From Candidatus Kaiserbacteria bacterium (GTDB taxonomy: Bacteria > Patescibacteriota > Minisyncoccia > Phycocordibacterales > UBA918), in NCBI GenBank assembly GCA_020428815.1, contig JAGQMC010000048.1, forward strand, positions 1 to 62,136: a DNA stretch of 62,136 nucleotides, given 5' to 3'. The notes under the pieces are model-generated. The model searched no databases, had not been told where the DNA came from, and saw only the letters and a list, made by a program, of their open reading frames with translations. A program made the translations under genes and the position numbers. Within the stretch, counting starts at the first letter, position 1, and every line of letters starts with the position of its first letter. This document shows, piece by piece, positions 1 through 62,136 of the stretch.

Positions 1-61
1 CCTTTACTTATACATAAATATCAGTACCCTCGAAAATCTCTCTTGATATAATGAATACACA

Positions 62-451
62 ATGCTCTTTCTTTCTGTCATGCAAAACTATCTTTTGTGG
101 CACTACTCACGTGCTTGGGGAGAGATTTTTCATGTCTGGTTTAATTTTCTGTGGTTTACAATTCATTTCTTTTCCATCCCACAACTAGCCCGTTCTTGGT
201 TTGCTCCATGGAAACGCATAACTGAGGATCGCGGTGACCGCTGGAGCTTTGAGGATTTAGCTGGTTACGTAATCATTGGTCTACTCTCCCGCCTAGTTGG
301 ATTTATCATCCGTACTCTAGTCATTTTGATTGGTCTAATAGCCTTAACTTTGGTGATTGTCGGCGGAGCTGGATTTTTTGTTATCTGGCTGACCCTACCG
401 CTCAGTATTATTGTTCTATTAGTTCTTGGTTTAGTGTTACTAATTAAATAG
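62..451 (+). CDS. hypothetical polytopic membrane protein
   Basis: 129-aa ORF with several hydrophobic helices (FNFLWFTIHFF, VIIGLLSRLVGFII, LIGLIALTLVIVGGAGFFVIWL, IIVLLVLGLVLL). Its stop lies 3 nt before the next ORF. No family recognised. Confidence 0.5.
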   Translation: MLFLSVMQNYLLWHYSRAWGEIFHVWFNFLWFTIHFFSIPQLARSWFAPWKRITEDRGDRWSFEDLAGYVIIGLLSRLVGFIIRTLVILIGLIALTLVIVGGAGFFVIWLTLPLSIIVLLVLGLVLLIK

Positions 452-453
452 CT

Positions 454-2892
454 ATGAGAAATTTACTAGATAGTACCAGACTATACCAACCAGTCCTCTC
501 ACTCGACTCCAAACTCAACCGTCGCTGGTTATCAAGAATACGTACAACTTGTTTCATTATTATGATTTCAAGTGGGTTGGGGGCAGTGTCATCTTCACTC
601 TGGTTAGACAGCCTGTATTTCAGCAAATTATTAGGAACTTCAGCAATTGCCGCCGCTTTATGGTTGGAGCAAGTAGCGATTTTTGCTTACCACAATAGTT
701 TTTATTTCCGTGGCTTAAATTCAATCATTGGACTAGACGAGGAAGATATTGAGGTTGCTACTTACGATGTGGCAGCAGCGGTTAATAAAAACTTAGAAGA
801 TGTCACCTTGGCTTTTTGTCAGTCTCAACTTGGCTCAGTCTCACTATTAAGAGCTGGCTTACCCCTAGAAACCCTAGATGAATTCTTAGCAAGTGAACGT
901 AGAAAGATAGTAGCCAGTTCTATTGCGCTACCAGAAGGGGAAGTCTTTAGTTTAATTGGACTAGGTAAGTATTTACTGGCGCACGATATTAGTTTCAATC
1001 GGTTACTTAAAGAAAAAGGTGTAACTGAGGACACCTTCATTGCCACCCTACGTTGGGTAATCGGTACCTATCACCAAGAAAAGCGGCGGGTCCGGTGGTG
1101 GAGCAAGGACAATTTATCTCGCACCACCGCCGTTGGTCGTGAATGGACTTATGGTACTACTTACACTCTTAATAAATTTGCGCGAGACATAAGAACCAGT
1201 GCAATATTTTCCACTTTAACAACCGATAGTGTTTTTGCCGCCGAAAAGGTCGGAGAAATCGAAGCTTCACTAGCGCGTGAGCAGTCAGCCAATGTACTCC
1301 TAGTTGGAGAAGCTGGTGTCGGTAAAACAGATTTGGTCATCGAAGTTGCTAAGCGGATGATTCTTGGTCAATCTTTAAATGCCATCGCTGGTAAACAAGT
1401 AATAGTATTGGATACCAATCGACTGTTAGCGGTCCATAGTCAAAAACAGCAGCTTGAGGTGGCCCTGCTGGAAATGTTGAGTGAGGCGGCTGAAGCTGGT
1501 AATACGATTATTGCAATTGAAAACATCAGCACTTTTATAAAAGAAGCAAATTCGCTAGGCGTATTTATTCCTGAATTGCTTGATGAATACCTAGCTTCAC
1601 CTTTAATTCAATTTATTATCACTGACACTCCGACTGCTTACCACAATCATTTAGCAACCCTGGGCACCTTTACCCGTCGTTTTGCTGAAATCCAAATAGA
1701 TAGTCCGGATCTAATTGCAACCACTAGACTGCTGCAGGGGATTGCTCTACAAAATGAGGCTAGGAATAATACCCTGTTCACCTACCCAGCTGTACGATCC
1801 ATTACTGCTGCTGCTGATCGTTACTTAGTAGAGGGAGTAATGCCAGATAAAGCCATTGAGCTTTTGGTTGACGTGGCTACCAAAGCTAAGCAAGTTAATC
1901 AAGCTTTAATCGATGAAGATTTTGTATTTGCATACGTGAGCGAAAAAACTGGGGTGCCAGCTGGACCAATCAAGGAAGCAGAAAAAGATTTATTACTAAA
2001 CTTAGAGGATAATTTGCACCAGCGAATAATTGGCCAAGCTGAAGCAGTTAGAGCCATTGCCAAAACTATGAGACGAGCTCGCATAGATATCCAAGCCGCT
2101 GATAAACCTATTGGTTCATTCTTATTTCTTGGACCAACTGGTGTAGGAAAAACTGAAACGGCTAAAGCTTTAGCCAATATTTTCTTTGGCGGGGAAGACA
2201 AGATGCAACGACTCGACATGTCTGAATTCAGTGGTAGTGATTCGCTAGAAAAATTAATCGGTAGCAATGACCAACCTGGGGTACTGTCTAACATGTTGCG
2301 CGAGCACCCTTATTGCGTATTACTATTGGATGAGTTTGAGAAAGCTAATCAGCAGGTACATGACGTCTTCTTGCAAATACTCGACGAAGGGGTATTCACT
2401 GATGGTAGAGGTTCCAGAATCAATGCCCGGAACACAATTATCATAGCCACCTCCAACGCTGGTAGTCAGTTAATTCTAAATACTGTCTCACAGCGAAAAT
2501 CTCTCACCCATCTAACTGGAGAGATTATCTCTCACATTATTCAAGCCGGTACCTTCCGTCCTGAACTAATAAATCGTTTTGACAACACAATCATATTCGA
2601 ACCACTCACCGCCGAACAACAAACTGAGGTGGCTGATCTGATGTTAGACGACCTTTATGAACGTATTAAACAAAAAGGCTACCAAGTAAGAGTAGACAGT
2701 CAACTACTGAGCCGAATGGTGCAAGCCTACTACACTCCTGAATTCGGAGCACGGCCAATGAAAAGGGCGTTGCAAGATTTAATTGAAGAAAAAGTAGCCC
2801 AAAAAATCATCGCTGGTGACATTAAGAAAGGTCAGGAGGTCCACCTTGATGTAACAGACTTTACTCGTAGTGATTTAGAACCACAGACATAA
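454..2892 (+). CDS. Clp/Hsp100-family double AAA+ ATPase with N-terminal membrane anchor
   Basis: 812 aa with two P-loops (GEAGVGKTDL; GPTGVGKTETAKALA). D2 has Walker B LLLDEFEKA and sensor-2 GARPMKRALQ. The D1 Walker B position reads VIVLDTN (no Glu). Two hydrophobic helices precede a Clp_N-like segment. Confidence 0.85.
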   Translation: MRNLLDSTRLYQPVLSLDSKLNRRWLSRIRTTCFIIMISSGLGAVSSSLWLDSLYFSKLLGTSAIAAALWLEQVAIFAYHNSFYFRGLNSIIGLDEEDIEVATYDVAAAVNKNLEDVTLAFCQSQLGSVSLLRAGLPLETLDEFLASERRKIVASSIALPEGEVFSLIGLGKYLLAHDISFNRLLKEKGVTEDTFIATLRWVIGTYHQEKRRVRWWSKDNLSRTTAVGREWTYGTTYTLNKFARDIRTSAIFSTLTTDSVFAAEKVGEIEASLAREQSANVLLVGEAGVGKTDLVIEVAKRMILGQSLNAIAGKQVIVLDTNRLLAVHSQKQQLEVALLEMLSEAAEAGNTIIAIENISTFIKEANSLGVFIPELLDEYLASPLIQFIITDTPTAYHNHLATLGTFTRRFAEIQIDSPDLIATTRLLQGIALQNEARNNTLFTYPAVRSITAAADRYLVEGVMPDKAIELLVDVATKAKQVNQALIDEDFVFAYVSEKTGVPAGPIKEAEKDLLLNLEDNLHQRIIGQAEAVRAIAKTMRRARIDIQAADKPIGSFLFLGPTGVGKTETAKALANIFFGGEDKMQRLDMSEFSGSDSLEKLIGSNDQPGVLSNMLREHPYCVLLLDEFEKANQQVHDVFLQILDEGVFTDGRGSRINARNTIIIATSNAGSQLILNTVSQRKSLTHLTGEIISHIIQAGTFRPELINRFDNTIIFEPLTAEQQTEVADLMLDDLYERIKQKGYQVRVDSQLLSRMVQAYYTPEFGARPMKRALQDLIEEKVAQKIIAGDIKKGQEVHLDVTDFTRSDLEPQT

Positions 2893-2926
2893 AAGTGCTG
2901 CGACCCACAGGCCGCAGCACTTTTAT
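2891..2926 (+). terminator. intrinsic terminator after the Clp ATPase gene
   Basis: Stem gtgctgcg (2895-2902) / cgcagcac (2913-2920), followed by tttt. Confidence 0.75.
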
Positions 2927-2991
2927 ATGAAAACAACCTTATTTTAAACGATATTGGTCAAGACTATTAGTCTGACATACAATATATATGT

Positions 2992-3873
2992 ATGAATACA
3001 AAAAATATTGTAATTGGAGTTTTATTACTCGTTATTATTGGGGCGATTGCTTACTTGGCAATGAACCAAGGAGATACCGTGGTAACGGTAGAACCGACTA
3101 CTGAAGAAGTGCCTATCACACCAACTGAATCAGATGACGGAATCGGTGATGGTGCTGAACCTTTACCAGTTGTTACTGAAAGAGGTAGCGAAACTGTAAT
3201 TGGAGAATCTGTTAATGGTACAGATATAATCGCTTACCACTTTGGTGACGGTGAGAGAGAGGTGTTACTAATTGGTGGAACGCATGGTGGCTACTCACCA
3301 AACACTACTGCTTTGGCTAAAGAAGCGATTGAATTCTTTAATGACAATGAAGTAGATATACCAGCAGGAGTAACCTTGACTATTATTCCAACCTTAAACC
3401 CGGACGGTCTAACAAAAACCGGAGCGGCTGGTCGATTTAATGCTAACGAGGTTGACTTGAACCGGAACTTTGACTGCGATTGGTCAGCCACTGCCGTGTG
3501 GCGCGACCGTGAAGTTAGCGGTGGAAGCGCTGCCTTTTCTGAACCAGAAGCAGCCGCGTTGCGTGATTATGTCGAGACAAATGACCCGCAGGCCGCAATT
3601 GTACTCTTCAGTGCTGAAGGTAAAGTATACCCATCAGCTTGTGATACAACACCAAGCAAAGCTTCAATCCAGCTAGCAGCTAATTATGCAACAGCTGCCG
3701 GATATCCAGCCGAAGCAGAGTTTGATGCCTATGCTATCACTGGCGACATGGTGAATTGGTTGGCAAAACAGAGTATTCCAGCCATTAGTGTCTTGTTGTC
3801 TAATCATGAGAATACCGAATGGACAAAAAATAAAGCCGGCATTATGGCTGTACTAGAATCATACGAAGAATAA
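2992..3873 (+). CDS. M14 carboxypeptidase-fold protein with substituted catalytic residues (predicted inactive paralog), membrane-anchored
   Basis: Aligns along its length with the next ORF (NPDG, GRFNANxVDLNRNFDC, AAFSEPEAAALRDYV). It has HGGYS instead of HGGYE, VLFSAEG instead of VFWHSKA, and ISVLLS instead of ITVELG. N-terminal TM helix. Confidence 0.7.
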   Translation: MNTKNIVIGVLLLVIIGAIAYLAMNQGDTVVTVEPTTEEVPITPTESDDGIGDGAEPLPVVTERGSETVIGESVNGTDIIAYHFGDGEREVLLIGGTHGGYSPNTTALAKEAIEFFNDNEVDIPAGVTLTIIPTLNPDGLTKTGAAGRFNANEVDLNRNFDCDWSATAVWRDREVSGGSAAFSEPEAAALRDYVETNDPQAAIVLFSAEGKVYPSACDTTPSKASIQLAANYATAAGYPAEAEFDAYAITGDMVNWLAKQSIPAISVLLSNHENTEWTKNKAGIMAVLESYEE

Positions 3874-4763
3874 TGACAAACACCATAAAAATTTTTGCCG
3901 GTCTGGCTGGTTTAATCTTGATTGGTGGCTTAGTACTGTGGCTAACTAGGCCGGCACCGGAGGTGCCGGCCCCAGTCGACACTATTCCAACTCCGATAGC
4001 ACCAGTCACACCCACTACTACCAAAAGCATAATTGGTCAGTCGGTAGAAGGTAGAGATATTGAAGCTTACACCTATGGCACCGGGGAAAGTACTTTACTT
4101 TTTGTGGGCGGTATTCATGGTGGCTATGAGTGGAACAGTAGCTTACTGGCCTACGAAATGATGGACTATTTGGAAGATAACTTAAACTCAATTCCTAGCA
4201 ACTTAACTGTACATATAATTCCTAACCTAAATCCTGATGGATTATTTGCCGCCACTAGACTGGAAGGTGAGTTTAAAGCATCACACATTCTTTCGTATGA
4301 CATGCACACCACTGGTGAAGGTAGGTTCAATGCTAATGGAGTAGACTTGAACCGGAACTTCGATTGTAAGTGGGCTCCGGAAAGTTCTTGGCGCGGCCAA
4401 ACTGTTAGTGCTGGCACAGCAGCTTTTTCAGAACCAGAAGCAGCCGCGTTGCGTGATTACGTGATTAAAACATCGCCGGAAGCAGTGGTCTTCTGGCACA
4501 GCAAAGCTGACAATGTTTATGCTTCTGAGTGTGAGGATGGGGTACTCCCTGAAACACTTACCGTCATGAACGCTTACGCTGAAGCTGGTAACTATGGAGC
4601 AGTACCTAGTTTTGACGCCTACCCTGTAACCGGTGATGCGGAAGGTTGGTTAGCCTCTATAAATATTCCGGCTATTACTGTGGAGCTGGGCAGTCGCACC
4701 AGTACTGAGTGGGAACAAAACCTGGCTGGTACAACCGACATCTTAGACTTATACGGAAAATAA
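3873..4763 (+). CDS. M14-family zinc carboxypeptidase, membrane-anchored
   Basis: Motifs IHGGYEW, NPDG, DLNRNF, FWHS and ITVELG resemble the M14 zinc-ligand and catalytic-Glu motifs. The start overlaps the upstream stop by 1 nt (taATGa). N-terminal TM helix. Confidence 0.8.
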   Translation: MTNTIKIFAGLAGLILIGGLVLWLTRPAPEVPAPVDTIPTPIAPVTPTTTKSIIGQSVEGRDIEAYTYGTGESTLLFVGGIHGGYEWNSSLLAYEMMDYLEDNLNSIPSNLTVHIIPNLNPDGLFAATRLEGEFKASHILSYDMHTTGEGRFNANGVDLNRNFDCKWAPESSWRGQTVSAGTAAFSEPEAAALRDYVIKTSPEAVVFWHSKADNVYASECEDGVLPETLTVMNAYAEAGNYGAVPSFDAYPVTGDAEGWLASINIPAITVELGSRTSTEWEQNLAGTTDILDLYGK

Positions 4764-4780
4764 AACTTGAGTTAAAAATT

Positions 4781-4810
4781 GGCCGGCACCTAAAGGTGCC
4801 GGCCATTTTC
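4781..4810 (+). terminator. intrinsic terminator after the M14 pair
   Basis: ggccggcacc-taaa-ggtgccggcc (10-bp GC-rich stem), followed by atttt. Confidence 0.8.
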
Positions 4811-4907
4811 ATTTCCTATAAAATTCTAACGCCTACCCAGATTAATTATGACCTCTTAGCTACAGTAAAAATATTACAGCCCCACATCTCTACACCAAGT
4901 GATACAC

Positions 4908-4936
4908 AAACCTCGCGGTTAACCGCGAGGTTTTTA
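4908..4936. terminator. second palindromic terminator-like hairpin between convergent genes
   Basis: Perfect palindrome cctcgcggttaaccgcgagg (4911-4930), flanked by aaa on the left and ttttt on the right. Confidence 0.55.
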
Positions 4937-4992
4937 GTAATGCAAAAAGTAACTAGGGAAGTGTAGTGGGCACGTACATCTTTCCTCAACAC

Positions 4993-5904
4993 CTATTTAC
5001 TATGAAACTTTTTGTGCACTTCGCGCAGATGTTTATCGGTGACATGCGTATACACCTGAGTGGTGTTGATACTGGCATGACCGAGTAGTGCTTGTACACT
5101 TCTGATGTCAGCACCATTTTGTAGCAAGTCTGTTGCGAAGCTGTGACGGATGACGTGGGGAGTTACTTTGCGCGTAATGCCAGCCTGCGCAGCGTATTTT
5201 TTTATCAGCCTCTGCACGGCGCGAGGAGAAAGACGTAAGTCACCGCCGTCATTCATCTTTCTTCCGTAACGAACGAAAAGTGCGTCGTCCATGTCTTTGC
5301 GATTTTTTAAATAATCTTGAAGCGCACTGCGGGCTCCGTCAGAAATAAACACCACGCGAATTTTGTCTCCTTTACCACGGACGGAAAATTCATCGCGCGT
5401 TAAATCTACATCATCAATCGACAGAGAGCAGAGTTCTGAGATACGCAGTCCAGTAGAGAAGAGGAGTTCCAAAATTGCTTTGTCTCTTTTTCCTTCCAGT
5501 TGCTTTGTGTTGGGTGCCGTCATCAGTCGCTTTAGTTCTTTGGAAGAAATCAAATCAAGTGACCGATCAGGTACTTTCGCCAACTCAATTAACTCTGGTG
5601 AAATTGCTTCAATTTCTAATTTACGTAAATACTTTAAAAATGCTCGAAGGGCAATCAAATAATAATTTTGCGTGCGACGCTTCATAGGCTCCATCCGACT
5701 ACCAACTTTTGTACCTGGCTGTCGATTGAGAAAGAGTCTAAATTCACGCACGTTTTTTTCTGTAATATCTTTAGGTTTCACAGCTTTGGCAAACTCAAAA
5801 TAACGCTCGAGGTAGCGATCATAGTTTTCTACCGTCTTTACACTCCTACCCCTTTCGATTTCTAGGTACTCTAAAAATTGTGTTTTAAGTTCCACTAAGT
5901 TCAT
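4993..5904 (-). CDS. xerC: tyrosine recombinase, XerC/XerD family
   Basis: 303 aa with an N-terminal SAM-like core-binding region. C-terminal catalytic motifs: GLRISEL, HVIRHSFATDLL, LLGHASINTTQVYTHV. Confidence 0.85.
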   Translation of the reverse strand: MNLVELKTQFLEYLEIERGRSVKTVENYDRYLERYFEFAKAVKPKDITEKNVREFRLFLNRQPGTKVGSRMEPMKRRTQNYYLIALRAFLKYLRKLEIEAISPELIELAKVPDRSLDLISSKELKRLMTAPNTKQLEGKRDKAILELLFSTGLRISELCSLSIDDVDLTRDEFSVRGKGDKIRVVFISDGARSALQDYLKNRKDMDDALFVRYGRKMNDGGDLRLSPRAVQRLIKKYAAQAGITRKVTPHVIRHSFATDLLQNGADIRSVQALLGHASINTTQVYTHVTDKHLREVHKKFHSK

Positions 5905-5985
5905 GTAGAAACATTATAGCAACTGAGCAAAATGTTTTGCGACATAATGTAACGGAAGTTTGATACGACACTTAGATGTTACTTC

Positions 5986-6046
5986 TTCAGACACGAATCA
6001 AGTTCTCTGCTCAGACGTTCAGGAGACGTCTTCCGCAAGGTCTTCA
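5986..6046. repeat. left copy of a 61-bp inverted repeat (partner 6929-6989)
   Basis: TTCAGACACGAATCAAGTTCTCTGCTCAGACGTTcAGGAGACGTCTTCCGCAAGGTCTTCA. The reverse complement of 6929-6989 differs at one position. Confidence 0.9.
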
Positions 6047-6087
6047 GAAGGAACATCTAAATGCCGTTATCATAGTTACGCTACAAC

Positions 6088-6115
6088 TTGATTTTTTATT
6101 TTTTTGTGCTATGAT
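6088..6115 (+). promoter_or_regulatory. candidate rpsO promoter (extended -10)
   Basis: TTGATT, 16-nt spacer, then TGcTATGAT. It lies about 105 nt upstream of the rpsO ATG. Confidence 0.4.
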
Positions 6116-6219
6116 TGCCGGAACCTTCGCAGGTTATTATTCCGTACCAAGCGGTGCCGCCGATGTTTCACAACCTATGCGCGGACATCTACACTGCTAG
6201 TTACGTAACAGAAATTACT

Positions 6220-6486
6220 ATGCTATCAAAGCGAATAAAAGAAAATGCCATCAAGAATACTCAGCGCCATGACAAAGATACTGGTTCTCCAGAAGCGCAG
6301 GTATCTCTCTTGACTCGTCAGATTGAGGAACTTTCTAAGCACTTACGAAAGCACAAGAAAGATTTTCACTCACGACGCGGTCTACTACAGATGGTGGCAG
6401 ACCGACGCAAGCACTTAAAGTACTTGCAAAAGAAAGATGAGAAAGCGTACGATGCGCTCATCAAAAAACTTGGTCTGAAGCGTTAA
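6220..6486 (+). CDS. rpsO: 30S ribosomal protein S15
   Basis: Internal Met of the 6115 ORF gives 88 aa: [62 protein letters not shown], which is typical S15. The upstream 35 codons are not S15-like. Confidence 0.95.
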
Positions 6487-6504
6487 TCGTTTCACACTCA
6501 AATA

Positions 6505-6532
6505 ATTCGCTCCAGCATATGGAGCGATTTTG
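6505..6532 (+). terminator. rpsO intrinsic terminator
   Basis: tcgctcca (6507-6514) / tggagcga (6520-6527), followed by tttt. Confidence 0.7.
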
Positions 6533-6839
6533 GAACCTGACCACAAGCTCATAACGAGCTAAAGTGGTCAAAAATTTGAGCGAAAGATGGATAGTTTGAA
6601 TAACCATATAAATATATGGTGATGAAAAATAGACAACTTGCAGCCAAATTTTTGACCACGACGCCGTGAAACAAATATTTTATTTTGTGTTTGTGTTGAG
6701 CTTGTGGTTAGGTTCCTAGTTTCGCGGTATAGTGTAAACAAGCCAAGAGACTTAGCCATTCATCAGAATGTTTTTTGAGACTCAACGGCTTTGGCTTCGC
6801 CTGCAGATGTTTCCCTACAAAAACATTCTGGCGAATGGC
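6532..6839 (+). ncRNA. structured intergenic RNA candidate (nested long helices), class unknown
   Basis: Helices are 6532-6550/6698-6716 (19 bp with one G-U on the + strand), 6564-6578/6645-6659 (15 bp perfect), 6603-6610/6613-6620, and 6755-6775/6819-6839 (21 bp with 1 mismatch and 1 wobble). No credible ORF. Confidence 0.3.
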
Positions 6840-6908
6840 CCCACAAACCTTATCAACTATTTTGTTAGGTTTGTAATTTATAAACTATCTGTTTCACGCA
6901 TTGTTCCA

Positions 6909-7009
6909 GAGCCGCAGTAGCGACCTCTTGAAGACCTTGCGGAAGACGTCTCCTAAACGTCTGAGCAGAGAACTTGATTCGTGTCTGAAAGAGGTCGCTA
7001 CTGCGGCTC
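6909..7009. repeat. perfect 20-bp-stem hairpin whose 61-nt loop is the right copy of the inverted repeat (6929-6989)
   Basis: gagccgcagtagcgacctct (6909-6928) is the exact reverse complement of 6990-7009. These arms directly abut the 61-bp repeat copy. Confidence 0.9.
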
Positions 7010-7040
7010 CAGTCACAAAATTTAAATATAAAAAACAATT

Positions 7041-7658
7041 ATGGGAGTAATCCGACACCCCGACCAAAGAGTCGCGGTAATCATTGATACACAAAATCTG
7101 TATCATAGTGCAAAAAATTTATACAAATCAAAAGTAAACTTTGGAGCTGTGGTTGAAGCGGCCGTGCAGGGGAGGAAATTAGTGAGAGCTGTTTCATACG
7201 TAGTAAATACTGAGAGTGGAGAAGAGTCAGCTTTTTTCGAAGCCTTAGAAAAGGTTGGTATCGAAATCAAAACTAAAGACTTGCAAGTTTTTTACGGTGG
7301 CGCCAAAAAGGCCGACTGGGATGTTGGTATGGCAGTTGATGCCATCAAGATTGCTCATAAAGTTGATGCGATTGTTTTTGCAACTGGTGATGGCGATTTT
7401 ATTCCAGCCGTAGAGTACATACAAAATCTTGGCTGCCAAGTTGAGGCGATAACTTTTGGTCGATCTTCATCTTCTGGACTACGTTCAGCGATAGATGATT
7501 TCATTGACCTAGATGAAGATCCAAAAAAGTTCTTGATTGGTTACCGACCAAGCAAGAAGCGCACTAGCAATAAATCTAGAAAAAACAGCCACAAAAAATC
7601 AGAGTCGACAGCAGCTACCAAAGTAGTTGGTTCAGACACTGATGGATTACTTGATTAA
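7041..7658 (+). CDS. NYN-domain (LabA/DUF88-like, PIN-fold) putative ribonuclease with basic C-terminal tail
   Basis: VAVIIDTQNLYHSAKNLY ... FATGDGDFIPAVEYIQNLGCQVEAITF matches the NYN/LabA pattern. The tail is Lys/Ser/Arg-rich. Confidence 0.8.
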   Translation: MGVIRHPDQRVAVIIDTQNLYHSAKNLYKSKVNFGAVVEAAVQGRKLVRAVSYVVNTESGEESAFFEALEKVGIEIKTKDLQVFYGGAKKADWDVGMAVDAIKIAHKVDAIVFATGDGDFIPAVEYIQNLGCQVEAITFGRSSSSGLRSAIDDFIDLDEDPKKFLIGYRPSKKRTSNKSRKNSHKKSESTAATKVVGSDTDGLLD

Positions 7659-7662
7659 GCTA

Positions 7663-7694
7663 ATGGCCGACACATCAGTGTCGGCCATTTTTAA
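7663..7694 (+). terminator. intrinsic terminator after the NYN gene
   Basis: atggccgacac-atca-gtgtcggccat (11-bp stem), followed by ttttaatt. Confidence 0.8.
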
Positions 7695-7957
7695 TTGTAG
7701 CGCTAGAATTTTTTTTAGTTGTTTGGTATTGTCAAACACGTTACAAGTAAAGCGAGTGCAAAACAACAGTTGCCAACTATTTGGACAAGAAGGAGTGTTA
7801 ATTAATTCTTACCTGTCGGTTGTCAAAATTCGGTAAATTTTTTAATACACATTATTATGTGTAGATAAAATTTTTTCGGATTTTGCCAATCATATAGGGG
7901 TAGAAAATACTTTCTCTTTCTCAACTTCAATTGTTCACTCTTAAAAATATAATTGAA

Positions 7958-10081
7958 ATGAAAACACAATCTTTCTCTTTGGAGCTAGCCGGCAAAACTT
8001 TAACGGCTGAATTTAATGACTTAACATCACAGGCCAACGGTTCGGTTTTATTGCGATGTGGTGAAACAACCATCTTGGTGACAGCTGTAATGGGTGAGCG
8101 AGAGAACAGTGGTATGAATTACTTTCCACTATCAGTAGAATTTGAAGAAAAATTCTACGCTGCCGGAGCTATCCTTGGTAATCGTTTTCAGCGACGAGAG
8201 GGGCGTCCGAGTGACGAGGCTGTACTCTCAGCTCGAATCGTAGATCGTACCATCAGACCACTTTTTAACCAGCACCTCAGGCGTGATGTGCAGGTAGTGA
8301 TTACCGTCCTAGCCATGGGCGAAGACGATCCGGATGTACTGGGGGTAATTGGTGCTTCGCTAGCTTTAGCGGTATCTGATATTCCGTGGCGAGGTCCAGT
8401 TGGAGCGGTGCGGATTGGCCGAACCACCGAATCAAGTGAGGTGGTAATTAACCCAACCTATAAACAACGAGCAGAAAATTTATTAGACTTTGAAGTTTTA
8501 GCGTGTGGTAAAGACAATACTATAAACATGATTGAAACAGCGGCTGATGAAGTAAGTGAATCTGACATCGCCGCTATTCTAGAAACATCAATCGCCGTCC
8601 ATCAAAAATTAGAAGCCTGGCAAAAAGAAATTATTGCCGCTGTTGGTAAAGAAAAGCAAACTGAACCTGATGCAACCGTCTCACCAACTGCTCAAGAAAT
8701 TTTTGATACTCAGTTCAAGCAAAAACTGAAAGAAACCATTTTCAGTAACCGAGCTGGGAAGTCTCATATATATGAAATCAAGGCGGAGTTTTTAACCGCA
8801 TTAGAGGAAGCAGAAATTGAAGACAAAATGGCAGCTGACTTCTTTGAGGATATGATAGACGCTGAACTTCACCGAGGAGCTATCGAAGACAACCAGCGAG
8901 CTGATGGTCGGAAGATGGATGAGGTGAGAGAATTATTTGCTAAGGCCGGTGGAGTATCTCCAGTCTTACACGGTTCAGGAATTTTCTACCGTGGCGGCAC
9001 TCACATTTTTTCCGCACTCACTCTGGGTGGACCTGAAGCCGCTCAAATTATCGACACCATTGAAGAGCAAGATACCAAAAAACACTTCATGCACCACTAC
9101 AACTTCCCACCATTTTCAGTGGGAGAAACTGGTCGCATTGGTGGTTTCAATCGTCGTATGATTGGACATGGTGCTTTAGCAGAAAAAGCTTTAGTACCAG
9201 TGATTCCTTCCCGAGATGAATTTCCTTATACCATCCGTCTAGTGTCAGAGACTCTCTCCAGTAACGGCTCTAGTTCAATGGGTTCAGTCTGTGGTTCCAC
9301 TTTAGCATTAATGGATGGTGGCGTACCGATTAAGAGACCGGTGGCCGGCATCGCGTCTGGTGTCATGATTGTGGGCGATCGATATGCTCTACTGACTGAT
9401 ATCCAAGGACCAGAAGATGAATTTGGAGACATGGACTTTAAAGTAGCAGGTACGACTGAAGGAGTGACCGCTATTCAAATGGACGTAAAGGTTGACGGCG
9501 TACCAATGCATATTTTGGTTGAAGCTTTGGAGAAAGCCCGATTGGCAAGATTACATATATTAGAGACTATCACAGCTGAAATTGCTGAACCACGAGCACA
9601 CATCTCGCCGCGTGCTCCAGAAATTATTACCTTGAATATTTTGCCAGAGCAAATTGGACTAGTAATTGGTAGTGGTGGTAAGACCATAAATGGCATTAAA
9701 GAAGTCACTGGAGTAGAAGAGATTAGTATTGAAGAAGACGGCAGTATCTTTATTACCGGCCAAAACGGTACCGCCCAATTAGCTGCTGATAAAATATCTG
9801 CTCTCACCAGAATCTACGAGGTGGGTGAAAAAACTAATGCTACCATCACTCGCCTAGCTGATTTTGGCGCCTTTGCAAAACTGGATGACATAAATGAGGG
9901 TCTCATTCATATTTCTGAAATTGCACCATTTAGAATTGAATCCATGAACGGCGTCCTTGCTGAAGGTGAAGTGGTGCCGGTGGAGGTAATTAAGGTAGCT
10001 GAAGGTAAAATTGGTCTATCAATCAAAAAAGCCGACCCTGACTTTGCTGAGAATAAGGGCTTAAAGCCTGCCAATAAGTAA
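7958..10081 (+). CDS. pnp: polynucleotide phosphorylase
   Basis: Two RNase PH-like halves (RxDGR at ADGRKMDEVR; FMHHYNFPPFSVGE; GSSSMGSVCGSTLALMDGGVP; DMDFKVAGT), then KH (GSGGKTINGIKE) and S1 (FGAFAKL..GLIHISE) domains. The ATG at 7958 is preferred over the TTG at 7931. Confidence 0.95.
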   Translation: MKTQSFSLELAGKTLTAEFNDLTSQANGSVLLRCGETTILVTAVMGERENSGMNYFPLSVEFEEKFYAAGAILGNRFQRREGRPSDEAVLSARIVDRTIRPLFNQHLRRDVQVVITVLAMGEDDPDVLGVIGASLALAVSDIPWRGPVGAVRIGRTTESSEVVINPTYKQRAENLLDFEVLACGKDNTINMIETAADEVSESDIAAILETSIAVHQKLEAWQKEIIAAVGKEKQTEPDATVSPTAQEIFDTQFKQKLKETIFSNRAGKSHIYEIKAEFLTALEEAEIEDKMAADFFEDMIDAELHRGAIEDNQRADGRKMDEVRELFAKAGGVSPVLHGSGIFYRGGTHIFSALTLGGPEAAQIIDTIEEQDTKKHFMHHYNFPPFSVGETGRIGGFNRRMIGHGALAEKALVPVIPSRDEFPYTIRLVSETLSSNGSSSMGSVCGSTLALMDGGVPIKRPVAGIASGVMIVGDRYALLTDIQGPEDEFGDMDFKVAGTTEGVTAIQMDVKVDGVPMHILVEALEKARLARLHILETITAEIAEPRAHISPRAPEIITLNILPEQIGLVIGSGGKTINGIKEVTGVEEISIEEDGSIFITGQNGTAQLAADKISALTRIYEVGEKTNATITRLADFGAFAKLDDINEGLIHISEIAPFRIESMNGVLAEGEVVPVEVIKVAEGKIGLSIKKADPDFAENKGLKPANK

Positions 10082-10143
10082 ACTTAGCAGTCCACTTCAA
10101 GACGGCTCACAAACTAGCAAAAGCATGAGATACTAGATATATC

Positions 10144-11931
10144 ATGCCTGACATTTCTAAGCCTAAAGTCAGAACTAAAATCCGCACCTACGCTGGTGAC
10201 TTGGAGCTGCAAAAACAACAACAGGGTATAACAAAATCAACTGATACAACTGCAGTTAAAAAGGCGGCTGCACCAATTCCTAAAGCAGAAACCCCTAAAC
10301 AATTTACTGAAGCAGAGAAAACTACTGATCCTATTAGTTCAACAGCAAAAAAAGAGAAGTCGTTTGAGCCGGTGCCAGTTATGTCTGCCCCTAAATCACT
10401 CCCGGAAATTCATCAAAAACCAAAGCAACCTACTAAAATTCCGTCTTTTCATGAACTCAACAAGCAAATTGAAACTATTGAGAGTACTAAAGGAGAAAAG
10501 AAAACTCACAAATCAATTAGCACCAAAAAGAGTCATGGTACAGGCGGCACTACTATAATTACTGACACCAAACGTAAACGATTTCGTTTATTTCCATCAA
10601 TTGTTGCCGCTTTTAAGGGTTGGCTAAAAGAGAAAGCCCGAAAAAAGAAAACCGCTCCAAAATATACTGTTACTGATACCACTACCAGAAAGGGGATTAT
10701 TCAAGAGGCGACTTCAAAAACCGGTTCGGTTTTTACTGCTGACAGTGACACTTTAAGAGAACGCATCAGACAACGGCGAGCACAAGAAAAACTAGCCAGC
10801 AGCCCATCACCTGAATCAGAAGATGAACCAGATATTGACTGGTCTCCTTTCACTGAACCTGGGTATGATTTATTGCCTGAAGGTCACCCAGAAGAAAAGG
10901 TAATAAAAAATGTTAAAGTTGAGTTTAGAAAACCTTTTGGACAAATACCAACCAGTGAGACTTATGAGATACCGACTACCAGCGACCCTAAAGAAACTGA
11001 GGAAGACGCTTCTGATCTGGATGAACTGCGCTGGTCAAATGTAACAGACGAGTCAGAGAAAGAACCTGATAATCTGACTATATCAACACCAAATGAAGAG
11101 CCCCTCCAACCAATTCCACCAACAATTCCAGAACCAGTTTCAACATCAGAACCGGAGACCCCACCAGAACCAGAGCCAATTAAAGAAATCGCCCCGACAG
11201 TCAATACACCAGAGACTAAAACGTCACCTAAACCAAAAGGTTCTACTAATCGACACCCTCTAATTGATACTGTAGACACTAACACACTAACTGTAATTGT
11301 TTTGTCTATCATTATTGGACTAGTGATGTTAATTTTCATTGCTAGAATAATCATTAACTATTTTGATACGCCTAACTTACCAGTTAGCCAAGACACTCCG
11401 ACAGCGATCCACATGTTGCCTGACGTAGAAAGAAAATCTGTCACTCTTAATAATCCCGAAGAACCAGCCATTGAAGAATCACTGTGTGAACTAATCTCTA
11501 CCACTAACACCCTGGCTGAGATTACCGTGCTTGATAAGAGCGGCAACGAATTAAGTCCGGCACTCTTATTTAACTTACTTGAGTTTGAAACTCGAGCCAC
11601 CTTTAGACAATCGTTAACCAAAGTGCACTTTATTGCGACTGGACACAGTCAGCCTGCTCTACTCATGAGCTATACAGACGAGACCGCTATTCAGGGTGGT
11701 CTGCTAGCTTGGGAACCTTACCTAGCTGACAATTTATCCACTATTTACCAATTGTCCACCTCTGAAGAAATGCTCTTCACCGATAAGGTTATTATGGGTG
11801 TTGATACTAGAGCTCTCTATAGTGGAGATGAGTTGGTTTTACTCTACGCTATCCTTGATAACAATCGAGCCGTCATTGCTCCAAATGAAGCAGCCTTCGG
11901 TCAAATTCTAAACACTACTTTTGTTGATTAA
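10144..11931 (+). CDS. hypothetical single-pass membrane protein with a long low-complexity N-terminal half
   Basis: 595 aa. Residues 1-375 are K/P/T/E-rich, then one TM helix (LTVIVLSIIIGLVMLIFIARIII), then a ~190-aa C-terminal domain. No family recognised. Confidence 0.65.
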   Translation: MPDISKPKVRTKIRTYAGDLELQKQQQGITKSTDTTAVKKAAAPIPKAETPKQFTEAEKTTDPISSTAKKEKSFEPVPVMSAPKSLPEIHQKPKQPTKIPSFHELNKQIETIESTKGEKKTHKSISTKKSHGTGGTTIITDTKRKRFRLFPSIVAAFKGWLKEKARKKKTAPKYTVTDTTTRKGIIQEATSKTGSVFTADSDTLRERIRQRRAQEKLASSPSPESEDEPDIDWSPFTEPGYDLLPEGHPEEKVIKNVKVEFRKPFGQIPTSETYEIPTTSDPKETEEDASDLDELRWSNVTDESEKEPDNLTISTPNEEPLQPIPPTIPEPVSTSEPETPPEPEPIKEIAPTVNTPETKTSPKPKGSTNRHPLIDTVDTNTLTVIVLSIIIGLVMLIFIARIIINYFDTPNLPVSQDTPTAIHMLPDVERKSVTLNNPEEPAIEESLCELISTTNTLAEITVLDKSGNELSPALLFNLLEFETRATFRQSLTKVHFIATGHSQPALLMSYTDETAIQGGLLAWEPYLADNLSTIYQLSTSEEMLFTDKVIMGVDTRALYSGDELVLLYAILDNNRAVIAPNEAAFGQILNTTFVD

Positions 11932-12017
11932 TTATCTTCCTAACCTATTTTCATTGGTGAGTTTTATAGTGGTCCATTAACATTAAATTAAGTTGGTAGT
12001 AAGCTATACTAATATCT

Positions 12018-12389
12018 ATGTCACACGAAGAATTAAAGACTGAGCTAGAAAAGGAGCTGGCAGAACTAACTGCGGACCTTAAAAAAATTGCTGTTTTAAA
12101 TCCCACCACCAACGATTGGGTGGCTCGACCACCAATCGAGGACGTTGCCAGTGCAGATAAAAACACTGAGGCTGACTCGGCTGAAGAGTGGGGAGAAAGA
12201 CGGGCTGTTTTAGCGCAACTAGAAACGAGATACTACAACTTAGTCCGTGCCCTCAGTAAATTTTCCAACGGTACTTATGGCCTTTGTGAAGTTAGTGGAA
12301 ATCCAATCGAAGCTAACCGACTCAAAGCCAACCCCGCCGCTCGAACCAACCTAGCAAACATTGACAGAGAAAATGAATTGCCAATCTAG
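12018..12389 (+). CDS. DksA/TraR-family protein (Cys-poor variant)
   Basis: Coiled-coil N-terminus plus YGLCEVSGNPIEANRLKANPAART, resembling the DksA/TraR C-terminal motif with only one Cys. TATACT lies 7 nt upstream of the ATG. Confidence 0.6.
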   Translation: MSHEELKTELEKELAELTADLKKIAVLNPTTNDWVARPPIEDVASADKNTEADSAEEWGERRAVLAQLETRYYNLVRALSKFSNGTYGLCEVSGNPIEANRLKANPAARTNLANIDRENELPI

Positions 12390-12391
12390 TC

Positions 12392-13903
12392 ATGGCCATT
12401 ACACAAATACACACGATTCAACCAAACATTTTAGGCGGTAACTTAGTCAATATTGAGGTTGATATCTCCAATGGTCTACACGCTTTTTCAATTGTTGGCT
12501 TAGCTGGCAAAGCCATTGATGAGGCCAAAGATCGTGTCGGCAGTGCCATCAAACATACTGGCTTTAAATCACCTAAAAGTAAAAACCAAAAAGTAATAGT
12601 GTCCCTATCACCCGCTGATTTAAAGAAAGAGGGTCCTTTATTTGATTTACCAATCGCCATTACTTATTTGTTAGCTGCCGAAGAAATAGAAATTGATAAC
12701 GAAAAAAGAATTTATTTAGGCGAGTTGGGTTTAGATGGTACACTGCGACCAGTTCGTGGCACCCTCAGTGCTACACGTGTAGCCAAGAACTTGGGTTTTA
12801 AGGAGGTGATAGTACCAATCGAAAACGCGTCTGAGGCGGCTTTAATTGAAGATATCACTATCTACCCAGCTAGCAGTTTGTCAGAGGTGATTGCTCATGT
12901 TTCACCCCAGACTGACACAGCAAAACTCAAGCCCCAGCCAATAACGGAGATTAGCCAGAGTTGGCACGAAAGCACCATTAATCTAGAAGATATAAAGGGT
13001 CAGGAGAGTGCGAAACGAGGCTTAATCATTGCCGCGGCCGGTGGTCACAACGTGATGTTTGTTGGACCACCAGGGACTGGTAAGACGATGTTAGCTCGAG
13101 CTTTACGTTCATTATTACCACCACTGTCACGTGAGGAGGCTCTGGAAGTAACCGCCATCCACTCAATCGCCAACACTGATTACAACATCTCAACCAGACC
13201 TCCTTTTCGTAGTCCACACCACACCTCTTCTCATACTGCCCTAGTAGGTGGCGGTACCAATCCTAAACCAGGAGAGATAACCCTGGCTCACCGCGGCGTC
13301 TTGTTTATGGACGAGTTTCCTGAATTTGATAGACGCTCTTTAGATGCTCTTAGACAACCGCTCGAAGACCGGGTAGTCACTATTTCGCGTATTCAGGGTA
13401 GCGCGGAATTTCCCGCTGACTTTATTCTTGTAGCAGCCCTCAATCCTTATCGTGGCAGTGAAGATGGTACAACAGATTTACTCAGAGCCATGAACGAAAC
13501 CTATAAAAATAAAGTGTCTGGGCCAATTTTAGACCGCATAGATTTATGGCTTGAGGTGCCACACGTACCTTATGACACTCTGACCAAACTAAACCGCACC
13601 GAAGGAGAGACGGATGCAGCTAGAAACCAAATTCTTTCAGCCAGAGATAAGCAAACTGAAAGATTAAAAAACAGTCCGGCAAAAATAAACTCGGGCATGT
13701 CTGCCCGAGACATAGAAAACTTGATTGGGTTGGATGATGATGTTAAGGGCCTTCTTAAGCAGTCTAGCGCCAAGCTCAATCTCTCTCCTCGCAGCTACCA
13801 TCGTTTAGTAAAGGTTGCACGCACAATTGCAGATCTCGATAATTCAACTGAGATACAAGCTAATCACGTGCTCGAGGCTCTACAATACCGGGTGCCGGTA
13901 TAA
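12392..13903 (+). CDS. comM: YifB/ComM-family Mg-chelatase-like AAA+ ATPase
   Basis: N-terminal Lon-protease-like domain (GLAGKAIDEAKDRV), Walker A GPPGTGKTMLA, Walker B VLFMDEFPEF, and a C-terminal SPRSYHRLVKVARTIADL motif. Confidence 0.9.
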   Translation: MAITQIHTIQPNILGGNLVNIEVDISNGLHAFSIVGLAGKAIDEAKDRVGSAIKHTGFKSPKSKNQKVIVSLSPADLKKEGPLFDLPIAITYLLAAEEIEIDNEKRIYLGELGLDGTLRPVRGTLSATRVAKNLGFKEVIVPIENASEAALIEDITIYPASSLSEVIAHVSPQTDTAKLKPQPITEISQSWHESTINLEDIKGQESAKRGLIIAAAGGHNVMFVGPPGTGKTMLARALRSLLPPLSREEALEVTAIHSIANTDYNISTRPPFRSPHHTSSHTALVGGGTNPKPGEITLAHRGVLFMDEFPEFDRRSLDALRQPLEDRVVTISRIQGSAEFPADFILVAALNPYRGSEDGTTDLLRAMNETYKNKVSGPILDRIDLWLEVPHVPYDTLTKLNRTEGETDAARNQILSARDKQTERLKNSPAKINSGMSARDIENLIGLDDDVKGLLKQSSAKLNLSPRSYHRLVKVARTIADLDNSTEIQANHVLEALQYRVPV

Positions 13904-14064
13904 ACTTTTTACTATTTGTATTTAGTGGGGGAAGATAAGCTTTTAAAAACCCCAAGGATCAGGTGTCCAGTGGGTGGTTTTACTTATTATTACTGACTCT
14001 CAGCCATTAAAACGGATTGCGTTAGAGGAGTTCATTTTAACCTTAAAGACAAGGCGCTTAGAAA

Positions 14065-14108
14065 AAATCTGCACAAGTGGGACAAGTGTCCATCGAGTGC
14101 AGATTTTT
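14065..14108. terminator. hairpin between convergent comM and the M23 peptidase gene
   Basis: aaatctgcac (14065-14074) / gtgcagattt (14097-14106), with a 22-nt loop containing a smaller hairpin. A-run on the left and T-run on the right. Confidence 0.45.
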
Positions 14109-14130
14109 ACGTAGCAACGAAGTATTTAAA

Positions 14131-15243
14131 TTAAAATGGATTCCGTGCGCCTCGAACCTCGAAGTGGAGGTGTGTTCCGGTCGAACGACCTGTGCTTCCC
14201 ATACCACCGATGACTTGTCCTTGAGCTACATAAGCACCTACACCAACCGCGTTGCTAGAAAGGTGAGCGTATAGAGTCTGAGTACCATTTGGATGACGGA
14301 TTACTATGTATTGTCCGTAACCACCATTCCAACCTGAACTCTTAGAAATAATTACTTCACCAGATGCAGCCGCTCTAATTGATGATCCGTATCCACCGGC
14401 TAAGTCAACGGCATTATAGCCGTGAATGCCTTGGGTCTTGATTGAACCTGGAGCAGGATGTGAGAAGCCAAGAGCACTACCTCCAGACACCTTAACTGGT
14501 GCTGACGCCCTTACCACTGGAGCACTATGCATTGCACCACCAGGAATAATGAGAGTATCTCCAACCACTAAATCGTCCGCTGAGGCTAATTCGTTATAAG
14601 AAAGAATTTCATCTACGTCTCCCTCGTACTTCTTCGCTATTGAACCAATAGTGTCACCCTTTTTAACCACGTGCCTTACCCCAGCAATTGGTAGAATAAC
14701 TAATGTATCTCCTGGCTGGATAGCGGTGGCTCGAGTAATATCGTTAGCCCACATAATGGTATTGGTAGTTACACCAAACATTTCCGCCACCTGTGATAAA
14801 GAGTCACCCTCTCGAACAGTATAAACTCTAATTTCACCCAGACTACTTTGTGCCTTAGCGATTTCATCTTCACCAACCGGTCCAGTTGAAACCAACACAT
14901 TGTCATCTACTAAAATTTCTGCTCCTCCCCGGGCTCCCATCGGGTTAGGGTTTTGTAGAGTAGTTAGCAGGGGTACATCAATCGCTTCGCTCGATGGACC
15001 CTCTTCAATCTTTACCTCTGCTTCAGCCGGAGAACCAAATAAAATAGAGAAAAAACCGGCATTGACTGAAAAGGGTACAGCAATTACTAATATTAAAAAT
15101 AAGACCTCAGCCGCTACTCGGGCTGGAGTAGCTAACTTAACGTTCATATATGTAGACTGATGGTTGTTCCGTATATCAGGATTATCCTCAGCGACTTCTG
15201 AAATGGGTTTAATAAGCTGTTGTTTAGTCTCACTGCCGTTCAA
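14131..15243 (-). CDS. LysM-domain M23 metallopeptidase (peptidoglycan hydrolase)
   Basis: Two LysM repeats (YTVREGDSLSQVAEMFGV; HVVKKGDTIGSIAKKY) and M23 motifs (HGYNAVDL; GSTGRSTGTHLHFEV). The true start may be the internal MNVKLATP, just before the TM helix. Confidence 0.9.
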   Translation of the reverse strand: MNGSETKQQLIKPISEVAEDNPDIRNNHQSTYMNVKLATPARVAAEVLFLILVIAVPFSVNAGFFSILFGSPAEAEVKIEEGPSSEAIDVPLLTTLQNPNPMGARGGAEILVDDNVLVSTGPVGEDEIAKAQSSLGEIRVYTVREGDSLSQVAEMFGVTTNTIMWANDITRATAIQPGDTLVILPIAGVRHVVKKGDTIGSIAKKYEGDVDEILSYNELASADDLVVGDTLIIPGGAMHSAPVVRASAPVKVSGGSALGFSHPAPGSIKTQGIHGYNAVDLAGGYGSSIRAAASGEVIISKSSGWNGGYGQYIVIRHPNGTQTLYAHLSSNAVGVGAYVAQGQVIGGMGSTGRSTGTHLHFEVRGARNPF

Positions 15244-15526
15244 TCTTTACTTCCAGTCTTTGAAATGAAAAAGAGCACTAACGGCTCCCGTTCGCACCAA
15301 CAATTTAGGTACGAGAATTATTCTACTAGATGCAGTTTGACTGGCAATTGACGAAATACACTTTTTGCAGTCGCTGAAATTTTTATAAAATTATCCTTAA
15401 TTAACAACACCAAATGTTGTATTGACATGATATTTGTTGATGTCATAATTTTTTAACCTTATCTTTTTCTACCAGAATCGAGGTCATTAATATGCTGTCA
15501 GATTGGTGTGCTATAGTATCCTGCAC

Positions 15527-17485
15527 ATGACTAATCCTCCTTACTTAGATGGTCTTAACGAACCCCAAAAGCAAGCAGTCTTACACACTGACGGACCGTT
15601 AATGGTGCTGGCAGGAGCCGGTTCGGGTAAGACTCGGGTAATCACACACCGGATTGTTCACCTGATTCACCAAGGGGTTGCTCCTCATAATATTCTGGCG
15701 GTTACTTTTACCAACAAAGCTGCTAAGGAAATGCGTGAACGAGCTGAGAAATTAACTCGTGAGTACTGGCCATCTGATCGAGCGGTGATCGACAGCTTGC
15801 CGGTAGTAACCACCTTTCACGCTCTTGGTGTCAGGCTACTCCGAGAATTCCATGATGCTATGGGACTCCGTCGACACTTTGTTATCTATGATAGAAGTGA
15901 TAGTCAAAAGGCAGTAAAAAAAGCCATTGAAGACGCTGGTTACAACCCAAAAGAATTTGAGCCCCGTAAAATCCTTTCTATGATTTCCCGCGCTAAAGGT
16001 GACGCTATGACTGTGCTTGAGTACAAAGATGCTGCCAACTCTTATCCCGAACAAGTGACGGCGGAAGTCTGGGAAAAATACGATGAAACTTTACGCGCTG
16101 AACAGGCTTTAGACTTTGATGACCTACTGGCAAAGACCCTTAAGTTGCTCAAAAGCAATCCGTCAGTTAGAGAAACGTTACAAAAGCGTTATCAATATCT
16201 ACACGTTGACGAGTTCCAAGACACCAATCGAGTGCAATTTACTATTATGGAATTATTGGCCGGTGAGACTCAAAATGTTTGTGTAGTAGGTGACATTGAC
16301 CAAAATATCTACAGCTGGCGAGGTGCCGACATCAAGAATGTGCTCCAATTTGAAAAACACTTCCCCCGTACTACTACTATTCTGCTGGAAGAAAACTATC
16401 GCTCCACTGGAACCATCATTGCAGCCAGTAATGACGTTATTAAGAAAAACCAAAATCGAGTCGACAAAACTGTTTTCACCAATAATCAAGTGGGTGAAAA
16501 AATTACTCTCTACGCCGGTATGACCGGTGCTGATGAAGCAGAGTACGTAGCTCTGAAAGCACAGACATTGATTGAAGAGGGGGTAGATCCGGCAGCCATC
16601 GCCGTCCTCTATCGTACTAACTTCCAATCACGTTCACTAGAAGAATCATTTTTAAACTTTGGCGTGCCTTACCAACTTCTAGGCACAAAGTTCTATGAAC
16701 GAAAGGAGGTGAAAGACGTATTGTCTTATCTCCGTCTAGCCCTAAACCCAGGCAGTAATGCTGACCTGGTAAGAGTGATAAACAATCCTACTAGAGGTAT
16801 TGGTAAAGTAACCATGCTAAAAGTGGTGGAAGGGAAGCGCGGTGAACTCAACGCTGGAGCGGCAGCAAAAGTAAAAGTTTTTGATGACATCATGACTGAC
16901 ATTGCTGACTGTGCGAGCAAAAAACCACTGTCTGATACCATAAAATTTATAATGAAGCGCAGTGGTTTAGAGGACAACTTAAAAGAAGAGGGGACTGAAG
17001 AAGCACTTGAGCGTATTGAGAACTTACGTGAATTAGTTACCCTAGCTAGTCGCTTCAACGACCTTGAACCAAGCGAGGCAGTTGAACAACTCCTAGAAAC
17101 AGCCGCTCTCCAGAGTGATCAAGATGAAATGAAAAACAAAGAAGAACACAACGCGGTTAGATTGATGACTGTACACGCTGCCAAGGGATTAGAATTTGAA
17201 ACTGTTTTCATAACAGGACTAGAAGAGGGACTGTTTCCACACGAAAGACTAGACGACGGCCGAATTGACCAAGAAGAAGAACGTCGACTGTTCTACGTTG
17301 CTCTGACTAGAGCCAAACAAAAGTTATATTTGACTTACGCCCATATGCGAACAATTTTTGGTAGCCAAAGAATCAATGTCCCTTCATCTTTTTTGAATGA
17401 CATTAGCACCGAACACGTTGAGATGGATGAGCCCGATGGTTTTGGTGGTGGCTCCGGTTACGAAACTACTGTTTATTTGGATTAG
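15527..17485 (+). CDS. pcrA: UvrD/PcrA-type superfamily-1 DNA helicase
   Basis: Motifs AGAGSGKT, TFTNKAAKEM, VDEFQDTN, YRS, VHAAKGLEF, LFYVALTRAK. The ATG at 15527 is preferred over the TTG at 15503. TGcTATAGT (15509-15517) lies 9 nt upstream. Confidence 0.9.
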   Translation: MTNPPYLDGLNEPQKQAVLHTDGPLMVLAGAGSGKTRVITHRIVHLIHQGVAPHNILAVTFTNKAAKEMRERAEKLTREYWPSDRAVIDSLPVVTTFHALGVRLLREFHDAMGLRRHFVIYDRSDSQKAVKKAIEDAGYNPKEFEPRKILSMISRAKGDAMTVLEYKDAANSYPEQVTAEVWEKYDETLRAEQALDFDDLLAKTLKLLKSNPSVRETLQKRYQYLHVDEFQDTNRVQFTIMELLAGETQNVCVVGDIDQNIYSWRGADIKNVLQFEKHFPRTTTILLEENYRSTGTIIAASNDVIKKNQNRVDKTVFTNNQVGEKITLYAGMTGADEAEYVALKAQTLIEEGVDPAAIAVLYRTNFQSRSLEESFLNFGVPYQLLGTKFYERKEVKDVLSYLRLALNPGSNADLVRVINNPTRGIGKVTMLKVVEGKRGELNAGAAAKVKVFDDIMTDIADCASKKPLSDTIKFIMKRSGLEDNLKEEGTEEALERIENLRELVTLASRFNDLEPSEAVEQLLETAALQSDQDEMKNKEEHNAVRLMTVHAAKGLEFETVFITGLEEGLFPHERLDDGRIDQEEERRLFYVALTRAKQKLYLTYAHMRTIFGSQRINVPSSFLNDISTEHVEMDEPDGFGGGSGYETTVYLD

Positions 17486-18021
17486 TCATCCAAGTGAGAT
17501 ATTAGTTTTTGATACGTTTGCTCTATTTCGTTTAATTGGGGAACAATACGGATACAATCTTTTCTTTCGTTAGTCGCCTTATCCATTTGGTCAAACAAGT
17601 CTTCGATTTCTGGTCTGTCATCATCAGTAAAAGGAGGTGACCCTGGCTCACCCCACGATCCTCTTACCAACAAACGCCCAATTGCTTCTTCGCGTGGCAA
17701 ATCAAGGTAAAACTCAAAAAAATCTGCACCCGTTTCTTCAGCCATTTGTCTATACTCTTCTGCGTGTTGTGACTTTTGGAGAAGAAATGGCAAAACCACA
17801 TCGTAACCCAATTCTAAATGCTTTCTTACTATATTTTTAGAATGAATCAATTTTAGCTCTGCCGCCCCATACCAATCACTTCGCCACTGACCAAACATGA
17901 CAATAAAGTTATCCCCCTCAAAACCAAGAGCAAATTTATGTTCGTCGATATATTTCTTAGCTAAGGTAGACTTACCAGAGCCGGCAAAGCCATTTAAGAA
18001 TATTAATTTGGGTCTTTTCAC
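17482..18021 (-). CDS. P-loop kinase-like protein (AAA_33 / zeta-toxin-like fold)
   Basis: Walker A GFAGSGKST immediately follows the proposed GTG start (MKRPKLIFLNG). The longer 295-aa ORF in the track would overlap rsmA and is low-complexity there. TGgTATACT lies 7 nt upstream of the GTG. Confidence 0.6.
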   Translation of the reverse strand: MKRPKLIFLNGFAGSGKSTLAKKYIDEHKFALGFEGDNFIVMFGQWRSDWYGAAELKLIHSKNIVRKHLELGYDVVLPFLLQKSQHAEEYRQMAEETGADFFEFYLDLPREEAIGRLLVRGSWGEPGSPPFTDDDRPEIEDLFDQMDKATNERKDCIRIVPQLNEIEQTYQKLISHLDD

Positions 18022-18080
18022 TATCAGGAGTATACCATTTGCAAAAAAACTTAACTTGACATAGCTTAATATCATTAAAT

Positions 18081-18872
18081 ATGTCAGAAAAATTTGAACA
18101 AAAAAAATCTCTTGGGCAGAACTTTTTGAATTCTGACTATATTCCCAAAAAAATGTGCGAGGCGGCCAACCTGCAAGCTGGGGAAACCGTCTTGGAAATC
18201 GGCCCAGGCACCGGCGCCCTAACAAAAGAACTGCTAGCCAGAGGAGCCAAGGTGGTAGCGATAGAGGCAGATGCCCGGGCGATTTCGACTTTGGAAGAGA
18301 CCTTCCAAAACGAAATCGCCCAACAACAACTTTCTCTCCACCACCATGACGCAAGAGAAATCTATCCAAGCGAATTCAACCTAACTCCACTACAATATAA
18401 AGTAGTAGCCAATATCCCATACTATTTATCTGGCTTGCTCTTCCGCAGCCTACTAGATACAGACTGCCAACCCAACACTTTAGTGTTTTTAGTCCAAAAA
18501 GAGGTAGGGGAGCGCATCGCTCGCGACCAAAAAGAATCCCTATTATCAATGTCAGTTAAAGTGTTTGGTACCCCCCACTACATCACTACTGTAAAAAAAG
18601 GTCATTTTAGCCCTCCACCCAAGGTTGATTCAGCCATAATAGCAGTCAACAATATCAGTCAAGATAATTTTAAGCTGGTCACTCCAAACCACTTTTTCCA
18701 CCTACTTCACTTGGGTTTTGGTCAGAAAAGAAAGCAACTAGTGGGTAATTTAAGTAGGGAATTTAACCGCTTAGACTTGGAACACCTATTTTCTGAGTTA
18801 AATATTGAACAAAAAGCCCGCGCTGAGGATTTGACGCTAAAAAATTGGTTGGATTTGGCCTCTAAGCTATAA
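18081..18872 (+). CDS. rsmA: 16S rRNA (adenine1518/1519-N6) dimethyltransferase
   Basis: KKSLGQNFL, SAM motif VLEIGPGTGALT, and VANIPYY. Confidence 0.9.
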   Translation: MSEKFEQKKSLGQNFLNSDYIPKKMCEAANLQAGETVLEIGPGTGALTKELLARGAKVVAIEADARAISTLEETFQNEIAQQQLSLHHHDAREIYPSEFNLTPLQYKVVANIPYYLSGLLFRSLLDTDCQPNTLVFLVQKEVGERIARDQKESLLSMSVKVFGTPHYITTVKKGHFSPPPKVDSAIIAVNNISQDNFKLVTPNHFFHLLHLGFGQKRKQLVGNLSREFNRLDLEHLFSELNIEQKARAEDLTLKNWLDLASKL

Positions 18873-18925
18873 ACACCATAATCCACAACTTATTCACAAC
18901 TAAGTAAACAGCTGTTGTGAACAGC

Positions 18926-18951
18926 CAGCCGCCCGCTTACGCGGGCGGCTG
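18926..18951 (+). terminator. GC-rich hairpin after rsmA
   Basis: cagccgcccgc-ttac-gcgggcggctg (11 bp). No clear U-tract. It directly abuts the TGcTATACT box of the next gene. Confidence 0.5.
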
Positions 18952-18967
18952 CTATACTTATATTTGT

Positions 18968-19879
18968 ATGGGGAACTACGTCAGCCCTAAGATTCTTGGT
19001 GCAACTATTATCGGGTTTGCGCTCGTTGCTGGTGCTTATGTAACCAGTAATTTTGGTCAACCTCACGAACCTGTAAAAACCGCGACCGCTACTCAAGTTG
19101 TTGAACCAGCACCAGAGAGAATTCAACTTGCCATCACCGACACTGACCAAAATGGCGTTGAGGATTGGCGCGATGCTTTTGTAGACAATGAAGCGGTGGT
19201 AATAAAAAGTGCCCCTCACGCTTCCTACACCCCACCAACTACTGTTACTGGCCAAACCACCATCAACTTCATGGAGGATATTATCACCGCCCGTATGCAC
19301 GCTAGTCCCATCACCCCTAGTGATGATGATATTATCGCCAGAAATGTTGCCGCTCTGGATAGAGTGGCTGAGATAAAACTCTATGACACTACCGATATCT
19401 CTATCATGGAAGAATGGAGCGAAGAAGATGTTGTTAATTACGCCAACACCGTCGCCGCCACAGTGATCAGAAACGATGTAAACGGCTTAGATAGCGAAAT
19501 GCAAATTCTTTACGACATCACTAGAAGAGGGCAGTCTGAACGTATCTCCGAACTAGAGGCGATCCGAGGTGCCTACCAAGGTTTTCGTGATGAAACCTTG
19601 CTGATTCCAGTACCCAAAGAACTAGCCAAAGCACACTTGGACCTTATCAATACCTACCAAGCACTTTATGAGGACCTTGACGCTATGATTGCCAGTATTG
19701 ATGACCCACTACTCGGTCTAGTCCACATCAAGCGTTACGACGATGATGCTTTGGGTCTGGTAATGGCCGTACACAATCTTTACGATGCCCTGTTACCTTA
19801 CGCCAGTTTGTTTACCGCTGAAGATCCCGCTTTATTATTTGCCGCCTTTACTCAGGAATTCCCCCTTAATAACCAATAG
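18968..19879 (+). CDS. hypothetical signal-anchored protein, first gene of the T4SS-like cluster
   Basis: The internal ATG lies after the terminator hairpin and gives MGNYVSPKILGATIIGFALVAGAYV (TM helix). TGcTATACT (18950-18958) lies 9 nt upstream. Confidence 0.65.
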   Translation: MGNYVSPKILGATIIGFALVAGAYVTSNFGQPHEPVKTATATQVVEPAPERIQLAITDTDQNGVEDWRDAFVDNEAVVIKSAPHASYTPPTTVTGQTTINFMEDIITARMHASPITPSDDDIIARNVAALDRVAEIKLYDTTDISIMEEWSEEDVVNYANTVAATVIRNDVNGLDSEMQILYDITRRGQSERISELEAIRGAYQGFRDETLLIPVPKELAKAHLDLINTYQALYEDLDAMIASIDDPLLGLVHIKRYDDDALGLVMAVHNLYDALLPYASLFTAEDPALLFAAFTQEFPLNNQ

Positions 19880-19882
19880 CCT

Positions 19883-20824
19883 ATGGATAGATTTTTTAAT
19901 TTACTACGAAAAAGTTTAGTAGCCACCATGGTGGTAATGCTTACCTTTGTAGTCTCTTATGTACCACACGAGCACAACAAAGTACCTGAAGCGGAAGCAC
20001 AGTGGGCAGTAATTGATGCGGCGCACATAAAAGTGAGCGCAGAAAATACCTTTGCCAATCTTGCACGATGGGCATTGGATATATACCAAGACTGGAAGGA
20101 GAGCATTGGTGATGGTTTGGCTTGGTATATGGCTAAAGCCATCATTAGCAACATGATTCGCGAGTTAACTATGTGGATTCAAAGTGGTTTTCAGGGGCGA
20201 CCGATGTTTATCGAAAACTTGGGTGATTTTATGTTGGAGACGTCCGACCGAGCTATCGGTGAATTTATTGACGGGGAGCTAGGCGATCTTGGGTCTTTTA
20301 TATGTTCACCATTCAAACTAGATATTCTGGCGGCCATTGCTAGTGACTACAGCGCCTCTCGTGACAAACCACCATCCTGTACCCTAACCGGCGTCATCGA
20401 TAATCTAGCTGGCTTTACTGAAGGTACCCAAGGTAGCTTTTCTAAGGGTGGCTGGGATGACTGGATGGATATCACCTCTAACCCAGGGCAATACACCGCC
20501 TACGGCAGCTACCTAGAGGCTGAGAGTGAGGCGGGAGTACGTATTGCCAACGCTCGCAACCAAGTGTTGTGGGAAGCAGACATGGGTAATGGTTTCTTCT
20601 CGGCCAAAGAGTGTAAGGAGGCCGAAGGAGCTGGTGGTTACACTCAAACCATTTGTAATATTGTCACTCCTGGTAAACTAATCGAGGACGCCTTATCTGA
20701 AGGTCTCGACTCAGACCGAGAATCCTTGGTGGCCGCTGATGAAATCAACGAACTAGTTGGGGCCCTTATAGACCAAGCTGCCAACCGTGTCTTCACCGGA
20801 GCCAGAGGGGTGTTAGGTATGTAG
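19883..20824 (+). CDS. hypothetical signal-anchored secreted protein (T4SS-like cluster)
   Basis: 313 aa with an N-terminal TM helix (LVATMVVMLTFVVSYV) and 4 Cys in the extracytoplasmic part. It starts 3 nt after the upstream stop. Confidence 0.7.
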   Translation: MDRFFNLLRKSLVATMVVMLTFVVSYVPHEHNKVPEAEAQWAVIDAAHIKVSAENTFANLARWALDIYQDWKESIGDGLAWYMAKAIISNMIRELTMWIQSGFQGRPMFIENLGDFMLETSDRAIGEFIDGELGDLGSFICSPFKLDILAAIASDYSASRDKPPSCTLTGVIDNLAGFTEGTQGSFSKGGWDDWMDITSNPGQYTAYGSYLEAESEAGVRIANARNQVLWEADMGNGFFSAKECKEAEGAGGYTQTICNIVTPGKLIEDALSEGLDSDRESLVAADEINELVGALIDQAANRVFTGARGVLGM

Positions 20825-20835
20825 AAAATTATTTT

Positions 20836-22953
20836 ATGAGAGCATTCTTTAGCAACAATTTAACCAGAAACAATCTGCTGCTATCAGCGTTGGTTTTAGG
20901 GTTGCTAATAGTACCAAACTTAGTTTGGGCCAGTGGTGTTAAAGGTTTTATTTGGGGGATTGTTGTCGGCTTCTTTGGCGCCTTTCTTGCCATTGGCGGC
21001 ATCATACTAAACACAGGCATCAATGACTTTGTAATTGGTTTCGGAGACTTGTTTCAAAATAAAGGTATTGGATTGGCCATCAACACCGTATGGTTGAATG
21101 TGAGAGATTTATTTAATATCACTTTTATCTTTGGTTTGGTCTATATCGGTTTTAAAATGATTCTTAACGCCGATGACTCTAATACTAAAAGGTGGTTAAT
21201 CAACTTGATTATAGCAGCACTATTAGTCAATTTTAGTTTATATTTTACAAAATTTATTGTTGATTTAAGCAATATTGCCGCTACACAAATTGCTCAAACC
21301 GGATTCCTAACTGCGGCCGATGATGAGAATTCACCATTTTCAGAACCGGGAGATGTTTTGGTGTCTGACACATACATGAACAGTTTGGGTCTAACTTCTT
21401 TTTATGGTGATGGGGGGCTAAAAGAAAATATAGGTGTTATGGATGACGGATCGTGGTTGCAGATATTTGCTGCTATGATTTTCTTTATCATTGCCACTTT
21501 TGTATTTGCGGCTGGTGGACTGTTGCTAATTATACGTTTTGTTGCCTTACTATTGTACATGACTCTATCGCCACTAATGTTTATCGGTTGGGTCTTCCCT
21601 CAGCTACAGCGCTATACTTCTATGTATTGGAGTGGCTTTTTAAGTCGCGCCTTTATGGCTCCTTTGTATATATTTTTCTTATATATAGGAAGTAAGATTC
21701 TTTATTCCTACACCAGAACCGTTTCTGAACCAAATCTAGCTGGTGCATTGAATAATAAAGTGGAGTATGATTTGGCGACCAGCTTAATGCCGTTTGTAAT
21801 AGGTTGTATTGTACTTATGGCAGCCATAACAATTTCTCAAAGAATGAGTGATCAAGCCGCTTCTGGCTCTATGAGAATTGGTCAAGCAGTTACCAACCGT
21901 ACCCGTCGAGTAGTTATTGGGGCACACAAGAGAGGAGCGGCCCCCCTTTCTGTTGTAGCCAGGGGTGGTTCTAATCGTGTTGGAAACTTCACTAACCGTA
22001 AGCTTGACCAATGGCAAAAGGATTCCGGTTGGCGAGGTAAGATAGGTAGAAACGTTTTAGTGTCAGACACTGTGGGTGGCGCAGCCACAAAACTCAAGAG
22101 TAATAAATTTGGACTACAAGATACCGCTGACCAAGTGAAAAGCAAGAAAGATGCACTTAATAGGAAGTATCAATCTTACCAAGATATTAAAGCGGCTCAG
22201 GCTGCCTCCGCAAATCCAGGCGCACCAAACCATGCTGCAATTATTGCTAAGGGGGTAGAAGAGGCAAACAAGATGTCACCAAAAGAGTTAGCAGCTATGC
22301 AAAGGAACGACAAACAAACCTTTGAGTACATTGTGGGGCAAATCAACGCAAGTAAGTATGACAACTTGATGGAAAGCGATGATTTTGATCCGACCCAAAA
22401 AGCTGATATGTTGGCTCAGAGGCAAAAAGCAATCAATTCAACCATTAGACAAAACGGGGTGCTTATTACTGAAAATCTCCAAAAGATGTCAATTAAGCAA
22501 ATTGAGACAATGGGAGACGCTTTTGTTAGAAGCAACGCACATCTCTTTACTGATTCACAGATGGACGACCTTAAAAAGAGTAAGATATTTACAGATAACC
22601 AGACGGGAGACTATAACACCTTACGAAGAAACAAACTTGCCAGTGATGCTTGGGGTGCCAACCAACAACAAATATTTAACAACAACTCTACGAATACCCC
22701 TGGTGTATTTGACAATAAAAAGAAACCGTCAGAAATTGCAAAATTACCATTTAGAGCTTTCTTTGACGCAAATAACAACCCTAATCCATACGCAATTTCA
22801 CAAATTGATGGCAGTGTGTTAGAAGAAATCTTTAACAAGAAAACTATGTCTGTTTCGGAACGACAGCAGTTGAAAACTGAGGTTATGAGATCGGGCACTC
22901 CTGATGCACAGAATTATTTAAACTCTCAACAAGGTAGAAGAAACTGGTCGTAA
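20836..22953 (+). CDS. polytopic membrane protein, VirB6/TrbL-like, with a long soluble C-terminal tail
   Basis: At least 7 predicted TM helices in the first ~330 aa, then ~370 aa of hydrophilic sequence. The position and topology match T4SS VirB6-type channel subunits. Confidence 0.55.
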   Translation: MRAFFSNNLTRNNLLLSALVLGLLIVPNLVWASGVKGFIWGIVVGFFGAFLAIGGIILNTGINDFVIGFGDLFQNKGIGLAINTVWLNVRDLFNITFIFGLVYIGFKMILNADDSNTKRWLINLIIAALLVNFSLYFTKFIVDLSNIAATQIAQTGFLTAADDENSPFSEPGDVLVSDTYMNSLGLTSFYGDGGLKENIGVMDDGSWLQIFAAMIFFIIATFVFAAGGLLLIIRFVALLLYMTLSPLMFIGWVFPQLQRYTSMYWSGFLSRAFMAPLYIFFLYIGSKILYSYTRTVSEPNLAGALNNKVEYDLATSLMPFVIGCIVLMAAITISQRMSDQAASGSMRIGQAVTNRTRRVVIGAHKRGAAPLSVVARGGSNRVGNFTNRKLDQWQKDSGWRGKIGRNVLVSDTVGGAATKLKSNKFGLQDTADQVKSKKDALNRKYQSYQDIKAAQAASANPGAPNHAAIIAKGVEEANKMSPKELAAMQRNDKQTFEYIVGQINASKYDNLMESDDFDPTQKADMLAQRQKAINSTIRQNGVLITENLQKMSIKQIETMGDAFVRSNAHLFTDSQMDDLKKSKIFTDNQTGDYNTLRRNKLASDAWGANQQQIFNNNSTNTPGVFDNKKKPSEIAKLPFRAFFDANNNPNPYAISQIDGSVLEEIFNKKTMSVSERQQLKTEVMRSGTPDAQNYLNSQQGRRNWS

Positions 22954-23018
22954 TAAAAATGGGGATAGGGAGCGTTGGCTCCCTTTTTCTTTTGCTTAGA
23001 CATGTATAATGTTGTTAC

Positions 23019-23435
23019 ATGCGATTTGAAGTTCCTCAGTTTATTGAAATCGAAGACAAAATTTTTGGTCCTTTTACCTGGCGGCAGTTTTTGTACCTCG
23101 GTGGTGGAGTTGGTTGGGCAGTAATCAGTCTAATCTATTTTCCGTTTATAATCTTTGTCTTGACCGGACTGCCAGCAGCTTTGCTAGCCGGCGCGCTATC
23201 TTTTTACCCCATCAACAATCGCCCGTTTTCATACTTTATTGAAGCAATTTTTAATTATCTGACTAGCCAAAGGTTATACTTATGGAGAAGGGGAGCTGAT
23301 GTGGTGTACAAAGGGGGAGAAAGATCAGACACCATTCCTACCACCCCCGTCCAACCCGTCGTAAAACACAAACAAACTGACCTAACCTCCTTAGCTAGAA
23401 AGTTAGAATTACAAGCTATTCAAAAATCTGAATAA
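23019..23435 (+). CDS. PrgI-family (VirB3-like) small membrane protein
   Basis: MRFEVPQFIEIEDKIFGPFTWRQFLYLGGG followed by two TM helices, the characteristic PrgI N-terminus. It sits directly upstream of the VirB4-type ATPase region. Confidence 0.7.
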   Translation: MRFEVPQFIEIEDKIFGPFTWRQFLYLGGGVGWAVISLIYFPFIIFVLTGLPAALLAGALSFYPINNRPFSYFIEAIFNYLTSQRLYLWRRGADVVYKGGERSDTIPTTPVQPVVKHKQTDLTSLARKLELQAIQKSE

Positions 23436-23436
23436 T

Positions 23437-24078
23437 ATGCCTCAAGCCAAAGCCGCCACCCAAGATTTTGTCTCCGTTAGAGATATAAAAGAAAATGTTG
23501 TCATCCAAAAAGACGGCCAGATGTTGATGGTGCTGTTGGCGTCCTCGATTAACTTTGCTCTTAAGTCACTGGATGAACAACGAGCTGTCTTAGCCCAATT
23601 CCAAACCTTTCTCAACACCTTAGATTTCACCCTACAAATCTACGTTCAATCTCGTCGTTTAAATATCGCCCCTTACTTGGAGGTTCTACACGGCCTAGAG
23701 AACAAACAAGACAACGACCTGATGCAAACTCAGCTTCGTGAATATATTGAGTTTATTCGCGGCTTTACTGATAAGGTCGACGTAATGAGCAAGAGTTTCT
23801 TTGTGGTGGTACCTTATAGTCCAACCAAAATAAATATTTCCAAAGGCATCACCAATCTCTTCACTCCTGGTCAAAAAACTGCCGCCCTGCCAGACGATAT
23901 GAGGTTTGAGGAACACCGGATTCAACTAGAGCAAAGAGTAGGGGTAGTGACAGATGGTTTGGCCCGGGTGGGAGTCCGAACCATCACTCTTGATACCGAT
24001 GATTTGGTCGAATTCTACTACCACATCTACAACCCAGGGGACAGCACTGGGTCCGCCCCAATAATTGATAAAGTATAG
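23437..24078 (+). CDS. hypothetical protein resembling a stand-alone VirB4/TraC N-terminal domain
   Basis: QDFVSVRDIKENVVIQKDGQMLMVLLASSINFALKSLDEQRAVLAQFQTFLNTLDFTLQIYVQS follows the N-domain pattern of Gram-positive VirB4 proteins. There is no P-loop. Gaps to both neighbours are 1-2 nt. Confidence 0.5.
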   Translation: MPQAKAATQDFVSVRDIKENVVIQKDGQMLMVLLASSINFALKSLDEQRAVLAQFQTFLNTLDFTLQIYVQSRRLNIAPYLEVLHGLENKQDNDLMQTQLREYIEFIRGFTDKVDVMSKSFFVVVPYSPTKINISKGITNLFTPGQKTAALPDDMRFEEHRIQLEQRVGVVTDGLARVGVRTITLDTDDLVEFYYHIYNPGDSTGSAPIIDKV

Positions 24079-24080
24079 CT

Positions 24081-25880
24081 ATGGGAATTTTTGATTTTGC
24101 CAAACCAAATAATGCCAATCAGCGCATTGACAGCGTTAAGGATAATTTAATGACTTTAACTGATGTGATTGCGCCATCAGCAGTTAGTGTCACCCCTAAG
24201 AATATTAATATTAGCGGAGTCACCACCCGTGTCTACTACGCCGTGTCCTATCCCCGCTTTTTAAATGATGGTTGGATGGAACCAGTCTTAAACCTCACCA
24301 AAGAATTAGACATCTCAATATTTATTCATCCCATCGACACCGCTGACACCTTAAAGAAATTTCAAAAGAAAGTGGCTGAGGTACAAAGTCAGATTAGTCT
24401 TAAAGAAGAAAGAGGGGAAGTGCGTGACCCAGAACTAGAAGCTGCCTACCGCAACCTAGAAGAGCTGCGCGACAAGCTTCAACAAGCCGAAGAAAAGCTC
24501 TTTAATGTTGGTTTTTATTTGGCGGTGTATGGTCAGGATGAAGCAGTGGTCAATCAAGCGGAAAATGATATCCGAGGTATTTTGGATTCTCGCATGATTG
24601 CGCTTAAACCAGCTCTATTCCAACAAGAACAGGGCTTTAAGAGCATCGCCCCTCTCTCACACGATGAACTTTTGGTCCATAGCAAGTTTAACTCAGCTCC
24701 TTTATCTAGCTTTTTTCCTTTTACCTCATTCGATTTGACTTCTGACCAAGGGATTCTCTATGGCATCAACCGACACAACTCATCATTAGTCTTATTTGAC
24801 CGCTACAGTCTCACCAACTACAACTCGGTGACTTTTGCCACTTCAGGAGCCGGTAAATCTTATACTCTTAAATTAGAGATTCTCCGTTCTCTGATGTTTG
24901 GTACTGAAGTAATCGTAATTGACCCCGAGCGGGAATATGAATACTTAGCAGAAGCTACTGGTGGTCGCTTCTTTAATATTTCCCTCTCGTCTGACCACCA
25001 CGTCAATCCGTTTGACCTGCCACCACCAGCCGAGGATGAGGACCCGCGCGATGTGTTGCGTACTCATATTATTGAACTAGTTGGCTTGTTCCGATTAATG
25101 TTGGGTGGGCTGTCACCCGAAGAAGAGACTTTGGTTGATTTGGCGATTCAAGAAACCTACGCTCTTAAAGACATCACCGGTGATGTGAACTTTGCTGACA
25201 TGGAGCCACCGCTTTTGACCGACTTCGAGATGGTATTAGCTGGCATGGAAGGCAGCACCTCGCTTATTTCTAGGCTTCAAAAGTACACTTCAGGAACTTG
25301 GTCTGGCTTCATGAACCAACCAACCAACGTCGACATCAACCAAAAGTTTATGGTGTTCTCTCTGCGAGATATGGAGGATGAACTGAAGACGATTGCCATG
25401 TACATTATTACCAACTTCATTTGGGGCTCAATTCGTCGACGTCTAGCTAAGCGTCTGATGGTAATTGATGAGGCTTGGTGGATGATGAAATCAGAAGATA
25501 CAGCCTCTTTTCTCTTCAGCTTAGCCAAGCGCGGTCGTAAGTACTATCTCGGTATTGCGACTATCACCCAAGATGTAGATGATTTTCTTCGTTCTCCTTA
25601 TGGAGTACCGATGATTACCAACTCTTCGATTCAATTTTTGATGAAACAATCACCGACCGCCATTGATAACATCCAACAAACCTTCAATTTAACTGACGAA
25701 GAAAAATTATTATTGCTAGAATCCAATGTAGGGGAGGGGATATTCTTTGCTGGCCTCAAGCACGTTGCTATTAAAGTTATCGCTTCTTACACCGAAGATC
25801 AGATCATCACCTCTGATCCATCACAACTGCTACAAATCAAAGCGGCGCGGGCAGAACTTAGAGCAGCAAGAGAAGGATAG
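24081..25880 (+). CDS. virB4: VirB4/TraC/ConE-type T4SS ATPase
   Basis: Walker A FATSGAGKSYTLK, Walker B RLMVIDEAWWMM, and YYLGIATITQDVDDF. Its N-domain (VIAPSAVSVTPKNINISGVTTRVYYAVSYPRFLNDGW) is typical of VirB4. Confidence 0.9.
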   Translation: MGIFDFAKPNNANQRIDSVKDNLMTLTDVIAPSAVSVTPKNINISGVTTRVYYAVSYPRFLNDGWMEPVLNLTKELDISIFIHPIDTADTLKKFQKKVAEVQSQISLKEERGEVRDPELEAAYRNLEELRDKLQQAEEKLFNVGFYLAVYGQDEAVVNQAENDIRGILDSRMIALKPALFQQEQGFKSIAPLSHDELLVHSKFNSAPLSSFFPFTSFDLTSDQGILYGINRHNSSLVLFDRYSLTNYNSVTFATSGAGKSYTLKLEILRSLMFGTEVIVIDPEREYEYLAEATGGRFFNISLSSDHHVNPFDLPPPAEDEDPRDVLRTHIIELVGLFRLMLGGLSPEEETLVDLAIQETYALKDITGDVNFADMEPPLLTDFEMVLAGMEGSTSLISRLQKYTSGTWSGFMNQPTNVDINQKFMVFSLRDMEDELKTIAMYIITNFIWGSIRRRLAKRLMVIDEAWWMMKSEDTASFLFSLAKRGRKYYLGIATITQDVDDFLRSPYGVPMITNSSIQFLMKQSPTAIDNIQQTFNLTDEEKLLLLESNVGEGIFFAGLKHVAIKVIASYTEDQIITSDPSQLLQIKAARAELRAAREG

Positions 25881-25942
25881 TGAGACTCAGGCGTAGCACC
25901 TCGGCTACACCACCAATCTATTCTGATATAAAAAAACCTGGG

Positions 25943-25991
25943 GTATACCCCGCCCTAACTTTTTTCAAAAGTTAGGGCGGGGTATACTTTT
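25943..25991 (+). terminator. strong intrinsic terminator after virB4
   Basis: 21-bp perfect stem gtataccccgccctaactttt (25943-25963) / aaaagttagggcggggtatac (25967-25987), followed by tttt. Confidence 0.8.
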
Positions 25992-25995
25992 CTAT

Positions 25996-27045
25996 ATGCC
26001 CGCACCACAGCCGCTCAACGAGCAGTTTAACCAAAACGCTAGTTTACAACCCAACTACAAACAGGTGGGGGTGCGAAATGTATCAGTTGAAAAAAACCGT
26101 GGTGGGGCCAGTAACAACCCCAAGACCACTAGCCAAGTGGAAACTAAGCGACGGTTTGCTGCTAATGACCCAAGGTATGACAATCATACTAGGAATGTAA
26201 ATGTGGAAGGGAGACAAGGTCGGCCGACGACGGATGCAAAGTTTAGACAAAGCTACGCAGAAAAAGGCCTCCAACCACAAGGGATAAATCAGAAAAAGAA
26301 AAGTGGTGTCATACATCATTCTGAGAAAAAAATCGACAACCACACATTCAGCAATAATGTTCACCAACTGTACAAAACTCTTGAGGATTTAAAACAGGGT
26401 GATATTGATTCTGCCCTCGATGAGGCTTTGGATGCACTTGATGCTGATGATGAGGCAATGGAAAGAGAGGCTAAAAAAAGAGGTGCTCTTGTAAAAACAT
26501 TAAAAGCTTATTTGCTATACCGCGCTTATAAAAGAGTCACCGCACTTAATATTAAAATATTTTCTGTCGGACTTTATTTGTGGTCACTAGTCCAAATACC
26601 AATGGCCCTTTTTAGCTTGGTTGCTTTTGGGCTTACCGCTGCTGTTTACCAATTGGATGAATTATTGCAGCCCCAGACAAAGGACGGTATGTTAGTTACC
26701 GCTACAAAAAGTGTTGCCGGTTTTTTTGTTGAAAAAGCAGTAACTGTAGGTAGTTACATAAACGACGTTGTGGAGGGTATGTTCAACATAGATATATCCA
26801 TATTTCTACCTGATAATATGTTTATGATTACCTGGATTTTTATTATTGGCTTTTTTGGGATATTTCAATTATTCTTAATGTGGCTATTATATAAATTAGT
26901 ACTATTAAAGCCACTAGATGGAAAATCTTCTGGTTTAAAATACAGCACTCTTCTATTAGCTATGGTTGGTTATAGCATCCCTCTACTCAACCTATTTCCA
27001 TGGTTTACTGTTTGGGCAGCGGCTGTGTGGGTGAGGCCAAAATAA
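25996..27045 (+). CDS. hypothetical membrane protein (basic, disordered N-terminal half and 4-5 C-terminal TM helices)
   Basis: 349 aa. Residues 1-165 are N/Q/K/R-rich, followed by hydrophobic helices (IFSVGLYLWSLVQIPMALFSLVAFGL; FMITWIFIIGFFGIFQLFLMWLLY; LLLAMVGYSIPLL). Confidence 0.6.
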   Translation: MPAPQPLNEQFNQNASLQPNYKQVGVRNVSVEKNRGGASNNPKTTSQVETKRRFAANDPRYDNHTRNVNVEGRQGRPTTDAKFRQSYAEKGLQPQGINQKKKSGVIHHSEKKIDNHTFSNNVHQLYKTLEDLKQGDIDSALDEALDALDADDEAMEREAKKRGALVKTLKAYLLYRAYKRVTALNIKIFSVGLYLWSLVQIPMALFSLVAFGLTAAVYQLDELLQPQTKDGMLVTATKSVAGFFVEKAVTVGSYINDVVEGMFNIDISIFLPDNMFMITWIFIIGFFGIFQLFLMWLLYKLVLLKPLDGKSSGLKYSTLLLAMVGYSIPLLNLFPWFTVWAAAVWVRPK

Positions 27046-27049
27046 AAAA

Positions 27050-27073
27050 CACCGAACATTCCATTGTTCGGCG
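27050..27073 (-). terminator. terminator of the minus-strand small gene
   Basis: ccgaaca (27052-27058) / tgttcgg (27065-27071). On the minus strand it is followed by ttttttatt (plus 27041-27049). Confidence 0.55.
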
Positions 27074-27094
27074 CCAATAATCAGAAGTTCAGCA

Positions 27095-27454
27095 CTAATT
27101 CCCAGTGCTGGCTATGTCAGGCCTTTGATAAATGTGACATAAATATGTCATCCCGACTTGGACCCTTCTATCTTTTGGGCCAACAAGGTTGTTCATGCGC
27201 CTGAAATTCTCTTCAGTTCCGCCGCAATGTCGGACAAACTCAGAAATAAGCTCTGGGCTCTCTGCCCTTAAAAAGCGAGCGTTGTAGTGAACATTTCTAC
27301 AGTTTGTACAGGCGTATTCAAGTGAATCCATATCTACTTTCTCCACCTGTATTTTGAAGCCAAAATCGTAGCTGATTGCTGGGGTACTTTCCAACGCCAG
27401 CATGAAGGCTGTGATGAGTGCGGCCAACATCGCCGCGAGTTTTTTGCTAGCCAT
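27095..27454 (-). CDS. hypothetical small secreted 4-Cys protein, opposite strand inside the cluster
   Basis: The internal Met gives a signal-peptide-like MASKKLAAMLAALITAFMLALES. The mature part has CTNC...HC...C. The C-terminal NFRRMNNLVGPKDRRVQVGMTYL is weakly LysM-like. Confidence 0.5.
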   Translation of the reverse strand: MASKKLAAMLAALITAFMLALESTPAISYDFGFKIQVEKVDMDSLEYACTNCRNVHYNARFLRAESPELISEFVRHCGGTEENFRRMNNLVGPKDRRVQVGMTYLCHIYQRPDIASTGN

Positions 27455-27732
27455 ATCGGCCTCCTCGCGCAAAGCGCTTACAATATTTGAAATGTATTGA
27501 CGAATGTACGTCAGAACTTTTGGCACATACCGCGTGTACCACTACTTTTTTTATACCATAACAGGAGAGCTATGCAAGGATATGGGTTACTTGTAAATGG
27601 TCAAAAATGGACAAGGAACGATCTTCTCCTACGCTACACTTCGGCTGGAGTCGCACTCCTTCTCAGTTTCTAGTGTGGTCATTTTTGCCCACAAACTCTT
27701 TACAGCCTCATTTTCAACTCTTTCCATCTGTT

Positions 27733-28710
27733 ATGATTATAATAATGAGGTTAATAACCACCCTATTTTTATTGATATTAGTCTTCACCGCTAGCCCGGC
27801 GGCTGCGCAGCTAAGTCCTTATGATTTAGCTGGTCGAGCAGTAGCGCCAGAGATAAGACTAGACCCTGAATTCCCAGAACCAAACGAGGAAGTCACCGCC
27901 ACTCTGACTAACTTTAATGATTACGCAATCAATACTACTATCACCTGGTTACTAGACGGGGTAAAAATAAGTGACACAAATAACGCGCTAAATATCTCCT
28001 TCAATGCTGGAGCTGAGAGGAAAACTCAAACCATCTCAGCTGTGATTGACCGGTCTAGTGGCCGCACTATTGCCAATCAGGACCTTAGACCGGCTTATCT
28101 AGATATTATTGTTGAACCACAAACCCACACCCCCAGTTTCTACCAAGGACGAGCTTTGCCGAGTAAAGGTAGTTTGGTAAACCTAACTGCTCTTCTAAGT
28201 GACAGTGACCTCTACCGCAACGGCCTCCTTTACACTTGGCGCGTTGGTCGAGTGGTTCTGAGTGGGGGACCAATCTACAACAATAACAAAGTGTCTTTTG
28301 AGGTGCCGTACGGACGAGATGTGGTCATTTCATTAGACATCACTACTCCAGATGGTATTACTGTAGCTGAGAAAAATATTATTGTGCCCTCAGTATCACC
28401 TTACCTGCGTTTTTACGAAGCCAGTTCATTGTTTGGCTTAAGAACCATCCCAACCACCAACTTAGTTTTGATTGGTAACAGCACAGCGGTACGAGCCGAA
28501 CCTTACCACCTAGACTCTAGAGTTTATAACGCACCGAGTATTGCTGAATGGGGAGTATCTGGTCAAGATTATTCTGACGTAGGTAGCAACCCTTACGAAA
28601 TCACCCTACAGAGAACCGACCAGACCGGCAGCAGCCGACTGACTTTTCAAGTGCGTGATATCCGAGAATTATTACAAGGAGCTAAGGGTAGTCTTAATTT
28701 GAGTTATTAA
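27733..28710 (+). CDS. hypothetical secreted beta-rich protein (T4SS-like cluster)
   Basis: Signal peptide MIIIMRLITTLFLLILVFTASPAAAQ (start 27733 or 27745), then repetitive Ig-like beta-strand sequence. The upstream 42 codons of the track ORF are not signal-like. Confidence 0.65.
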   Translation: MIIIMRLITTLFLLILVFTASPAAAQLSPYDLAGRAVAPEIRLDPEFPEPNEEVTATLTNFNDYAINTTITWLLDGVKISDTNNALNISFNAGAERKTQTISAVIDRSSGRTIANQDLRPAYLDIIVEPQTHTPSFYQGRALPSKGSLVNLTALLSDSDLYRNGLLYTWRVGRVVLSGGPIYNNNKVSFEVPYGRDVVISLDITTPDGITVAEKNIIVPSVSPYLRFYEASSLFGLRTIPTTNLVLIGNSTAVRAEPYHLDSRVYNAPSIAEWGVSGQDYSDVGSNPYEITLQRTDQTGSSRLTFQVRDIRELLQGAKGSLNLSY

Positions 28711-28712
28711 TT

Positions 28713-29900
28713 ATGAATCGCACATTACTTATCATCATCGGTGTAGTCATGGCTTTGGTACTTATCGCAGTCTGGGTGTACCTACTGTTCTTCAACCAAC
28801 CGGGGGGTGGTGACGATAATTTTGCAGATTTAAATTTTGCTAACACTGACCGAGAAGTAGTAGACGATACTTCGCCCACCTTTTCCGAAGAGGAAGCGTT
28901 GGTGGAAGTATCTGATGATAGTGTTTTAAAACAATTAACCACCGAACCAGTGATTGGTTTTCAAGAAGTGGCCGCAACCGCTAGTTCCACTCCAGTAGTC
29001 TATTACCTAAAACCAGGTACTGGACACATGATGTCGATTGACTTAGAAACCGGAGAAGAAGAAAGAGTCTCTGGTACCACCATCCCAAATGCGAGTCGGG
29101 GAGTAATCTCAATTACCGGACAATTAGTCTTGATTCAAGCTGGTCAAGGTCACCAAGCTGAATTGTTACTGGGTGAATTAAGTAGTAGTAGTGAGGAGTT
29201 AAAGTTGACCACCTTAAGTGAAACAGTTTTAGATTTTACCATCACTACAAATAATGAATTGCTTTACTTAGAAGGAGATGGTGGCTACACCACCATTAAA
29301 CAATACCAACCAGAAACTAAGACCACTAAGACCATCCTAACCATCCCATTTGCTGAAACAGCTATTACCTGGGGTAATGAGGTGGGGGGAGTGCACTACA
29401 TCTACCCCAAGGCTAGTGGGCAATTGGAGGGCTACCTGTACCAAGTAGCTAACGGAAAATTCTCTAGATTGCCAGTAGCTGGTTATGGTCTAACTGCTTA
29501 TGGTACCGCTGATTATGTAATCATCAGCCGGCAACTGACTGGTCGTTACCAATCAGCCATCTTCAACCGAACCTTAGATCAGACCAAACCACTAGAGATG
29601 GCTCTATTACCTGAAAAATGTGTTCTGGAAAACACTAAGTCTAGTTTTGTTTGTGCCGACTCGACCACCGCCCTTAAGACTGATATGCCAGATTTGTGGT
29701 ATGAGGGTGGTGTGTCTTACGTCGATAATTTCTGGCGTATTGACACCGCCTCGTCTTCAGCCAGTTTGTTGCTTGATACTAAAAAAGAATCGGGTCGAGA
29801 ATTAGATATTATAAACCTCGTCACCGGCCAAAACTCAGGTGATATTTACTTCCAAAACAAGAACGATCAAGCCTTGTGGTTATACCAAATTAGTCGTTAA
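28713..29900 (+). CDS. hypothetical signal-anchored protein, beta-propeller-like (T4SS-like cluster)
   Basis: 395 aa with TM helix LLIIIGVVMALVLIAVWVYLLF, then repeated strand-turn patterns. It starts 2 nt after the upstream stop. Confidence 0.65.
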   Translation: MNRTLLIIIGVVMALVLIAVWVYLLFFNQPGGGDDNFADLNFANTDREVVDDTSPTFSEEEALVEVSDDSVLKQLTTEPVIGFQEVAATASSTPVVYYLKPGTGHMMSIDLETGEEERVSGTTIPNASRGVISITGQLVLIQAGQGHQAELLLGELSSSSEELKLTTLSETVLDFTITTNNELLYLEGDGGYTTIKQYQPETKTTKTILTIPFAETAITWGNEVGGVHYIYPKASGQLEGYLYQVANGKFSRLPVAGYGLTAYGTADYVIISRQLTGRYQSAIFNRTLDQTKPLEMALLPEKCVLENTKSSFVCADSTTALKTDMPDLWYEGGVSYVDNFWRIDTASSSASLLLDTKKESGRELDIINLVTGQNSGDIYFQNKNDQALWLYQISR

Positions 29901-29921
29901 GGGCTTTGGTAAAATAAAGAT

Positions 29922-31166
29922 ATGATTTTAACACTACTAGTCAGCACCATCTTACTTACCCCAGCTGTGGTTTTCGGGGCTGATTATGTGCCCTTAGTGG
30001 GATTACCAGGAGTAGATGAGGGAGGTAATTTTGATAATTTTATCCAAACCCTCTACATTCTTTCCATCACCATTGCCGCCTTATTGGCAGTGATTAAGAT
30101 TGTGATTGCTGGGGTGAAGTGGATGTTGAGTGATGTGGTCACCTCAAAGGCTAATGCAAAAAAAGATATTAATGGTGCGCTGATTGGTTTGTTGGTGGTA
30201 CTAGGAGCAGTGGTAATCTTAACAGTAATCAACCCTGACATTACTAAAGTAGACCTAACCCTTGAACCAACCGAGATTGAAATCCCACCTGACACCGGCC
30301 CAACCGACGAAGAGCTGGCTGAGCAATTAGCTGAAATACAAGTGCAGGCGAGAGAAATCAATAAAACCTGTGACGAAGATGGTATTTGTACCAAGATTCC
30401 GGAAGCGGGTGATGTAACTGGGTATGAGCGACAGGAAATTACCAACCCAACTCAGGCTGAAGCTGAGGCAAATAATGGATCACGGGGGGATATTAATTCT
30501 GGTGGTTGGGGACCAAGTGATGAAGAAATTGCGGCTGAAATTGCTGCAGCTGAAGAAGCGGCTGAAGCTGAAGCTGTAGAAGCGGAGGAGGAGTTTATTA
30601 CCAATCATCCTCCTGGTGAAATGGAACCAATACCGGTAGTTATTGTTGGTAATACCACTGATACAAATGTTAACGAGAGTGGTGGTTATAACACATCTTG
30701 TGGAGATGCTGCGTGTTGTCCTGATGGTTCAAGACTTATGATAGGGGGTACAGGTGGGGGATTTTGTGTACCAGATGAAATTAGCGGTAACGATGTTGGT
30801 GACCTCAGTCAATATCCACCCGCAGAAACATCCACCTCAAATAATACTAATGGGACTAGCGCGGCCCAACTCTACGCCGAAGTATGTGCCCAACAAGGAT
30901 CCAACCTAACCGTCCAGTCGCTTTCAGGGGGTGGTTTCCGGTGTGTTTCAACTATCACTGGTGAGACAGCTTGTGAAGGTAGCGGTTTGAGTTTAGGTGG
31001 CTTACCAATCTGTGATCCAGTTAGTAACAACAATAGTTCTGTAAATACTGTGGATAATAGTAATTTAGTTGATTACTTTCAAGCCCTTAACGCCTTGAGA
31101 ATATCAATGTGTGGAGTGGATGGTCAGGCAATTTACTCTAATGGTACTGTGGTTGGTTGTAAATAA
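29922..31166 (+). CDS. T4SS pilin-like (VirB2/TrbC-type) N-domain fused to a ~300-aa acidic linker and Cys-rich C-terminal region
   Basis: Signal peptide (TPAVVFGADYVPLVGLP), then two helices (LYILSITIAALLAVIKIVIAGVKWM; GALIGLLVVLGAVVILTVINP), the hairpin typical of T4SS pilins. This is followed by an E/A-rich linker and 12 Cys. Confidence 0.6.
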   Translation: MILTLLVSTILLTPAVVFGADYVPLVGLPGVDEGGNFDNFIQTLYILSITIAALLAVIKIVIAGVKWMLSDVVTSKANAKKDINGALIGLLVVLGAVVILTVINPDITKVDLTLEPTEIEIPPDTGPTDEELAEQLAEIQVQAREINKTCDEDGICTKIPEAGDVTGYERQEITNPTQAEAEANNGSRGDINSGGWGPSDEEIAAEIAAAEEAAEAEAVEAEEEFITNHPPGEMEPIPVVIVGNTTDTNVNESGGYNTSCGDAACCPDGSRLMIGGTGGGFCVPDEISGNDVGDLSQYPPAETSTSNNTNGTSAAQLYAEVCAQQGSNLTVQSLSGGGFRCVSTITGETACEGSGLSLGGLPICDPVSNNNSSVNTVDNSNLVDYFQALNALRISMCGVDGQAIYSNGTVVGCK

Positions 31167-31190
31167 TAAATACTCAGTTTTTATAAATTA

Positions 31191-31213
31191 AAACCCACCA
31201 GCTGGTGGGTTTT
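31191..31213. terminator. bidirectional terminator between the pilin-like gene and yidC
   Basis: Palindrome aaacccaccagctggtgggttt, flanked by A and T runs. Confidence 0.75.
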
Positions 31214-31233
31214 ATGATTGGTAAAATCATATA

Positions 31234-31959
31234 TTAACGATGACGTTTTACATACAACTCTTGGGCAATCATTGTTAAATTGCTCACAAAGAAATATAAC
31301 GCGATAGCAGCAGAAATGGAGTAAGCAATAAAAGTAATAAAAATTGGCATCACATAACGCATCTGGGTTTGCATATTACGAGCAAAATCATCTTTTAAAC
31401 TCGGGGCAGCCTCTGGGTCACGCGGGGGAAGTTTGGGCATAGAGTAATTTACATGAATGAACTGGGTTACTCCAGCCGCTAGGGCTAGTAGCAAACTACG
31501 ACCAGTCATGTCTACCAAGCCAATAAAATTCATAGTGACCTCAACTGGGGCAGCCACAAAAGAGTAGAGTAAATCAACATTAATATCAGGCAGTGGCACA
31601 CCACCACCCTTTGACACCGCGAAATAAAGAGCAATGATGATTGGAATTTGTAGTAAAATCAAAAACACGCTAGCTAGAGGGTTCATGCCCGCTTCTTGGT
31701 AGACTGCCATCATTGCCTGAGCCTGCTCTTGTCGATCGTCTTTATGTTTTTCACGAATCTCTTTTAGTTTTGGTTCTATCTCACGCATTATTTTTTGCGT
31801 TTTAACCGCCTTAATTGAAACCGGGAAAAGAACCAACTTCACTAATAGAACGGTGGCTATAATTGCCAATCCTACATCGCCCGCTGGAATTACATCAATA
31901 AAAAAGACCAGTGTGTTGTAAACTGGGTCGAAGAAAAAAGTGTGCCATATATTTACCAT
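31234..31959 (-). CDS. yidC: YidC/Oxa1-family membrane insertase (short form)
   Basis: 241 aa with motifs GLAIIATVLLVKLVLFPVS, MREIEPKLKEIREKHKDDRQ, NPLASVFLILLQIPIIIALY. It sits in the rpmH-rnpA-yidC arrangement. Confidence 0.9.
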   Translation of the reverse strand: MVNIWHTFFFDPVYNTLVFFIDVIPAGDVGLAIIATVLLVKLVLFPVSIKAVKTQKIMREIEPKLKEIREKHKDDRQEQAQAMMAVYQEAGMNPLASVFLILLQIPIIIALYFAVSKGGGVPLPDINVDLLYSFVAAPVEVTMNFIGLVDMTGRSLLLALAAGVTQFIHVNYSMPKLPPRDPEAAPSLKDDFARNMQTQMRYVMPIFITFIAYSISAAIALYFFVSNLTMIAQELYVKRHR

Positions 31960-32035
31960 GGGCCCATTCTACGTATTTTTACTCTATTCGGCAAATCAAT
32001 TAGGTTATTTTAAACCTGTTTTAAAACTAAATTGA

Positions 32036-32368
32036 TTAGCTTTTATTCTGATAAAAATCTAAATAACTTATTAGGAGTTCTTCAGCTTTTTTGCGGGATA
32101 GGCTAGAGAAAGAAGGTTTTAAAATCACTATCAATACCCCAGAGTAAGCCTGGGCTTCGTAACACTTTCGCAATAAAGCGTAGACTCGTCTTTTATAGAG
32201 GTTTCTTTTTACTGCACTTTTGGCTACTTTTTTTGACACCACCACCGCTACCTTAAAGTCTGTATAAGGGTGGTTGATTATCGTACAGTGAGGGAAATGT
32301 TTTCTTTGACCAACCTTGAAGAAGTGGGTGAATTCACTCCGAGATAAACGTTGTGATTTTTTAAACAT
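32036..32368 (-). CDS. rnpA: ribonuclease P protein component
   Basis: 110 aa: KKSQRLSRSEFTHFF, VVVSKKVAKSAVKRNLYKRRV. Positioned between rpmH and yidC. Confidence 0.85.
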   Translation of the reverse strand: MFKKSQRLSRSEFTHFFKVGQRKHFPHCTIINHPYTDFKVAVVVSKKVAKSAVKRNLYKRRVYALLRKCYEAQAYSGVLIVILKPSFSSLSRKKAEELLISYLDFYQNKS

Positions 32369-32471
32369 AAAGAAACATTAACAAATCGTTAGTTTAAATT
32401 AAAGCTTTTGTTCTACAACACGCATCTCATCCCTGATATACGGAAGACAAAATTGTATTTACCATATAAAC

Positions 32472-32497
32472 AAAAAAGCTCGTTAGCGAGCTTTTTT
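32472..32497 (-). terminator. hairpin overlapping the rpmH stop (possible attenuator before rnpA)
   Basis: agctcg-ttag-cgagct, flanked by a6 and t6 runs. Confidence 0.45.
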
Positions 32498-32632
32498 AAC
32501 CGTTAGTTGAGCGCGTCCTTTACGTCGCCGAGCTTGTAGGATTTTCTTTCCTGTAGCTGTGGCAGAACGAACCAAGAAACCGTGGGTAGTGGCGCGCTTT
32601 CTTTTACTTGGTTGGTAAGTTCTCTTTGTCAT
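32483..32632 (-). CDS. rpmH: 50S ribosomal protein L34
   Basis: Not in the ORF track (49 aa). My translation is [49 protein letters not shown], a canonical L34. Confidence 0.9.
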
Positions 32633-32738
32633 AATCTAGATTTATTACCCGAGAACTATACAGGAAACTTTAAATAATTCAAGCCAATTTCATAAAACAC
32701 CAACTTGGTTTTATTGATGAAAATAGGAGAGAGAAGTT

Positions 32739-32850
32739 ATATCCACTTATTCACAGGTTATTAACAGTTGATTTTTTTGATTGAAAAAATGTGTTGTTAA
32801 TTTTTAATTTAAAAACAAAAATTTTACACTTTTCCACAAGAGAGTATAAT
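32739..32850 (+). promoter_or_regulatory. dnaA promoter region with DnaA-box-like sites
   Basis: ttattcaca (32747-32755) and ttttccaca (32830-32838) each match TTATCCACA at 8/9. atatccact (32739-32747) matches at 7/9. TATAAT lies at 32845-32850. Confidence 0.45.
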
Positions 32851-32876
32851 GCAAATTACCTTTCGATTTGATTAGT

Positions 32877-34262
32877 ATGAATCCAGCATCACATTCAACT
32901 GCCAGCAACAGCATAATCCAAACTGAACAAGTAGATGTAAAGCAACTTTGGGATGATGCTTTAGTAAAAATCGAACTCTCTATCACCACCGCCAACTTTA
33001 AAACTTGGTTCCGAGACACTCATATTATTTCACTTGAGGATGGTACCGCCACTATTGGAGTACCAAGTGTGTTTGTTAAAGATTGGTTGCAAGACAAATT
33101 CAATAATATGATTCTAAAAACCCTTCGTGACCTCACCCCACACGTCCGGAGTGTTGAATACACTGTAGCGCAACGTAATGACAAGAAACAAGAATCAAAT
33201 AAGAAACAGACAGTAAACGCTGCCCTACCACTAGAGGACTACTACATCAATAAGACTGATAATTTAAATCCTAAATATTCTTTTAACACCTTTGTGGTTG
33301 GTCCTTATAATGCGCTTGCTCACGCCGCTGCCAAGACGGTTAGTGAGAAGCCTGGTATAACCTACAATCCACTCTTCATTTATGGTAAGACTGGTCATGG
33401 TAAAACTCACTTAATTCAAGCGGTAGGTAACCAAATTAAAAAAACTGGTAAGAAAGTTTTTTATGTTACCAGTGAGCGCTTTGCGGTAGATTACTTCAAC
33501 GCTCTACAGAGTGGTAGCGCAAATAGTTTCAAGGATAGATATCGTCAGTATGATGTTTTGATTATGGACGACGTTCAATTCTTAGCCACAAAAGAGAAGA
33601 CTCAGGAGGAGCTATTCCATTTATTTAATGCTCTACATGATAATAATAAACAGATTGTTTTCTCTAGCGATCAACACCCAGCACTACTTAATGGTTTAGA
33701 AGAAAGACTCCAGTCACGCTTCCAACAAGGGATGATTGTTGACTTACCAGCACCAGACCTAGAATCACGAGCAGCGATTTTAATCGCTAAAGCTGCTCAA
33801 AATAACATCACCCTACAAGATGATGTGGTTGATCACCTCGCCCAAACAATTGAAGGTAATGTTCGTGAACTAGAAGGGGCGTTAAACACTATTATGTGTC
33901 AATCACAGTTATTAGGTCGCACCCTATCAATTGATGAGGTGAGAACAATAATTAAAAATAGTTCTCGACCACGTAAAAATCTAGCAATTGCTGATGTGGT
34001 AGATAAAGTGGCTCGTTATTACGATATTGATCAAGCGAGTATTTATGAAAAAACTCGTCGAAAGGAAGTGGTGAAACCAAGACAAATTATTATGTATATC
34101 CTACGGGAAGATTTTCAAGTGTCTTATCCAGCTATCGGTAAAAAATTAGGTGGGAGAGACCACACTACCGTCATCCACTCTTGTGAAAAAATTAAAACTG
34201 AACTAAAAAGTAATAGTGAGTTGGAGGAGGAAATAACTCAAGTGAGGCTACTCTTAAAATAA
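32877..34262 (+). CDS. dnaA: chromosomal replication initiator DnaA
   Basis: Walker A GKTGHGKTHL, Walker B LIMDDVQFL, sensor/box VII VFSSDQHP and LQSRFQQGMIVDL, and C-terminal DNA-binding GKKLGGRDHTTVIHSCEKI. The ATG at 32877 is preferred over the TTG at 32868. Confidence 0.95.
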   Translation: MNPASHSTASNSIIQTEQVDVKQLWDDALVKIELSITTANFKTWFRDTHIISLEDGTATIGVPSVFVKDWLQDKFNNMILKTLRDLTPHVRSVEYTVAQRNDKKQESNKKQTVNAALPLEDYYINKTDNLNPKYSFNTFVVGPYNALAHAAAKTVSEKPGITYNPLFIYGKTGHGKTHLIQAVGNQIKKTGKKVFYVTSERFAVDYFNALQSGSANSFKDRYRQYDVLIMDDVQFLATKEKTQEELFHLFNALHDNNKQIVFSSDQHPALLNGLEERLQSRFQQGMIVDLPAPDLESRAAILIAKAAQNNITLQDDVVDHLAQTIEGNVRELEGALNTIMCQSQLLGRTLSIDEVRTIIKNSSRPRKNLAIADVVDKVARYYDIDQASIYEKTRRKEVVKPRQIIMYILREDFQVSYPAIGKKLGGRDHTTVIHSCEKIKTELKSNSELEEEITQVRLLLK

Positions 34263-34265
34263 TAA

Positions 34266-34292
34266 AAAACACTCAAAATTGAGTGTTTTTTA
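34266..34292 (+). terminator. dnaA terminator
   Basis: cactca-aaat-tgagtg within aaaaacactcaaaattgagtgtttttt. Confidence 0.7.
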
Positions 34293-34648
34293 TTATTTAT
34301 TTAATCCCTAATAGTGGTTAGTTTGGAGTTTTTTAGTTATTTTTTAAGTTAGAAAAAGATTTAAAAAATCAATGTTTGTAAGGTGTGTAAAAGACTGTAT
34401 AGGGTTGGGTAAATAAAAAAAATACCATGTTTAAAAGTTATATTTTTTAATTTTTTATCAACAATTTAAGTGTTGTTGGTTGGATAAAATTTATGTATCC
34501 ACAACCCTAACCACAAAAACTCAGTCTTAAACAACAGTGTGGTGGGGAGTAATCTTTAAAATAAAATGTTGCAACACACCACATTTTAGACTTTTGCACA
34601 CTTCCACACCCCTAATAATAAAGAGTAAAATAGTTTAAAATAAAAAAT
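34293..34648. other. probable oriC (dnaA-dnaN intergenic region)
   Basis: A 356-bp very AT-rich spacer with long A/T tracts. DnaA-box-like gtatccaca (34495-34503) matches at 8/9 and gttggataa (34479-34487, reverse) at 7/9. The position between dnaA and dnaN is classical for oriC. Confidence 0.45.
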
Positions 34649-35743
34649 ATGGAGATAACTATTCCACACAATGAATTACTTAAAGCCTTAGAGTTGGTTA
34701 GTAGAGTGAGTACTAAACATGTCACTTTACCAATCTTACAATGTGTTCGTTTAGAAGCCACTAATAATGGGATATTACTACAAGCAACCAATTTAGAAAT
34801 TGCAGTAGAAATTCCTATTAACGGAAAGGTGGTTGAGGAGGGAGTGGTGGCAGTTCCAGCTCAAACTTTTCTACAAAGTATTCAATATATATCTCAAAAA
34901 GACCTTACAATCAGAACTGAAGAGCAGCTACTTCAACTAGAGACTGATTCTAGTAACACATCAATTAAAACCTTTTCTGTAGATGAATTTCCCAATTTAA
35001 GTAAGTTGGAGGGGGAGGAATTATTATTGCAAGGTAAAATGTTTTCTTATGGGATAAAAAGTGTCGCCTTTGCTGCTTCACAAACCTCGATTAAACCAGA
35101 GTTAGGTAGTGTGTTTATTCAACAAAAAAAAGAACATTCATTAACTTTCGTAGCTACCGACTCTTTTCGGTTGATGGAAAAGACGGTGTCTCAAAAAGAT
35201 TTAATATTAGATCAGTCATTGATGGTACCGCAAAAAAATGCTCTAGAATTAGCGCGAATAATTGATTTTGTTGATGATAACCCAATCTTTATTGTTAATG
35301 ACAATCAGTGTGCTTTAAAGTTTCCTAATGGTGTTTATATATCATCACGTTTAGTGTCTGGTAATTTTCCTGATTATGTACAGATTATCCCTAAGGAGTA
35401 TTCAACCCATGTTACGGTCTTAAAAGACGATCTACAACAAGCGTTTAAAAAAACTAATATATTTTTAAATAAATTTAGACAAGTATCTCTCTTGGTTACT
35501 AAAAATAGTTTAACTATCTCTTCACAAAATAATGAAGTTGGTCATACAACCGACACATTAAAAGCGCAGGTGGAAGGAGATGAGATTACTTTAAACTTCA
35601 ACCAACAGTATATTATGGACCCACTTAGTCATATAAATGATGATTCTTTAAAACTTAGTTTTGCTGGGGTGGGCCGAGCGATGGTTATACAAGGGGTTAG
35701 TGATAAAAATTTACGTTACCTTGTGATGCCAATGAATAAATAA
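34649..35743 (+). CDS. dnaN: DNA polymerase III beta sliding clamp
   Basis: 364 aa with the three-domain clamp pattern (LPILQCVRLEA; LTFVATDSFRL; GNFPDY; MVIQG...YLVMPMN). Directly downstream of dnaA. Confidence 0.95.
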   Translation: MEITIPHNELLKALELVSRVSTKHVTLPILQCVRLEATNNGILLQATNLEIAVEIPINGKVVEEGVVAVPAQTFLQSIQYISQKDLTIRTEEQLLQLETDSSNTSIKTFSVDEFPNLSKLEGEELLLQGKMFSYGIKSVAFAASQTSIKPELGSVFIQQKKEHSLTFVATDSFRLMEKTVSQKDLILDQSLMVPQKNALELARIIDFVDDNPIFIVNDNQCALKFPNGVYISSRLVSGNFPDYVQIIPKEYSTHVTVLKDDLQQAFKKTNIFLNKFRQVSLLVTKNSLTISSQNNEVGHTTDTLKAQVEGDEITLNFNQQYIMDPLSHINDDSLKLSFAGVGRAMVIQGVSDKNLRYLVMPMNK

Positions 35744-35748
35744 TACTT

Positions 35749-36048
35749 ATGGAAGATAACTACAAATCCCCTAAAAAAATGAAAAAGCTTGGGGAATTGT
35801 TTAGTGTCTACAAAACCCGTTTTAAAGCTCCACAGGCCACGGTAGAGAAGGTTTTTATAGAAACTGTAAGAGAGGTGTTAGGTTACCAAATTGAATCAAA
35901 AAATGTTTCTTATACAACCTCCACTAAAACCATCTCTCTACAACTACCTAGTCTCTTAAAAAACGAAATAAAATTAAAAGAAAAAGAAGTTTTAAATCAA
36001 CTAAAAAATAAAATAGGGGAAGTTGAATCCCCTAAATTTATCATTTAA
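35749..36048 (+). CDS. small DUF721/DciA-like protein
   Basis: 99 aa after dnaN. The size, position and the pattern ...VSYTTSTKTISLQLPSLLKNEIKLKEKEVLNQL resemble DUF721. The assignment is weak. Confidence 0.45.
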   Translation: MEDNYKSPKKMKKLGELFSVYKTRFKAPQATVEKVFIETVREVLGYQIESKNVSYTTSTKTISLQLPSLLKNEIKLKEKEVLNQLKNKIGEVESPKFII

Positions 36049-38258
36049 TCTTCATCCTCTCCCTCGTCTGGTTTGGTGTCTAATAGTAAACCAAACGTAT
36101 CTTTATTCCATTTTTGCACCCCATATTCCCAGTTGTGGTATTGGGGGTTTTGCTCAGGATTGGTGGGATACGGCCCGGTCGGGTCGTCAATATCAACGTA
36201 ATGAAGTATAGAATGAATGTTGTTGTAGATGGTGGCCACATCTAACTTTGAACCCTCTTCATCATTAGTTTGATTTTGCATTGCTTGTAGTAGTAGTGAG
36301 GTGTCGATATATTCACCTCTAATAATTGGTTTAACCCCAATTGTGTTTATTTGTGGTTGGGGAAACTTCTCGTCTTCTAATTTTGGTAGCGCTACATCCA
36401 TAAACGCTCGCCACATTGGTGTGGTGATTAAGCCTGATAAACCACCACCCATTGGGTCATTATTATTATTTCCAACCCAGGCCCCCACTGCGATATTTGG
36501 AGTATAACCCATAATCCAAGCGTCACGTAAATTATTAGTACTACCTGATTTAGCTGCTACATCACGACCTGGGAAGTTGATTAGTGAGTTGACCCCCCAA
36601 AGAGGAGTTCTGGCCACATTGTCTGATAACACATCACTAATCATATAAGCTACATTCTCTTCCAAAACCCGAGAAGTGTTAACTTCTGATTCTTCAATAA
36701 TATTTCCTCGGCTATCTTCAATTCTTAAAATACTACGAGGAGCGGCCTTAATTCCTCCATTAGCAAACACACCATATCCATAAGTCATATCCATTAGACG
36801 TACCTCTCCACCTCCAAGTACTAAGGTTAGGCCGTAACGGTCTGGGTCATTAAGAGTGGTTAGTCCCATATCTGCCATAAACTTCAAGGTATCTTTTAAG
36901 CCTGCTAGGTATAAAGTTTTAACCGCTGGAATATTTAAAGATTGAGCCAAGGCGTTACGCATACTAATCGGACCAACAAACTTACCATTATAGTTGTTGG
37001 GTGAGTAACAAGGTGATTGTGAGCTTGGGTCATTTGGTTCACATTGAGGAGAGAATTGAGTAGGTACGTCAAATAATACTGTAGCTGGTAGATAACCCTT
37101 CCTAAATGCGTTAGCGTAAACATAAGGCTTAATTGATGAGCCTGGTTGGCGAGGGGCTAGAGTGACATTGAAATTACCATCAATATCTTCACTAAAGTAG
37201 TCACGCGAACCAACCATAACCAACAAATCACCCGTTTTTGGGTCAGTGGCGACTAATCCAGCGTTACTAGCATTGAAACGTTCGGTGTTACTTTCAGCTT
37301 TTTCAGCCACAATCACCTCAGCCTCTTTTTGTAGCTCCCAATCAAGGGTGGTGATTATTCTTAATCCTTGTTCGGCCATCGCTTCCTCCCCAAACTTTTC
37401 CGCTAATTGCTCTACTATATACATAACAAAATGAGGGGCCCTAATTCCAGTGACGGCCTGTGGTTCAAACTCCACCACCTCTTCTTTAGCTGACTCATAC
37501 TCTTCAATGGTGATGAAGCCGTTTAAGCGCATTCTATCTAATACTAGTTTTTGTCTATTATCTAAAGCCTCTCGGTTATTACCATAAGGAGAAAAATAAG
37601 TTGGTGCCTGTGGGATGGCGGCTAAGTAGGCTGCTTCAGCTAGGGTCAGATCACCAGCGCTTTTATTGAAAAAAGCCCGGGAAGCCTCCTCGATACCATA
37701 AATAGTACCGCCGTATGGAGATTCATTTAAGTAGATCTCTAAAATTTCATCTTTTTCTAAAACTCGTTCCAGTTTAATTGATAAGATCGCCTCTTTTACT
37801 TTTCGAGTTAGTTTTTTCTCTCTATCTAAAACAGAATTTTTAATAACTTGTTGAGTGATGGTTGAACCACCTTGTCCACCTAATAAATCACCTTGGGTAA
37901 AGTTGGTGACAGCGGCCCTAATGATGGCCCTAATGTCAATTCCAATATGATTATAAAACTGGTCGTCTTCAATCGCTACAGTAGCGTTTTTTATATGACG
38001 AGACATTTCCTCAAAAGGAATAATAGTGCGACGAACATCTTGATGAAGGTCGTACAATAAAACCTCACCAGTGCGGTCGAAAATTTTAGTTGATTGGAGA
38101 ACTCGTCGTTCATCAAAGGATGATAGATCTGGTATGTCCAAAGTGGAAATCCAAACCAAAACACCACCAGCCACCACCAAACCAGCCACAAAACCAAACA
38201 GAATAGTGTCTATGATTACCTCTTTCCAATTCTTTTTAAACCACTTTTTTATATACAT
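36045..38258 (-). CDS. class A penicillin-binding protein (transglycosylase/transpeptidase, PBP1A type)
   Basis: GT51 motifs EDDQFYNHIGID, GGSTITQQ, RKVKE. Transpeptidase motifs SSIKP, SLN, KSGST. N-terminal TM anchor. Confidence 0.9.
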   Translation of the reverse strand: MYIKKWFKKNWKEVIIDTILFGFVAGLVVAGGVLVWISTLDIPDLSSFDERRVLQSTKIFDRTGEVLLYDLHQDVRRTIIPFEEMSRHIKNATVAIEDDQFYNHIGIDIRAIIRAAVTNFTQGDLLGGQGGSTITQQVIKNSVLDREKKLTRKVKEAILSIKLERVLEKDEILEIYLNESPYGGTIYGIEEASRAFFNKSAGDLTLAEAAYLAAIPQAPTYFSPYGNNREALDNRQKLVLDRMRLNGFITIEEYESAKEEVVEFEPQAVTGIRAPHFVMYIVEQLAEKFGEEAMAEQGLRIITTLDWELQKEAEVIVAEKAESNTERFNASNAGLVATDPKTGDLLVMVGSRDYFSEDIDGNFNVTLAPRQPGSSIKPYVYANAFRKGYLPATVLFDVPTQFSPQCEPNDPSSQSPCYSPNNYNGKFVGPISMRNALAQSLNIPAVKTLYLAGLKDTLKFMADMGLTTLNDPDRYGLTLVLGGGEVRLMDMTYGYGVFANGGIKAAPRSILRIEDSRGNIIEESEVNTSRVLEENVAYMISDVLSDNVARTPLWGVNSLINFPGRDVAAKSGSTNNLRDAWIMGYTPNIAVGAWVGNNNNDPMGGGLSGLITTPMWRAFMDVALPKLEDEKFPQPQINTIGVKPIIRGEYIDTSLLLQAMQNQTNDEEGSKLDVATIYNNIHSILHYVDIDDPTGPYPTNPEQNPQYHNWEYGVQKWNKDTFGLLLDTKPDEGEDED

Positions 38259-38499
38259 ATGTTAGATTCGAACTATATAACCAATGTTAGCATGACGCTA
38301 GTTTTAACAGGAATAGTTGTGCTTTAATTTCTACAACAAAAAAACCGAGTTGAATAGAGGTTTTAACGTATTCTAATACAATTTTGTGATAGCATTATTT
38401 CAAATATCTATCCTTTAGTAGTTGGTTAACTCAAAAGGTGTTTATAATTGTGTCGAAGTTATTAATTTATTTATATAGTAAGAAATTACTTTTTCCGGA

Positions 38500-39735
38500 A
38501 TGAGTCTAGCAAAAGAATTAAGTGAGAGGGGGTTTATAAATCAGTCATCAAGTGATGATTTGGGATTGGTTTTAGATAAGGAGAATCGGGTTGTTTATCA
38601 TGGTATTGATCCAACTGCGGATTCTGCTCATGTTGGCAACATGAGTGTGTGGGTGTTGTTAAAACACCTAAAAAACGCTGGACATAAAATTGTGTTTTTA
38701 GTTGGAGGGGGAACTGGGATGGTTGGTGATCCAAAACCAGATGCAGAAAGACAACTTAGAACTATTGAGGAGGTTAGTGTAAATGTGGAAAAGATAAAAA
38801 CCCAAGCTGAGAACTTTTTTGGAGAAGAGGTGGAGTTTGTTAATAATTATGATTGGTTAGGGAAATTAAATCTAATTGATTTTTTAAGAGATGTTGGTAA
38901 ACATTTCACAGTAAATGAATTAATTAAAAAAGATGCAATTGCCACCAGATTGCAAAGTGAGACCGGGCTTTCATATACAGAGTTTGCCTACCCAATTCTT
39001 CAAGGTTATGACTACTACCAACTATTCCAGTCTCACAACTGTACATTACAAGTGGGTGGTTCTGACCAGTGGGGAAATATGCTGGCTGGTGTTGAGTTAA
39101 TTCGTAGGAAATTACAAAAAGAAGCGTTTGTAGTAACTGTGCCACTTATTGTCGATAAAGCTACAGGTAAAAAATTTGGTAAAAGTGAAGGCAACGCTGT
39201 GTGGTTAGATTCAGGTAAGACTTCACCTTACCGGTTTTATCAATTCTGGCTTAATGTTAGTGATGAAAGTGTGATAGACCACTTAAAAATGTTCACTTTT
39301 ATTAGTCTAGAAGAAATTGAACAAATAGAGCGAGATCACCAAATTAATCCTGGGATTAGAGTGGCTCAGAAAAGGTTGGCGTCAGCTGTGACTGAGTTGG
39401 TACACGGTCGTGACTCGATGTTGGCCGCTGAAAGGGTGTCAGCTATATTGTTTGGTGGGGAATCATTTTCTAGTTTAAATGAAAAAGAGCAAGCTATGTT
39501 GTTAGAGACGGCACCTAGTTCAGAATTTAAAGCGGGGGTGTTGGTTGATGTGTTAGTGGAAGTTGGTCTGGCTACCAGTAAACGAGAAGCAAGAACGTTT
39601 ATTGAAAGTGGAGCAGTCGAAGTGGCGGGGATTAAGGTGGATGATGTAGAAATGGTGGTAGAGGCTGGTTTGGCGGTATCAAATTTGATTTTACTTAAAC
39701 GAGGAAAGAAGAATCTACACATCTTAAAGGTGTAA
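38500..39735 (+). CDS. tyrS: tyrosine--tRNA ligase
   Basis: HIGH-type motif DSAHVGN, KMSKS-type motif KFGKSEGN, GGSDQWGN, and a C-terminal S4-like domain. Confidence 0.95.
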   Translation: MSLAKELSERGFINQSSSDDLGLVLDKENRVVYHGIDPTADSAHVGNMSVWVLLKHLKNAGHKIVFLVGGGTGMVGDPKPDAERQLRTIEEVSVNVEKIKTQAENFFGEEVEFVNNYDWLGKLNLIDFLRDVGKHFTVNELIKKDAIATRLQSETGLSYTEFAYPILQGYDYYQLFQSHNCTLQVGGSDQWGNMLAGVELIRRKLQKEAFVVTVPLIVDKATGKKFGKSEGNAVWLDSGKTSPYRFYQFWLNVSDESVIDHLKMFTFISLEEIEQIERDHQINPGIRVAQKRLASAVTELVHGRDSMLAAERVSAILFGGESFSSLNEKEQAMLLETAPSSEFKAGVLVDVLVEVGLATSKREARTFIESGAVEVAGIKVDDVEMVVEAGLAVSNLILLKRGKKNLHILKV

Positions 39736-39744
39736 TAAGCAAAT

Positions 39745-39780
39745 AAAAAGCCGCCTCAGAGGAGGCGGCTTTTTATTTTT
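39745..39780. terminator. bidirectional terminator
   Basis: aaaaagccgcctc-agag-gaggcggcttttt. Confidence 0.8.
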
Positions 39781-39783
39781 TAA

Positions 39784-40059
39784 CTACATATCATCAACAT
39801 CATCAAAACTATCGTAATCAACATCTTCAGCGTCATCCTCTAAGTCGTCTTCATCATCATCCTCTTCATCCTCATCTTCCTCACCATCATCAACTTCAGA
39901 TTCGTCCACATGACCAAAACCTTCCATTTCACTATCATCATCATTGTCGTCACCGGCTACTTCATCTAAAACATCATCGTCTAGCGAAGCGTCTTCATCA
40001 TTGCTGTCAATTTCTTCCTCATTCATTTCATTTTCATCGTCAGTGTGAAAGTAAGTCAT
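39784..40059 (-). CDS. hyper-acidic small protein (91 aa, more than half Asp/Glu)
   Basis: MTYFHTDDENEMNEEEIDSNDEDASLDDDVLDEV... with no basic residues after position 5. It lies co-directionally downstream of ruvC, before the terminator. Confidence 0.5.
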   Translation of the reverse strand: MTYFHTDDENEMNEEEIDSNDEDASLDDDVLDEVAGDDNDDDSEMEGFGHVDESEVDDGEEDEDEEDDDEDDLEDDAEDVDYDSFDDVDDM

Positions 40060-40138
40060 ATGTTAAATATTTTACCTATATTTTTTATCAAAGAAGTAAT
40101 TTTAATTCAAGACACTTCTTAGTATTCAGTCGCAGATT

Positions 40139-40618
40139 TTAACTAGTTCTACCATAATGTGCAAGGCAGGTAATACCAACAGCAATTGCATCATATTCAT
40201 CGTCAAGGGCTTTGATGGGGGCAGTTGGTATTAAACGTTTAACCATATCAATCACTGCTGATTTATCACTCTTTCCGTAGCCAGTCACAGCAATTTTTAT
40301 TTCTTGTGGCCCAAACTCATAAATCTGACATTTATGAGTTTGGGCCACATAAATCAATACTCCACGAGCTCCTGCCACTCCAATGGCAGTTTTTTGATTT
40401 TTATTAAAAAATAAAGTTTCGATACCTAAAGTGTCAGGTTTGAATTTTTTTATAATATCCTCAAATTCATTACCGAGGGTGAATATTCTCTCGTACAAAT
40501 CTTGTGCTTTGTTGGTTTCAATACAACTTGAATATAGTAGTTTCTCGGTGCCGTTATCTAACTCTAATACTGCCACTCCAATCCGGTCATATCCTGGATC
40601 TACACTAATAACTCTCAT
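40139..40618 (-). CDS. ruvC: crossover junction endodeoxyribonuclease RuvC
   Basis: MRVISVDPGYDRIGVAV, GIETLFFNKN, KIAVTGYGKSDK, DEYDAIAVG: the RuvC catalytic acidic residues and pattern. Confidence 0.9.
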   Translation of the reverse strand: MRVISVDPGYDRIGVAVLELDNGTEKLLYSSCIETNKAQDLYERIFTLGNEFEDIIKKFKPDTLGIETLFFNKNQKTAIGVAGARGVLIYVAQTHKCQIYEFGPQEIKIAVTGYGKSDKSAVIDMVKRLIPTAPIKALDDEYDAIAVGITCLAHYGRTS

Positions 40619-40662
40619 ACCTTTCAGTATATAGTAATCAAGTCTATAGAAGAATATTTGAT

Positions 40663-41202
40663 TTAGTCGGGTGTGTCAGCGCTGGTGTAGACATTTGTGA
40701 CATCATCTTGGTCTTCTAATTTTTCAATAAAATCAGCTAGTTTTTGGCCAGTTTCATCATCTAACTCCATGGGGGTCGTGGGTATATATTCACCATCAGT
40801 CTTAGTGAAAGCCCAAGCGGCTGATCCTGGGGCTCCAAGTTCTAGTCCGGCTTTTGAAAAAATATGGCGGATTTCAGGGGCGGTGCGATTGTTGTTGTCT
40901 GTGACAGCTTGAATTAACATCGCTACACCACCTGGACCAAAACCTTCGTACATCACTTCTTCTAATGAAGAGCCACCAGCACCACTACCTTTAGCTAAAG
41001 CTCGTTCGATATTATCTTTTGGCATGGAGTCTTTCTTAGCACGATCTATAGCTGCTAGAACACTAGCAGAATTCACATCACCACCAGCTTTTCTAACTTC
41101 AAGAGTTATTAAAGCTGAGTGCTTAGAAAAGACCTTGCCTTTTTGGGCGTCAGTAGCAGCTTTTTTATGTTTAATCTTACTCCACTTATTATGTCCAGAC
41201 AT
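40663..41202 (-). CDS. yebC: YebC/PmpR-family regulator, shortened (179 aa)
   Basis: MSGHNKWSKIKHKKAATDAQKGKVFSK, PKDNIERALAKG, YEGFGPGGVAMLIQAVTDNNNRTAPEIRH. It is roughly 60 aa shorter than typical YebC in the C-terminal half. Confidence 0.85.
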   Translation of the reverse strand: MSGHNKWSKIKHKKAATDAQKGKVFSKHSALITLEVRKAGGDVNSASVLAAIDRAKKDSMPKDNIERALAKGSGAGGSSLEEVMYEGFGPGGVAMLIQAVTDNNNRTAPEIRHIFSKAGLELGAPGSAAWAFTKTDGEYIPTTPMELDDETGQKLADFIEKLEDQDDVTNVYTSADTPD

Positions 41203-41236
41203 AATGGTATAAATTGATGATTAAGTTTGATAATTA

Positions 41237-42229
41237 TTATAAATCTTTATTAATGTGAGCGTAAGCTTCTGTGGTGGCAACCCTACCACGTGGAGTTCGC
41301 TCTAGTAAAGCGTGACGTATCAAGTATGGTTCAATCACGTCCTCAATTGTAGACGGTTCCTCACCAGTGGCAGCTGCGATGGTGTTGAGTCCGACTGGAC
41401 CACCTTCGAATTTATTAATGATGGTTTCAAGGACAGAACGATCAGCTTTACTAAGGCCAATTTCATCAATTTCTAGTAGATCAAAGGTTTTTTCAACAAT
41501 TTCATTTGTTAAATCTTTCCCTTCAAGTTGGGCTAAGTCACGGCAGCGTTTTAATAAGTAGTTGGCAGTACGAGGGGTGGCTCGACATCGCTTGGATATT
41601 TTAACCAGAATATCTTCAGTGGTTTTCATATTCAGTAGTTCAGCAGAACGTTTGAGGATGGTCGCAATTTCTTCATTGGTATAAAAATCTAATCGGAAAG
41701 TACCGCCAGAAAAACGCGAACGAAGTGGTGAAGATAGTAGTGAGATGCGAGTAGTGGCTGCCACCATAGTAAAAGGGGGAAGTTCTAGTTGTACAGTACG
41801 AGCAGATGGTCCTTTACCAATAATGATATCAAGCACACCAGATTCCATGGCTGGGTAAAGCACTTCTTCAATGCTTTTTGAGAGTCGATGGATTTCATCA
41901 ATAAATAAAACATCACCTGGGGAAAGATTAGTAAGAATGGCGGCCAAATCACCAACCCTCTCAATTGCCGGTCCGGAGGTTATCTTCATGTTCGTACCTA
42001 AGGTTTTTGATACAAGATTAGCGAGAGTGGTTTTCCCTAAACCGGGTGGACCATAAAGCAAGACATGTTCGGCTGCGTGGCCGCGTTCTTTAGCGGCGGT
42101 TAGTAAAATACGTAAATTTTCTTTGATTTTTTCTTGTCCAATATACTCATCCCAAGTTTGAGGACGGAGGGTGCGGTCTAAGTTGTTAGCATCATCCCGG
42201 GTAATGGTTTTCTTTTCTGTTTCGGCCAT
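41237..42229 (-). CDS. ruvB: Holliday junction branch-migration helicase RuvB
   Basis: [19 protein letters not shown], Walker [12 protein letters not shown], Walker [17 protein letters not shown]. TGtTATAAT lies 10 nt upstream of the ATG. Confidence 0.95.
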
Positions 42230-42275
42230 AAGTACCAGTATTATAACAAAAACAACCCAAAATAGGGCTTAGGAC

Positions 42276-42303
42276 TTGACAAATTATGCAGTTATGCTAG
42301 TAT
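42276..42303 (+). promoter_or_regulatory. strong sigma70-type promoter facing a gene-free interval
   Basis: TTGACA (42276-42281), 16-nt spacer, then TGcTAGTAT (42295-42303). No + strand ORF lies downstream. Confidence 0.45.
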
Positions 42304-42310
42304 TGTCGAC

Positions 42311-42503
42311 AAGCATTTGTTCTCTCGCGCACATTATTGTGTGCGATTTATATTGTTTTATTCCAGAAGATAACTCTCTAAGCAACTTGGATGCGTTGCG
42401 AGGGCTTTGTGGCGCTCACCTTGAGTGAGGGTGCGACATTGTCTCCTTAGCGCGGCATTCACTTTCAATGCGGAAGCCTTGCTTAGAGAGTTATACTCTG
42501 GAA
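42311..42503 (+). ncRNA. candidate structured small RNA (class unknown)
   Basis: Closing helix 42361-42385 / 42479-42503 is 25 positions long, 23 paired around a 2-nt internal loop. It encloses ~93 nt with local hairpins (ctcac-cttga-gtgag; gcatt-cactttc-aatgc). A small 5' hairpin cgcaca/tgtgcg plus a U-rich run lies at 42327-42360. Confidence 0.3.
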
Positions 42504-42609
42504 AATAATAGCGGATGTAAATAGCTTCCCAACTGCTCGACTGACAATATCATAAAACTATTATAAACAATCTTGACCACAACTGATTTCCTTACCAGAA
42601 TGTGGTTTT

Positions 42610-44355
42610 TTAAATCACTCTTGATTGAAAGTCTTCATTCGTGATTTCTCCTTCAGCAACTAGATGTTCTTGTTGGTTTGGGGTGGTAACTAGTTTTATT
42701 GGAAATTCAACCACTCTTTCAAGTTCGGTTAAAGAAGTGATTCCCGCCAACACTTTCTCAATCCCGTCTTGTAACATAGTAGGAATTTTTTGTGGTTTGG
42801 CAGCCGTTTGAATAGCGCTTTCCCTTGGATCACGCAAAATAACTTCTTCTACTGTCTCATCCATCACAATTCCCTCAAACACAGCCGCGCGACCCCGGAA
42901 GCCGGTGTGGTTACATTTAGGGCAACCAACAGCCCGATAAATGGTTTGTTGATCAGCTACTGGTACTGGGTAGGGATGTTCAGCCATCACTTCTTTCATA
43001 AATTGTAGTTCTTCAGCGTTGGCGTGGTGGGCTGCTTTACAGTCATCACACAGAATTCTTACTAGTCGTTGACCAAGAATCATATTAATTGAGGTCCCTA
43101 AAACTTGAGGATTAACACCAAGGTCAATTAGGCGGGTAAAACCAGCAATCGCGTTGTTAGTATGGAGGGTACTAAATACCAAGTGTCCGGTTTGGGCTGC
43201 ATGCATAGCAGTCTCAGCTACTTCTTGATCACGGATTTCTCCCACCATAATAACATCTGGGTCTTGGCGGAGGATAGCGCGCAAACCCTTGGCAAAAGTA
43301 TAATCAGCATCAGTTTGGGTGTGCATAATACCAGCCAATTTATATTCAACCGGGTTTTCGATGGTGATTATTTTTTTGCTTTCATCGTGGACTTCTTGTA
43401 AGAAAGCATAGAGAGCTGTAGTTTTACCAGAGCCAGTTGGACCGGTGGTAATAATCAGTCCGTTTGGGCGTTTTAATTGCTGGCGTAACACCTTCTCTAT
43501 ATGTTTATTTAGATTGATTGTCTCTAGACTAAAACTAGCTACAGTCGGGTCTAAAATACGCATTACAATTGATTCTCCCAAAGCCCCAGGAATAACTGAA
43601 GATCGTATTTCCACCTCTTTTTCCCCAGAATTAAAACTAAATCGTCCATCTTGGGCTTCAGCCTTAACGTTAAGTACCATACCTGATAATAGTTTTAGGC
43701 GGGACATCAAACGTTTGTATATGTAGTTATCTAAGTCAGCCACGTCATGTAACACTCCATCTAATCGGTAACGCAGACGTACACCAGCCTCTTCTGGCTC
43801 AATATGTATATCAGACGCCTTTAAAGCCAAAGCCCCGGCAAAAATTGTTGATAGGGTTTGGGAGATGTGGCGCTGACTATTTGTGTCTTTTTGTACCAAA
43901 AGCTTACCCACGTCATCTAAAGCGGTAATTTGATCAGTTAAATTCCTTATATCTGCCGCATCTACCACCAAGACACCTTTTTGTTCGGCGGTGGTGTGAA
44001 TTACATCAGCGTATTTATTCCAAGCATGGCTTAAGCTACCGGCTGAACAGACATAAATCTTTGGTTTAAGTTTTTGGGCTTCTAAGTTTTGTAATAAAGT
44101 TTTAAAAACTATCGCGTTGGGATTAGTGGTGGCGATTGAGACATTAAAATTGGTGGTGGTAAAAGCTACGGCCAGGCTTTCTTTAGCACGTTTTTCTGGT
44201 ATTAAAACCACCGCTTCTGGATTAACGGTTATATGTCGAAGGTTAACGTATTCGTAGCCCAACTGGCTAGCTAGTTTTTGTGCCACTCTTTCTTCTTCAT
44301 GCGCATGAAGTTCTTTTAGCTTTGCGTTTGAGAAACTGTCATCAAAATGAACCAT
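42610..44355 (-). CDS. pilB: GspE/PilB-family type II/IV secretion (type IV pilus assembly) ATPase
   Basis: Walker A GPTGSGKTT, Asp box, Walker B PDVIMVGEIRD, His box GHLVFSTLHTN, and the tetracysteine CDDC...CPKC motif. Confidence 0.9.
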   Translation of the reverse strand: MVHFDDSFSNAKLKELHAHEEERVAQKLASQLGYEYVNLRHITVNPEAVVLIPEKRAKESLAVAFTTTNFNVSIATTNPNAIVFKTLLQNLEAQKLKPKIYVCSAGSLSHAWNKYADVIHTTAEQKGVLVVDAADIRNLTDQITALDDVGKLLVQKDTNSQRHISQTLSTIFAGALALKASDIHIEPEEAGVRLRYRLDGVLHDVADLDNYIYKRLMSRLKLLSGMVLNVKAEAQDGRFSFNSGEKEVEIRSSVIPGALGESIVMRILDPTVASFSLETINLNKHIEKVLRQQLKRPNGLIITTGPTGSGKTTALYAFLQEVHDESKKIITIENPVEYKLAGIMHTQTDADYTFAKGLRAILRQDPDVIMVGEIRDQEVAETAMHAAQTGHLVFSTLHTNNAIAGFTRLIDLGVNPQVLGTSINMILGQRLVRILCDDCKAAHHANAEELQFMKEVMAEHPYPVPVADQQTIYRAVGCPKCNHTGFRGRAAVFEGIVMDETVEEVILRDPRESAIQTAAKPQKIPTMLQDGIEKVLAGITSLTELERVVEFPIKLVTTPNQQEHLVAEGEITNEDFQSRVI

Positions 44356-44437
44356 AATTACTCACATAATACCATGTCATAAGTTTACATATTACTCATT
44401 TACGTCTTACACATAGACTGCTATAGTCGAGACAACT

Positions 44438-44878
44438 ATGGATTTAGAACAGCAATATTTAGTGGCCAAACCCGAAGACTTTAAACCCCTCATCAAACAA
44501 TTAATAGAATCGGAGTCAGACAACTTAATTATCGCACTGGAGGGAGATTTGGGTGCTGGTAAGACCACTTTTACTCAGGAGTTGGGGAAGTGTTTAGGAG
44601 TGGAGGAGGTGATTACCAGTCCGACATTCACTATCATGAAACAATATAATTTATCGGATAAAAAATTTAAGACACTGGTCCATATCGACGCTTATCGAAT
44701 AGAGTCTGAGGCTGAGGTCGAACCACTTCATATCAAAGAATTATTAGAAAACCCAAATACTGTTATTTGTATAGAGTGGCCTGAAAATATCAGAGAGGTA
44801 ATTCCTAGCACCGCCAAAAAAGTGACCATCTCCATTAGTGAGGGAGAGCAACGTCAAGTTACCCTATCGCATTTTTAA
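44438..44878 (+). CDS. tsaE: tRNA t6A37 biosynthesis protein TsaE
   Basis: LEGDLGAGKTTFTQ, ITSPTFTIMKQY, HIDAYRI. Confidence 0.85.
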   Translation: MDLEQQYLVAKPEDFKPLIKQLIESESDNLIIALEGDLGAGKTTFTQELGKCLGVEEVITSPTFTIMKQYNLSDKKFKTLVHIDAYRIESEAEVEPLHIKELLENPNTVICIEWPENIREVIPSTAKKVTISISEGEQRQVTLSHF

Positions 44879-44922
44879 ATGACAAGTAGTGTACCCAAGA
44901 CAAAACACGTATACTGTTGGGT

Positions 44923-47322
44923 ATGAGTAAGTTGTCTGGTAATAAAAAAACCCTTGTCTTATTGGATGCACATGCGATTTTGCACCGGGCCTATCATGCG
45001 TTGCCTGATTTTTCCTCTCCGACTGGTGAACCAACTGGTGCTCTCTATGGAGTGACAACCATGCTATTGAAGATTATTGAAGACTTTAAACCTCAGTATA
45101 TTGCAGCTTGTTATGACTTAGCAGAACCAACTTATCGTCATGAAGCGTTTGACGGTTACAAGGATGGCCGAGCTAAGACTGATGAATCGTTGGTGCAGCA
45201 AATCAACCGGTCTCGGGATATCTTTAAAGTGTTTGGTATTCCAATTTTTGAGAAATCTGGCTTTGAGGCCGATGATCTGCTCGGTACGATTGCCCATCTT
45301 ACTAAAGGTAATAAAGATTTGCAGGTTGTAATTGCATCAGGAGATATGGATACCCTTCAGTGTGTAGATAAAAAACGCGTTCAAGTATTTACTTTAAAAA
45401 AAGGCATAAAAGATACTGTGGTGTATGACGAAGCGGCCGTCAAAGAACGTTTTGGATTTGGTCCAAAACTGGTGCCAGATTATAAAGGTCTGCGCGGTGA
45501 CCCATCTGACAACATACCCGGCATAGCTGGGATTGGTGAAAAAACAGCGACTACCTTGATTACCAATTTTGGGTCACTGGAGAAGCTTTATAAAAAACTC
45601 GAGCAAGATGAAGAGGTTTTTATTGAGGTGGGAATTAAACCTCGAATTATAAATTTACTGAAAGAGGGCAGGGAAGACGCGGAATTTTCTAAAATGCTAG
45701 CCACCATCCGAACTGACGCTATAAGTGAGTTTGATGTTTCCAAAACTGAGTGGAAAGAACACTCTGATTCTGAAGGAATCATCAAACTTTTTAGTGAGCT
45801 AGGATTTCGAACAGTAACAGATCGAGTGAAAAAATTATTTGATATTACTTTAGTGGATGACGCCGCTTTGGCAGCTGAGGTTGATGAAATGGAACTTAAA
45901 CAAGCTGCTATTTTGCTTTGGCTTTTGGAGAGTGAGCGCACTAATGCCACCCATGACGACATTATTGAATACGGTCGGTCTTTTCTTAAAACTACCACCT
46001 GGTCAGACACCTTAAAAGAATTACAAAAAAGAGTTAAGGAGCAAAAATTATGGTCTGTATATGAAAATATTGAACTACCACTAATTACGGTAGTAGATGA
46101 GATGAAGCTGCAGGGCATTACTCTAAATGTCGGATATTTAAAAGAGCTATCAGAAAAATTCCACCAAGAATTAGTTGAATTGGAGAGAAAAATCTATAAA
46201 CACGCCGGGGTAGAGTTTAATATAAACTCCCCAAAACAGTTGGGTGAGGTTTTGTTTGATAATTTAGAATTAAAACCTAAGAATGCTAAAAAGACGGCGG
46301 GCGGGCAACGTTCAACTAAAGAATCTGAATTAGAAAAATTACGTGAAGATCATCCAATTATTACTGATATATTACGTTATCGGGAATTACAAAAACTGGT
46401 CTCAACTTACGTTGATAATCTGCCCGAACTAGTGGGTTCAGATGAAAAAATTCACTCCACTTTCCTTCAGACTGGTACCACTACAGGCCGAATGGCAAGT
46501 CGTGATCCAAACCTGCAAAATATTCCTGCTCGTAGTGAAGAGGGCAGGGCTATTCGTAAAGCCTTTGTGGCTGATTCAGGCTATCGGCTGGTAGCAATAG
46601 ATTATTCACAAATAGAATTAAGAATTGCCGCTATTCTTTCTGGAGACCCAAATTTGATTGATATTTTTAAACGAGGAGAGGATGTGCATAAGGGAGTAGC
46701 GCTGCGTGTGTTTGGGGTGAATGCTGAGGATGTCACAGAAAATATGCGGCGGCAAGCCAAGGTGATTAACTTTGGGATTTTATATGGAATGGGGGTTAAT
46801 GCCTTACGTCAAAATTTAGGAGGGGACACCACTCGTCAGGCGGCTCAAGAATTCCTCAATGCTTACTTCAACACCTTCACTCGATTGGCTGAGTATCTAG
46901 AAGAGACTAAAAGTTTTGCTCGTCAGCACGGTTACACAGAAACCATTCTCGGTCGCCGACGACATTTTCCAGGGATTGCTTCCAGCGTACCGTTTATTAG
47001 AGCGCAAGCCGAACGGATGGCGATTAATGCGCCAATCCAAGGTTCACAATCTGATGTGATTCGTACTGCCATGGTAAGAATTCATAAGTACATCAATGAA
47101 TTAAAGTTAAATGAAGATGTCAGACTACTGTTGCAGGTGCATGACGAGTTAATATTTGAAATTAAGGAAAACAAAATTTCAGCCGTGGTGCCAACTCTGC
47201 TCAATCTGATGACCTCTGTTTTAAGTGAAGCAGAAACCAAAGGAGTGCCAATTTTGGCAGATGTTAAAATAGGTTCTAATTGGGAGGATTTAAAATCAGT
47301 AGAACTTAAAGATTTAAAATAA
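44923..47322 (+). CDS. polA: DNA polymerase I
   Basis: 5' nuclease (LLDAHAILHRAYHA; GDMDTLQ; GDPSDNIPG) and family A polymerase motifs (DYSQIELR; RRQAKVINFGILYG; QVHDEL). The ATG at 44923 is preferred over the TTG at 44917. Confidence 0.95.
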   Translation: MSKLSGNKKTLVLLDAHAILHRAYHALPDFSSPTGEPTGALYGVTTMLLKIIEDFKPQYIAACYDLAEPTYRHEAFDGYKDGRAKTDESLVQQINRSRDIFKVFGIPIFEKSGFEADDLLGTIAHLTKGNKDLQVVIASGDMDTLQCVDKKRVQVFTLKKGIKDTVVYDEAAVKERFGFGPKLVPDYKGLRGDPSDNIPGIAGIGEKTATTLITNFGSLEKLYKKLEQDEEVFIEVGIKPRIINLLKEGREDAEFSKMLATIRTDAISEFDVSKTEWKEHSDSEGIIKLFSELGFRTVTDRVKKLFDITLVDDAALAAEVDEMELKQAAILLWLLESERTNATHDDIIEYGRSFLKTTTWSDTLKELQKRVKEQKLWSVYENIELPLITVVDEMKLQGITLNVGYLKELSEKFHQELVELERKIYKHAGVEFNINSPKQLGEVLFDNLELKPKNAKKTAGGQRSTKESELEKLREDHPIITDILRYRELQKLVSTYVDNLPELVGSDEKIHSTFLQTGTTTGRMASRDPNLQNIPARSEEGRAIRKAFVADSGYRLVAIDYSQIELRIAAILSGDPNLIDIFKRGEDVHKGVALRVFGVNAEDVTENMRRQAKVINFGILYGMGVNALRQNLGGDTTRQAAQEFLNAYFNTFTRLAEYLEETKSFARQHGYTETILGRRRHFPGIASSVPFIRAQAERMAINAPIQGSQSDVIRTAMVRIHKYINELKLNEDVRLLLQVHDELIFEIKENKISAVVPTLLNLMTSVLSEAETKGVPILADVKIGSNWEDLKSVELKDLK

Positions 47323-47325
47323 TAT

Positions 47326-48027
47326 ATGTACGTAGTTTTTTATGGTAATGATCGAAAGCGAGTACGTGATGCAGCAGACTCCTACATTGATAAAAACTTT
47401 CCAACTGACGGCACTTTAACTACCATCGAAGGGGCTGAGTATGAGCTGGGCATGTTAAATGATGCTCTAGGAGCCACTTCGCTCTTTGGCGGAGTTGAGT
47501 GGTTTGTGGTAGACACTCCAGCCGCTAATAAAGATTGTGTTGAGGAGGTAAAAGAGGCTTTGGCGGCAATGGCAGAGTCTCCTAACACCTTCATTATTCT
47601 AGAAGAGTCTTTATTAGCAGCCGCCAAGAAAACTTATACACAACACGCGACAGAAATAACTGAATTCAAAACGGATAAGACTGATTATTTTAATGCTTTT
47701 AGTTTGGCTGAAGCTTTGGCCCAAAAAGATAAAAGAAAGTTGTGGGTATTGTTACAAGAAGCCAAATTGTCTGGCATGCGAGAAGAAGAAATCATTGGCA
47801 TTATTTGGTGGCAGTTAAAATCACTTCGCTTAGCGGCTAATACTAAAACCGCTAAGGAGGCTGGTATGAAAGATTTCCCCTACAACAAAGCCAAGCGCGC
47901 TCTAAGTAAGTTTTCTAACGAAAGAATTGAGGAGTTGTCACAATCCTTACTAACTCTTTATCACGATGGTCACGCGGGAGTGCGGTATTTAGATATAGCG
48001 CTTGAGAGGTGGGTACTTAAGGTATAG
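47326..48027 (+). CDS. holA: DNA polymerase III delta subunit-like (short)
   Basis: 233 aa directly after polA. The N-terminal pattern YVVFYGNDRKRV...SLFGG..WFVV and the helical C-terminus resemble HolA. The assignment is moderate. Confidence 0.5.
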   Translation: MYVVFYGNDRKRVRDAADSYIDKNFPTDGTLTTIEGAEYELGMLNDALGATSLFGGVEWFVVDTPAANKDCVEEVKEALAAMAESPNTFIILEESLLAAAKKTYTQHATEITEFKTDKTDYFNAFSLAEALAQKDKRKLWVLLQEAKLSGMREEEIIGIIWWQLKSLRLAANTKTAKEAGMKDFPYNKAKRALSKFSNERIEELSQSLLTLYHDGHAGVRYLDIALERWVLKV

Positions 48028-48039
48028 TAGAATATTAAT

Positions 48040-48351
48040 ATGACAAAGTACGAAATCAAGGAGCAGTCACTTCTGAAAATATACACCACATCTATAATTT
48101 CAGTATTTTTTACAGTTCTTGCACATATTGAGATGACTTCTCCCGGAGGCTTGATGACTATACTCTTTATAGGCTTTATGGTTTGGTGGTACGCGTATAT
48201 TTTTTTAATATTATTACAAATTGCTAGGGTTGTTATTTTATTACTAAATAAAGATAAAAGATTCTTACATTATTTAATTTCTCTCGTGATACTAGTGTCT
48301 TGTATGGTGTATTCTTTCGATACTTTTAATATGATGGTTTACTCCACTTAA
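48040..48351 (+). CDS. hypothetical small membrane protein
   Basis: 103 aa with three hydrophobic helices. No family recognised. Confidence 0.5.
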   Translation: MTKYEIKEQSLLKIYTTSIISVFFTVLAHIEMTSPGGLMTILFIGFMVWWYAYIFLILLQIARVVILLLNKDKRFLHYLISLVILVSCMVYSFDTFNMMVYST

Positions 48352-48383
48352 CTAAAAGAAGTATAAAAAGTTAAAATCCTTAG

Positions 48384-48456
48384 TCCGCCCTCCAGGGCTC
48401 GAACCTGGGACCATCAGCTTAAAAGGCTGCTGCTCTACCGACTGAGCTAAGGGCGG
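48384..48456 (-). tRNA. tRNA-Lys (anticodon UUU)
   Basis: The reverse complement folds as a cloverleaf. Acceptor ccgccct/agggcgg; D arm gctc-agtcggta-gagc; anticodon loop cTTTTaa; T arm ccagg-ttcgagc-cctgg; discriminator a. CCA is not encoded. Confidence 0.88.
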
Positions 48457-48635
48457 ACTAAGGATTTAACCAAAGTCATCATCTTAAAAGGCGTTCGCAA
48501 GTCTCCCAGACTTGCTTACCTCCACCAACTTCACTAAGGGCGAAGGAGCCATTTGATGGGCAGAACTATAGCATAAATGTACTCTAAAACAAACACCGTT
48601 CGCTATTTTAAATATTGTTTGTTAGTCTTTCCTGT

Positions 48636-49097
48636 GTGAAATATCTAATTTTGGAAAACATTCGTAGTGCCTACAACGTCGGAGCGATTTTTCGTAGTGC
48701 TGATGGGGCTGGGGTCGATAAGATTTTTCTTATCGGTTACACTCCAACCCCTATTGATCGGTTTGGCCGCACTCAAGCGGAAATTAAAAAAACCTCACTA
48801 GGGGCTAGTGAAGAGATTGCCTGGGAACATCACGAGGATTCGGTTGTGGTAATAAATAAACTAAAACAAGACGGAGTCTTGGTGGCAGCCATCGAACAAA
48901 CTAAAGACTCAGTTTCATTAAAAGATTTTGTCGTACCAAGACGAGTAGCCTATATAATGGGAAACGAGGTTGAAGGAGTAGATGAAAAAACTCTAGCCTC
49001 TGTAGATAAGATTTTGGATATTCCAATGTTGGGGAGAAAAGAATCACTCAACGTTTCCGTCACGGCTGGTATCGTTCTTTACCACGGTCTGACTTAA
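48636..49097 (+). CDS. TrmH/SpoU-family RNA 2'-O-methyltransferase
   Basis: LENIRSAYNVGAIFRSADGAG, MGNEVEGV, LNVSVTAGIVLY. The start is either the GTG at 48636 or the TTG at 48615. Confidence 0.8.
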   Translation: MKYLILENIRSAYNVGAIFRSADGAGVDKIFLIGYTPTPIDRFGRTQAEIKKTSLGASEEIAWEHHEDSVVVINKLKQDGVLVAAIEQTKDSVSLKDFVVPRRVAYIMGNEVEGVDEKTLASVDKILDIPMLGRKESLNVSVTAGIVLYHGLT

Positions 49098-50363
49098 TTC
49101 TTCCAATAATTCCTTAACTACTTCTGCGTCACTCCAGGTTTCTTTAGTTCCGTTTGGTCCCATAATGTACGGGTCTGTACCCTTACCAGACACCAACACA
49201 TAACTATCATTTGGAGCAATTTCAAGGGCCTTTCTAATGGCCTCACGTCTGTTCATAATAATCTCTACTGGGGCATTTTCACTCATTCCTTTTTTCATTT
49301 CCTCAACAATTTTTACTGGGTTTTCATCGTAGGGATCCTCATTGGTTAGAATTATCTGCTGACAATATTTTTCAGCAATAGCACCCATTTCTGGTCTTTT
49401 CCATGTGTCACGACCGCCACCAGTATTACCCAAGACACAAACTTTTGTCTTATCAGGGAAAGCTTCATATAGCTTGGTTAAAGAGTCTGGAGTGTGAGCG
49501 TAGTCAACTACCGCTGTGAGATGTTTGGTACAGTTTGAGGTGGTACTAAATTTCTCAACCCGTCCTTTGAGTGGCGGTAATGTGGTCAAGGCATCGCCAA
49601 TAATATTTAGCGGTACATCGAGAGCTTGAGCCATAGTGATAGCTGCTAAGGTATTGTAAACATTAAATAGTCCAACCAAAGGAACTCGAATGGTAGTGTT
49701 ATTTAAAACTAAACTGACAGAATCTTTTTGGAGAGAGTAAAGAGTAAGATCTTTTAACGAGTAGGGTAGCTTATTTTCAACTGGGAACTCCAAAAAGTCT
49801 TGGCCGTGTTCGTCATCAATATTTGCTACCAAAAAACGCGGTCTTTTAGGTGATTTTGCTACTGCCTCTGCTAGTGACAATTTAGCTTTTTTATAGTTAT
49901 CAAATGAGCCATGTGACTCAATATGTTCAGGAGTTAAATTGGTAAAGACCAGAGCGTCCATATCAATAAACTTATGACGAAATTGCTTAGCTCCTTCAGA
50001 GGTCATTTCAATAACCGCGTGAGTGCAGCCAGCGTCAACCGCTTCCCGTAAAAAACTTTGCACAAAAAAACGTCCTGGCATGGTCATTTTGAATAGATTC
50101 CGCCGCTCTTGACCGTCAATTGAAAATTGGATTGTAGAAAGGGAGGCGGTTTTATGACCGGCAGTTTGTAGAATATGAGTTAAAATTTCTGTTACCGAAG
50201 ACTTGCCCTTAGTGCCCGTTACACCAATGATAGTGAGATTTCGAGAAGGGTGGTGATATTTTACTGAACCAAAATAAGCTAGCAAAAAATGATATTTGGG
50301 TTGTAGGGTTGAAAAAATTGGCTGGGGAATCAGACGTTTAATCAAGCGGCGAATATTATCCAT
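49044..50363 (-). CDS. murE: Mur ligase, MurE-like (UDP-MurNAc-L-Ala-D-Glu:diamino acid ligase)
   Basis: P-loop GVTGTKGKSS, TNLTPEHIESHGSFDNYKKAK, and DYAHTPDSL. The DNPR position reads NEDPY. The ATG at 50363 is preferred. The 3' end overlaps the convergent trmH-like gene by 54 nt. Confidence 0.8.
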   Translation of the reverse strand: MDNIRRLIKRLIPQPIFSTLQPKYHFLLAYFGSVKYHHPSRNLTIIGVTGTKGKSSVTEILTHILQTAGHKTASLSTIQFSIDGQERRNLFKMTMPGRFFVQSFLREAVDAGCTHAVIEMTSEGAKQFRHKFIDMDALVFTNLTPEHIESHGSFDNYKKAKLSLAEAVAKSPKRPRFLVANIDDEHGQDFLEFPVENKLPYSLKDLTLYSLQKDSVSLVLNNTTIRVPLVGLFNVYNTLAAITMAQALDVPLNIIGDALTTLPPLKGRVEKFSTTSNCTKHLTAVVDYAHTPDSLTKLYEAFPDKTKVCVLGNTGGGRDTWKRPEMGAIAEKYCQQIILTNEDPYDENPVKIVEEMKKGMSENAPVEIIMNRREAIRKALEIAPNDSYVLVSGKGTDPYIMGPNGTKETWSDAEVVKELLEELSQTVVKNDTSRDGNVE

Positions 50364-50568
50364 GAAGTAAGTATATGATGAATCTAGCAATCTATCTAGT
50401 TTCGATGCGATTTGTAAAACCCTTAGCTATTTAAGCTAAAAGATAATGAAAGTGTTAGTGATTGGATATACACAAAAGGTCATAAGTGAGCGAAATTTAT
50501 TTACAGGGTGCGGTATGCTTAGTACATAAGAGTGGTCTGAACCTTTTTAAAATTTAGTCATTATATAT

Positions 50569-51090
50569 ATGAATGGAGAAAGTGAAGTTTCAATTCAAGA
50601 AAAAAGCCGGTTTTTACCGGCGCTAATAGCTGTACTTATATTGTTCATATTGACAGCCATCATGTTGTTGATTTGGAATATCAATAGCTCAGCCCTCAAG
50701 CAACCAGAAGCAACTGAAAATACTTCTCCAGTTACAGTAGAAGACTACGTCGAGCCTTTTGCTGAAGGTGGCTTTGTGAGCACTTATACTAGTGAAGTGG
50801 GTGATGTATATTTTACCGACTCTACAACTGGATTAACTCTATATCAAAAAACTGAAGGGTTTTGTTTAGATAGCTGCTTGGAAGTGTGGGTACCATACGC
50901 AATAGATGAAGAGATAAAAGGAGAGAGGTTCAAGTCAGTGTTGGTAAACGAAGACCACCAACTATATTACTTATTACTTGATGACAAAATGTTGTTTACT
51001 TTCTATGGTGAACTAGGTGCAGGAGACCTGTATCCAGGTGACGCAAAAGGGGATGGTTATGAAGGAGAATGGACAATTGCTAGGCCGTAA
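50569..51090 (+). CDS. membrane-anchored protein with two secreted-repeat (Yx[FWY]xxD lipoprotein-like) motifs
   Basis: TM helix LPALIAVLILFILTAIMLLIW. GLTLYQKTEGFCLDSCLEVWVPY and MLFTFYGELGAGD...GEWTIARP resemble the COG4315/PF03640 repeat. Confidence 0.5.
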   Translation: MNGESEVSIQEKSRFLPALIAVLILFILTAIMLLIWNINSSALKQPEATENTSPVTVEDYVEPFAEGGFVSTYTSEVGDVYFTDSTTGLTLYQKTEGFCLDSCLEVWVPYAIDEEIKGERFKSVLVNEDHQLYYLLLDDKMLFTFYGELGAGDLYPGDAKGDGYEGEWTIARP

Positions 51091-51101
51091 ATAATTTAAT
51101 T

Positions 51102-53033
51102 ATGTTTTTTCAGCAAAAAGTTTTTAGTATAAGGTTCGCTACAATCTGGCGCTGCTTAATATTACTAACACTAACTTTTTTTGGCTCAAACTTAATTAGT
51201 ATTTCTGATGCCTCAGCTCATTCTTGTTATCAAGTTGAAGCATATTGTCGCCCCTCATCTGGTTCTGGTTCGTGTACTTCAACTGGATTCCGGTATTCTA
51301 CTAGTCCAAGCTTAAGTTGTTCTGGAACACCTTGTGGTACACCACCGTCTACATCTAGACCAGCCCCTGATTCTGCTTGTGGTATTTCCCACCCGCCAGT
51401 CAATTGTGTCGGCTCTTTTACTGCTTGGAGTGGTTGTATACCAGCTTATGCTGGGGCTTGTGGCGCAGGTAACGGTGCCCAATTTAGAACCTACAATGTA
51501 AGTGTGCCGGCTGCTAATGGTGGTGCCGCTTGTCCATACGCAGATGGATATCTAGAGGGTAGAGTGTGTAATCCAGGGGCTTGTACTGCAGCAGATGTGG
51601 ATTGTGCTGGCTATTGGACCGACTCAGGAGCGTGTTCGGTGTCCTGTGGCGGCGGTACTAAACAACAAACTTTCACCATTACTACTCCTCAATCAGGAAA
51701 TGGAGCAGCTTGCCCAGCCTCACCACGCACTATTGCTTGTAATACTGGTGCTTGTAGTGGAGGGGGGAGTCCAGTGGATTGTGCTGGCTATTGGACCGAC
51801 TCAGGAGCGTGCTCTGTATCTTGTGGCGGCGGTACTAAACAACAGTCGTTTGTAGTGACAACCGCTCCGTCTGGCGGTGGCACCGCTTGTCCAACCTCAC
51901 CACGCACTATTGCTTGTAATACTGGTGCTTGTGCCGCTAATCAACCCGATCTAACCAGCAGTGGGTTGAGCGAAACATCAGGCAGTCCGATTGAGGCCGG
52001 ACAAACGCTCACCTTTACTGCACAAGTAACTAATGACGGTACCTTAGTGACCCCCAACGGGTTTGAAGATGTGTTTCAGTATAGGTACGGTAACTCTGGA
52101 AGCTTTACCACATTCAGAACTATAAACAAGTCAGTATTAGCCCCCGCAAATTCAAGTGGAGACTCTGCTAGTTACACAATTCCTAATGATGCTAGTGCAG
52201 TTAATCAAACACTATATATTCAACATTGTATTGATGCTGATCCCGACAGCAGTAACTTGGGGGGAGCTGGGAATGGAGACGTTAATGAGATTGATGAATC
52301 TGTGACTGACAATTGTTCTCAAATAAATCTAGGGGTGGTAAATCCCGCACCGGCTCCCGCAGATTTAGTGCCAATCATTGTTGATCTTGATACAGCTACT
52401 GCCGTCCCCGATCCAGTAACGGGCACTTATGATGGTATTAAACTATCAATGCGAATTAGAAATGTTGGTACTGGTGATTTGCCAGCCAATAGCAATGCCA
52501 TTTATCGTTCTATTCTAAATATAATGGGTGGTGGTCAGAGTACTAATGCGGGTAATCTGACCAGTGTCTTAGCTAGTGGTAATCGCACTGGTGTTATCGA
52601 ACATATTTATAACAATATTCCATTTGGTAATCACCAAATGTGTGTAGAAGTTAATCTAAATCCAAAAAATTATGTTGATGAGACAAACATGGCTAACAAT
52701 AATGGGGTTTGTAGTACACTGGATTTAGCAGTACCACCACCAGATTTACAAATATCAGCTGAACCAAAATTTGTAAGAGCTGGAGGTAAAACCAATCTTA
52801 ATTGGAGTATTGAGGTGGGTTATGAGTTGGTGTGTACCCTGAGAGGCTCAGGGATAGATCAAACTTTCACGGTTGGTACTGGACCGGGGACATCTTATAA
52901 TGGTAGTCAAGAGACTGGCGTGTTAAATAGCACGGCCGTCTATCGTTTATCTTGCACAGAGCCAACCACCTCCACCAGCTTTGATCCAATCGAAGTTAAA
53001 GTTGAGGTAGTTCCAGGTTACGAAGAAGTTTAA
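51102..53033 (+). CDS. secreted protein with three thrombospondin type-1-like Cys repeats followed by CARDB-like beta-sandwich domains
   Basis: Signal peptide, then three units of the type W(S/T)xxxxCSVSCGGGTKQQ...GAACP...R..ACN.GAC. C-terminal segments (DLTSSGL..GQTLTFTAQVTNDGT; DLVPIIV..MRIRNVGTGDL) resemble CARDB. Confidence 0.8.
   Translation: MFFQQKVFSIRFATIWRCLILLTLTFFGSNLISISDASAHSCYQVEAYCRPSSGSGSCTSTGFRYSTSPSLSCSGTPCGTPPSTSRPAPDSACGISHPPVNCVGSFTAWSGCIPAYAGACGAGNGAQFRTYNVSVPAANGGAACPYADGYLEGRVCNPGACTAADVDCAGYWTDSGACSVSCGGGTKQQTFTITTPQSGNGAACPASPRTIACNTGACSGGGSPVDCAGYWTDSGACSVSCGGGTKQQSFVVTTAPSGGGTACPTSPRTIACNTGACAANQPDLTSSGLSETSGSPIEAGQTLTFTAQVTNDGTLVTPNGFEDVFQYRYGNSGSFTTFRTINKSVLAPANSSGDSASYTIPNDASAVNQTLYIQHCIDADPDSSNLGGAGNGDVNEIDESVTDNCSQINLGVVNPAPAPADLVPIIVDLDTATAVPDPVTGTYDGIKLSMRIRNVGTGDLPANSNAIYRSILNIMGGGQSTNAGNLTSVLASGNRTGVIEHIYNNIPFGNHQMCVEVNLNPKNYVDETNMANNNGVCSTLDLAVPPPDLQISAEPKFVRAGGKTNLNWSIEVGYELVCTLRGSGIDQTFTVGTGPGTSYNGSQETGVLNSTAVYRLSCTEPTTSTSFDPIEVKVEVVPGYEEV
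51597..51950 (+). repeat. in-frame 177-bp tandem duplication (two TSP1-like units)
   Basis: Units 51597-51773 and 51774-51950. The first 38 nt and a ~45-nt 3' block (tcaccacgcactattgcttgtaatactggtgcttgt) are identical. The centre has diverged. Confidence 0.9.
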
Positions 53034-53043
53034 AAAAGAGCAT

Positions 53044-53076
53044 AAAAAGCCTGCTGCGTAGCAGCAGGCTTTTTTC
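53044..53076. terminator. bidirectional terminator
   Basis: aaaaagcctgctgc-gta-gcagcaggctttttt. Confidence 0.85.
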
Positions 53077-53080
53077 TAAA

Positions 53081-53665
53081 CTACATTTGTTTCAAAGCTA
53101 AAGTCACTAGTGAGTTAGTAGTAGCATTCTCTTCTTTAGGCAAAGACAAAATACTTTCTCTAGCGGTACTGGCATCATAGCCTAGTGCAATCAGGGCATC
53201 TATGGCATCAGTTTGGGTTTGGTTAAGCTTGTCGGCCTCGGTTTCAATTGGACCGGCTGCTACTGGCAGAGAATCAAGTTTTTTGTGCAAGTAGTCCACG
53301 ATGTTTTCACAAGTTTTTTTACCAATTCCAGATAATTTATGTAAGTACACCCCATCATTTTTTTGGGCGGCTTCAATTAAGAGTGAGGGAGTAGCTTGAC
53401 ACATAATCTGGAGAGCTGATTTAGGTCCAACTTTATTAATCCCTAGTAGTAACTCAAACATCACCAGCTCCTTTTTATCTGGAAAGCCATAGAGGTCGAG
53501 GGCTGTTTCACGTACGGCTAGGTGAGTTTGTAAGGTCAGTCGTTCTCCTTCGGTGAAATTGTGACTTAGAGTTGGGCAGGCGATTAGATAACCAACCCCT
53601 CGTACGTCTAAAACTATTTGGTTGTCTCCGATACTAGTTACTGTACCGGTGAGGCTGCGAATCAT
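53081..53665 (-). CDS. ruvA: Holliday junction DNA helicase subunit RuvA
   Basis: The internal Met gives MIRSLTGTVTSIGDNQIVLDVRGVGYLI, a canonical RuvA N-terminus. HhH motifs are LLGINKVGPKSAL and LSGIGKKTCENI. Confidence 0.9.
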   Translation of the reverse strand: MIRSLTGTVTSIGDNQIVLDVRGVGYLIACPTLSHNFTEGERLTLQTHLAVRETALDLYGFPDKKELVMFELLLGINKVGPKSALQIMCQATPSLLIEAAQKNDGVYLHKLSGIGKKTCENIVDYLHKKLDSLPVAAGPIETEADKLNQTQTDAIDALIALGYDASTARESILSLPKEENATTNSLVTLALKQM

Positions 53666-53825
53666 ATAAAGTTTATTGTACTGCAATTATTAATGATAAA
53701 AAAGTTTATAGCTAGCTATTGTTAAGTGGAACACTACCTAACTAAAAAACCAAACCAAATTCCCCTCAGGGGTTGCCTTTTTAGTACTACTAAGGTAAAG
53801 TAGGCGCACTTTATTGAAGATATAT

Positions 53826-54098
53826 ATGCCAATTACAAAAGGAGCAGAAAAAGCCCATCGTGGCTCAGAGCGTAAGAAAGTATTCAACATTCGTCGCAAA
53901 AGCGCAATGAAGGATGCAGAAAAGGCGATAAATAAAGCGGTTTCAGCTGGTCAAGCTGAAGAAGCTAAAGGGTTGTTGTCGACTGCCTATAAGGCTATCG
54001 ACAAGGCAGCCAAACGAGGTGTTATAAAAAGCAACACCGCTGACCGTAAAAAGTCTCGTCTATCCGCTCGCATTAAAAATGCAGTAACCAAGAAATAA
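53826..54098 (+). CDS. rpsT: 30S ribosomal protein S20
   Basis: MPITKGAEKAHRGSERKKVFNIRRKS...AIDKAAKRGVIKSNTADRKKSRLS. The ATG at 53826 is preferred over the TTG at 53814. Confidence 0.9.
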   Translation: MPITKGAEKAHRGSERKKVFNIRRKSAMKDAEKAINKAVSAGQAEEAKGLLSTAYKAIDKAAKRGVIKSNTADRKKSRLSARIKNAVTKK

Positions 54099-54100
54099 CA

Positions 54101-54126
54101 AAAACCACCCGAGAGGGTGGTTTTTG
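54101..54126. terminator. bidirectional terminator
   Basis: aaaaccaccc-gaga-gggtggttttt. Confidence 0.85.
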
Positions 54127-54139
54127 TTAATTATAAGAA

Positions 54140-55342
54140 TCATTCGCTTCGCAGGGCGTCTACTGGTTGTAATTTAGATGCGTTACGAGCTGGGTAAATA
54201 CCAAACACAATACCAACCATAAAAGACACTAGGGTGGCATATACGACCACTTCATTTGACATTTCAAGACTCATTTCGCTAAACATTCCTTGTCCAGAAC
54301 TTGATTCAAGTGTTTGATTGGCCAAGAAGGCCAATAAATAGGTGAGCCCAATACCAATCAAGCCTCCAATAACTGTTAGGGCAATCGATTCAGTTAGAAT
54401 TTGATATAGCACATCACTATCACGGGCTCCAATTGCTTTTCGTAGTCCAATTTCTTTAGTTCGTTCAGTTACAGTAGTGAGCATCATATTCATAGTGCCA
54501 ATTCCACCAACAAATAAAGCAATTCCACCAATTACACCAAGAAAGAGACTAATCATTTTGGTAGTTTCTTGAACATTCTCAATGGCATCTTGAGCACTTG
54601 AGACACTGAAGTAGTCACTACTATCGCTATTGGCGTAGCGAGACGCATTGAGAGATTCTAAAATATGAATGGCAGCTATTTCATAATATTCTTGCTCCTT
54701 AAGTGTGACGCCGATAGAAGAGAAGACTTTAGTGTCAGTCACGATCCCAAGAGCAGAAGCATATGGAATTATTATGGAACCATCACTGCGTCTACCAAAG
54801 CCAGTGTTGCCTCCTTCCATTACACCAATAACAGTAAAATGCTGACCATTAAGTGTTAAGGTGCCCTCACTAATATCTATGCCCGCCTCATCTTGGACAG
54901 TTTCAACAAAACCCTCATCAACTAGAGCCACATGTTCATCATAATTGATGTCAGTAAAATCAAAATTTGTACCTGATAAAATCGTCAGATTACCAATTGT
55001 TTCATAGTCACCCAAAGCAGTAGAAATAGAAGGGTTAAAAGATGAACCGCCAGCAATTGTAGTAACGTTATTTATAGATTGATTGGCCAAGACACCAGAT
55101 ATATACGGCTGTTCTTGTATCCAATTTAAGTCAGTTTGGGTTAAATCCCCGCTGATTGTAATGTCTCCAGTGGTAAATGAGTTAAATCTTTCTAACACAT
55201 TACTAGACAGTCCCTCCCCAAGAGCCAACATGGTTGTGACTGAAAAAATACCAACTACAATCCCAATTATAGTAAGAGATGAACGCAACGCATTGGTGCG
55301 TAGTGCTTGTACAGCTTCAGTAATGAAAAAATGAAATTTCAT
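54140..55342 (-). CDS. ABC transporter permease, FtsX/MacB type
   Basis: MacB_PCD-like periplasmic domain between TM1 and TM2. C-terminal FtsX motif TERTKEIGLRKAIGA and YPARNASKLQPVDALR. The start at the internal Met (55342) lies 4 nt from the ATPase stop. Confidence 0.85.
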   Translation of the reverse strand: MKFHFFITEAVQALRTNALRSSLTIIGIVVGIFSVTTMLALGEGLSSNVLERFNSFTTGDITISGDLTQTDLNWIQEQPYISGVLANQSINNVTTIAGGSSFNPSISTALGDYETIGNLTILSGTNFDFTDINYDEHVALVDEGFVETVQDEAGIDISEGTLTLNGQHFTVIGVMEGGNTGFGRRSDGSIIIPYASALGIVTDTKVFSSIGVTLKEQEYYEIAAIHILESLNASRYANSDSSDYFSVSSAQDAIENVQETTKMISLFLGVIGGIALFVGGIGTMNMMLTTVTERTKEIGLRKAIGARDSDVLYQILTESIALTVIGGLIGIGLTYLLAFLANQTLESSSGQGMFSEMSLEMSNEVVVYATLVSFMVGIVFGIYPARNASKLQPVDALRSE

Positions 55343-55346
55343 AAAT

Positions 55347-56054
55347 TTAAATTTGATGAGTATAACCATCTTTAATCGTGATAACGCGATGAACAACGTC
55401 CGTTAAAGATTCGTCATGCGTCACTATTATAATGGTGGTGTTATATTTATCATTTAGATACTGTAGTGATTCAATAATATTATCTCCCGTCTGGGAATCC
55501 AGATTTCCTGTTGGTTCATCGGCCAGTAATAGTCGAGGTCTCGCCACTAATGCACGTGCTATAGCTGCCCGTTGTCGTTGCCCTCCTGATAGTTGATTAG
55601 GACGTTTATGCCAATGTTTTTCTTCAAGGGCAGCACGATTGAGTGCGTGTGTGACGTACTCATGGTGGTCTCCAGTAAAACTCCGCTGGTACAGAAGGGG
55701 GAGTTTCACATTTTGATAAACAGTCTTACCTGGTAGTAGATGAAATGATTGAAAAATAAAACTAATATCTCGCGAACGTAGTTCAGCCAACTCGTCAGAA
55801 GTCATGGTGTTTACATGTTTCTCTGCAAAGTAGTAGTCCCCCTTAGTAGGAATGTCGAGTCCGCCAATAATGTTCATAAGGGTTGATTTTCCTGAACCAG
55901 ATTGCCCCAAAATTGCTATCATTTCACCCTCAGATACAGTTAGATTTATGTGATGTAAGACTGGTACTTCAAGGCCGCCCTTAAGATAAAAGCTTTTTGA
56001 TATATCTGAAAGTGTAACAATATTATTATTTTGATTAGATTTTGTTGTAGTCAT
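55347..56054 (-). CDS. ABC transporter ATP-binding protein (MacB/LolD type)
   Basis: Walker A GQSGSGKST, Q-loop, signature LSGGQRQR, Walker B LLLADEPTGNLD, H-loop TH. Confidence 0.9.
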   Translation of the reverse strand: MTTTKSNQNNNIVTLSDISKSFYLKGGLEVPVLHHINLTVSEGEMIAILGQSGSGKSTLMNIIGGLDIPTKGDYYFAEKHVNTMTSDELAELRSRDISFIFQSFHLLPGKTVYQNVKLPLLYQRSFTGDHHEYVTHALNRAALEEKHWHKRPNQLSGGQRQRAAIARALVARPRLLLADEPTGNLDSQTGDNIIESLQYLNDKYNTTIIIVTHDESLTDVVHRVITIKDGYTHQI

Positions 56055-56062
56055 AACAAGTT

Positions 56063-57778
56063 TTATTCTGGCCTGTTACCTCCACCGCCAGGCCTAAAAC
56101 CTTGCTGGTTAAGAACAGAGGTGTCATCAGTGACTCCTGTATTATTACTGACTATAATAATTGTTCCTTCTTCCAACCCGTCAAGAATTTCAACATAGAA
56201 TGTCCCAGTTAGTCCCAACTGGACTTCGGTTGAGTAACTTGGAATCGTGCCACCATCTGAGCGTAGGATGCCGAGCCGGTCAATCATTTTTTGTTGTTCC
56301 TCCGATACAGTATCAAGTACCTCAACTGTAATCCGTCCTTGTTCATATGATATGGCCGAACTAGGAATTCGAATCACGTTAGTTGCTTCCTCTTCCACTA
56401 CTTCAATGTCAGCCAGTAACCCCTCACGTAGTTTTATGGTTGAATCTTCAGGTGTTTCAATTAGTGCTTGCACTTCATACTGTGCCACACCACTACCATC
56501 TGGGAGTGAGCTAATTTCGGTAACATAAGCATCAAGAGTTTCTACATTTGAAAATGAAGTAATGGTCACTAATACTTTTTGCCCAACCTCAACTTTTGCC
56601 ACGTCTACTGCTCCTAGAGAGAAGGTGACTAGGAACTCGTCAGAAATCAGGGTCCCAAAATCAATAGTGTCTTCTGAGCCGCCGGTTGGAGTAGCTCCTT
56701 CAACTACATTTGACATGCCTTCAACTGTGCCAGAAAAAGGGGCAACTATATCACGGTCTTGAACCACGTCATAATATTTATAGAGACGTTGTTGTGCTTC
56801 AGCTAGAGTTGATTCTGCTTGCTCAACACCCAGATTCCTATAACTAGCTGTGTCTGTTTGGTACAAATCTTCAAGGTCTTGTTTAGTATTTGTTAAATTA
56901 ACTTTTGCATCGGCAATGTTTTTTTCTAAGTCGGCAATATTATCTTCATAATCAGCCAAAGACTCAGGATAAGTAGCAATTTCAGTATTTGGTACATACA
57001 CAACCCATTTATCGTTCACCTTAGTGTCATTCGGAAATATTATCTTCAAACCTCGAGTGCCCAAATTTACTGCCTTGCCAAAAATTACTGGCCCAATCAT
57101 AGATTCAAGTCCTGATACACGGTACGAAAATCCAGAATCAGATCCTGAAGAGTATAATTCAATTACATATTGCCCCTCAATATCACTAACATAACGACCA
57201 GATAAAGTTGGTTCAGTGCGATCATCTAGTATGTCAGAACGGTCTGAATGCGGTACAACCTCCAAGTTTTTGTTTAAAAAGTCACGATAAATATCAATGA
57301 TATCCTGTTCAGCATCACTAATTATTTTTTGATAGTTAATAAGCTGGTTTTCTTTACTGCGTATTTCTGTATTAGGGTCTAGGGCATCAGTTTGTTCTTT
57401 TTGTAGAGCAAGCTCTGCTTCTACTACTGACACTTGGGCTGATTGAGTGTCAACATAAGCATCACTTTTATCAAAAGATATAAGCACATCATTTGTGTTG
57501 ACATGTTGACCATTAACAACACTTACTGTGTCTATTTGCTCAGTTTGTTTATATACATTAAGGTCAAGTTTTTGAGCTGCCACTATTTCACCAGTGGTCT
57601 CAATACCTGAGGAAACATCCCCTCGGCCAACAGTCTCAACTACATATAAAGAAGCTGGGTTATTTGTTGATTCAGAGTTATTGTGCCCCCAAAATATATA
57701 TCCAAAAACAGAACCGATTATAATTAAAAGGAAAAGCCAAGTTGATGGGAGGGGTTTATTTTTGAGTTTATTAATCAT
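56063..57778 (-). CDS. periplasmic adaptor (HlyD/MacA-like membrane fusion protein), enlarged
   Basis: N-terminal TM helix, a biotinyl-lipoyl-like hairpin (VNGQHVNTNDVLISFD ... APFSGTVEG), a long coiled-coil, and beta-barrel segments. In an operon with the MacB-type pair. Confidence 0.65.
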   Translation of the reverse strand: MINKLKNKPLPSTWLFLLIIIGSVFGYIFWGHNNSESTNNPASLYVVETVGRGDVSSGIETTGEIVAAQKLDLNVYKQTEQIDTVSVVNGQHVNTNDVLISFDKSDAYVDTQSAQVSVVEAELALQKEQTDALDPNTEIRSKENQLINYQKIISDAEQDIIDIYRDFLNKNLEVVPHSDRSDILDDRTEPTLSGRYVSDIEGQYVIELYSSGSDSGFSYRVSGLESMIGPVIFGKAVNLGTRGLKIIFPNDTKVNDKWVVYVPNTEIATYPESLADYEDNIADLEKNIADAKVNLTNTKQDLEDLYQTDTASYRNLGVEQAESTLAEAQQRLYKYYDVVQDRDIVAPFSGTVEGMSNVVEGATPTGGSEDTIDFGTLISDEFLVTFSLGAVDVAKVEVGQKVLVTITSFSNVETLDAYVTEISSLPDGSGVAQYEVQALIETPEDSTIKLREGLLADIEVVEEEATNVIRIPSSAISYEQGRITVEVLDTVSEEQQKMIDRLGILRSDGGTIPSYSTEVQLGLTGTFYVEILDGLEEGTIIIVSNNTGVTDDTSVLNQQGFRPGGGGNRPE

Positions 57779-57782
57779 ATTT

Positions 57783-58574
57783 TTATTGTTTATTTGGTAT
57801 TGGTTTTGGTGGTAATTGTGGTGTTCTATATTCAGTTGATGATGCTCTGGGGTTTTTGTGATCGCTTATCTTAAGTGGTGGTGACATAAAGTTGTCGGGG
57901 CGAGGCTTGATACCAAAGGCTGTTATCACGCTCTCATCTCTCTCACCAAAAACTATCAGGTATTCGCCAACAATAATAGGGGTTTCTCGTGGCATTCTTG
58001 TTTTCTCAGTAATCTTTATAGTTATCGATTCACCCTGTTCTGATGTTAGGACTAGATCGCTGCCGCTTATTTCAGTTATCTGACCAACCACCAGACCGTC
58101 TGGTCGTTGATTCATTGCGTTACGATAGAGCGGGGAGAAGACTGGCACATCATGTCTTTCTGTAAAATGACCAATCCGTTGGTGGACTGTGGTTTGTTGA
58201 ATTAGCCATGATCCCAACAAGGATAATAATATTAAACTCAACATGGTGTAGAGCAATGGTTGCTTGAAGCTGAAAGAATATTGGGTAACCAAGAGGTAAA
58301 GTAGAATCAGAAAGATAAAGCTAGTGCCAATTAGCAACCAAGGTGAAGACATGATAAAGAAACTGATGCCTCGGAAACCAAAACCAAAAGCAAACACAGA
58401 TCCACTTTGATGGAAAATGAATAACACAAAGCTGATTAGATACAGCACCAAGAGTACAGTAATTAATAAGCCAAAAAACAATAATCCAGTGCGGAGAACA
58501 AAATGCCATTTTGGCTTCATGTCAATTTCGCCAGATTTAATTTTATTTAAGATGTTGTTCTGTAGATTTTTCAT
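57783..58574 (-). CDS. polytopic membrane protein, putative anti-sigma factor (by position)
   Basis: Overlaps the upstream ECF sigma gene by 4 nt. A short cytoplasmic N-terminus is followed by 5-6 TM helices and an extracytoplasmic C-domain. No zf-HC2 motif was seen. Confidence 0.4.
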   Translation of the reverse strand: MKNLQNNILNKIKSGEIDMKPKWHFVLRTGLLFFGLLITVLLVLYLISFVLFIFHQSGSVFAFGFGFRGISFFIMSSPWLLIGTSFIFLILLYLLVTQYSFSFKQPLLYTMLSLILLSLLGSWLIQQTTVHQRIGHFTERHDVPVFSPLYRNAMNQRPDGLVVGQITEISGSDLVLTSEQGESITIKITEKTRMPRETPIIVGEYLIVFGERDESVITAFGIKPRPDNFMSPPLKISDHKNPRASSTEYRTPQLPPKPIPNKQ

Positions 58575-59128
58575 AACGGTTTTGTTTGCTGATAAAGTTT
58601 TCTTAGATTGGTTCTAGCACGATTCAGGCGTACCCCAACAGTAGTGGTTGGTATTTGGAGTACATCACTGATTTCTTGATAACTAAATGATTCATAATAA
58701 TGAAGTAGAATAACCTCACGATACTTAGCCGGCAGTTGTTTAATCAGTTTGTCCATTTCTGCTACAGTCTCTTCTGTCAATACTTGTCCATCAGCTGTTT
58801 CTTTAGCTGGTAAAAATGGCAGAATTGTGTCAGCAGCAAAGAGACCAAAGCCAGCACGTTCTTTGCGCTTTAATTCGTTGACGAACGTGTTATGGGCTAT
58901 GCGATAAATCCAAGGAGAAAAACGCTGATTGGTATCAAAAGCCTGAATATTGGTATAGGTTTTTATAAACACATCTTGTACCAAGTCATCTATTTCGTGA
59001 TTGGTGTTCAAAAATTTATTAGCGTAGCGTTTAAGCTTGGCTTCAAAACGAGCAACCAATTCCCCGAATGCTTCTGTGTCTCCCGCTTGTACCGAGTTTA
59101 CTATCTCTTCATCTGATAATTCAGTCAT
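58571..59128 (-). CDS. ECF-type RNA polymerase sigma-70 factor
   Basis: Region 2 (DLVQDVFIKTY ... FSPWIYRIAHNTFVNELRK-like) and region 4 (YREVILLHYYESFSYQEISDVLQIPTTTVGVRLNRAR). Confidence 0.9.
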   Translation of the reverse strand: MTELSDEEIVNSVQAGDTEAFGELVARFEAKLKRYANKFLNTNHEIDDLVQDVFIKTYTNIQAFDTNQRFSPWIYRIAHNTFVNELKRKERAGFGLFAADTILPFLPAKETADGQVLTEETVAEMDKLIKQLPAKYREVILLHYYESFSYQEISDVLQIPTTTVGVRLNRARTNLRKLYQQTKPL

Positions 59129-59307
59129 AGGCTCAATTATTAATACAACACATTAGATTAATTATTACAAAACACAGACTGATTTGTCCGTGCTTTGTAA
59201 TTCATGTTTGTTGGGTAAAAGGTGTAGACTTGACTCAGTTGACAGCCAACTTCTTATAGTTAGGACCACTGATGGGTACTTGTGCCTTTTAAAATCTTCT
59301 TGGCTAT

Positions 59308-59838
59308 CTAATTAGTTTTTTGACCAAATCTTCCATTTCTAGCATTCTCACGATGACCATGATCTCCTTGATCAAAGCCATTATGTCTAATTGGGTGTTC
59401 AATACCCAGCTCAGCCATTAATTCAACTGCTTCCTCTCGGTCTCCAGACTTCATTAGCTCGTGGGCTGTTTGGAAGGTTTCAAAGTCTGCTTTTGAGTCA
59501 ATTGCTTCAGCTAGTGGGGTATTTTCGATAGCCGTTAGAAAAGCCTCATAATCATCATTAGCAAGAGCAGTTTGGACAGCCGTTTGACGTTCTTCTTGTT
59601 GAGTGTGTAGAGCTGTGCGAATTTCTCTCATCTTTTCTTCATTAATTCCAACCTCCTCAATCATTTCTTTGGCTTTTGTTTGTGCTTCCTCGATAATTTC
59701 TCGAGATTCTACTAGGGCACTTATCTGATCATCTGTCAGGTCCACATCAATACTTTCAAGAAAGTCAGTATTAAAGGCGCTCACTGCCGTAGCCGTGACT
59801 GCAAAAGCGGCGACAGGGATTATTAATTGTTTAATCAT
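59308..59838 (-). CDS. secreted all-helical protein, Spy/CpxP-like (LTxxQ motif), His-rich tail
   Basis: Signal peptide MIKQLIIPVAAFAVTATAVSA, then DLTDDQISAL and an E/A/Q-rich helical sequence. C-terminus HPIRHNGFDQGDHGHRE. Confidence 0.4.
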   Translation of the reverse strand: MIKQLIIPVAAFAVTATAVSAFNTDFLESIDVDLTDDQISALVESREIIEEAQTKAKEMIEEVGINEEKMREIRTALHTQQEERQTAVQTALANDDYEAFLTAIENTPLAEAIDSKADFETFQTAHELMKSGDREEAVELMAELGIEHPIRHNGFDQGDHGHRENARNGRFGQKTN

Positions 59839-60152
59839 TATTTTTTTAATGTACTAAGTAACGGGTAATTTTTCAGCTTTGCAAAGTGTATATGAGGTAG
59901 TTTTTTGTAAACGGGCCATTGTGTCGGATTAGACTAATGCCTACACTCTGTACCAGAGTTCCGTTGTTAAACGCAACTGCCTCATTCTCTATTACAATTT
60001 AAGGAGTGTATTATTACAAATCAATTACCATTCGCCCTGTTTGATATCCAATCAATAAAATAACCATCTAATGGCAGTATTTAATGTAAGTGGTTTGTCT
60101 GGGAATTGAACCGTCTCGCGCGCCGGGGACTCTTCGTTGGGGAACGAAAAAC

Positions 60153-60166
60153 AGCTAGCACGAGAC
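60153..60166 (-). repeat. inverted partial copy (GTCTCGTGCTAGCT) of the 27-nt boundary motif
   Basis: Plus strand agctagcacgagac. It lies within a hairpin-rich 60110-60217 segment (ttcgtt-gggg-aacgaa; gcttc-aaatc-gaagc; acagctagc/gctagctgt). Confidence 0.8.
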
Positions 60167-60317
60167 GCTTCAAATCGAAGCTCTAACAGCTAGCTGTTCT
60201 TGGCGGGCGGTCTCGAGTCAGAACCATATTACCGTCAAGCTAGGCTTGGTCGATTGGCTAATTTTAAGAATGGCTACAAATACGGGTCTCGAGCGCAAAA
60301 ATGTATAATGTACTTAT

Positions 60318-61409
60318 ATGAAATCCTATCGAAGATTTGAATCTGAACAAGAACTGAAAGAACACATTAGAGACAACTTTGAAACTTATGTACATCTGCT
60401 TAAAGAAAAAATTGCACCACTTGAGGAGAACTACCGCAGAAGCTACAAACAAGGGGTAGTGGGGATTTTTCTGGTAATAGCTAGCATAGTTACTTGGTAT
60501 ATTCACCCTCCGATACTTATCCCACTTAGCCTGCTTTTTTTGTATTTTGGAATCAAAATGATCAGATCGGCTTTACCCGTGGTGTACAGTTTCAATAAAG
60601 CGCTTAATCAAGCTTCATACTCCCTTGTGTTTAAACTGTTTGATCTTGAAGCTGAGTACTTTGAACCCTCAGAAGAAGTGACACCTAAAAAATTAGATTA
60701 CCTGCCCAAAAGGCTCAGCAGTATTAAATATGTATTTCCTAAAAAGTTTTATCATGACACCTTGACACCGACTGTTTCTGGGAAAGTTGGAAAGCTTCTA
60801 GATCATTCTATGCTTATGACCGAGCCTAGAAATACTATCCAGGTAGATGACGCTTTTACATCGAAATTTTCTAACAGGGAAATGTATATTGCGGAATTAG
60901 ACGTTAAACATATTGAGAGAAGTAGACGTAGAGTTTTCGTAAAGAATATTTTCTCTGGCTTATTTGTAGCGCTAGAATTACCACGTACTCTTGAAGGCAA
61001 AACTTTCATTTCTACTGAGCTTGGCTTACTTTTTCAAGATATTGGAGGTCAAGTATTTGATCCCGATGCGGTAGAAACCGAACTAGAATGGAATGATTTT
61101 GAAAAATTATTAGAAGTTAAAACGACCAATCCAATTGAAGCGCGCTACATTCTAACGCCAGATTTTATGGAAGATCTATTCATTTGGTGGCGAGACAGAA
61201 AACAACTTGGAGACAAGAAACTCCAAGTTCGTCTGTCCTTTGTTGGTAATCACATGTATGTATTGTTTCCTGACAAAAGAACCCGAGTTGGAAACGCGGC
61301 ACTTCGGGTGCAGGCTCACGAGACACAAAAACACCTTGAGTCAATTGCATTACCATTAATGCATATTCTTAACTTAATAGACGATGTAGAACATCGCATT
61401 AAGTCATAA
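60318..61409 (+). CDS. DUF3137-like membrane protein
   Basis: 363 aa. Coiled N-terminus, two TM helices (VVGIFLVIASIVTWY; ILIPLSLLFLYFGI), then ...ARYILTPDFMEDL...VRLSFVGNHMYVLFPDK, the pattern I associate with DUF3137. TATAAT (60304-60309) lies 8 nt upstream of the ATG. Confidence 0.55.
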   Translation: MKSYRRFESEQELKEHIRDNFETYVHLLKEKIAPLEENYRRSYKQGVVGIFLVIASIVTWYIHPPILIPLSLLFLYFGIKMIRSALPVVYSFNKALNQASYSLVFKLFDLEAEYFEPSEEVTPKKLDYLPKRLSSIKYVFPKKFYHDTLTPTVSGKVGKLLDHSMLMTEPRNTIQVDDAFTSKFSNREMYIAELDVKHIERSRRRVFVKNIFSGLFVALELPRTLEGKTFISTELGLLFQDIGGQVFDPDAVETELEWNDFEKLLEVKTTNPIEARYILTPDFMEDLFIWWRDRKQLGDKKLQVRLSFVGNHMYVLFPDKRTRVGNAALRVQAHETQKHLESIALPLMHILNLIDDVEHRIKS

Positions 61410-61415
61410 AAACAG

Positions 61416-61442
61416 GTGTCTCGTGCTAGCTCTAAACGGCGG
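61416..61442 (+). repeat. 27-nt boundary motif, copy B
   Basis: GTGTCTCGTGCTAGCTCTAAACGGCGG, 6 nt after the DUF3137-like stop. It differs at 1 nt from 62000-62026. Confidence 0.9.
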
Positions 61443-61640
61443 AGAGGGATTCGGTCACCTTCACACCAATATTTTCTTCAGCTCCGCTTCAAAATATTAT
61501 GTTACGCGACCCCGTCGCTTCTGTGTGGACGATAAAGCATTCTCGTCCGGCTTCGCCAGAAGCTCTTTTCGAATCCCTTACTCTCTGGCAATAGCAAACC
61601 CTACTTGACCGTTTCAGCTATATTTTAAATTCATTTAATA
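61416..61640 (+). ncRNA. structured non-coding element bounded by GTGTCTCG motifs (class unknown)
   Basis: Long-range pairs are aaacgg (61434-61439) / ccgttt (61609-61614) and gggattcg (61446-61453) / cgaatccc (61570-61577). Internal hairpins are 61468-61475/61491-61498, 61506-61510/61514-61518 and 61528-61532/61543-61547. Confidence 0.3.
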
Positions 61641-61654
61641 GTGTCTCGGGCACT

Positions 61655-61981
61655 TTAGCTATTTAACTCAGAATCAATTCTTTGATCTAGTTCATTCATA
61701 GTTTTCAAAAATGATTCTTTGAGATCAACATCATACTTATCAGCAATAACGATTATTGACCACAAGCAATCTGCTAATTCGTGGGCGATTTTATTCTTAG
61801 AATCATCAATGTTCCTAACGCCATCTTCTGCCATTGTCAGCTTGACCAAATCACCTACATCGCCAACAAAACCCCTAACGAGGTCTTCTCGAGACCACTC
61901 TTTAGTTCCTTTATGTTTCTCAAGATTTGAGTATTTCTCACGAACCTCTATGGCACGCTTTTGTATATCTGAAAATTCCAT
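61655..61981 (-). CDS. MazG-like nucleoside triphosphate pyrophosphohydrolase (small all-alpha type)
   Basis: 108 aa: ...LVRGFVGDVGDLVKL...IAHELADCLWSIIVIADKYDVDLKESF, the EExxE/D-type MazG helix pattern. TGaTACAAT lies 6 nt upstream of the ATG. Confidence 0.75.
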   Translation of the reverse strand: MEFSDIQKRAIEVREKYSNLEKHKGTKEWSREDLVRGFVGDVGDLVKLTMAEDGVRNIDDSKNKIAHELADCLWSIIVIADKYDVDLKESFLKTMNELDQRIDSELNS

Positions 61982-61999
61982 ATTTTCATTGTATCACTA

Positions 62000-62026
62000 G
62001 TGTCTCGTACTAGCTCTAAACGGCGG
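62000..62026 (+). repeat. 27-nt boundary motif, copy C
   Basis: GTGTCTCGTACTAGCTCTAAACGGCGG. On the minus strand it overlaps the -35/spacer region of the MazG-like gene promoter. Confidence 0.9.
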
Positions 62027-62136
62027 TGCTTTTTGAACGAAGTTCGAACGCTCTACGAACAAAATCCGCAAGAGTTTGACTAATAACCCGCTCAGCCGCG
62101 CCCTCGGCTCCACTCCGTTCCGCCGACCGAAACAAA

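Follow-up and report, generated by a model that had tools for sequence, protein, structure and literature searches.

The cluster of ORFs at positions 18968-31166 of the window (the whole stretch of 62,136 nt analyzed here, which originates from a Candidatus Kaiserbacteria contig) very likely specifies a vertically inherited, chromosomal Patescibacteria-type T4SS in its Paceibacteria (Parcubacteria) arrangement, derived from monoderm MPF-FATA conjugation machinery, no longer mobile, and most likely dedicated to contact-dependent transfer between epibiont and host. It is the Patescibacteria T4SS described by Wang et al. 2023 (PMC10633639) and Quiñonero-Coronel et al. 2025 (PMC12102498), being MPF-FATA-like and monoderm in type, devoid of a relaxase, pilin-bearing and located near dnaA/ksgA/rnpA/rpmH. 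The original prediction, in which the envelope cluster derives from a T4SS and includes VirB4 along with VirB6-like, PrgI/VirB3-like and VirB2-like pilin proteins, is borne out; since the system matches a published one, its description as the best candidate in the window for an undescribed machine has to be withdrawn.

The system had been catalogued across Patescibacteria, including Paceibacteria, with an MPF-FATA ancestry, no relaxase, VirB2-like pilins and a position near dnaA, dnaN, rnpA, ksgA and rpmH; for Paceibacteria a VirB6-VirB3-TrsD-VirB4-VirB2 set is given in Table S3 of that work (PMC12102498). The Saccharibacteria version (SEML1_0006-0019) is essential for epibiotic growth, as found in one Saccharibacterium with differing accessory genes (PMC10633639).

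Chromosomal setting and synteny

Ten tightly packed ORFs (A to G and I to K, lettered by position) are encoded co-directionally on the plus strand with successive gaps of 3, 11, 65, 1, 2, 115, 687, 2 and 21 nt, and a small eleventh ORF (H, 27095-27526) is located antisense within the 687-nt gap, so that ten of the eleven genes initially described are co-directional. Alternative starts are available for A (GTG at 18917, or 18968) and for I (27607 or 27733). Terminator-like hairpins are present on the plus strand between C and D (22967-22984) and, with a perfect 21-bp stem, 3’ of virB4 (25943-25987). The site between rsmA and yidC-rnpA-rpmH-dnaA is core chromosome, as had been proposed, and is preceded by a collinear core stretch which in close relatives comprises PNPase, an unknown gene, DksA-like, ComM, M23/LysM, PcrA and RsmA. 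The window, which had been reported to contain no integrase, does encode an XerC/D-type tyrosine recombinase (4993-5904, minus strand), being of housekeeping type and situated 13 kb from the cluster.

A comparison was performed across 80 species-level Paceibacteria genomes (81 loci). The order rsmA-A-B-VirB6-PrgI-TrsD-VirB4-(G)-I-J-pilin-yidC-rnpA-dnaA-dnaN is repeated in nearly all of these genomes, indicating that the cluster is more than a chance arrangement, and the block was also retrieved from five further contigs with precomputed Pfam calls. Median identities over 32 common loci were 70% for VirB4, 61% for DnaA, 48% for RsmA, 47% for YidC and 39% for DnaN, with the extracytoplasmic parts being far more divergent (26-33%). 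The conservation of VirB4 above DnaA suggests purifying selection on the motor.

Within the 62-kb window no relaxase, T4CP, VirB11 or VirB9/10 was found, in agreement with the original prediction, and the cluster is flanked neither by att-like repeats nor by an adjacent tRNA. As T4CP-like genes lie at other sites in most Patescibacteria genomes (PMC12102498), a coupling protein may be encoded outside the window. Its tetranucleotide composition, which had been suggested for comparison with that of the flanks, is typical and not foreign. Considering the absence of a relaxase, coupling protein, VirB11, att-like repeats and odd composition from the window, an ICE identity for the cluster was rejected. 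Nothing that could have overturned the original prediction was observed: the core calls have HMM support, the flanks are not those of an ICE, and conservation alongside the ATPase holds for accessory ORFs A, B, I and J, which travel with VirB4 across the 80 species.

Core components and the pilin-like protein

The sequence shows a core in which VirB4 is made in two pieces, a motor of 599 aa and a TrsD-like protein corresponding to its N-domain, accompanied by a PrgI/VirB3-like hairpin and by a VirB6-like protein of the extended kind; a VirB2-like pilin is encoded at the distal end of the cluster. ORF F (24081-25880, plus strand) encodes the 599-aa VirB4 ATPase of CD1110/MPF-FATA type, scoring 349.8 bits against NF045971 (the CD1110 family, cut-off 325) and matching PF19044 at 1.1e-25. 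The VirB4/TraC-type call made on the motifs FATSGAGKSYT and MVIDEAWWMM is corroborated by this score and by the presence of both motifs (Walker A TSGAGKS, Walker B VIDEAW). Homologs of F number more than 8000, the top 120 clusters being 85-90% identical and all from CPR. The preceding ORF E (23437-24078, plus strand), previously regarded as unassignable, is the TrsD/TraC-like, separately encoded N-terminal domain of VirB4: it matches NCBIfam VirB4_plasma (9.1e-10), TrsD (1.7e-4) and PF26593 (TraC-like), covers positions 2-178 of the CD1110 VirB4 profile, of which F covers 176-733, and constitutes a separate ORF in 81/81 loci.

The PrgI/VirB3-like membrane hairpin protein D (23019-23435, plus strand) was called correctly, with 32.4 bits against Pfam PrgI (GA 27), and is present in 80 of the 81 loci at a median identity of 46%. 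ORF C (20836-22953, plus strand) encodes a polytopic VirB6/TrbL-like channel protein with a hydrophilic tail of ~370 aa (“extended VirB6”), which lies barely above the cut-off of Pfam TrbL (26.3 bits, GA 25.9) and whose orthologs match TrbL_3. The family call is retained at this marginal score; for the TM helices, put at seven or more, a hydropathy scan gives 6 strong peaks. C was found in 63/81 loci, with conservation restricted to its TM half.

The VirB2/T4SS_pilin-like ORF K (29922-31166, plus strand) specifies a signal peptide and a two-helix hairpin (residues ~38-103), to which a C-terminal extension of ~310 aa is fused, being acidic, non-conserved and containing 12 Cys. Support for the VirB2/TrbC-like pilin call comes from the family as a whole: the window copy by itself reaches 23.6 bits against T4SS_pilin, under the GA of 26.6, and all 20 orthologs tested match this model (best 4.2e-9), with TrbC/VirB2 being matched by 3. 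The conserved share of K is only ~26%, and the C-terminal extensions of 55 orthologs have a median length of 124 aa. The large extension of K might be incompatible with polymerisation.

Extracytoplasmic and accessory ORFs

ORF A (18968-19879, plus strand) encodes an N-terminal TM anchor followed by an extracytoplasmic all-alpha bundle with a conserved DxDxNGxxDW motif. It was found by tblastn at the same position in 35/81 loci, and its 179 homologs are all from CPR and all annotated as “hypothetical”. In the AF2 model (pLDDT 88.1, pTM 0.69) a TM helix precedes helices 93-294; the fold differs from that of NTF2/VirB8. The model has no Foldseek match in the PDB at E<0.2, and a PDB profile search returned no significant match; A falls into no known family.

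ORF B (19883-20824, plus strand), directly upstream of C, encodes a protein that is either secreted or anchored and carries 4 invariant Cys as well as the motifs WINSGFxGxPxF, TPG and ADEINE. It is present in 54 of the 81 loci, with 216 homologs confined to CPR (21 invariant columns in a 72-sequence alignment) and orthologs mostly longer than the window copy (median 553 aa). The AF2 model is of low confidence (pLDDT 64.5) and mostly helical, and neither Foldseek nor the PDB profile search gave a match. Pfam DUF4141 is matched by 5/72 homologs (best E 1.2e-7; window copy E 0.13). B may be an analogue of the DUF4141/TraI position: it is exported and encoded immediately upstream of a VirB6-like gene, as in the TraI (DUF4141)-TraJ (VirB6) pair of Bacteroidetes conjugative transposons and in the VirB5-VirB6 and TrbJ-TrbL pairs. 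However, the DUF4141 match spans just ~27-50 N-terminal residues with most members below significance, VirB5 was not matched at the structural level, and the B core (4 Cys, WINSGF) is without counterpart in known families.

ORF I (27733-28710, plus strand) encodes a secreted protein (signal peptide ...SPAAAQ) with Ig-like beta-sandwich repeats, present in 74/81 loci; its profile matches phage Hoc Ig-like domains (E 1.8e-4), BiPBP_C is matched by 5/19 orthologs, and PKD_3 and Ig_3 by single ones. ORF J (28713-29900, plus strand; 68/81 loci) encodes an N-terminally anchored extracytoplasmic protein with a conserved C-terminal Cys pair, which is probably a TolB-like beta-propeller, its profile matching the TolB propeller at E 7e-4 and scattered single orthologs matching PD40, DPPIV_N and DUF6923. 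The roles proposed for A, B, I and J are inferred from synteny, from topology and from weak hints of fold. These four proteins and the C-terminal extension of the pilin, which is Cys-rich and variable, form a Paceibacteria-specific extracytoplasmic set.

The slot of ORF G (25996-27045, plus strand), which encodes a disordered basic N-terminal half and ~4 TM helices (hydropathy peaks) and gave no family match in HMM searches, is variable and optional: G was detected in just 14/81 loci, its homologs in close relatives being 25-32% identical, and I directly follows VirB4 in 19 loci. Cluster membership of H (27095-27526, minus strand; signal peptide and 4 Cys) is uncertain. Its best PDB profile match, a LysM protein, is not significant (E 0.087), and tblastn across the loci returned no homolog; minus-strand ORFs at the equivalent position in three loci (L084, L087 and L088) are 24-27% identical and have a LysM-like motif in common.

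Relation to named systems and possible function

The window has the VirB6, VirB3/PrgI, TrsD, VirB4 and PF18895 pilin genes of the published Paceibacteria arrangement in the order of Table S3, likewise with no relaxase or T4CP nearby and with ksgA/rsmA, rnpA, rpmH, dnaA and dnaN as neighbours, and shows no difference in kind from it, the non-homologous neighbour genes having no assignment in that work and being drawn grey in its Fig. 6 (PMC12102498). The Southlakia epibionticum cluster (PMC10633639) shares VirB4, an adjacent TrsD-like protein, PrgI, VirB6-like and T4SS_pilin proteins, an origin-adjacent position (genes 6-19), a monoderm type and the lack of an in-cluster relaxase or coupling protein. 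It differs by lysozyme-like and peptidase genes directly after virB4, by six small pilins encoded in an array, by two VirB6-like proteins of very large size and by an NTF2-like (VirB8-like) protein, whereas the window has the A/B/I/J set and one long-extension pilin, and neither a VirB1-like hydrolase nor a VirB8-like (NTF2-like) protein was found inside the cluster. With Gram-positive MPF-FATA systems (TrsC-TrsD-TrsE of pGO1/pSK41, C. difficile CTn2 CD1110, PrgH-PrgI-PrgJ of pCF10) the cluster shares a VirB4 over the CD1110 cut-off, a separate TrsD-like N-domain protein as in pGO1, a PrgI-type VirB3, a VirB6-like polytopic protein and the lack of an outer-membrane core (VirB7/9/10). In contrast to these systems, relaxase, T4CP, oriT, VirB1-type hydrolase, VirB8-like protein and adhesin were not recognised in the cluster, a VirB2-like pilin absent from Gram-positive systems is present, and the locus is fixed in the core chromosome with at most 36% identity to plasmid VirB4s, the closest of which are Gram-positive.

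A reversed T4SS that imports host or environmental DNA or nucleotides, cf. H. pylori ComB and archaeal Ced, is an unlikely function. Nucleotide acquisition has been raised as a candidate role in a perspective that calls the role of the T4SS “completely unknown” (PMC11665869), the lack of a nearby relaxase or T4CP makes export of processed DNA unlikely, and F weakly matches CedB at 1.1e-9; yet this match scores 37 bits where the cut-off is 700 and the conjugative CD1110 model gives 350, and the cluster contains no ComEC/ComEA-type partner. The original prediction had taken ComM and a lone PilB to suggest DNA uptake or cell contact. ComM and PcrA are indeed found upstream in conserved synteny (ComM in 3/3 close relatives), but within the long collinear housekeeping stretch, and competence in Southlakia requires T4P and ComEC, with comEC loss abolishing competence while leaving viability unaffected, whereas the T4SS is essential (PMC12857230). 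The proximity of these genes thus says little in favour of DNA uptake.

Similarly improbable is an organelle for adhesion only, in which the VirB4/VirB6 core assembles a pilin fibre, or displays a pilin-anchored variable domain, for host attachment with no translocation. The conserved pilin, the hypervariable, disulfide-rich extension in most of its orthologs, the fast-evolving extracytoplasmic components and the lack of a substrate-recruiting T4CP nearby would all fit such an organelle, but the extended VirB6-like channel protein is kept across loci, type IV pili already serve adhesion in Saccharibacteria (PMC12857230), and the fibre itself is hypothetical. A degenerate or domesticated ICE remnant that still moves DNA by means of a relaxase and a coupling protein from other loci is very improbable, since the conjugative-family VirB4 (nearest non-CPR relatives at 27-36% identity on Gram-positive conjugative plasmids and ICEs), the T4CP-like genes elsewhere in most Patescibacteria genomes, a few of which carry relaxases (PMC12102498), and the XerC/D-type recombinase are set against an identical rsmA-yidC slot in 80 species, native composition and repeat-free flanks, VirB4 conservation above DnaA, a distant housekeeping-type recombinase, and a published dataset in which only 109 relaxases, from 103 genomes, were found, rarely near virB4 (PMC12102498).

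For the preferred reading, a contact-dependent T4SS, PrgI would tether a VirB4 hexamer to the VirB6 channel, and VirB4 would extract the pilin from the membrane and power assembly of a pilus or conduit, a role of which kind has been proposed in a review (PMC12857230). A, B, I, J and the variable Cys-rich pilin extension would then form the wall-spanning, host-contacting surface part. To the published system the current work adds that A, B, I and J are syntenic in the majority of the 80 species, along with topology and fold hints. We infer that the cluster encodes a pilus or translocon through which the cell interacts with its host upon contact, and which would most likely serve effector export or host-molecule import between epibiont and host, rather than conjugation.

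Organization of the cluster and its motor and membrane core

The cluster comprises ten co-directional plus-strand ORFs located between rsmA (18081-18872) and yidC (31234-31959, minus strand), which are designated A (18968-19879), B (19883-20824), C (20836-22953, VirB6/TrbL-like), D (23019-23435, PrgI/VirB3-like), E (23437-24078, TrsD/TraC-like), F (24081-25880, the VirB4 ATPase), G (25996-27045), I (27733-28710), J (28713-29900) and K (29922-31166, a VirB2-like pilin). Inside the 687-nt gap between G and I there is also a short ORF on the minus strand, H (27095-27526), the spacers between consecutive plus-strand ORFs being, from A to K, 3, 11, 65, 1, 2, 115, 687, 2 and 21 nt. Because terminator-like hairpins stand after C (22967-22984), F (25943-25987, with a perfect 21-bp stem) and G (27048-27075), this arrangement suggests approximately four transcription units, namely A-B-C, D-E-F, G and I-J-K.

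The product of F matches the NCBIfam CD1110 family VirB4 model with 349.8 bits (cut-off 325) and the Pfam P-loop_TraG family at 1.1e-25, and its Walker motifs are those quoted in the original prediction. More than 8000 VirB4 homologs were retrieved, the best 120 clusters of which are 85-90% identical and all derive from CPR (Parcubacteria/Paceibacteria) sources; the nearest plasmid-encoded VirB4 proteins are Gram-positive members of the CD1110 family with 27-36% identity to F. By sequence comparison, F is assigned to a CPR-specific VirB4 clade related to MPF-FATA, the monoderm conjugation type. ORF E, which had been left unassigned, is TrsD/TraC-like: it stops 2 nt ahead of virB4 and matches TrsD, VirB4 N-terminal region and PF26593. 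Positions 2-178 of the CD1110 VirB4 profile are matched by E and positions 176-733 by F, and the VirB4 ATPase is therefore encoded as two pieces, as is also the case in pGO1-type Gram-positive systems; this division into a separate TrsD-like protein and VirB4 is kept in all 81 loci. Homologs of PrgI/VirB3 and VirB6 are encoded near virB4, with D matching the PrgI profile at 32.4 bits (Pfam gathering cut-off, GA, 27) and C matching the TrbL/VirB6 profile at 26.3 bits, just above the GA of 25.9; TrbL_3 is matched by orthologs of C.

Chromosomal setting and conservation among relatives

For the assessment of conservation each species was represented by a single genome; 588 relatives were retrieved, and the best 80 loci were examined with ±10 kb of flanking sequence. 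In almost every one of these 80, mapping by tblastn and ORF position gave the gene order rsmA-A-B-C-D-E-F-(G)-I-(K)-J-(K)-yidC-rnpA-dnaA-dnaN, G being optional (in 19 loci I follows VirB4 directly), and this order was confirmed by separate gene calls with precomputed Pfam matches. The contigs carrying these precomputed matches also lengthen the collinear block upstream, where it includes PNPase, an unknown 603-aa protein, a DksA-like protein, ComM, M23/LysM and PcrA. Among the 32 loci containing all markers, median identities were 70% for VirB4, 66% for PcrA, 61% for DnaA, 51% for TrsD, 48% for RsmA, 47% for both PrgI and YidC, 39% for DnaN, 33% for B, 29% for VirB6 and 26% for both I and J. 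The VirB4 motor (24081-25880) is therefore more constrained than DnaA (32868-34262), and the exported parts are fast-evolving.

A soluble ORF of 109-227 aa is located between VirB6 and PrgI on contigs of several relatives (L082:8290-8751, L084:8222-8905, L085:8285-8848, L087:14510-15085 and L088:11227-11673), with the motif 'RTMA.D...SSTQEAILK' in common. It is absent from the window, in which the 65-nt spacer with its terminator-like hairpin is found instead and no remnant was detected by tblastn.

The 45 ORFs of the window that reach 150 aa were all scanned against Pfam, and so were rnpA and the antisense H. The other sizeable ORFs are housekeeping genes, specifying upstream of the cluster ClpB-like, M14 peptidases, XerC/D-type recombinase, PNPase, ComM/YifB, M23+LysM peptidase, PcrA and RsmA, and downstream YidC, RnpA, L34, DnaA, DnaN, PBP1, TyrRS, RuvABC, PilB/GspE-type ATPase and PolA. 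The cluster is thus found near dnaA, dnaN, rnpA, ksgA and rpmH (32483-32632), a chromosomal setting that is syntenic in 80 genomes. The M23+LysM peptidoglycan peptidase (14131-15243, minus strand) lies 3.7 kb upstream of the cluster and, together with the PcrA-type helicase (15503-17485), is found immediately before rsmA, both in the window and in each of the four relatives with long enough flanks. Two further ORFs of the window were recorded. The first (10144-11931) specifies a 595-aa protein without Pfam or NCBIfam match, which in close relatives (contigs L086 and L087) is conserved with a length of ≈603 aa, flanked by PNPase and a DksA/TraR-like zinc-finger protein. The second (51102-53033) encodes a 643-aa protein that combines a CARDB domain with three spondin-like thrombospondin type 1 repeats. 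Such an adhesion module is eukaryote-like and unusual in a bacterium, and the protein may be a surface adhesin.

For the window, an integrative and conjugative element (ICE) was rejected, the searches for att-like repeats, for tRNA genes, for a shift in composition and for an integrase close by all being negative. As originally predicted, relaxase, coupling protein, VirB11, VirB9 and VirB10 were not detected by the Pfam scans in the 62-kb window, and around the cluster there are no att-like direct or inverted repeats, short chance repeats only; neither relaxase nor VirD4/TcpA was found among the Pfam-annotated neighbors in the relatives' contigs L082-L088. There is no tRNA gene at the cluster ends, the sole tRNA of the window being located at 48383, 17 kb off, and an Rfam search of the window returned this tRNA-Lys only. 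The only recombinase is of the XerC/D type and is encoded 13 kb away, and the tetranucleotide composition of the cluster is typical (z-scores -0.9 to 0), the AT-rich dnaA-dnaN region being the only atypical stretch of the window.

DnaA boxes are not enriched across the window as a whole (22 observed versus 18 expected). Two adjacent DnaA-box-like 9-mers, TAATCCACA and TTATTCACA, are present just upstream of A at 18879-18898 in the rsmA-A spacer, and the 11-mer ACTTATTCACA is common to this spacer and the dnaA upstream region (32745-32755). In 6 of 23 relatives the rsmA-A spacer contains at least one such 9-mer (1.39/kb versus a background of 0.38/kb), a local enrichment that is modest and not strong enough to warrant a claim of regulation.

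Exported proteins and the extended pilin

Protein A is composed of an N-terminal TM helix followed by an all-alpha domain (AF2 pLDDT 88, pTM 0.69), for which Foldseek retrieved no relative from the PDB at E<0.2, the best matches being generic four-helix bundles with E of at least 0.23. The possibility that A represents the missing NTF2/VirB8-like protein was rejected, the confident model predicting an all-alpha bundle.

The best-conserved accessory protein is B, which displays 21 invariant columns, including four Cys, across 72 sequences, and which is exported and mostly helical. Its AF2 model, generated from the 72 sequences, is poor (pLDDT 64.5, pTM 0.40) and gave no Foldseek match to the PDB at E<0.6; a PDB profile search yielded spurious matches only, and a Pfam analysis of 19 B orthologs from the loci retrieved nothing relevant, DUF4141 not being matched at E<=0.01. 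This DUF4141 family (PF13605) is the only link of B to a known family, being matched by 5 of the 72 homologs (within the set P0121-P0240; best E 1.2e-7) and by the window protein at E 0.13 (12.1 bits, GA 30); a tblastn search of plasmids with the DUF4141-like region of B returned nothing. In conjugative transposons of Bacteroides, a DUF4141 protein is encoded beside traJ, a VirB6 homolog, and B likewise adjoins the VirB6-like gene C, being located 11 nt upstream. B may be a VirB5/TraI-position analogue, a lead and not a demonstration in view of the poor model and of the searches by Foldseek, PDB profile, Pfam (19 orthologs) and tblastn of plasmids, which gave no relevant match.

In protein I a signal peptide is accompanied by Ig-like repeats; the profile of I matches Hoc Ig domains at 1.8e-4, and BiPBP_C was matched in 5 of 19 I orthologs. 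Protein J has an N-terminal anchor and a weak likeness to a TolB propeller (7e-4). No homolog of H was detectable. In three relatives a small antisense ORF occupies the equivalent position (L084:12903-13163, L087:19062-19448 and L088:15556-15909, all on the minus strand), and these ORFs align weakly to H (24-27% identity) and share with it a LysM-like 'GxT.EE...LN.L' motif. H itself has a signal peptide and a Cys pair, and its best PDB profile match is a LysM protein at a non-significant E of 0.087. A hydrolase domain is absent from every cluster ORF according to Pfam and NCBIfam.

The pilin K scores 23.6 bits against T4SS_pilin (PF18895), under the GA of 26.6, in a match covering residues 38-103, and all 20 K orthologs tested match this family (best 4.2e-9), with 3 also matching TrbC/VirB2. 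Residues 1-19, 44-62 and 85-103 form its TM peaks, which correspond to the signal peptide and two-helix hairpin of the pilin family. At 414 aa, K does not have the form of a small mature pilin (about 70-120 aa, no extra domain), the hairpin being followed by an acidic extension of ≈310 aa with 12 Cys. Across 55 orthologs (loci L003-L081) the extension is not conserved (median 124 aa, at least 100 aa in 33) and its Cys count is mostly even. Canonical T4SS pilins are not known to carry such a C-terminal domain. From these sequences, a non-conserved extension, predicted to be disulfide-rich, is usually present in the VirB2-like pilins of this clade.

Relationship to described systems and possible function

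An origin-proximal T4SS cluster (SEML1_0006-0019) has been described in Southlakia epibionticum, where Tn-seq showed it to be essential for epibiotic growth, a requirement known from that species only; it resembles Gram-positive conjugative systems and contains pilins, with no recognizable coupling protein or relaxase (Wang et al. 2023, PMC10633639). A survey of Patescibacteria reported a VirB4 clade related to MPF-FATA, with TrsD, PrgI/VirB3, VirB6 and VirB2-like pilins near virB4, rare relaxases and T4CP-like (coupling protein-like) genes mostly far from virB4, and placed the Paceibacteria locus near dnaA, dnaN, rnpA, ksgA and rpmH (Quiñonero-Coronel et al. 2025, PMC12102498). The window shares with this chromosomal T4SS the VirB4 clade, TrsD, PrgI/VirB3, VirB6, VirB2-like pilin, location and lack of an in-cluster relaxase or T4CP, and its gene order is that of Paceibacteria in Table S3 of the survey (VirB6-VirB3-TrsD-VirB4-VirB2), which also noted M23/LysM domains in some VirB1-like candidates (PMC12102498). 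Sequence establishes the core components in both identity and topology, together with their fixed chromosomal position and strong conservation. The T4SS-like cluster of the original prediction is confirmed, and its reading as a kind of T4SS and not an ICE stands; the claim of novelty does not, since the cluster is a rediscovery of a system already reported in these two studies (PMC10633639, PMC12102498).

By analogy with characterized systems, PrgI would attach the motor formed by TrsD and VirB4 to the VirB6 channel, VirB4 would power pilin extraction and assembly, and the exposed portion in contact with the host would be made up of A, B, I and J together with the extension of the pilin. DNA import is a minority alternative. 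The uptake role originally inferred proved weakly founded: ComM falls outside the ±10-kb flanks (tblastn, 1 of 81 loci) and, with longer flanks, is syntenic in all three close relatives, but as a member of the collinear core block. In comparison with the archaeal Ced and H. pylori ComB systems, the CedB model reached 37.4 bits (cut-off 700) and CedD gave E 0.075, and from the partner set of a DNA-import T4SS no VirB7/8/9/10-like proteins were found. Possible T4SS roles are the subject of two articles, a review of 2025 (PMC12857230) and a perspective of 2024 (PMC11665869), which state comEC to be dispensable and the T4SS to be essential. An adhesion-only function is also a minority alternative. 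In Paceibacteria the constraint on the motor exceeds that on DnaA, and four unnamed exported proteins are fixed partners of this motor. Conjugation by the cluster is unlikely. Within the 62-kb window and, for relaxase and T4CP, also among the annotated neighbors in L082-L088, the cluster differs from a conjugative MPF-FATA T4SS or ICE with respect to relaxase and T4CP, integrase with att/tRNA and foreign composition, and VirB1 hydrolase and NTF2 VirB8.

It is conceivable, though doubtful, that Paceibacteria replaced the wall and surface parts of a monoderm T4SS (VirB1, VirB8, adhesin) with a conserved extracytoplasmic module of their own. This would consist of A as helical-bundle anchor, the four-Cys protein B, possibly as VirB5/TraI-position pilus-associated factor, Ig-like I, J as TolB-like propeller, and a pilin whose hypervariable disulfide-rich extension would be displayed along the pilus for host recognition. 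If true, the system would be a monoderm T4SS that bears a pilus and fuses pilin to adhesin, an architecture without a described T4SS precedent. The cluster itself is no new kind of system, and the residual novelty is found in its lineage-specific exported components and extended pilin. Of the members recently added to the T4SS superfamily, that of Patescibacteria is regarded as one of the most intriguing: ultrasmall, host-dependent bacteria of a huge radiation keep at their replication origin a conjugation-derived machine that, in the one species tested, is essential for growth on the host. In the cluster examined, the exported proteins and the pilin extension are the obvious places in which to search for determinants of host specificity.

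Follow-up and report, generated by a model that had tools for sequence, protein, structure and literature searches.

Organization of the array

The last 2.3 kb of the window (the whole 62,136-nt stretch of DNA that was analysed) carries a DUF3137 gene, a gene for a MazG-like pyrophosphohydrolase and a series of non-coding elements, designated M1, M2, M3 and M5. The features are given below by position, strand and nature, with a slash marking a junction here and throughout.

60113-60120, minus: extra CGCGAGAC box, 3' of the terminal hairpin, with no relatives in the other loci
60147-60201, minus: diverged terminal M1-like hairpin with T run (AACAGCTAGC...GCTAGCTGTTTTT); inverted repeats, fold -28.4 kcal/mol
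60203-60294, minus: full M3, right end of cassette 2; nhmmer E 2e-19, pattern match with 0 expected by chance
60302-60309, plus: extended -10 box TGTATAAT, 8 nt ahead of the DUF3137 ATG
60318-61409, plus: DUF3137 gene, 363 aa (PF11335, E 1e-16), between the M1 of Joint A and the full M3, antisense to the array
61416-61442, minus: Joint A; CCGCC (61442-61438) is the M2 3' end, followed by the M1 left end GTTTAGAGCTAGCACGAGAC(AC); junction 61439/61438
61438-61585, minus: M2 structured unit (covariance model R1, 32.4 bits, E 4e-6, minus strand only)
61593-61651, minus: truncated M3, model positions 1-60 of 90, directly after the MazG stop codon (nhmmer E 3e-6)
61655-61981, minus: MazG-like pyrophosphohydrolase gene, 108 aa, cargo of cassette 1 (borderline Pfam match PF03819)
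61988-61996, minus: extended -10 box TGATACAAT; leaderless-type start, with the ATG of the MazG-like gene 6 nt further on
62000-62026, minus: Joint B; CCGCC (62026-62022) ends the preceding unit, followed by the M1 left end GTTTAGAGCTAGTACGAGAC(AC); junction 62023/62022
62027-62136, minus: M5, 3' part of a GC-richer non-coding unit, ending ...GCACCGC/C

The 27-mer GTGTCTCGTGCTAGCTCTAAACGGCGG reported in the initial annotation occurs at 61416-61442 and again, with one mismatch (26 of 27 nt identical), at 62000-62026; both copies were confirmed, with none expected in 100 shuffles. Its 14-nt core GTCTCGTGCTAGCT lies at 61418-61431 (plus strand), at 62002-62015 (plus strand, one mismatch) and, inverted, at 60153-60166, against an expectation of 0.18. 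The inverted copy had been read as a site flanking the DUF3137 gene; the core is indeed present, but it forms the 3' arm (60166-60153) of the diverged terminal hairpin. On the minus strand the 27-mer reads ...CCGC/C-GTTTAGAGCTAG(C/T)ACGAGAC, and it is a composite joint, consisting of the tRNA-Ser-like 3' end of the preceding unit and the left end (M1) of the following cassette. The earlier view that the 27-mer as a whole sets the unit boundary therefore needs revision, as the true boundary is the ...CCGC/C junction inside it, at 61439/61438 and 62023/62022.

In the whole 62-kb window GTCTCGNG was found 11 times, where 2.7 occurrences were expected, and 8 of the 11 fall within the last 2.1 kb. 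The enrichment noted earlier was thus real, but the list of seven boxes was incomplete, having missed those at 61317 and 61888 (both minus strand), which lie within genes and are probably due to chance. The 9-bp direct repeat described at 60209 and 60285 (GGTCTCGAG) was recovered and marks both ends of one full M3 element, in which Box A (GCTCGAGACCC) is followed by CAAGC..GCTTGAC and GGTTCTGACTCGAGACCGCCCGC/. A supposed degenerate copy of the 27-mer at 61641-61660 exists, but is instead the Box A (GCCCGAGACACTAT) that starts the truncated M3, as aligned by eye to the M3 of locus L037. Similarly, the segment described as a single 225-nt non-coding structured unit is structured in its M2 part, but comprises two elements, the truncated M3 and M2, a mimic of the tRNA-Ser 3' end.

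The MazG-like protein scored just under the PF03819 cut-off (E 2.4e-4; 21.8 bits against 22 bits), and PADLOC gave no match for its gene. The promoter overlap claimed for this gene agrees with the -10 box TGATACAAT seen in the sequence; TAGTGATACAAT, as found here, also stands behind M1 in L014, ahead of an unrelated gene, and the relative L056 carries GATGTATAAT at the place equivalent to the DUF3137 -10 box. A simple promoter scan misses the extended -10 boxes because they have no -35.

The DUF3137 gene would be either cargo or an ancestral neighbor of tRNA-Ser(GGA) that became trapped; it is syntenic with tRNA-Ser(gga) in L026, L038, L059 and L061. It is antisense to the array and a conserved neighbor of tRNA-Ser(GGA) elsewhere, and "cassette 2" may represent a core gene that was trapped. 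An inversion of the DUF3137 segment, with the 14-nt inverted repeats at its ends, was considered and not adopted, because it would turn M3 antisense, an orientation never seen elsewhere.

As had been proposed, the window ends inside the next unit. Two contigs (L001 and L004) extend it identically, by 1.1 kb, so that the third unit is seen to comprise a flotillin/SPFH gene (59% GC), its terminator and M5; an M5-like unit is found at a different joint in L046. A further contig (L055) joins the same fragment to rpsS-rplV at 68% GC and is probably chimeric, and L053 likely represents the donor lineage, not this genome. No tRNA-Ser gene is present in the window, and extension of the array through related contigs reached none.

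Conserved modules at other loci

Exact-motif scans yielded 34 other loci, 15 from genomes (L008-L022) and 19 from metagenomes, with all named genome records being CPR/Patescibacteria MAGs except one labelled PVC group. A check suggested at the outset, of what the motif flanks elsewhere, returned gene units in these 34 loci, and tRNA-Ser lay upstream on the reverse strand of the motif in 28 of them. The anchor that the initial annotation had not seen is a tRNA-Ser-type attachment site. Among 33 non-redundant copies, M1 abuts an intact tRNA-Ser in 12, M2 or a partial tRNA-Ser 3' end in 14 (12 by automatic scoring; L010 and L012 by eye), M3 in 5 and other units in 2. CCGCC precedes every M1 copy but one, a diverged copy in L008 that reads ...CCGC/A, and M3/M1 tandem joints occur in five loci.

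M3 was absent from the search pattern that defined the loci. Nevertheless, nhmmer returned 29 M3 matches, 2 of them in the array of the window and the rest spread over 26 of the other 34 loci. Every match is on the tRNA-sense strand and lies immediately 3' of a stop codon; a pattern search confined M3 to this array within the 62-kb window. An alignment of 20 M3 sequences had a consensus fold energy of -1 kcal/mol and no covarying pair, and hence no conserved fold. The last bases of M3, compared by eye with the T-loop/acceptor end of tRNA-Ser, agree in register at 15 of 26, and near-exact partial copies of tRNA-Ser occur in M2 and in L017.

Canonical M1 consists of a hairpin of -23 to -28 kcal/mol and a T run, followed by TGnTATAAT and ATG; the hairpin has no counterpart at the M3 end. 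This terminator-type arrangement of hairpin and T run is also present in the terminal hairpin of the window and is absent from the two 27-mer copies, both of which lack the 3' arm of the canonical hairpin and fold weakly (-4.6 kcal/mol, and -7.9 kcal/mol for Joint B). Between loci, the genes enclosed by M1 and M3 are unrelated, as are the sequences 3' of M3. Pfam searches of the cargo identified SKI, NUDIX, S66, RNase III, DUF5677 and DUF6886 domains, with most proteins giving no match; one cargo gene encodes an OLD-family nuclease, and the MELEYKTE cargo family has its own variant right arm.

The structured unit M2

The closing helix of M2 pairs GAGAG..GGGATTCG with CGAATCCC..CTCTC, the second strand being the T-loop/T-stem/acceptor 3' strand of tRNA-Ser, and the unit ends in ...CTCTCCGC. 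M2 would supply the attachment site for cassette 2. A MAFFT alignment of all M2 types was poor, and the covariance model was built from one subtype instead; in this model 97% of cells are paired, double changes occur at 13 of 26 pairs, and the conserved fold is a three-way junction in which 8 of 10 sequences retain a G-U pair, with far lower scores for the reverse strand. Folds of single sequences share a common topology. Erosion of the acceptor strand is evident in L020 and the window copy, and M2 has no promoter of its own, sitting behind a terminator hairpin. ARAGORN detected no tmRNA, permuted tmRNA or tRNA in the 225-nt unit, only tRNAs reached the gathering score of Rfam 15 across the window and the 15 genome loci (L008-L022), and no relevant Rfam match was obtained at E<=10 over 59700-62136.

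Insertion point and strain differences

An empty and a filled site stand side by side in L017, the former reading CTCTCCGC/ACTGCAAGGG and the latter CTCTCCGC/CGTTTAGAGC..ORF..M3..GCCCGC/ACTGCAGGGG. Judged from this pair, the M1-gene-M3 unit was inserted exactly behind ...CTCTCCGC. Additionally, 12 M1 copies and 6 copies of an element bearing a large serine recombinase (LSR) are joined behind the ...CTCTCCGC of an intact tRNA-Ser. L010 and L017 have in common a 730-nt block of 73% identity that runs from the M1 start to the last M3 base, with flanks that are unrelated save for the tRNA-Ser gene and one gene found in both loci; the cassette thus appears to be a discrete unit.

Comparison of strains, as recommended earlier, revealed that same-species contigs differ at the joints: L046 has a different unit ahead of CCGCC/AAGAACAGC at 60206, and L003 diverges to the left of 61446. 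Contig ends fall at 60152 and 61649 (two contigs each), 60167, 61447, 61639 and 62007; because coverage was low, these positions are suggestive only.

Recombinases within and outside the window

The statement that no recombinase lies near the array was borne out. No LSR or Rep gene was detected by tblastn in the 62-kb window, a tyrosine-recombinase motif scan found none near any of the 34 loci, and the sole recombinase motif in the window belongs to an Xer-like gene (4993-5904), 54 kb from the array. Likewise, no M1-cargo-M3 cassette encodes a recombinase, according to Pfam searches of the cargo and tblastn of the window.

Elsewhere, a CPR-wide Rep-LSR element uses the same tRNA-Ser base as its insertion point and M3 as its terminal end. 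In L012 a Rep-LSR element (PF00239, PF07508, PF13408; PF23343) is found at an M3 end (..GACAGCCCGC/AGTTGACG..), and a 77%-identical relative (..cttactctccgc/agttgatg..) is located at an intact tRNA-Ser in 6 of 7 contigs; in L072 the relative's element has a full M3 as its end, with the native terminator behind it. The recombinase is encoded within the element in L012, L063 and L072 and not in the window units, which can therefore only be non-autonomous relatives of tRNA-targeting LSR elements. The LSR family has 2319 members at E<=1e-40, with source-given names that are CPR taxa, and one MAG contains both an M1 cassette (L010) and an LSR (L012). Because the left end of the LSR element, AGTTGATGAA, has only about 6 of 15 bases in common with M1 (CGTTTAGAGC), this enzyme may not accept M1. 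No excised circles or M3/M1 circle junctions were seen, and the M1 and M3 copies of the window may be fossils, given that the M1 copies lack the hairpin 3' arm and one M3 is truncated. The M1 20-mer and the M3 19-mer had no match in IMG/VR, and a phage attP was rejected on this basis.

Proposed explanation and alternatives

Given the tRNA-Ser-site cassette pattern at the other loci, the window holds two recombinase-less cassettes (MazG-like and DUF3137), one M2 unit and the beginning of a third. We consider it probable that the last 2.3 kb is part of an array of small, recombinase-less mobile cassettes behind tRNA-Ser-like ends, probably moved in trans by an LSR; the initial proposal of a cassette array bounded by recombination-type joints is in this respect upheld. 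Read on the minus strand, every unit would end in a tRNA-Ser 3'-end-like sequence (...CCGC), with the next unit joined exactly there. A cassette would begin with conserved M1 (C-GTTTAGAGCTAGCACGAGAC, with a 12-bp hairpin, a T run and an extended -10 promoter when the copy is full), continue with one to three cargo genes, and close with the conserved ~90-nt M3, whose last 26 nt would represent a degenerate tRNA T-loop/acceptor 3' end terminating in ...GCCCGC. Each insertion supplies a fresh ...CCGC end to which another unit can be added, and arrays can be built up in this way. The modules, their order, the linkage to tRNA-Ser, the insertion point, the unrelated cargo, and the site and right end held in common with LSR elements are documented by the comparisons above; we infer that LSRs move M1-type cassettes and that those of the window are still mobile. 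The enzyme most likely responsible would be the LSR of the CPR-wide Rep-LSR family, and the window cassettes would then be mobilised in trans, like ccr-less SCC elements in staphylococci.

A more ambitious version, which we put forward only tentatively and would not presently bet on, is that M1-cargo-M3 units are CPR-wide, integron-like cassettes, each a single gene with its promoter, which tRNA-Ser-specific LSRs acting in trans would capture and shuffle at the 3' ends of tRNA-Ser. In this version M2 would be a structured mimic of the tRNA-Ser 3' end that serves to multiply or display the attachment site, perhaps on single-stranded DNA acquired by competence, and the system would form a main route of accessory and defence gene exchange across CPR lineages.

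Turnover might instead proceed by homologous recombination after natural transformation, without a dedicated recombinase, if M1 (a terminator or insulator hairpin plus promoter) and M3 (a 3'-UTR element) were expression modules framing a variable gene slot behind tRNA-Ser. The canonical M1 layout of hairpin (-23 to -28 kcal/mol), T run, TGnTATAAT and ATG, the stop codon always directly before M3, the roughly 150 nt of conserved flank on each side and the reported natural competence of Saccharibacteria (PMC10633639) would all fit. We nonetheless regard this as unlikely: the L017 pair is an insertion without right-side homology, post-M3 sequences are unrelated between loci, M3 lacks a conserved fold and also terminates recombinase-bearing elements, the array orientation is kept even beside the antisense gene of the window, and either mobility or strong selection has to be invoked to account for M1 and M3 being conserved in MAGs from several CPR lineages. 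A tyrosine recombinase (host Xer-like or integron-like) acting at the joints, with the M1 palindrome as crossover and the repeated CGAGACACTA box flanking each gene as a single-gene exchange point, seems to us quite improbable. The palindrome does have 11-bp arms and a 6-7-bp spacer (e.g., CTAGCACGAGA-CACCTG-TCTCGTGCTAG; L014, L016, L030 and L037), many M1 copies consist of left arm and spacer only before diverging, the MELEYKTE family has its variant right arm, MazG contigs start or stop at /CGAGAC on both sides (62007; 61649 in two contigs; 61639), and the Xer-like gene is the only recombinase motif of the window. However, in the one clean empty/filled pair the junction falls at CCGC/, 9 nt ahead of the hairpin, M1 is commonly found without a hairpin, the motif scan found no such enzyme near any of the 34 loci, and the contig ends come from low-coverage assemblies.

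The compensatory changes and strand bias of the M2 three-way junction, its closing helix equivalent to the tRNA-Ser acceptor and T stem, and the likeness of canonical M1 to an intrinsic terminator would also suit an RNA role, in which the 27-mer is a tRNA-Ser 3' trailer or terminator, M2 a tRNA-Ser-like ncRNA (acceptor/T-arm minihelix plus inserted domain) processed or bound like a tRNA, and gene variability incidental. This too is a rather remote prospect, since M2 is promoterless behind a terminator hairpin, with an acceptor strand that has eroded in L020 and the window, Rfam gave no match, the two M1 copies of the window cannot form the hairpin, and M3, the unrelated cargo and LSR elements at the same base are left unexplained. 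The "operator-bounded" array of the initial annotation fared worst. GTCTCG boxes as operators of a DNA-binding regulator, for example one tied to the ECF sigma gene at 58571-59128, would account for the clustering of boxes by two promoters, but identical boxes occur at 34 loci with unrelated neighbor genes and at the ends of discrete insertions, no ECF -35/-10 spacing is present, and we give this reading almost no credence.

Other identities were rejected. An integron is contradicted by the lack of intI next to the array and of tyrosine-recombinase motifs in the 34 loci, and Pfam searches of 116 neighboring proteins gave no integrase among the top families listed; as for attC, M3 has no imperfect-hairpin fold and the joint GTTTAGA does not fit GTTRRRY. 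For IS200/IS605 (and PATE derivatives), the only Y1_Tnp is that of an incidental IS200 in L021, which has hairpins of its own. A CRISPR array or tracrRNA was dismissed, as there are two copies 584 nt apart with a gene between them and no cas-like family among the neighbors. The minus-strand GTTTAGAGCTAG recalls type II CRISPR repeats. Under the cassette explanation, the array represents tRNA-targeted integrative elements in a new form, and not an integron, operator array or CRISPR array.

Comparison with known systems

Large serine recombinases place the SCC elements of staphylococci at a single precise position, the 3' end of a conserved gene; with a copy of this site at the far end of each element, tandem arrays form, and recombinase-less elements (ccr-less pseudo-SCC) in the same arrays depend on an enzyme in trans. 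The CPR loci similarly have one exact insertion position, at the tRNA-Ser 3' end, and a distal site copy that allows tandem arrays. They differ in targeting the tRNA-Ser 3' end or its mimics rather than rlmH and in occurring in CPR bacteria. At 0.4-1.3 kb, their cassettes are much smaller than SCC elements, usually hold a single gene driven by its own promoter, and share a right end of ~90 nt and a left end of 20 nt; mobilisation in trans is putative here. Like integron cassettes, the units are short, mostly single-gene, in one orientation and at a fixed site, with highly diverse cargo and a conserved site of ~100-140 nt (M3+M1) between genes; unlike them, they have no intI, carry their own promoters, are anchored at a tRNA gene, have the core GTTTAGA instead of GTTRRRY, and have no attC-type hairpin, because M3 has no conserved fold. 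CIMEs, IMEX and pdif modules are also bounded by recombination sites, lack a recombinase and are moved by an enzyme encoded elsewhere, but the site and the probable enzyme class differ, and no Xer-type dif sequence is present. By analogy only, M2 recalls the tmRNA tRNA-like domain, acceptor/T-arm minihelices and the forked attP(+) hairpin of CTX phage. It pairs inverted and direct copies of the tRNA-Ser 3' end, which would give a stem like that of a minihelix or, if the DNA is single-stranded, an attachment-site copy in duplex form; in contrast to tRNA-like structures, its acceptor strand is not always kept.

Tycheposons of Prochlorococcus integrate at tRNA genes, including tRNA-Ser(TGA), combine a tyrosine or large serine recombinase with a replication module and cargo, and stack by successive integrations into islands with partial tRNAs and degenerate remnants (bioRxiv 10.1101/2020.12.28.424599). 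This description fits the CPR Rep-LSR elements of L012, L068 and L072. The window units differ in having no integrase or replication genes and in having conserved M1 and M3 ends, not random remnants; the lineage is also different, with no gene shown to be common.

Implications for CPR bacteria

CPR/Patescibacteria have tiny genomes in which few mobile elements have been described, and their gain of accessory genes is poorly known. A survey of Patescibacteria reported many genomic islands, with no mention of tRNA, integrase or recombinase in its main text (PMC12455944). A text search of 8.3 million papers found no occurrence of the motif strings, and a keyword search found no paper linking Patescibacteria, tRNA-Ser and integration, with broader searches giving nothing relevant. 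Our results suggest that cassettes behind serine-tRNA genes may be a means by which tiny CPR genomes swap accessory genes, with cargo that includes at least one known defence gene (the OLD nuclease) and many proteins without known function. Such a system would provide a simple marker (M1, M3 and M2) for flexible genes in CPR metagenomes and would explain assembly breaks at these loci. With Saccharibacteria now reported to be transformable (PMC10633639), it would also equip genetic tools for these organisms with a recombinase family and a naturally occurring, site-specific landing pad.

Occurrence of the 27-mer and Its Association with tRNA-Ser

The 27-mer GTGTCTCGTGCTAGCTCTAAACGGCGG lies at 61416-61442, with a second copy carrying one mismatch at 62000-62026, where chance predicts none; its 14-nt core recurs inverted at 60153-60166, and GTCTCGNG has 11 occurrences in the window where 2.7 are expected, 8 of them within the last 2.1 kb, in agreement with the repeats and enrichment described in the initial annotation. 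No Rfam family, tRNA or tmRNA was found in the array region of the window.

Wider searches for exact matches to the motif, covering a single genome for each species (15 loci) and metagenomes (19 more), yielded 34 other loci. The genome loci bear the names of Saccharibacteria, Nomurabacteria, Kaiserbacteria, Paceibacteria and Patescibacteria group MAGs, with one labelled PVC group. In 28 of the 34 loci a tRNA-Ser (anticodon GCT, TGA, GGA or ACT) precedes the reverse strand of the motif on the same strand, and the array of the window is therefore read on the minus strand. In the tRNA sense, the conserved left end of the cassette (M1) reads ...CTCTCCGC/C-GTTTAGAGCTAGCACGAGAC-ACTAT-GTTTCGTGCTAG-TTTTG(T)TATAAT (slash, joint), with the ATG 10-15 nt further on; it comprises a 12-bp hairpin and T run (-23 to -28 kcal/mol) and, after these, an extended -10 box. 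CCGCC directly precedes M1 in all but one of 33 non-redundant copies, 12 of which adjoin an intact tRNA-Ser, 14 an M2 unit (a structured mimic of the tRNA-Ser 3' end) or partial tRNA-Ser end, 5 the ~90-nt right end M3, and 2 other units. Both copies in the window lack the 3' arm of the hairpin and do not fold into one.

Features of the array, in the right-to-left order of the minus-strand reading
Beyond the window end: flotillin gene (59% GC), its terminator and M5, a GC-richer non-coding unit
62026-62000, minus-strand reading: joint B (end of previous unit, ...CCGC/C, plus M1 of the next)
61981-61655, minus: MazG-like gene, with TGATACAAT ahead of it
61651-61593, minus: truncated M3
61585-61438, minus: M2, a covariance-model match
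61442-61416, minus-strand reading: joint A (as joint B)
60318-61409, antisense to the array: DUF3137 gene, with its own TGTATAAT
60294-60203, minus: full M3
60201-60147, minus: diverged terminal hairpin and T run

This map recasts several repeats of the initial annotation, all of which are present: the supposed degenerate 27-mer copy is part of the truncated M3, the two GGTCTCGAG copies are the ends of the full M3, and the inverted core is the 3' arm of the diverged terminal hairpin. The window does end inside a further unit, as had been proposed. No tRNA-Ser gene was found in the 62-kb window, and extending the array with other contigs did not reach the anchor tRNA-Ser. Extended -10 boxes at 61988-61996 (-) and 60302-60309 (+) lie only 6-8 nt ahead of the ATG of the MazG-like and DUF3137 genes, a spacing which implies leaderless or near-leaderless mRNAs and which recurs behind M1 in most loci.

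The flotillin/SPFH gene, carried on two contigs that continue the array beyond the window end (L001, 1-916, and L004), has 59% GC in a 41% GC genome. A gene on a MAG contig of 60% GC (GCA_964568345.1; L053, 423-1808) matches it at 87% identity over 989 nt, a stretch that takes in the terminator; the flotillin gene looks like foreign DNA that the array captured recently. On an ENA contig (L055, 1-1811), probably a chimera created where the assembly graph branches, the same fragment is joined to a 68% GC rpsS-rplV as a fused ORF.

Modules and Cargo

The usual order across loci is tRNA-Ser, optional M4-M2, M1, gene(s) and M3, sometimes with more M1-gene-M3 units. The genes between M1 and M3 bear no relation from one locus to another; Pfam names few (shikimate-kinase-like, NUDIX, LD-carboxypeptidase, RNase III, DUF5677 and DUF6886) and PADLOC names one, an OLD nuclease. 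Locus L021 carries an IS200-type Y1 transposase, flanked by hairpins of its own, on the opposite strand and roughly 360-820 nt downstream from the M1 joint; the insertion appears incidental.

M3, which was absent from the search pattern that gathered the loci, directly follows the stop codon of the gene(s) downstream of M1 (GCTCGAGACACTAT...GGTCAAGC...CTTGAC...CACGGTTCTAACTCGAGACNGCCCGC). A profile search located 29 copies, two in the array of the window and the rest spread over 26 of the 34 other loci, all on the tRNA-sense strand. No conserved fold was found in M3; by eye, its last 26 nt are in register with the T-loop, T-stem and acceptor 3' end of tRNA-Ser (15/26). M2, a unit of 100-150 nt ending in ...CTCTCCGC, is closed by a helix of GAGAGTAAGGGATTCG paired with CGAATCCCTTACTCTC, the tRNA-Ser 3' strand. 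A covariance model built from five copies finds five more, including that of the window; in the alignment, whose fitting to the model biases it in favour of structure, 97% of cells are paired and compensatory changes occur in 13 of the 26 pairs, a result unmatched by any shuffle and far above slid controls. M2 may act as an RNA or as a folded DNA site. M4 is an A-run/T-run hairpin which follows tRNA-Ser where M1 does not. In L023 (after its M3, ~2500-2545, tRNA sense) and L027 (from tRNA-Ser to M2), the tRNA-like ...CCGCC end, the M4 hairpin and the start of M2, an inverted GGCGG(AGAG), make up a single long palindrome, so that two partners are conceivable for the 5' strand of M2: the preceding tRNA-like end or the 3' end of M2 itself.

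DUF3137 lies within the array but may be a trapped core gene: it is the sole antisense gene among more than 20 cassette genes, and its position near tRNA-Ser(GGA) is conserved in other CPR genomes. Five CPR loci (L026, L038, L059, L061, L062) share the order GroEL-LemA-M48 peptidase-tRNA-Ser-...-DUF3137-BipA, with either 0 or 4 genes inserted between tRNA-Ser(GGA) and DUF3137.

Insertion and Strain Variation

In locus L017, the tRNA-Ser 3' half and 109 nt of downstream sequence are present twice, the first copy reading CTCTCCGC/ACTGCAAGGG and the second CTCTCCGC/CGTTTAGAGC...ORF198...M3...GCCCGC/ACTGCAGGGG. The cargo of L017 is homologous to that of L010 over 730 nt (73% identity), from M1 to the final base of M3, with flanks unrelated except for the tRNA-Ser gene and one common gene elsewhere in the loci. 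These comparisons indicate that the M1-gene-M3 unit is a discrete insertion.

Contigs of the window's own species also differ at the joints: L046 has a different GC-rich unit ahead of CCGCC/AAGAACAGC at 60206, and in L003 the sequence to the left of 61446 is different. The end points of independent assemblies, 60152 (two contigs), 60167, 61447, 61649 (two contigs), 61639 and 62007, are all module edges; given the low coverage, they are no more than supportive. Contigs L043 and L048, from different samples, both stop at 59889, within non-coding sequence that separates the array from a 176-aa gene.

A Candidate Recombinase

The initial annotation saw no recombinase nearby, and both a large serine recombinase (LSR) and a rolling-circle Rep are indeed absent from the 62 kb; the only recombinase signature there is a Xer-like tyrosine recombinase (4993-5904, minus strand; HVIRH...LGH...Y motif). 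An LSR and a rolling-circle Rep are encoded by a ~6-kb element in L012, from the same MAG as L010; the element lies between an M3 end and M4-M2-M1, its LSR having Resolvase, Recombinase and Zn-ribbon domains and its joints reading ...GACAGCCCGC/AGTTGACGAATTGAGG and ...CACTGCCCGC/ACAGAC. The LSR family has 2319 members at E<=1e-40, with source-given names of CPR taxa. For a 77%-identical relative, 6 of 7 contigs have the 3' end of the recombinase gene joined to an intact tRNA-Ser (...cttactctccgc/agttgatgaaaagag), at the very base where M1 cassettes join. The longest of these contigs, L072, also covers the opposite end of the element, which is a full M3; the native terminator and a HIT gene come next. 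M3 is thus the right end that autonomous Rep-LSR elements carry. The M1-gene-M3 units are recombinase-less relatives of these elements with a different left end. Other family members are located in tRNA-Gln, and the junction cores are alike by eye (AC-N-GCCCGC joined to (C/A)GTT(T/G)A).

Beside tRNA-Gln, a ~145-nt insert differs between two samples (L069 versus L068, about 8520-8670); it contains part of a tRNA-Gln, copied, together with a core resembling the L012/L030 variant of M2, so mini-units like M2 are also present at other tRNAs that LSRs target. ARAGORN predicts tRNA-Ser genes whose anticodon is ACT, with A at position 34, in L008 (record 1962-2049), L015, L018, L025, L028, L036, L040 and L072-L078. 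Such an anticodon is unusual in bacteria; these predicted genes, often a few hundred bases from tRNA-Ser(GCT), are the target of elements carrying P0164, an LSR of this family.

Relation to Known Systems

No description of this type of cassette array turned up in the searchable literature: no paper there contains the motif strings, keyword searches for Patescibacteria, tRNA-Ser and integration returned no paper, and broader keyword searches returned nothing relevant. The main text of a survey of Patescibacteria genomic islands (PMC12455944) contains no mention of tRNA, integrase or recombinase. The array was judged to be neither an integron nor an IS200/605 derivative, and neither a CRISPR array nor the operator array that the initial annotation had entertained. 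Taken together, comparative genomics supports a real, non-random cassette array that appears to work in the manner of tRNA-targeted integrative elements and of composite islands of the SCC type.
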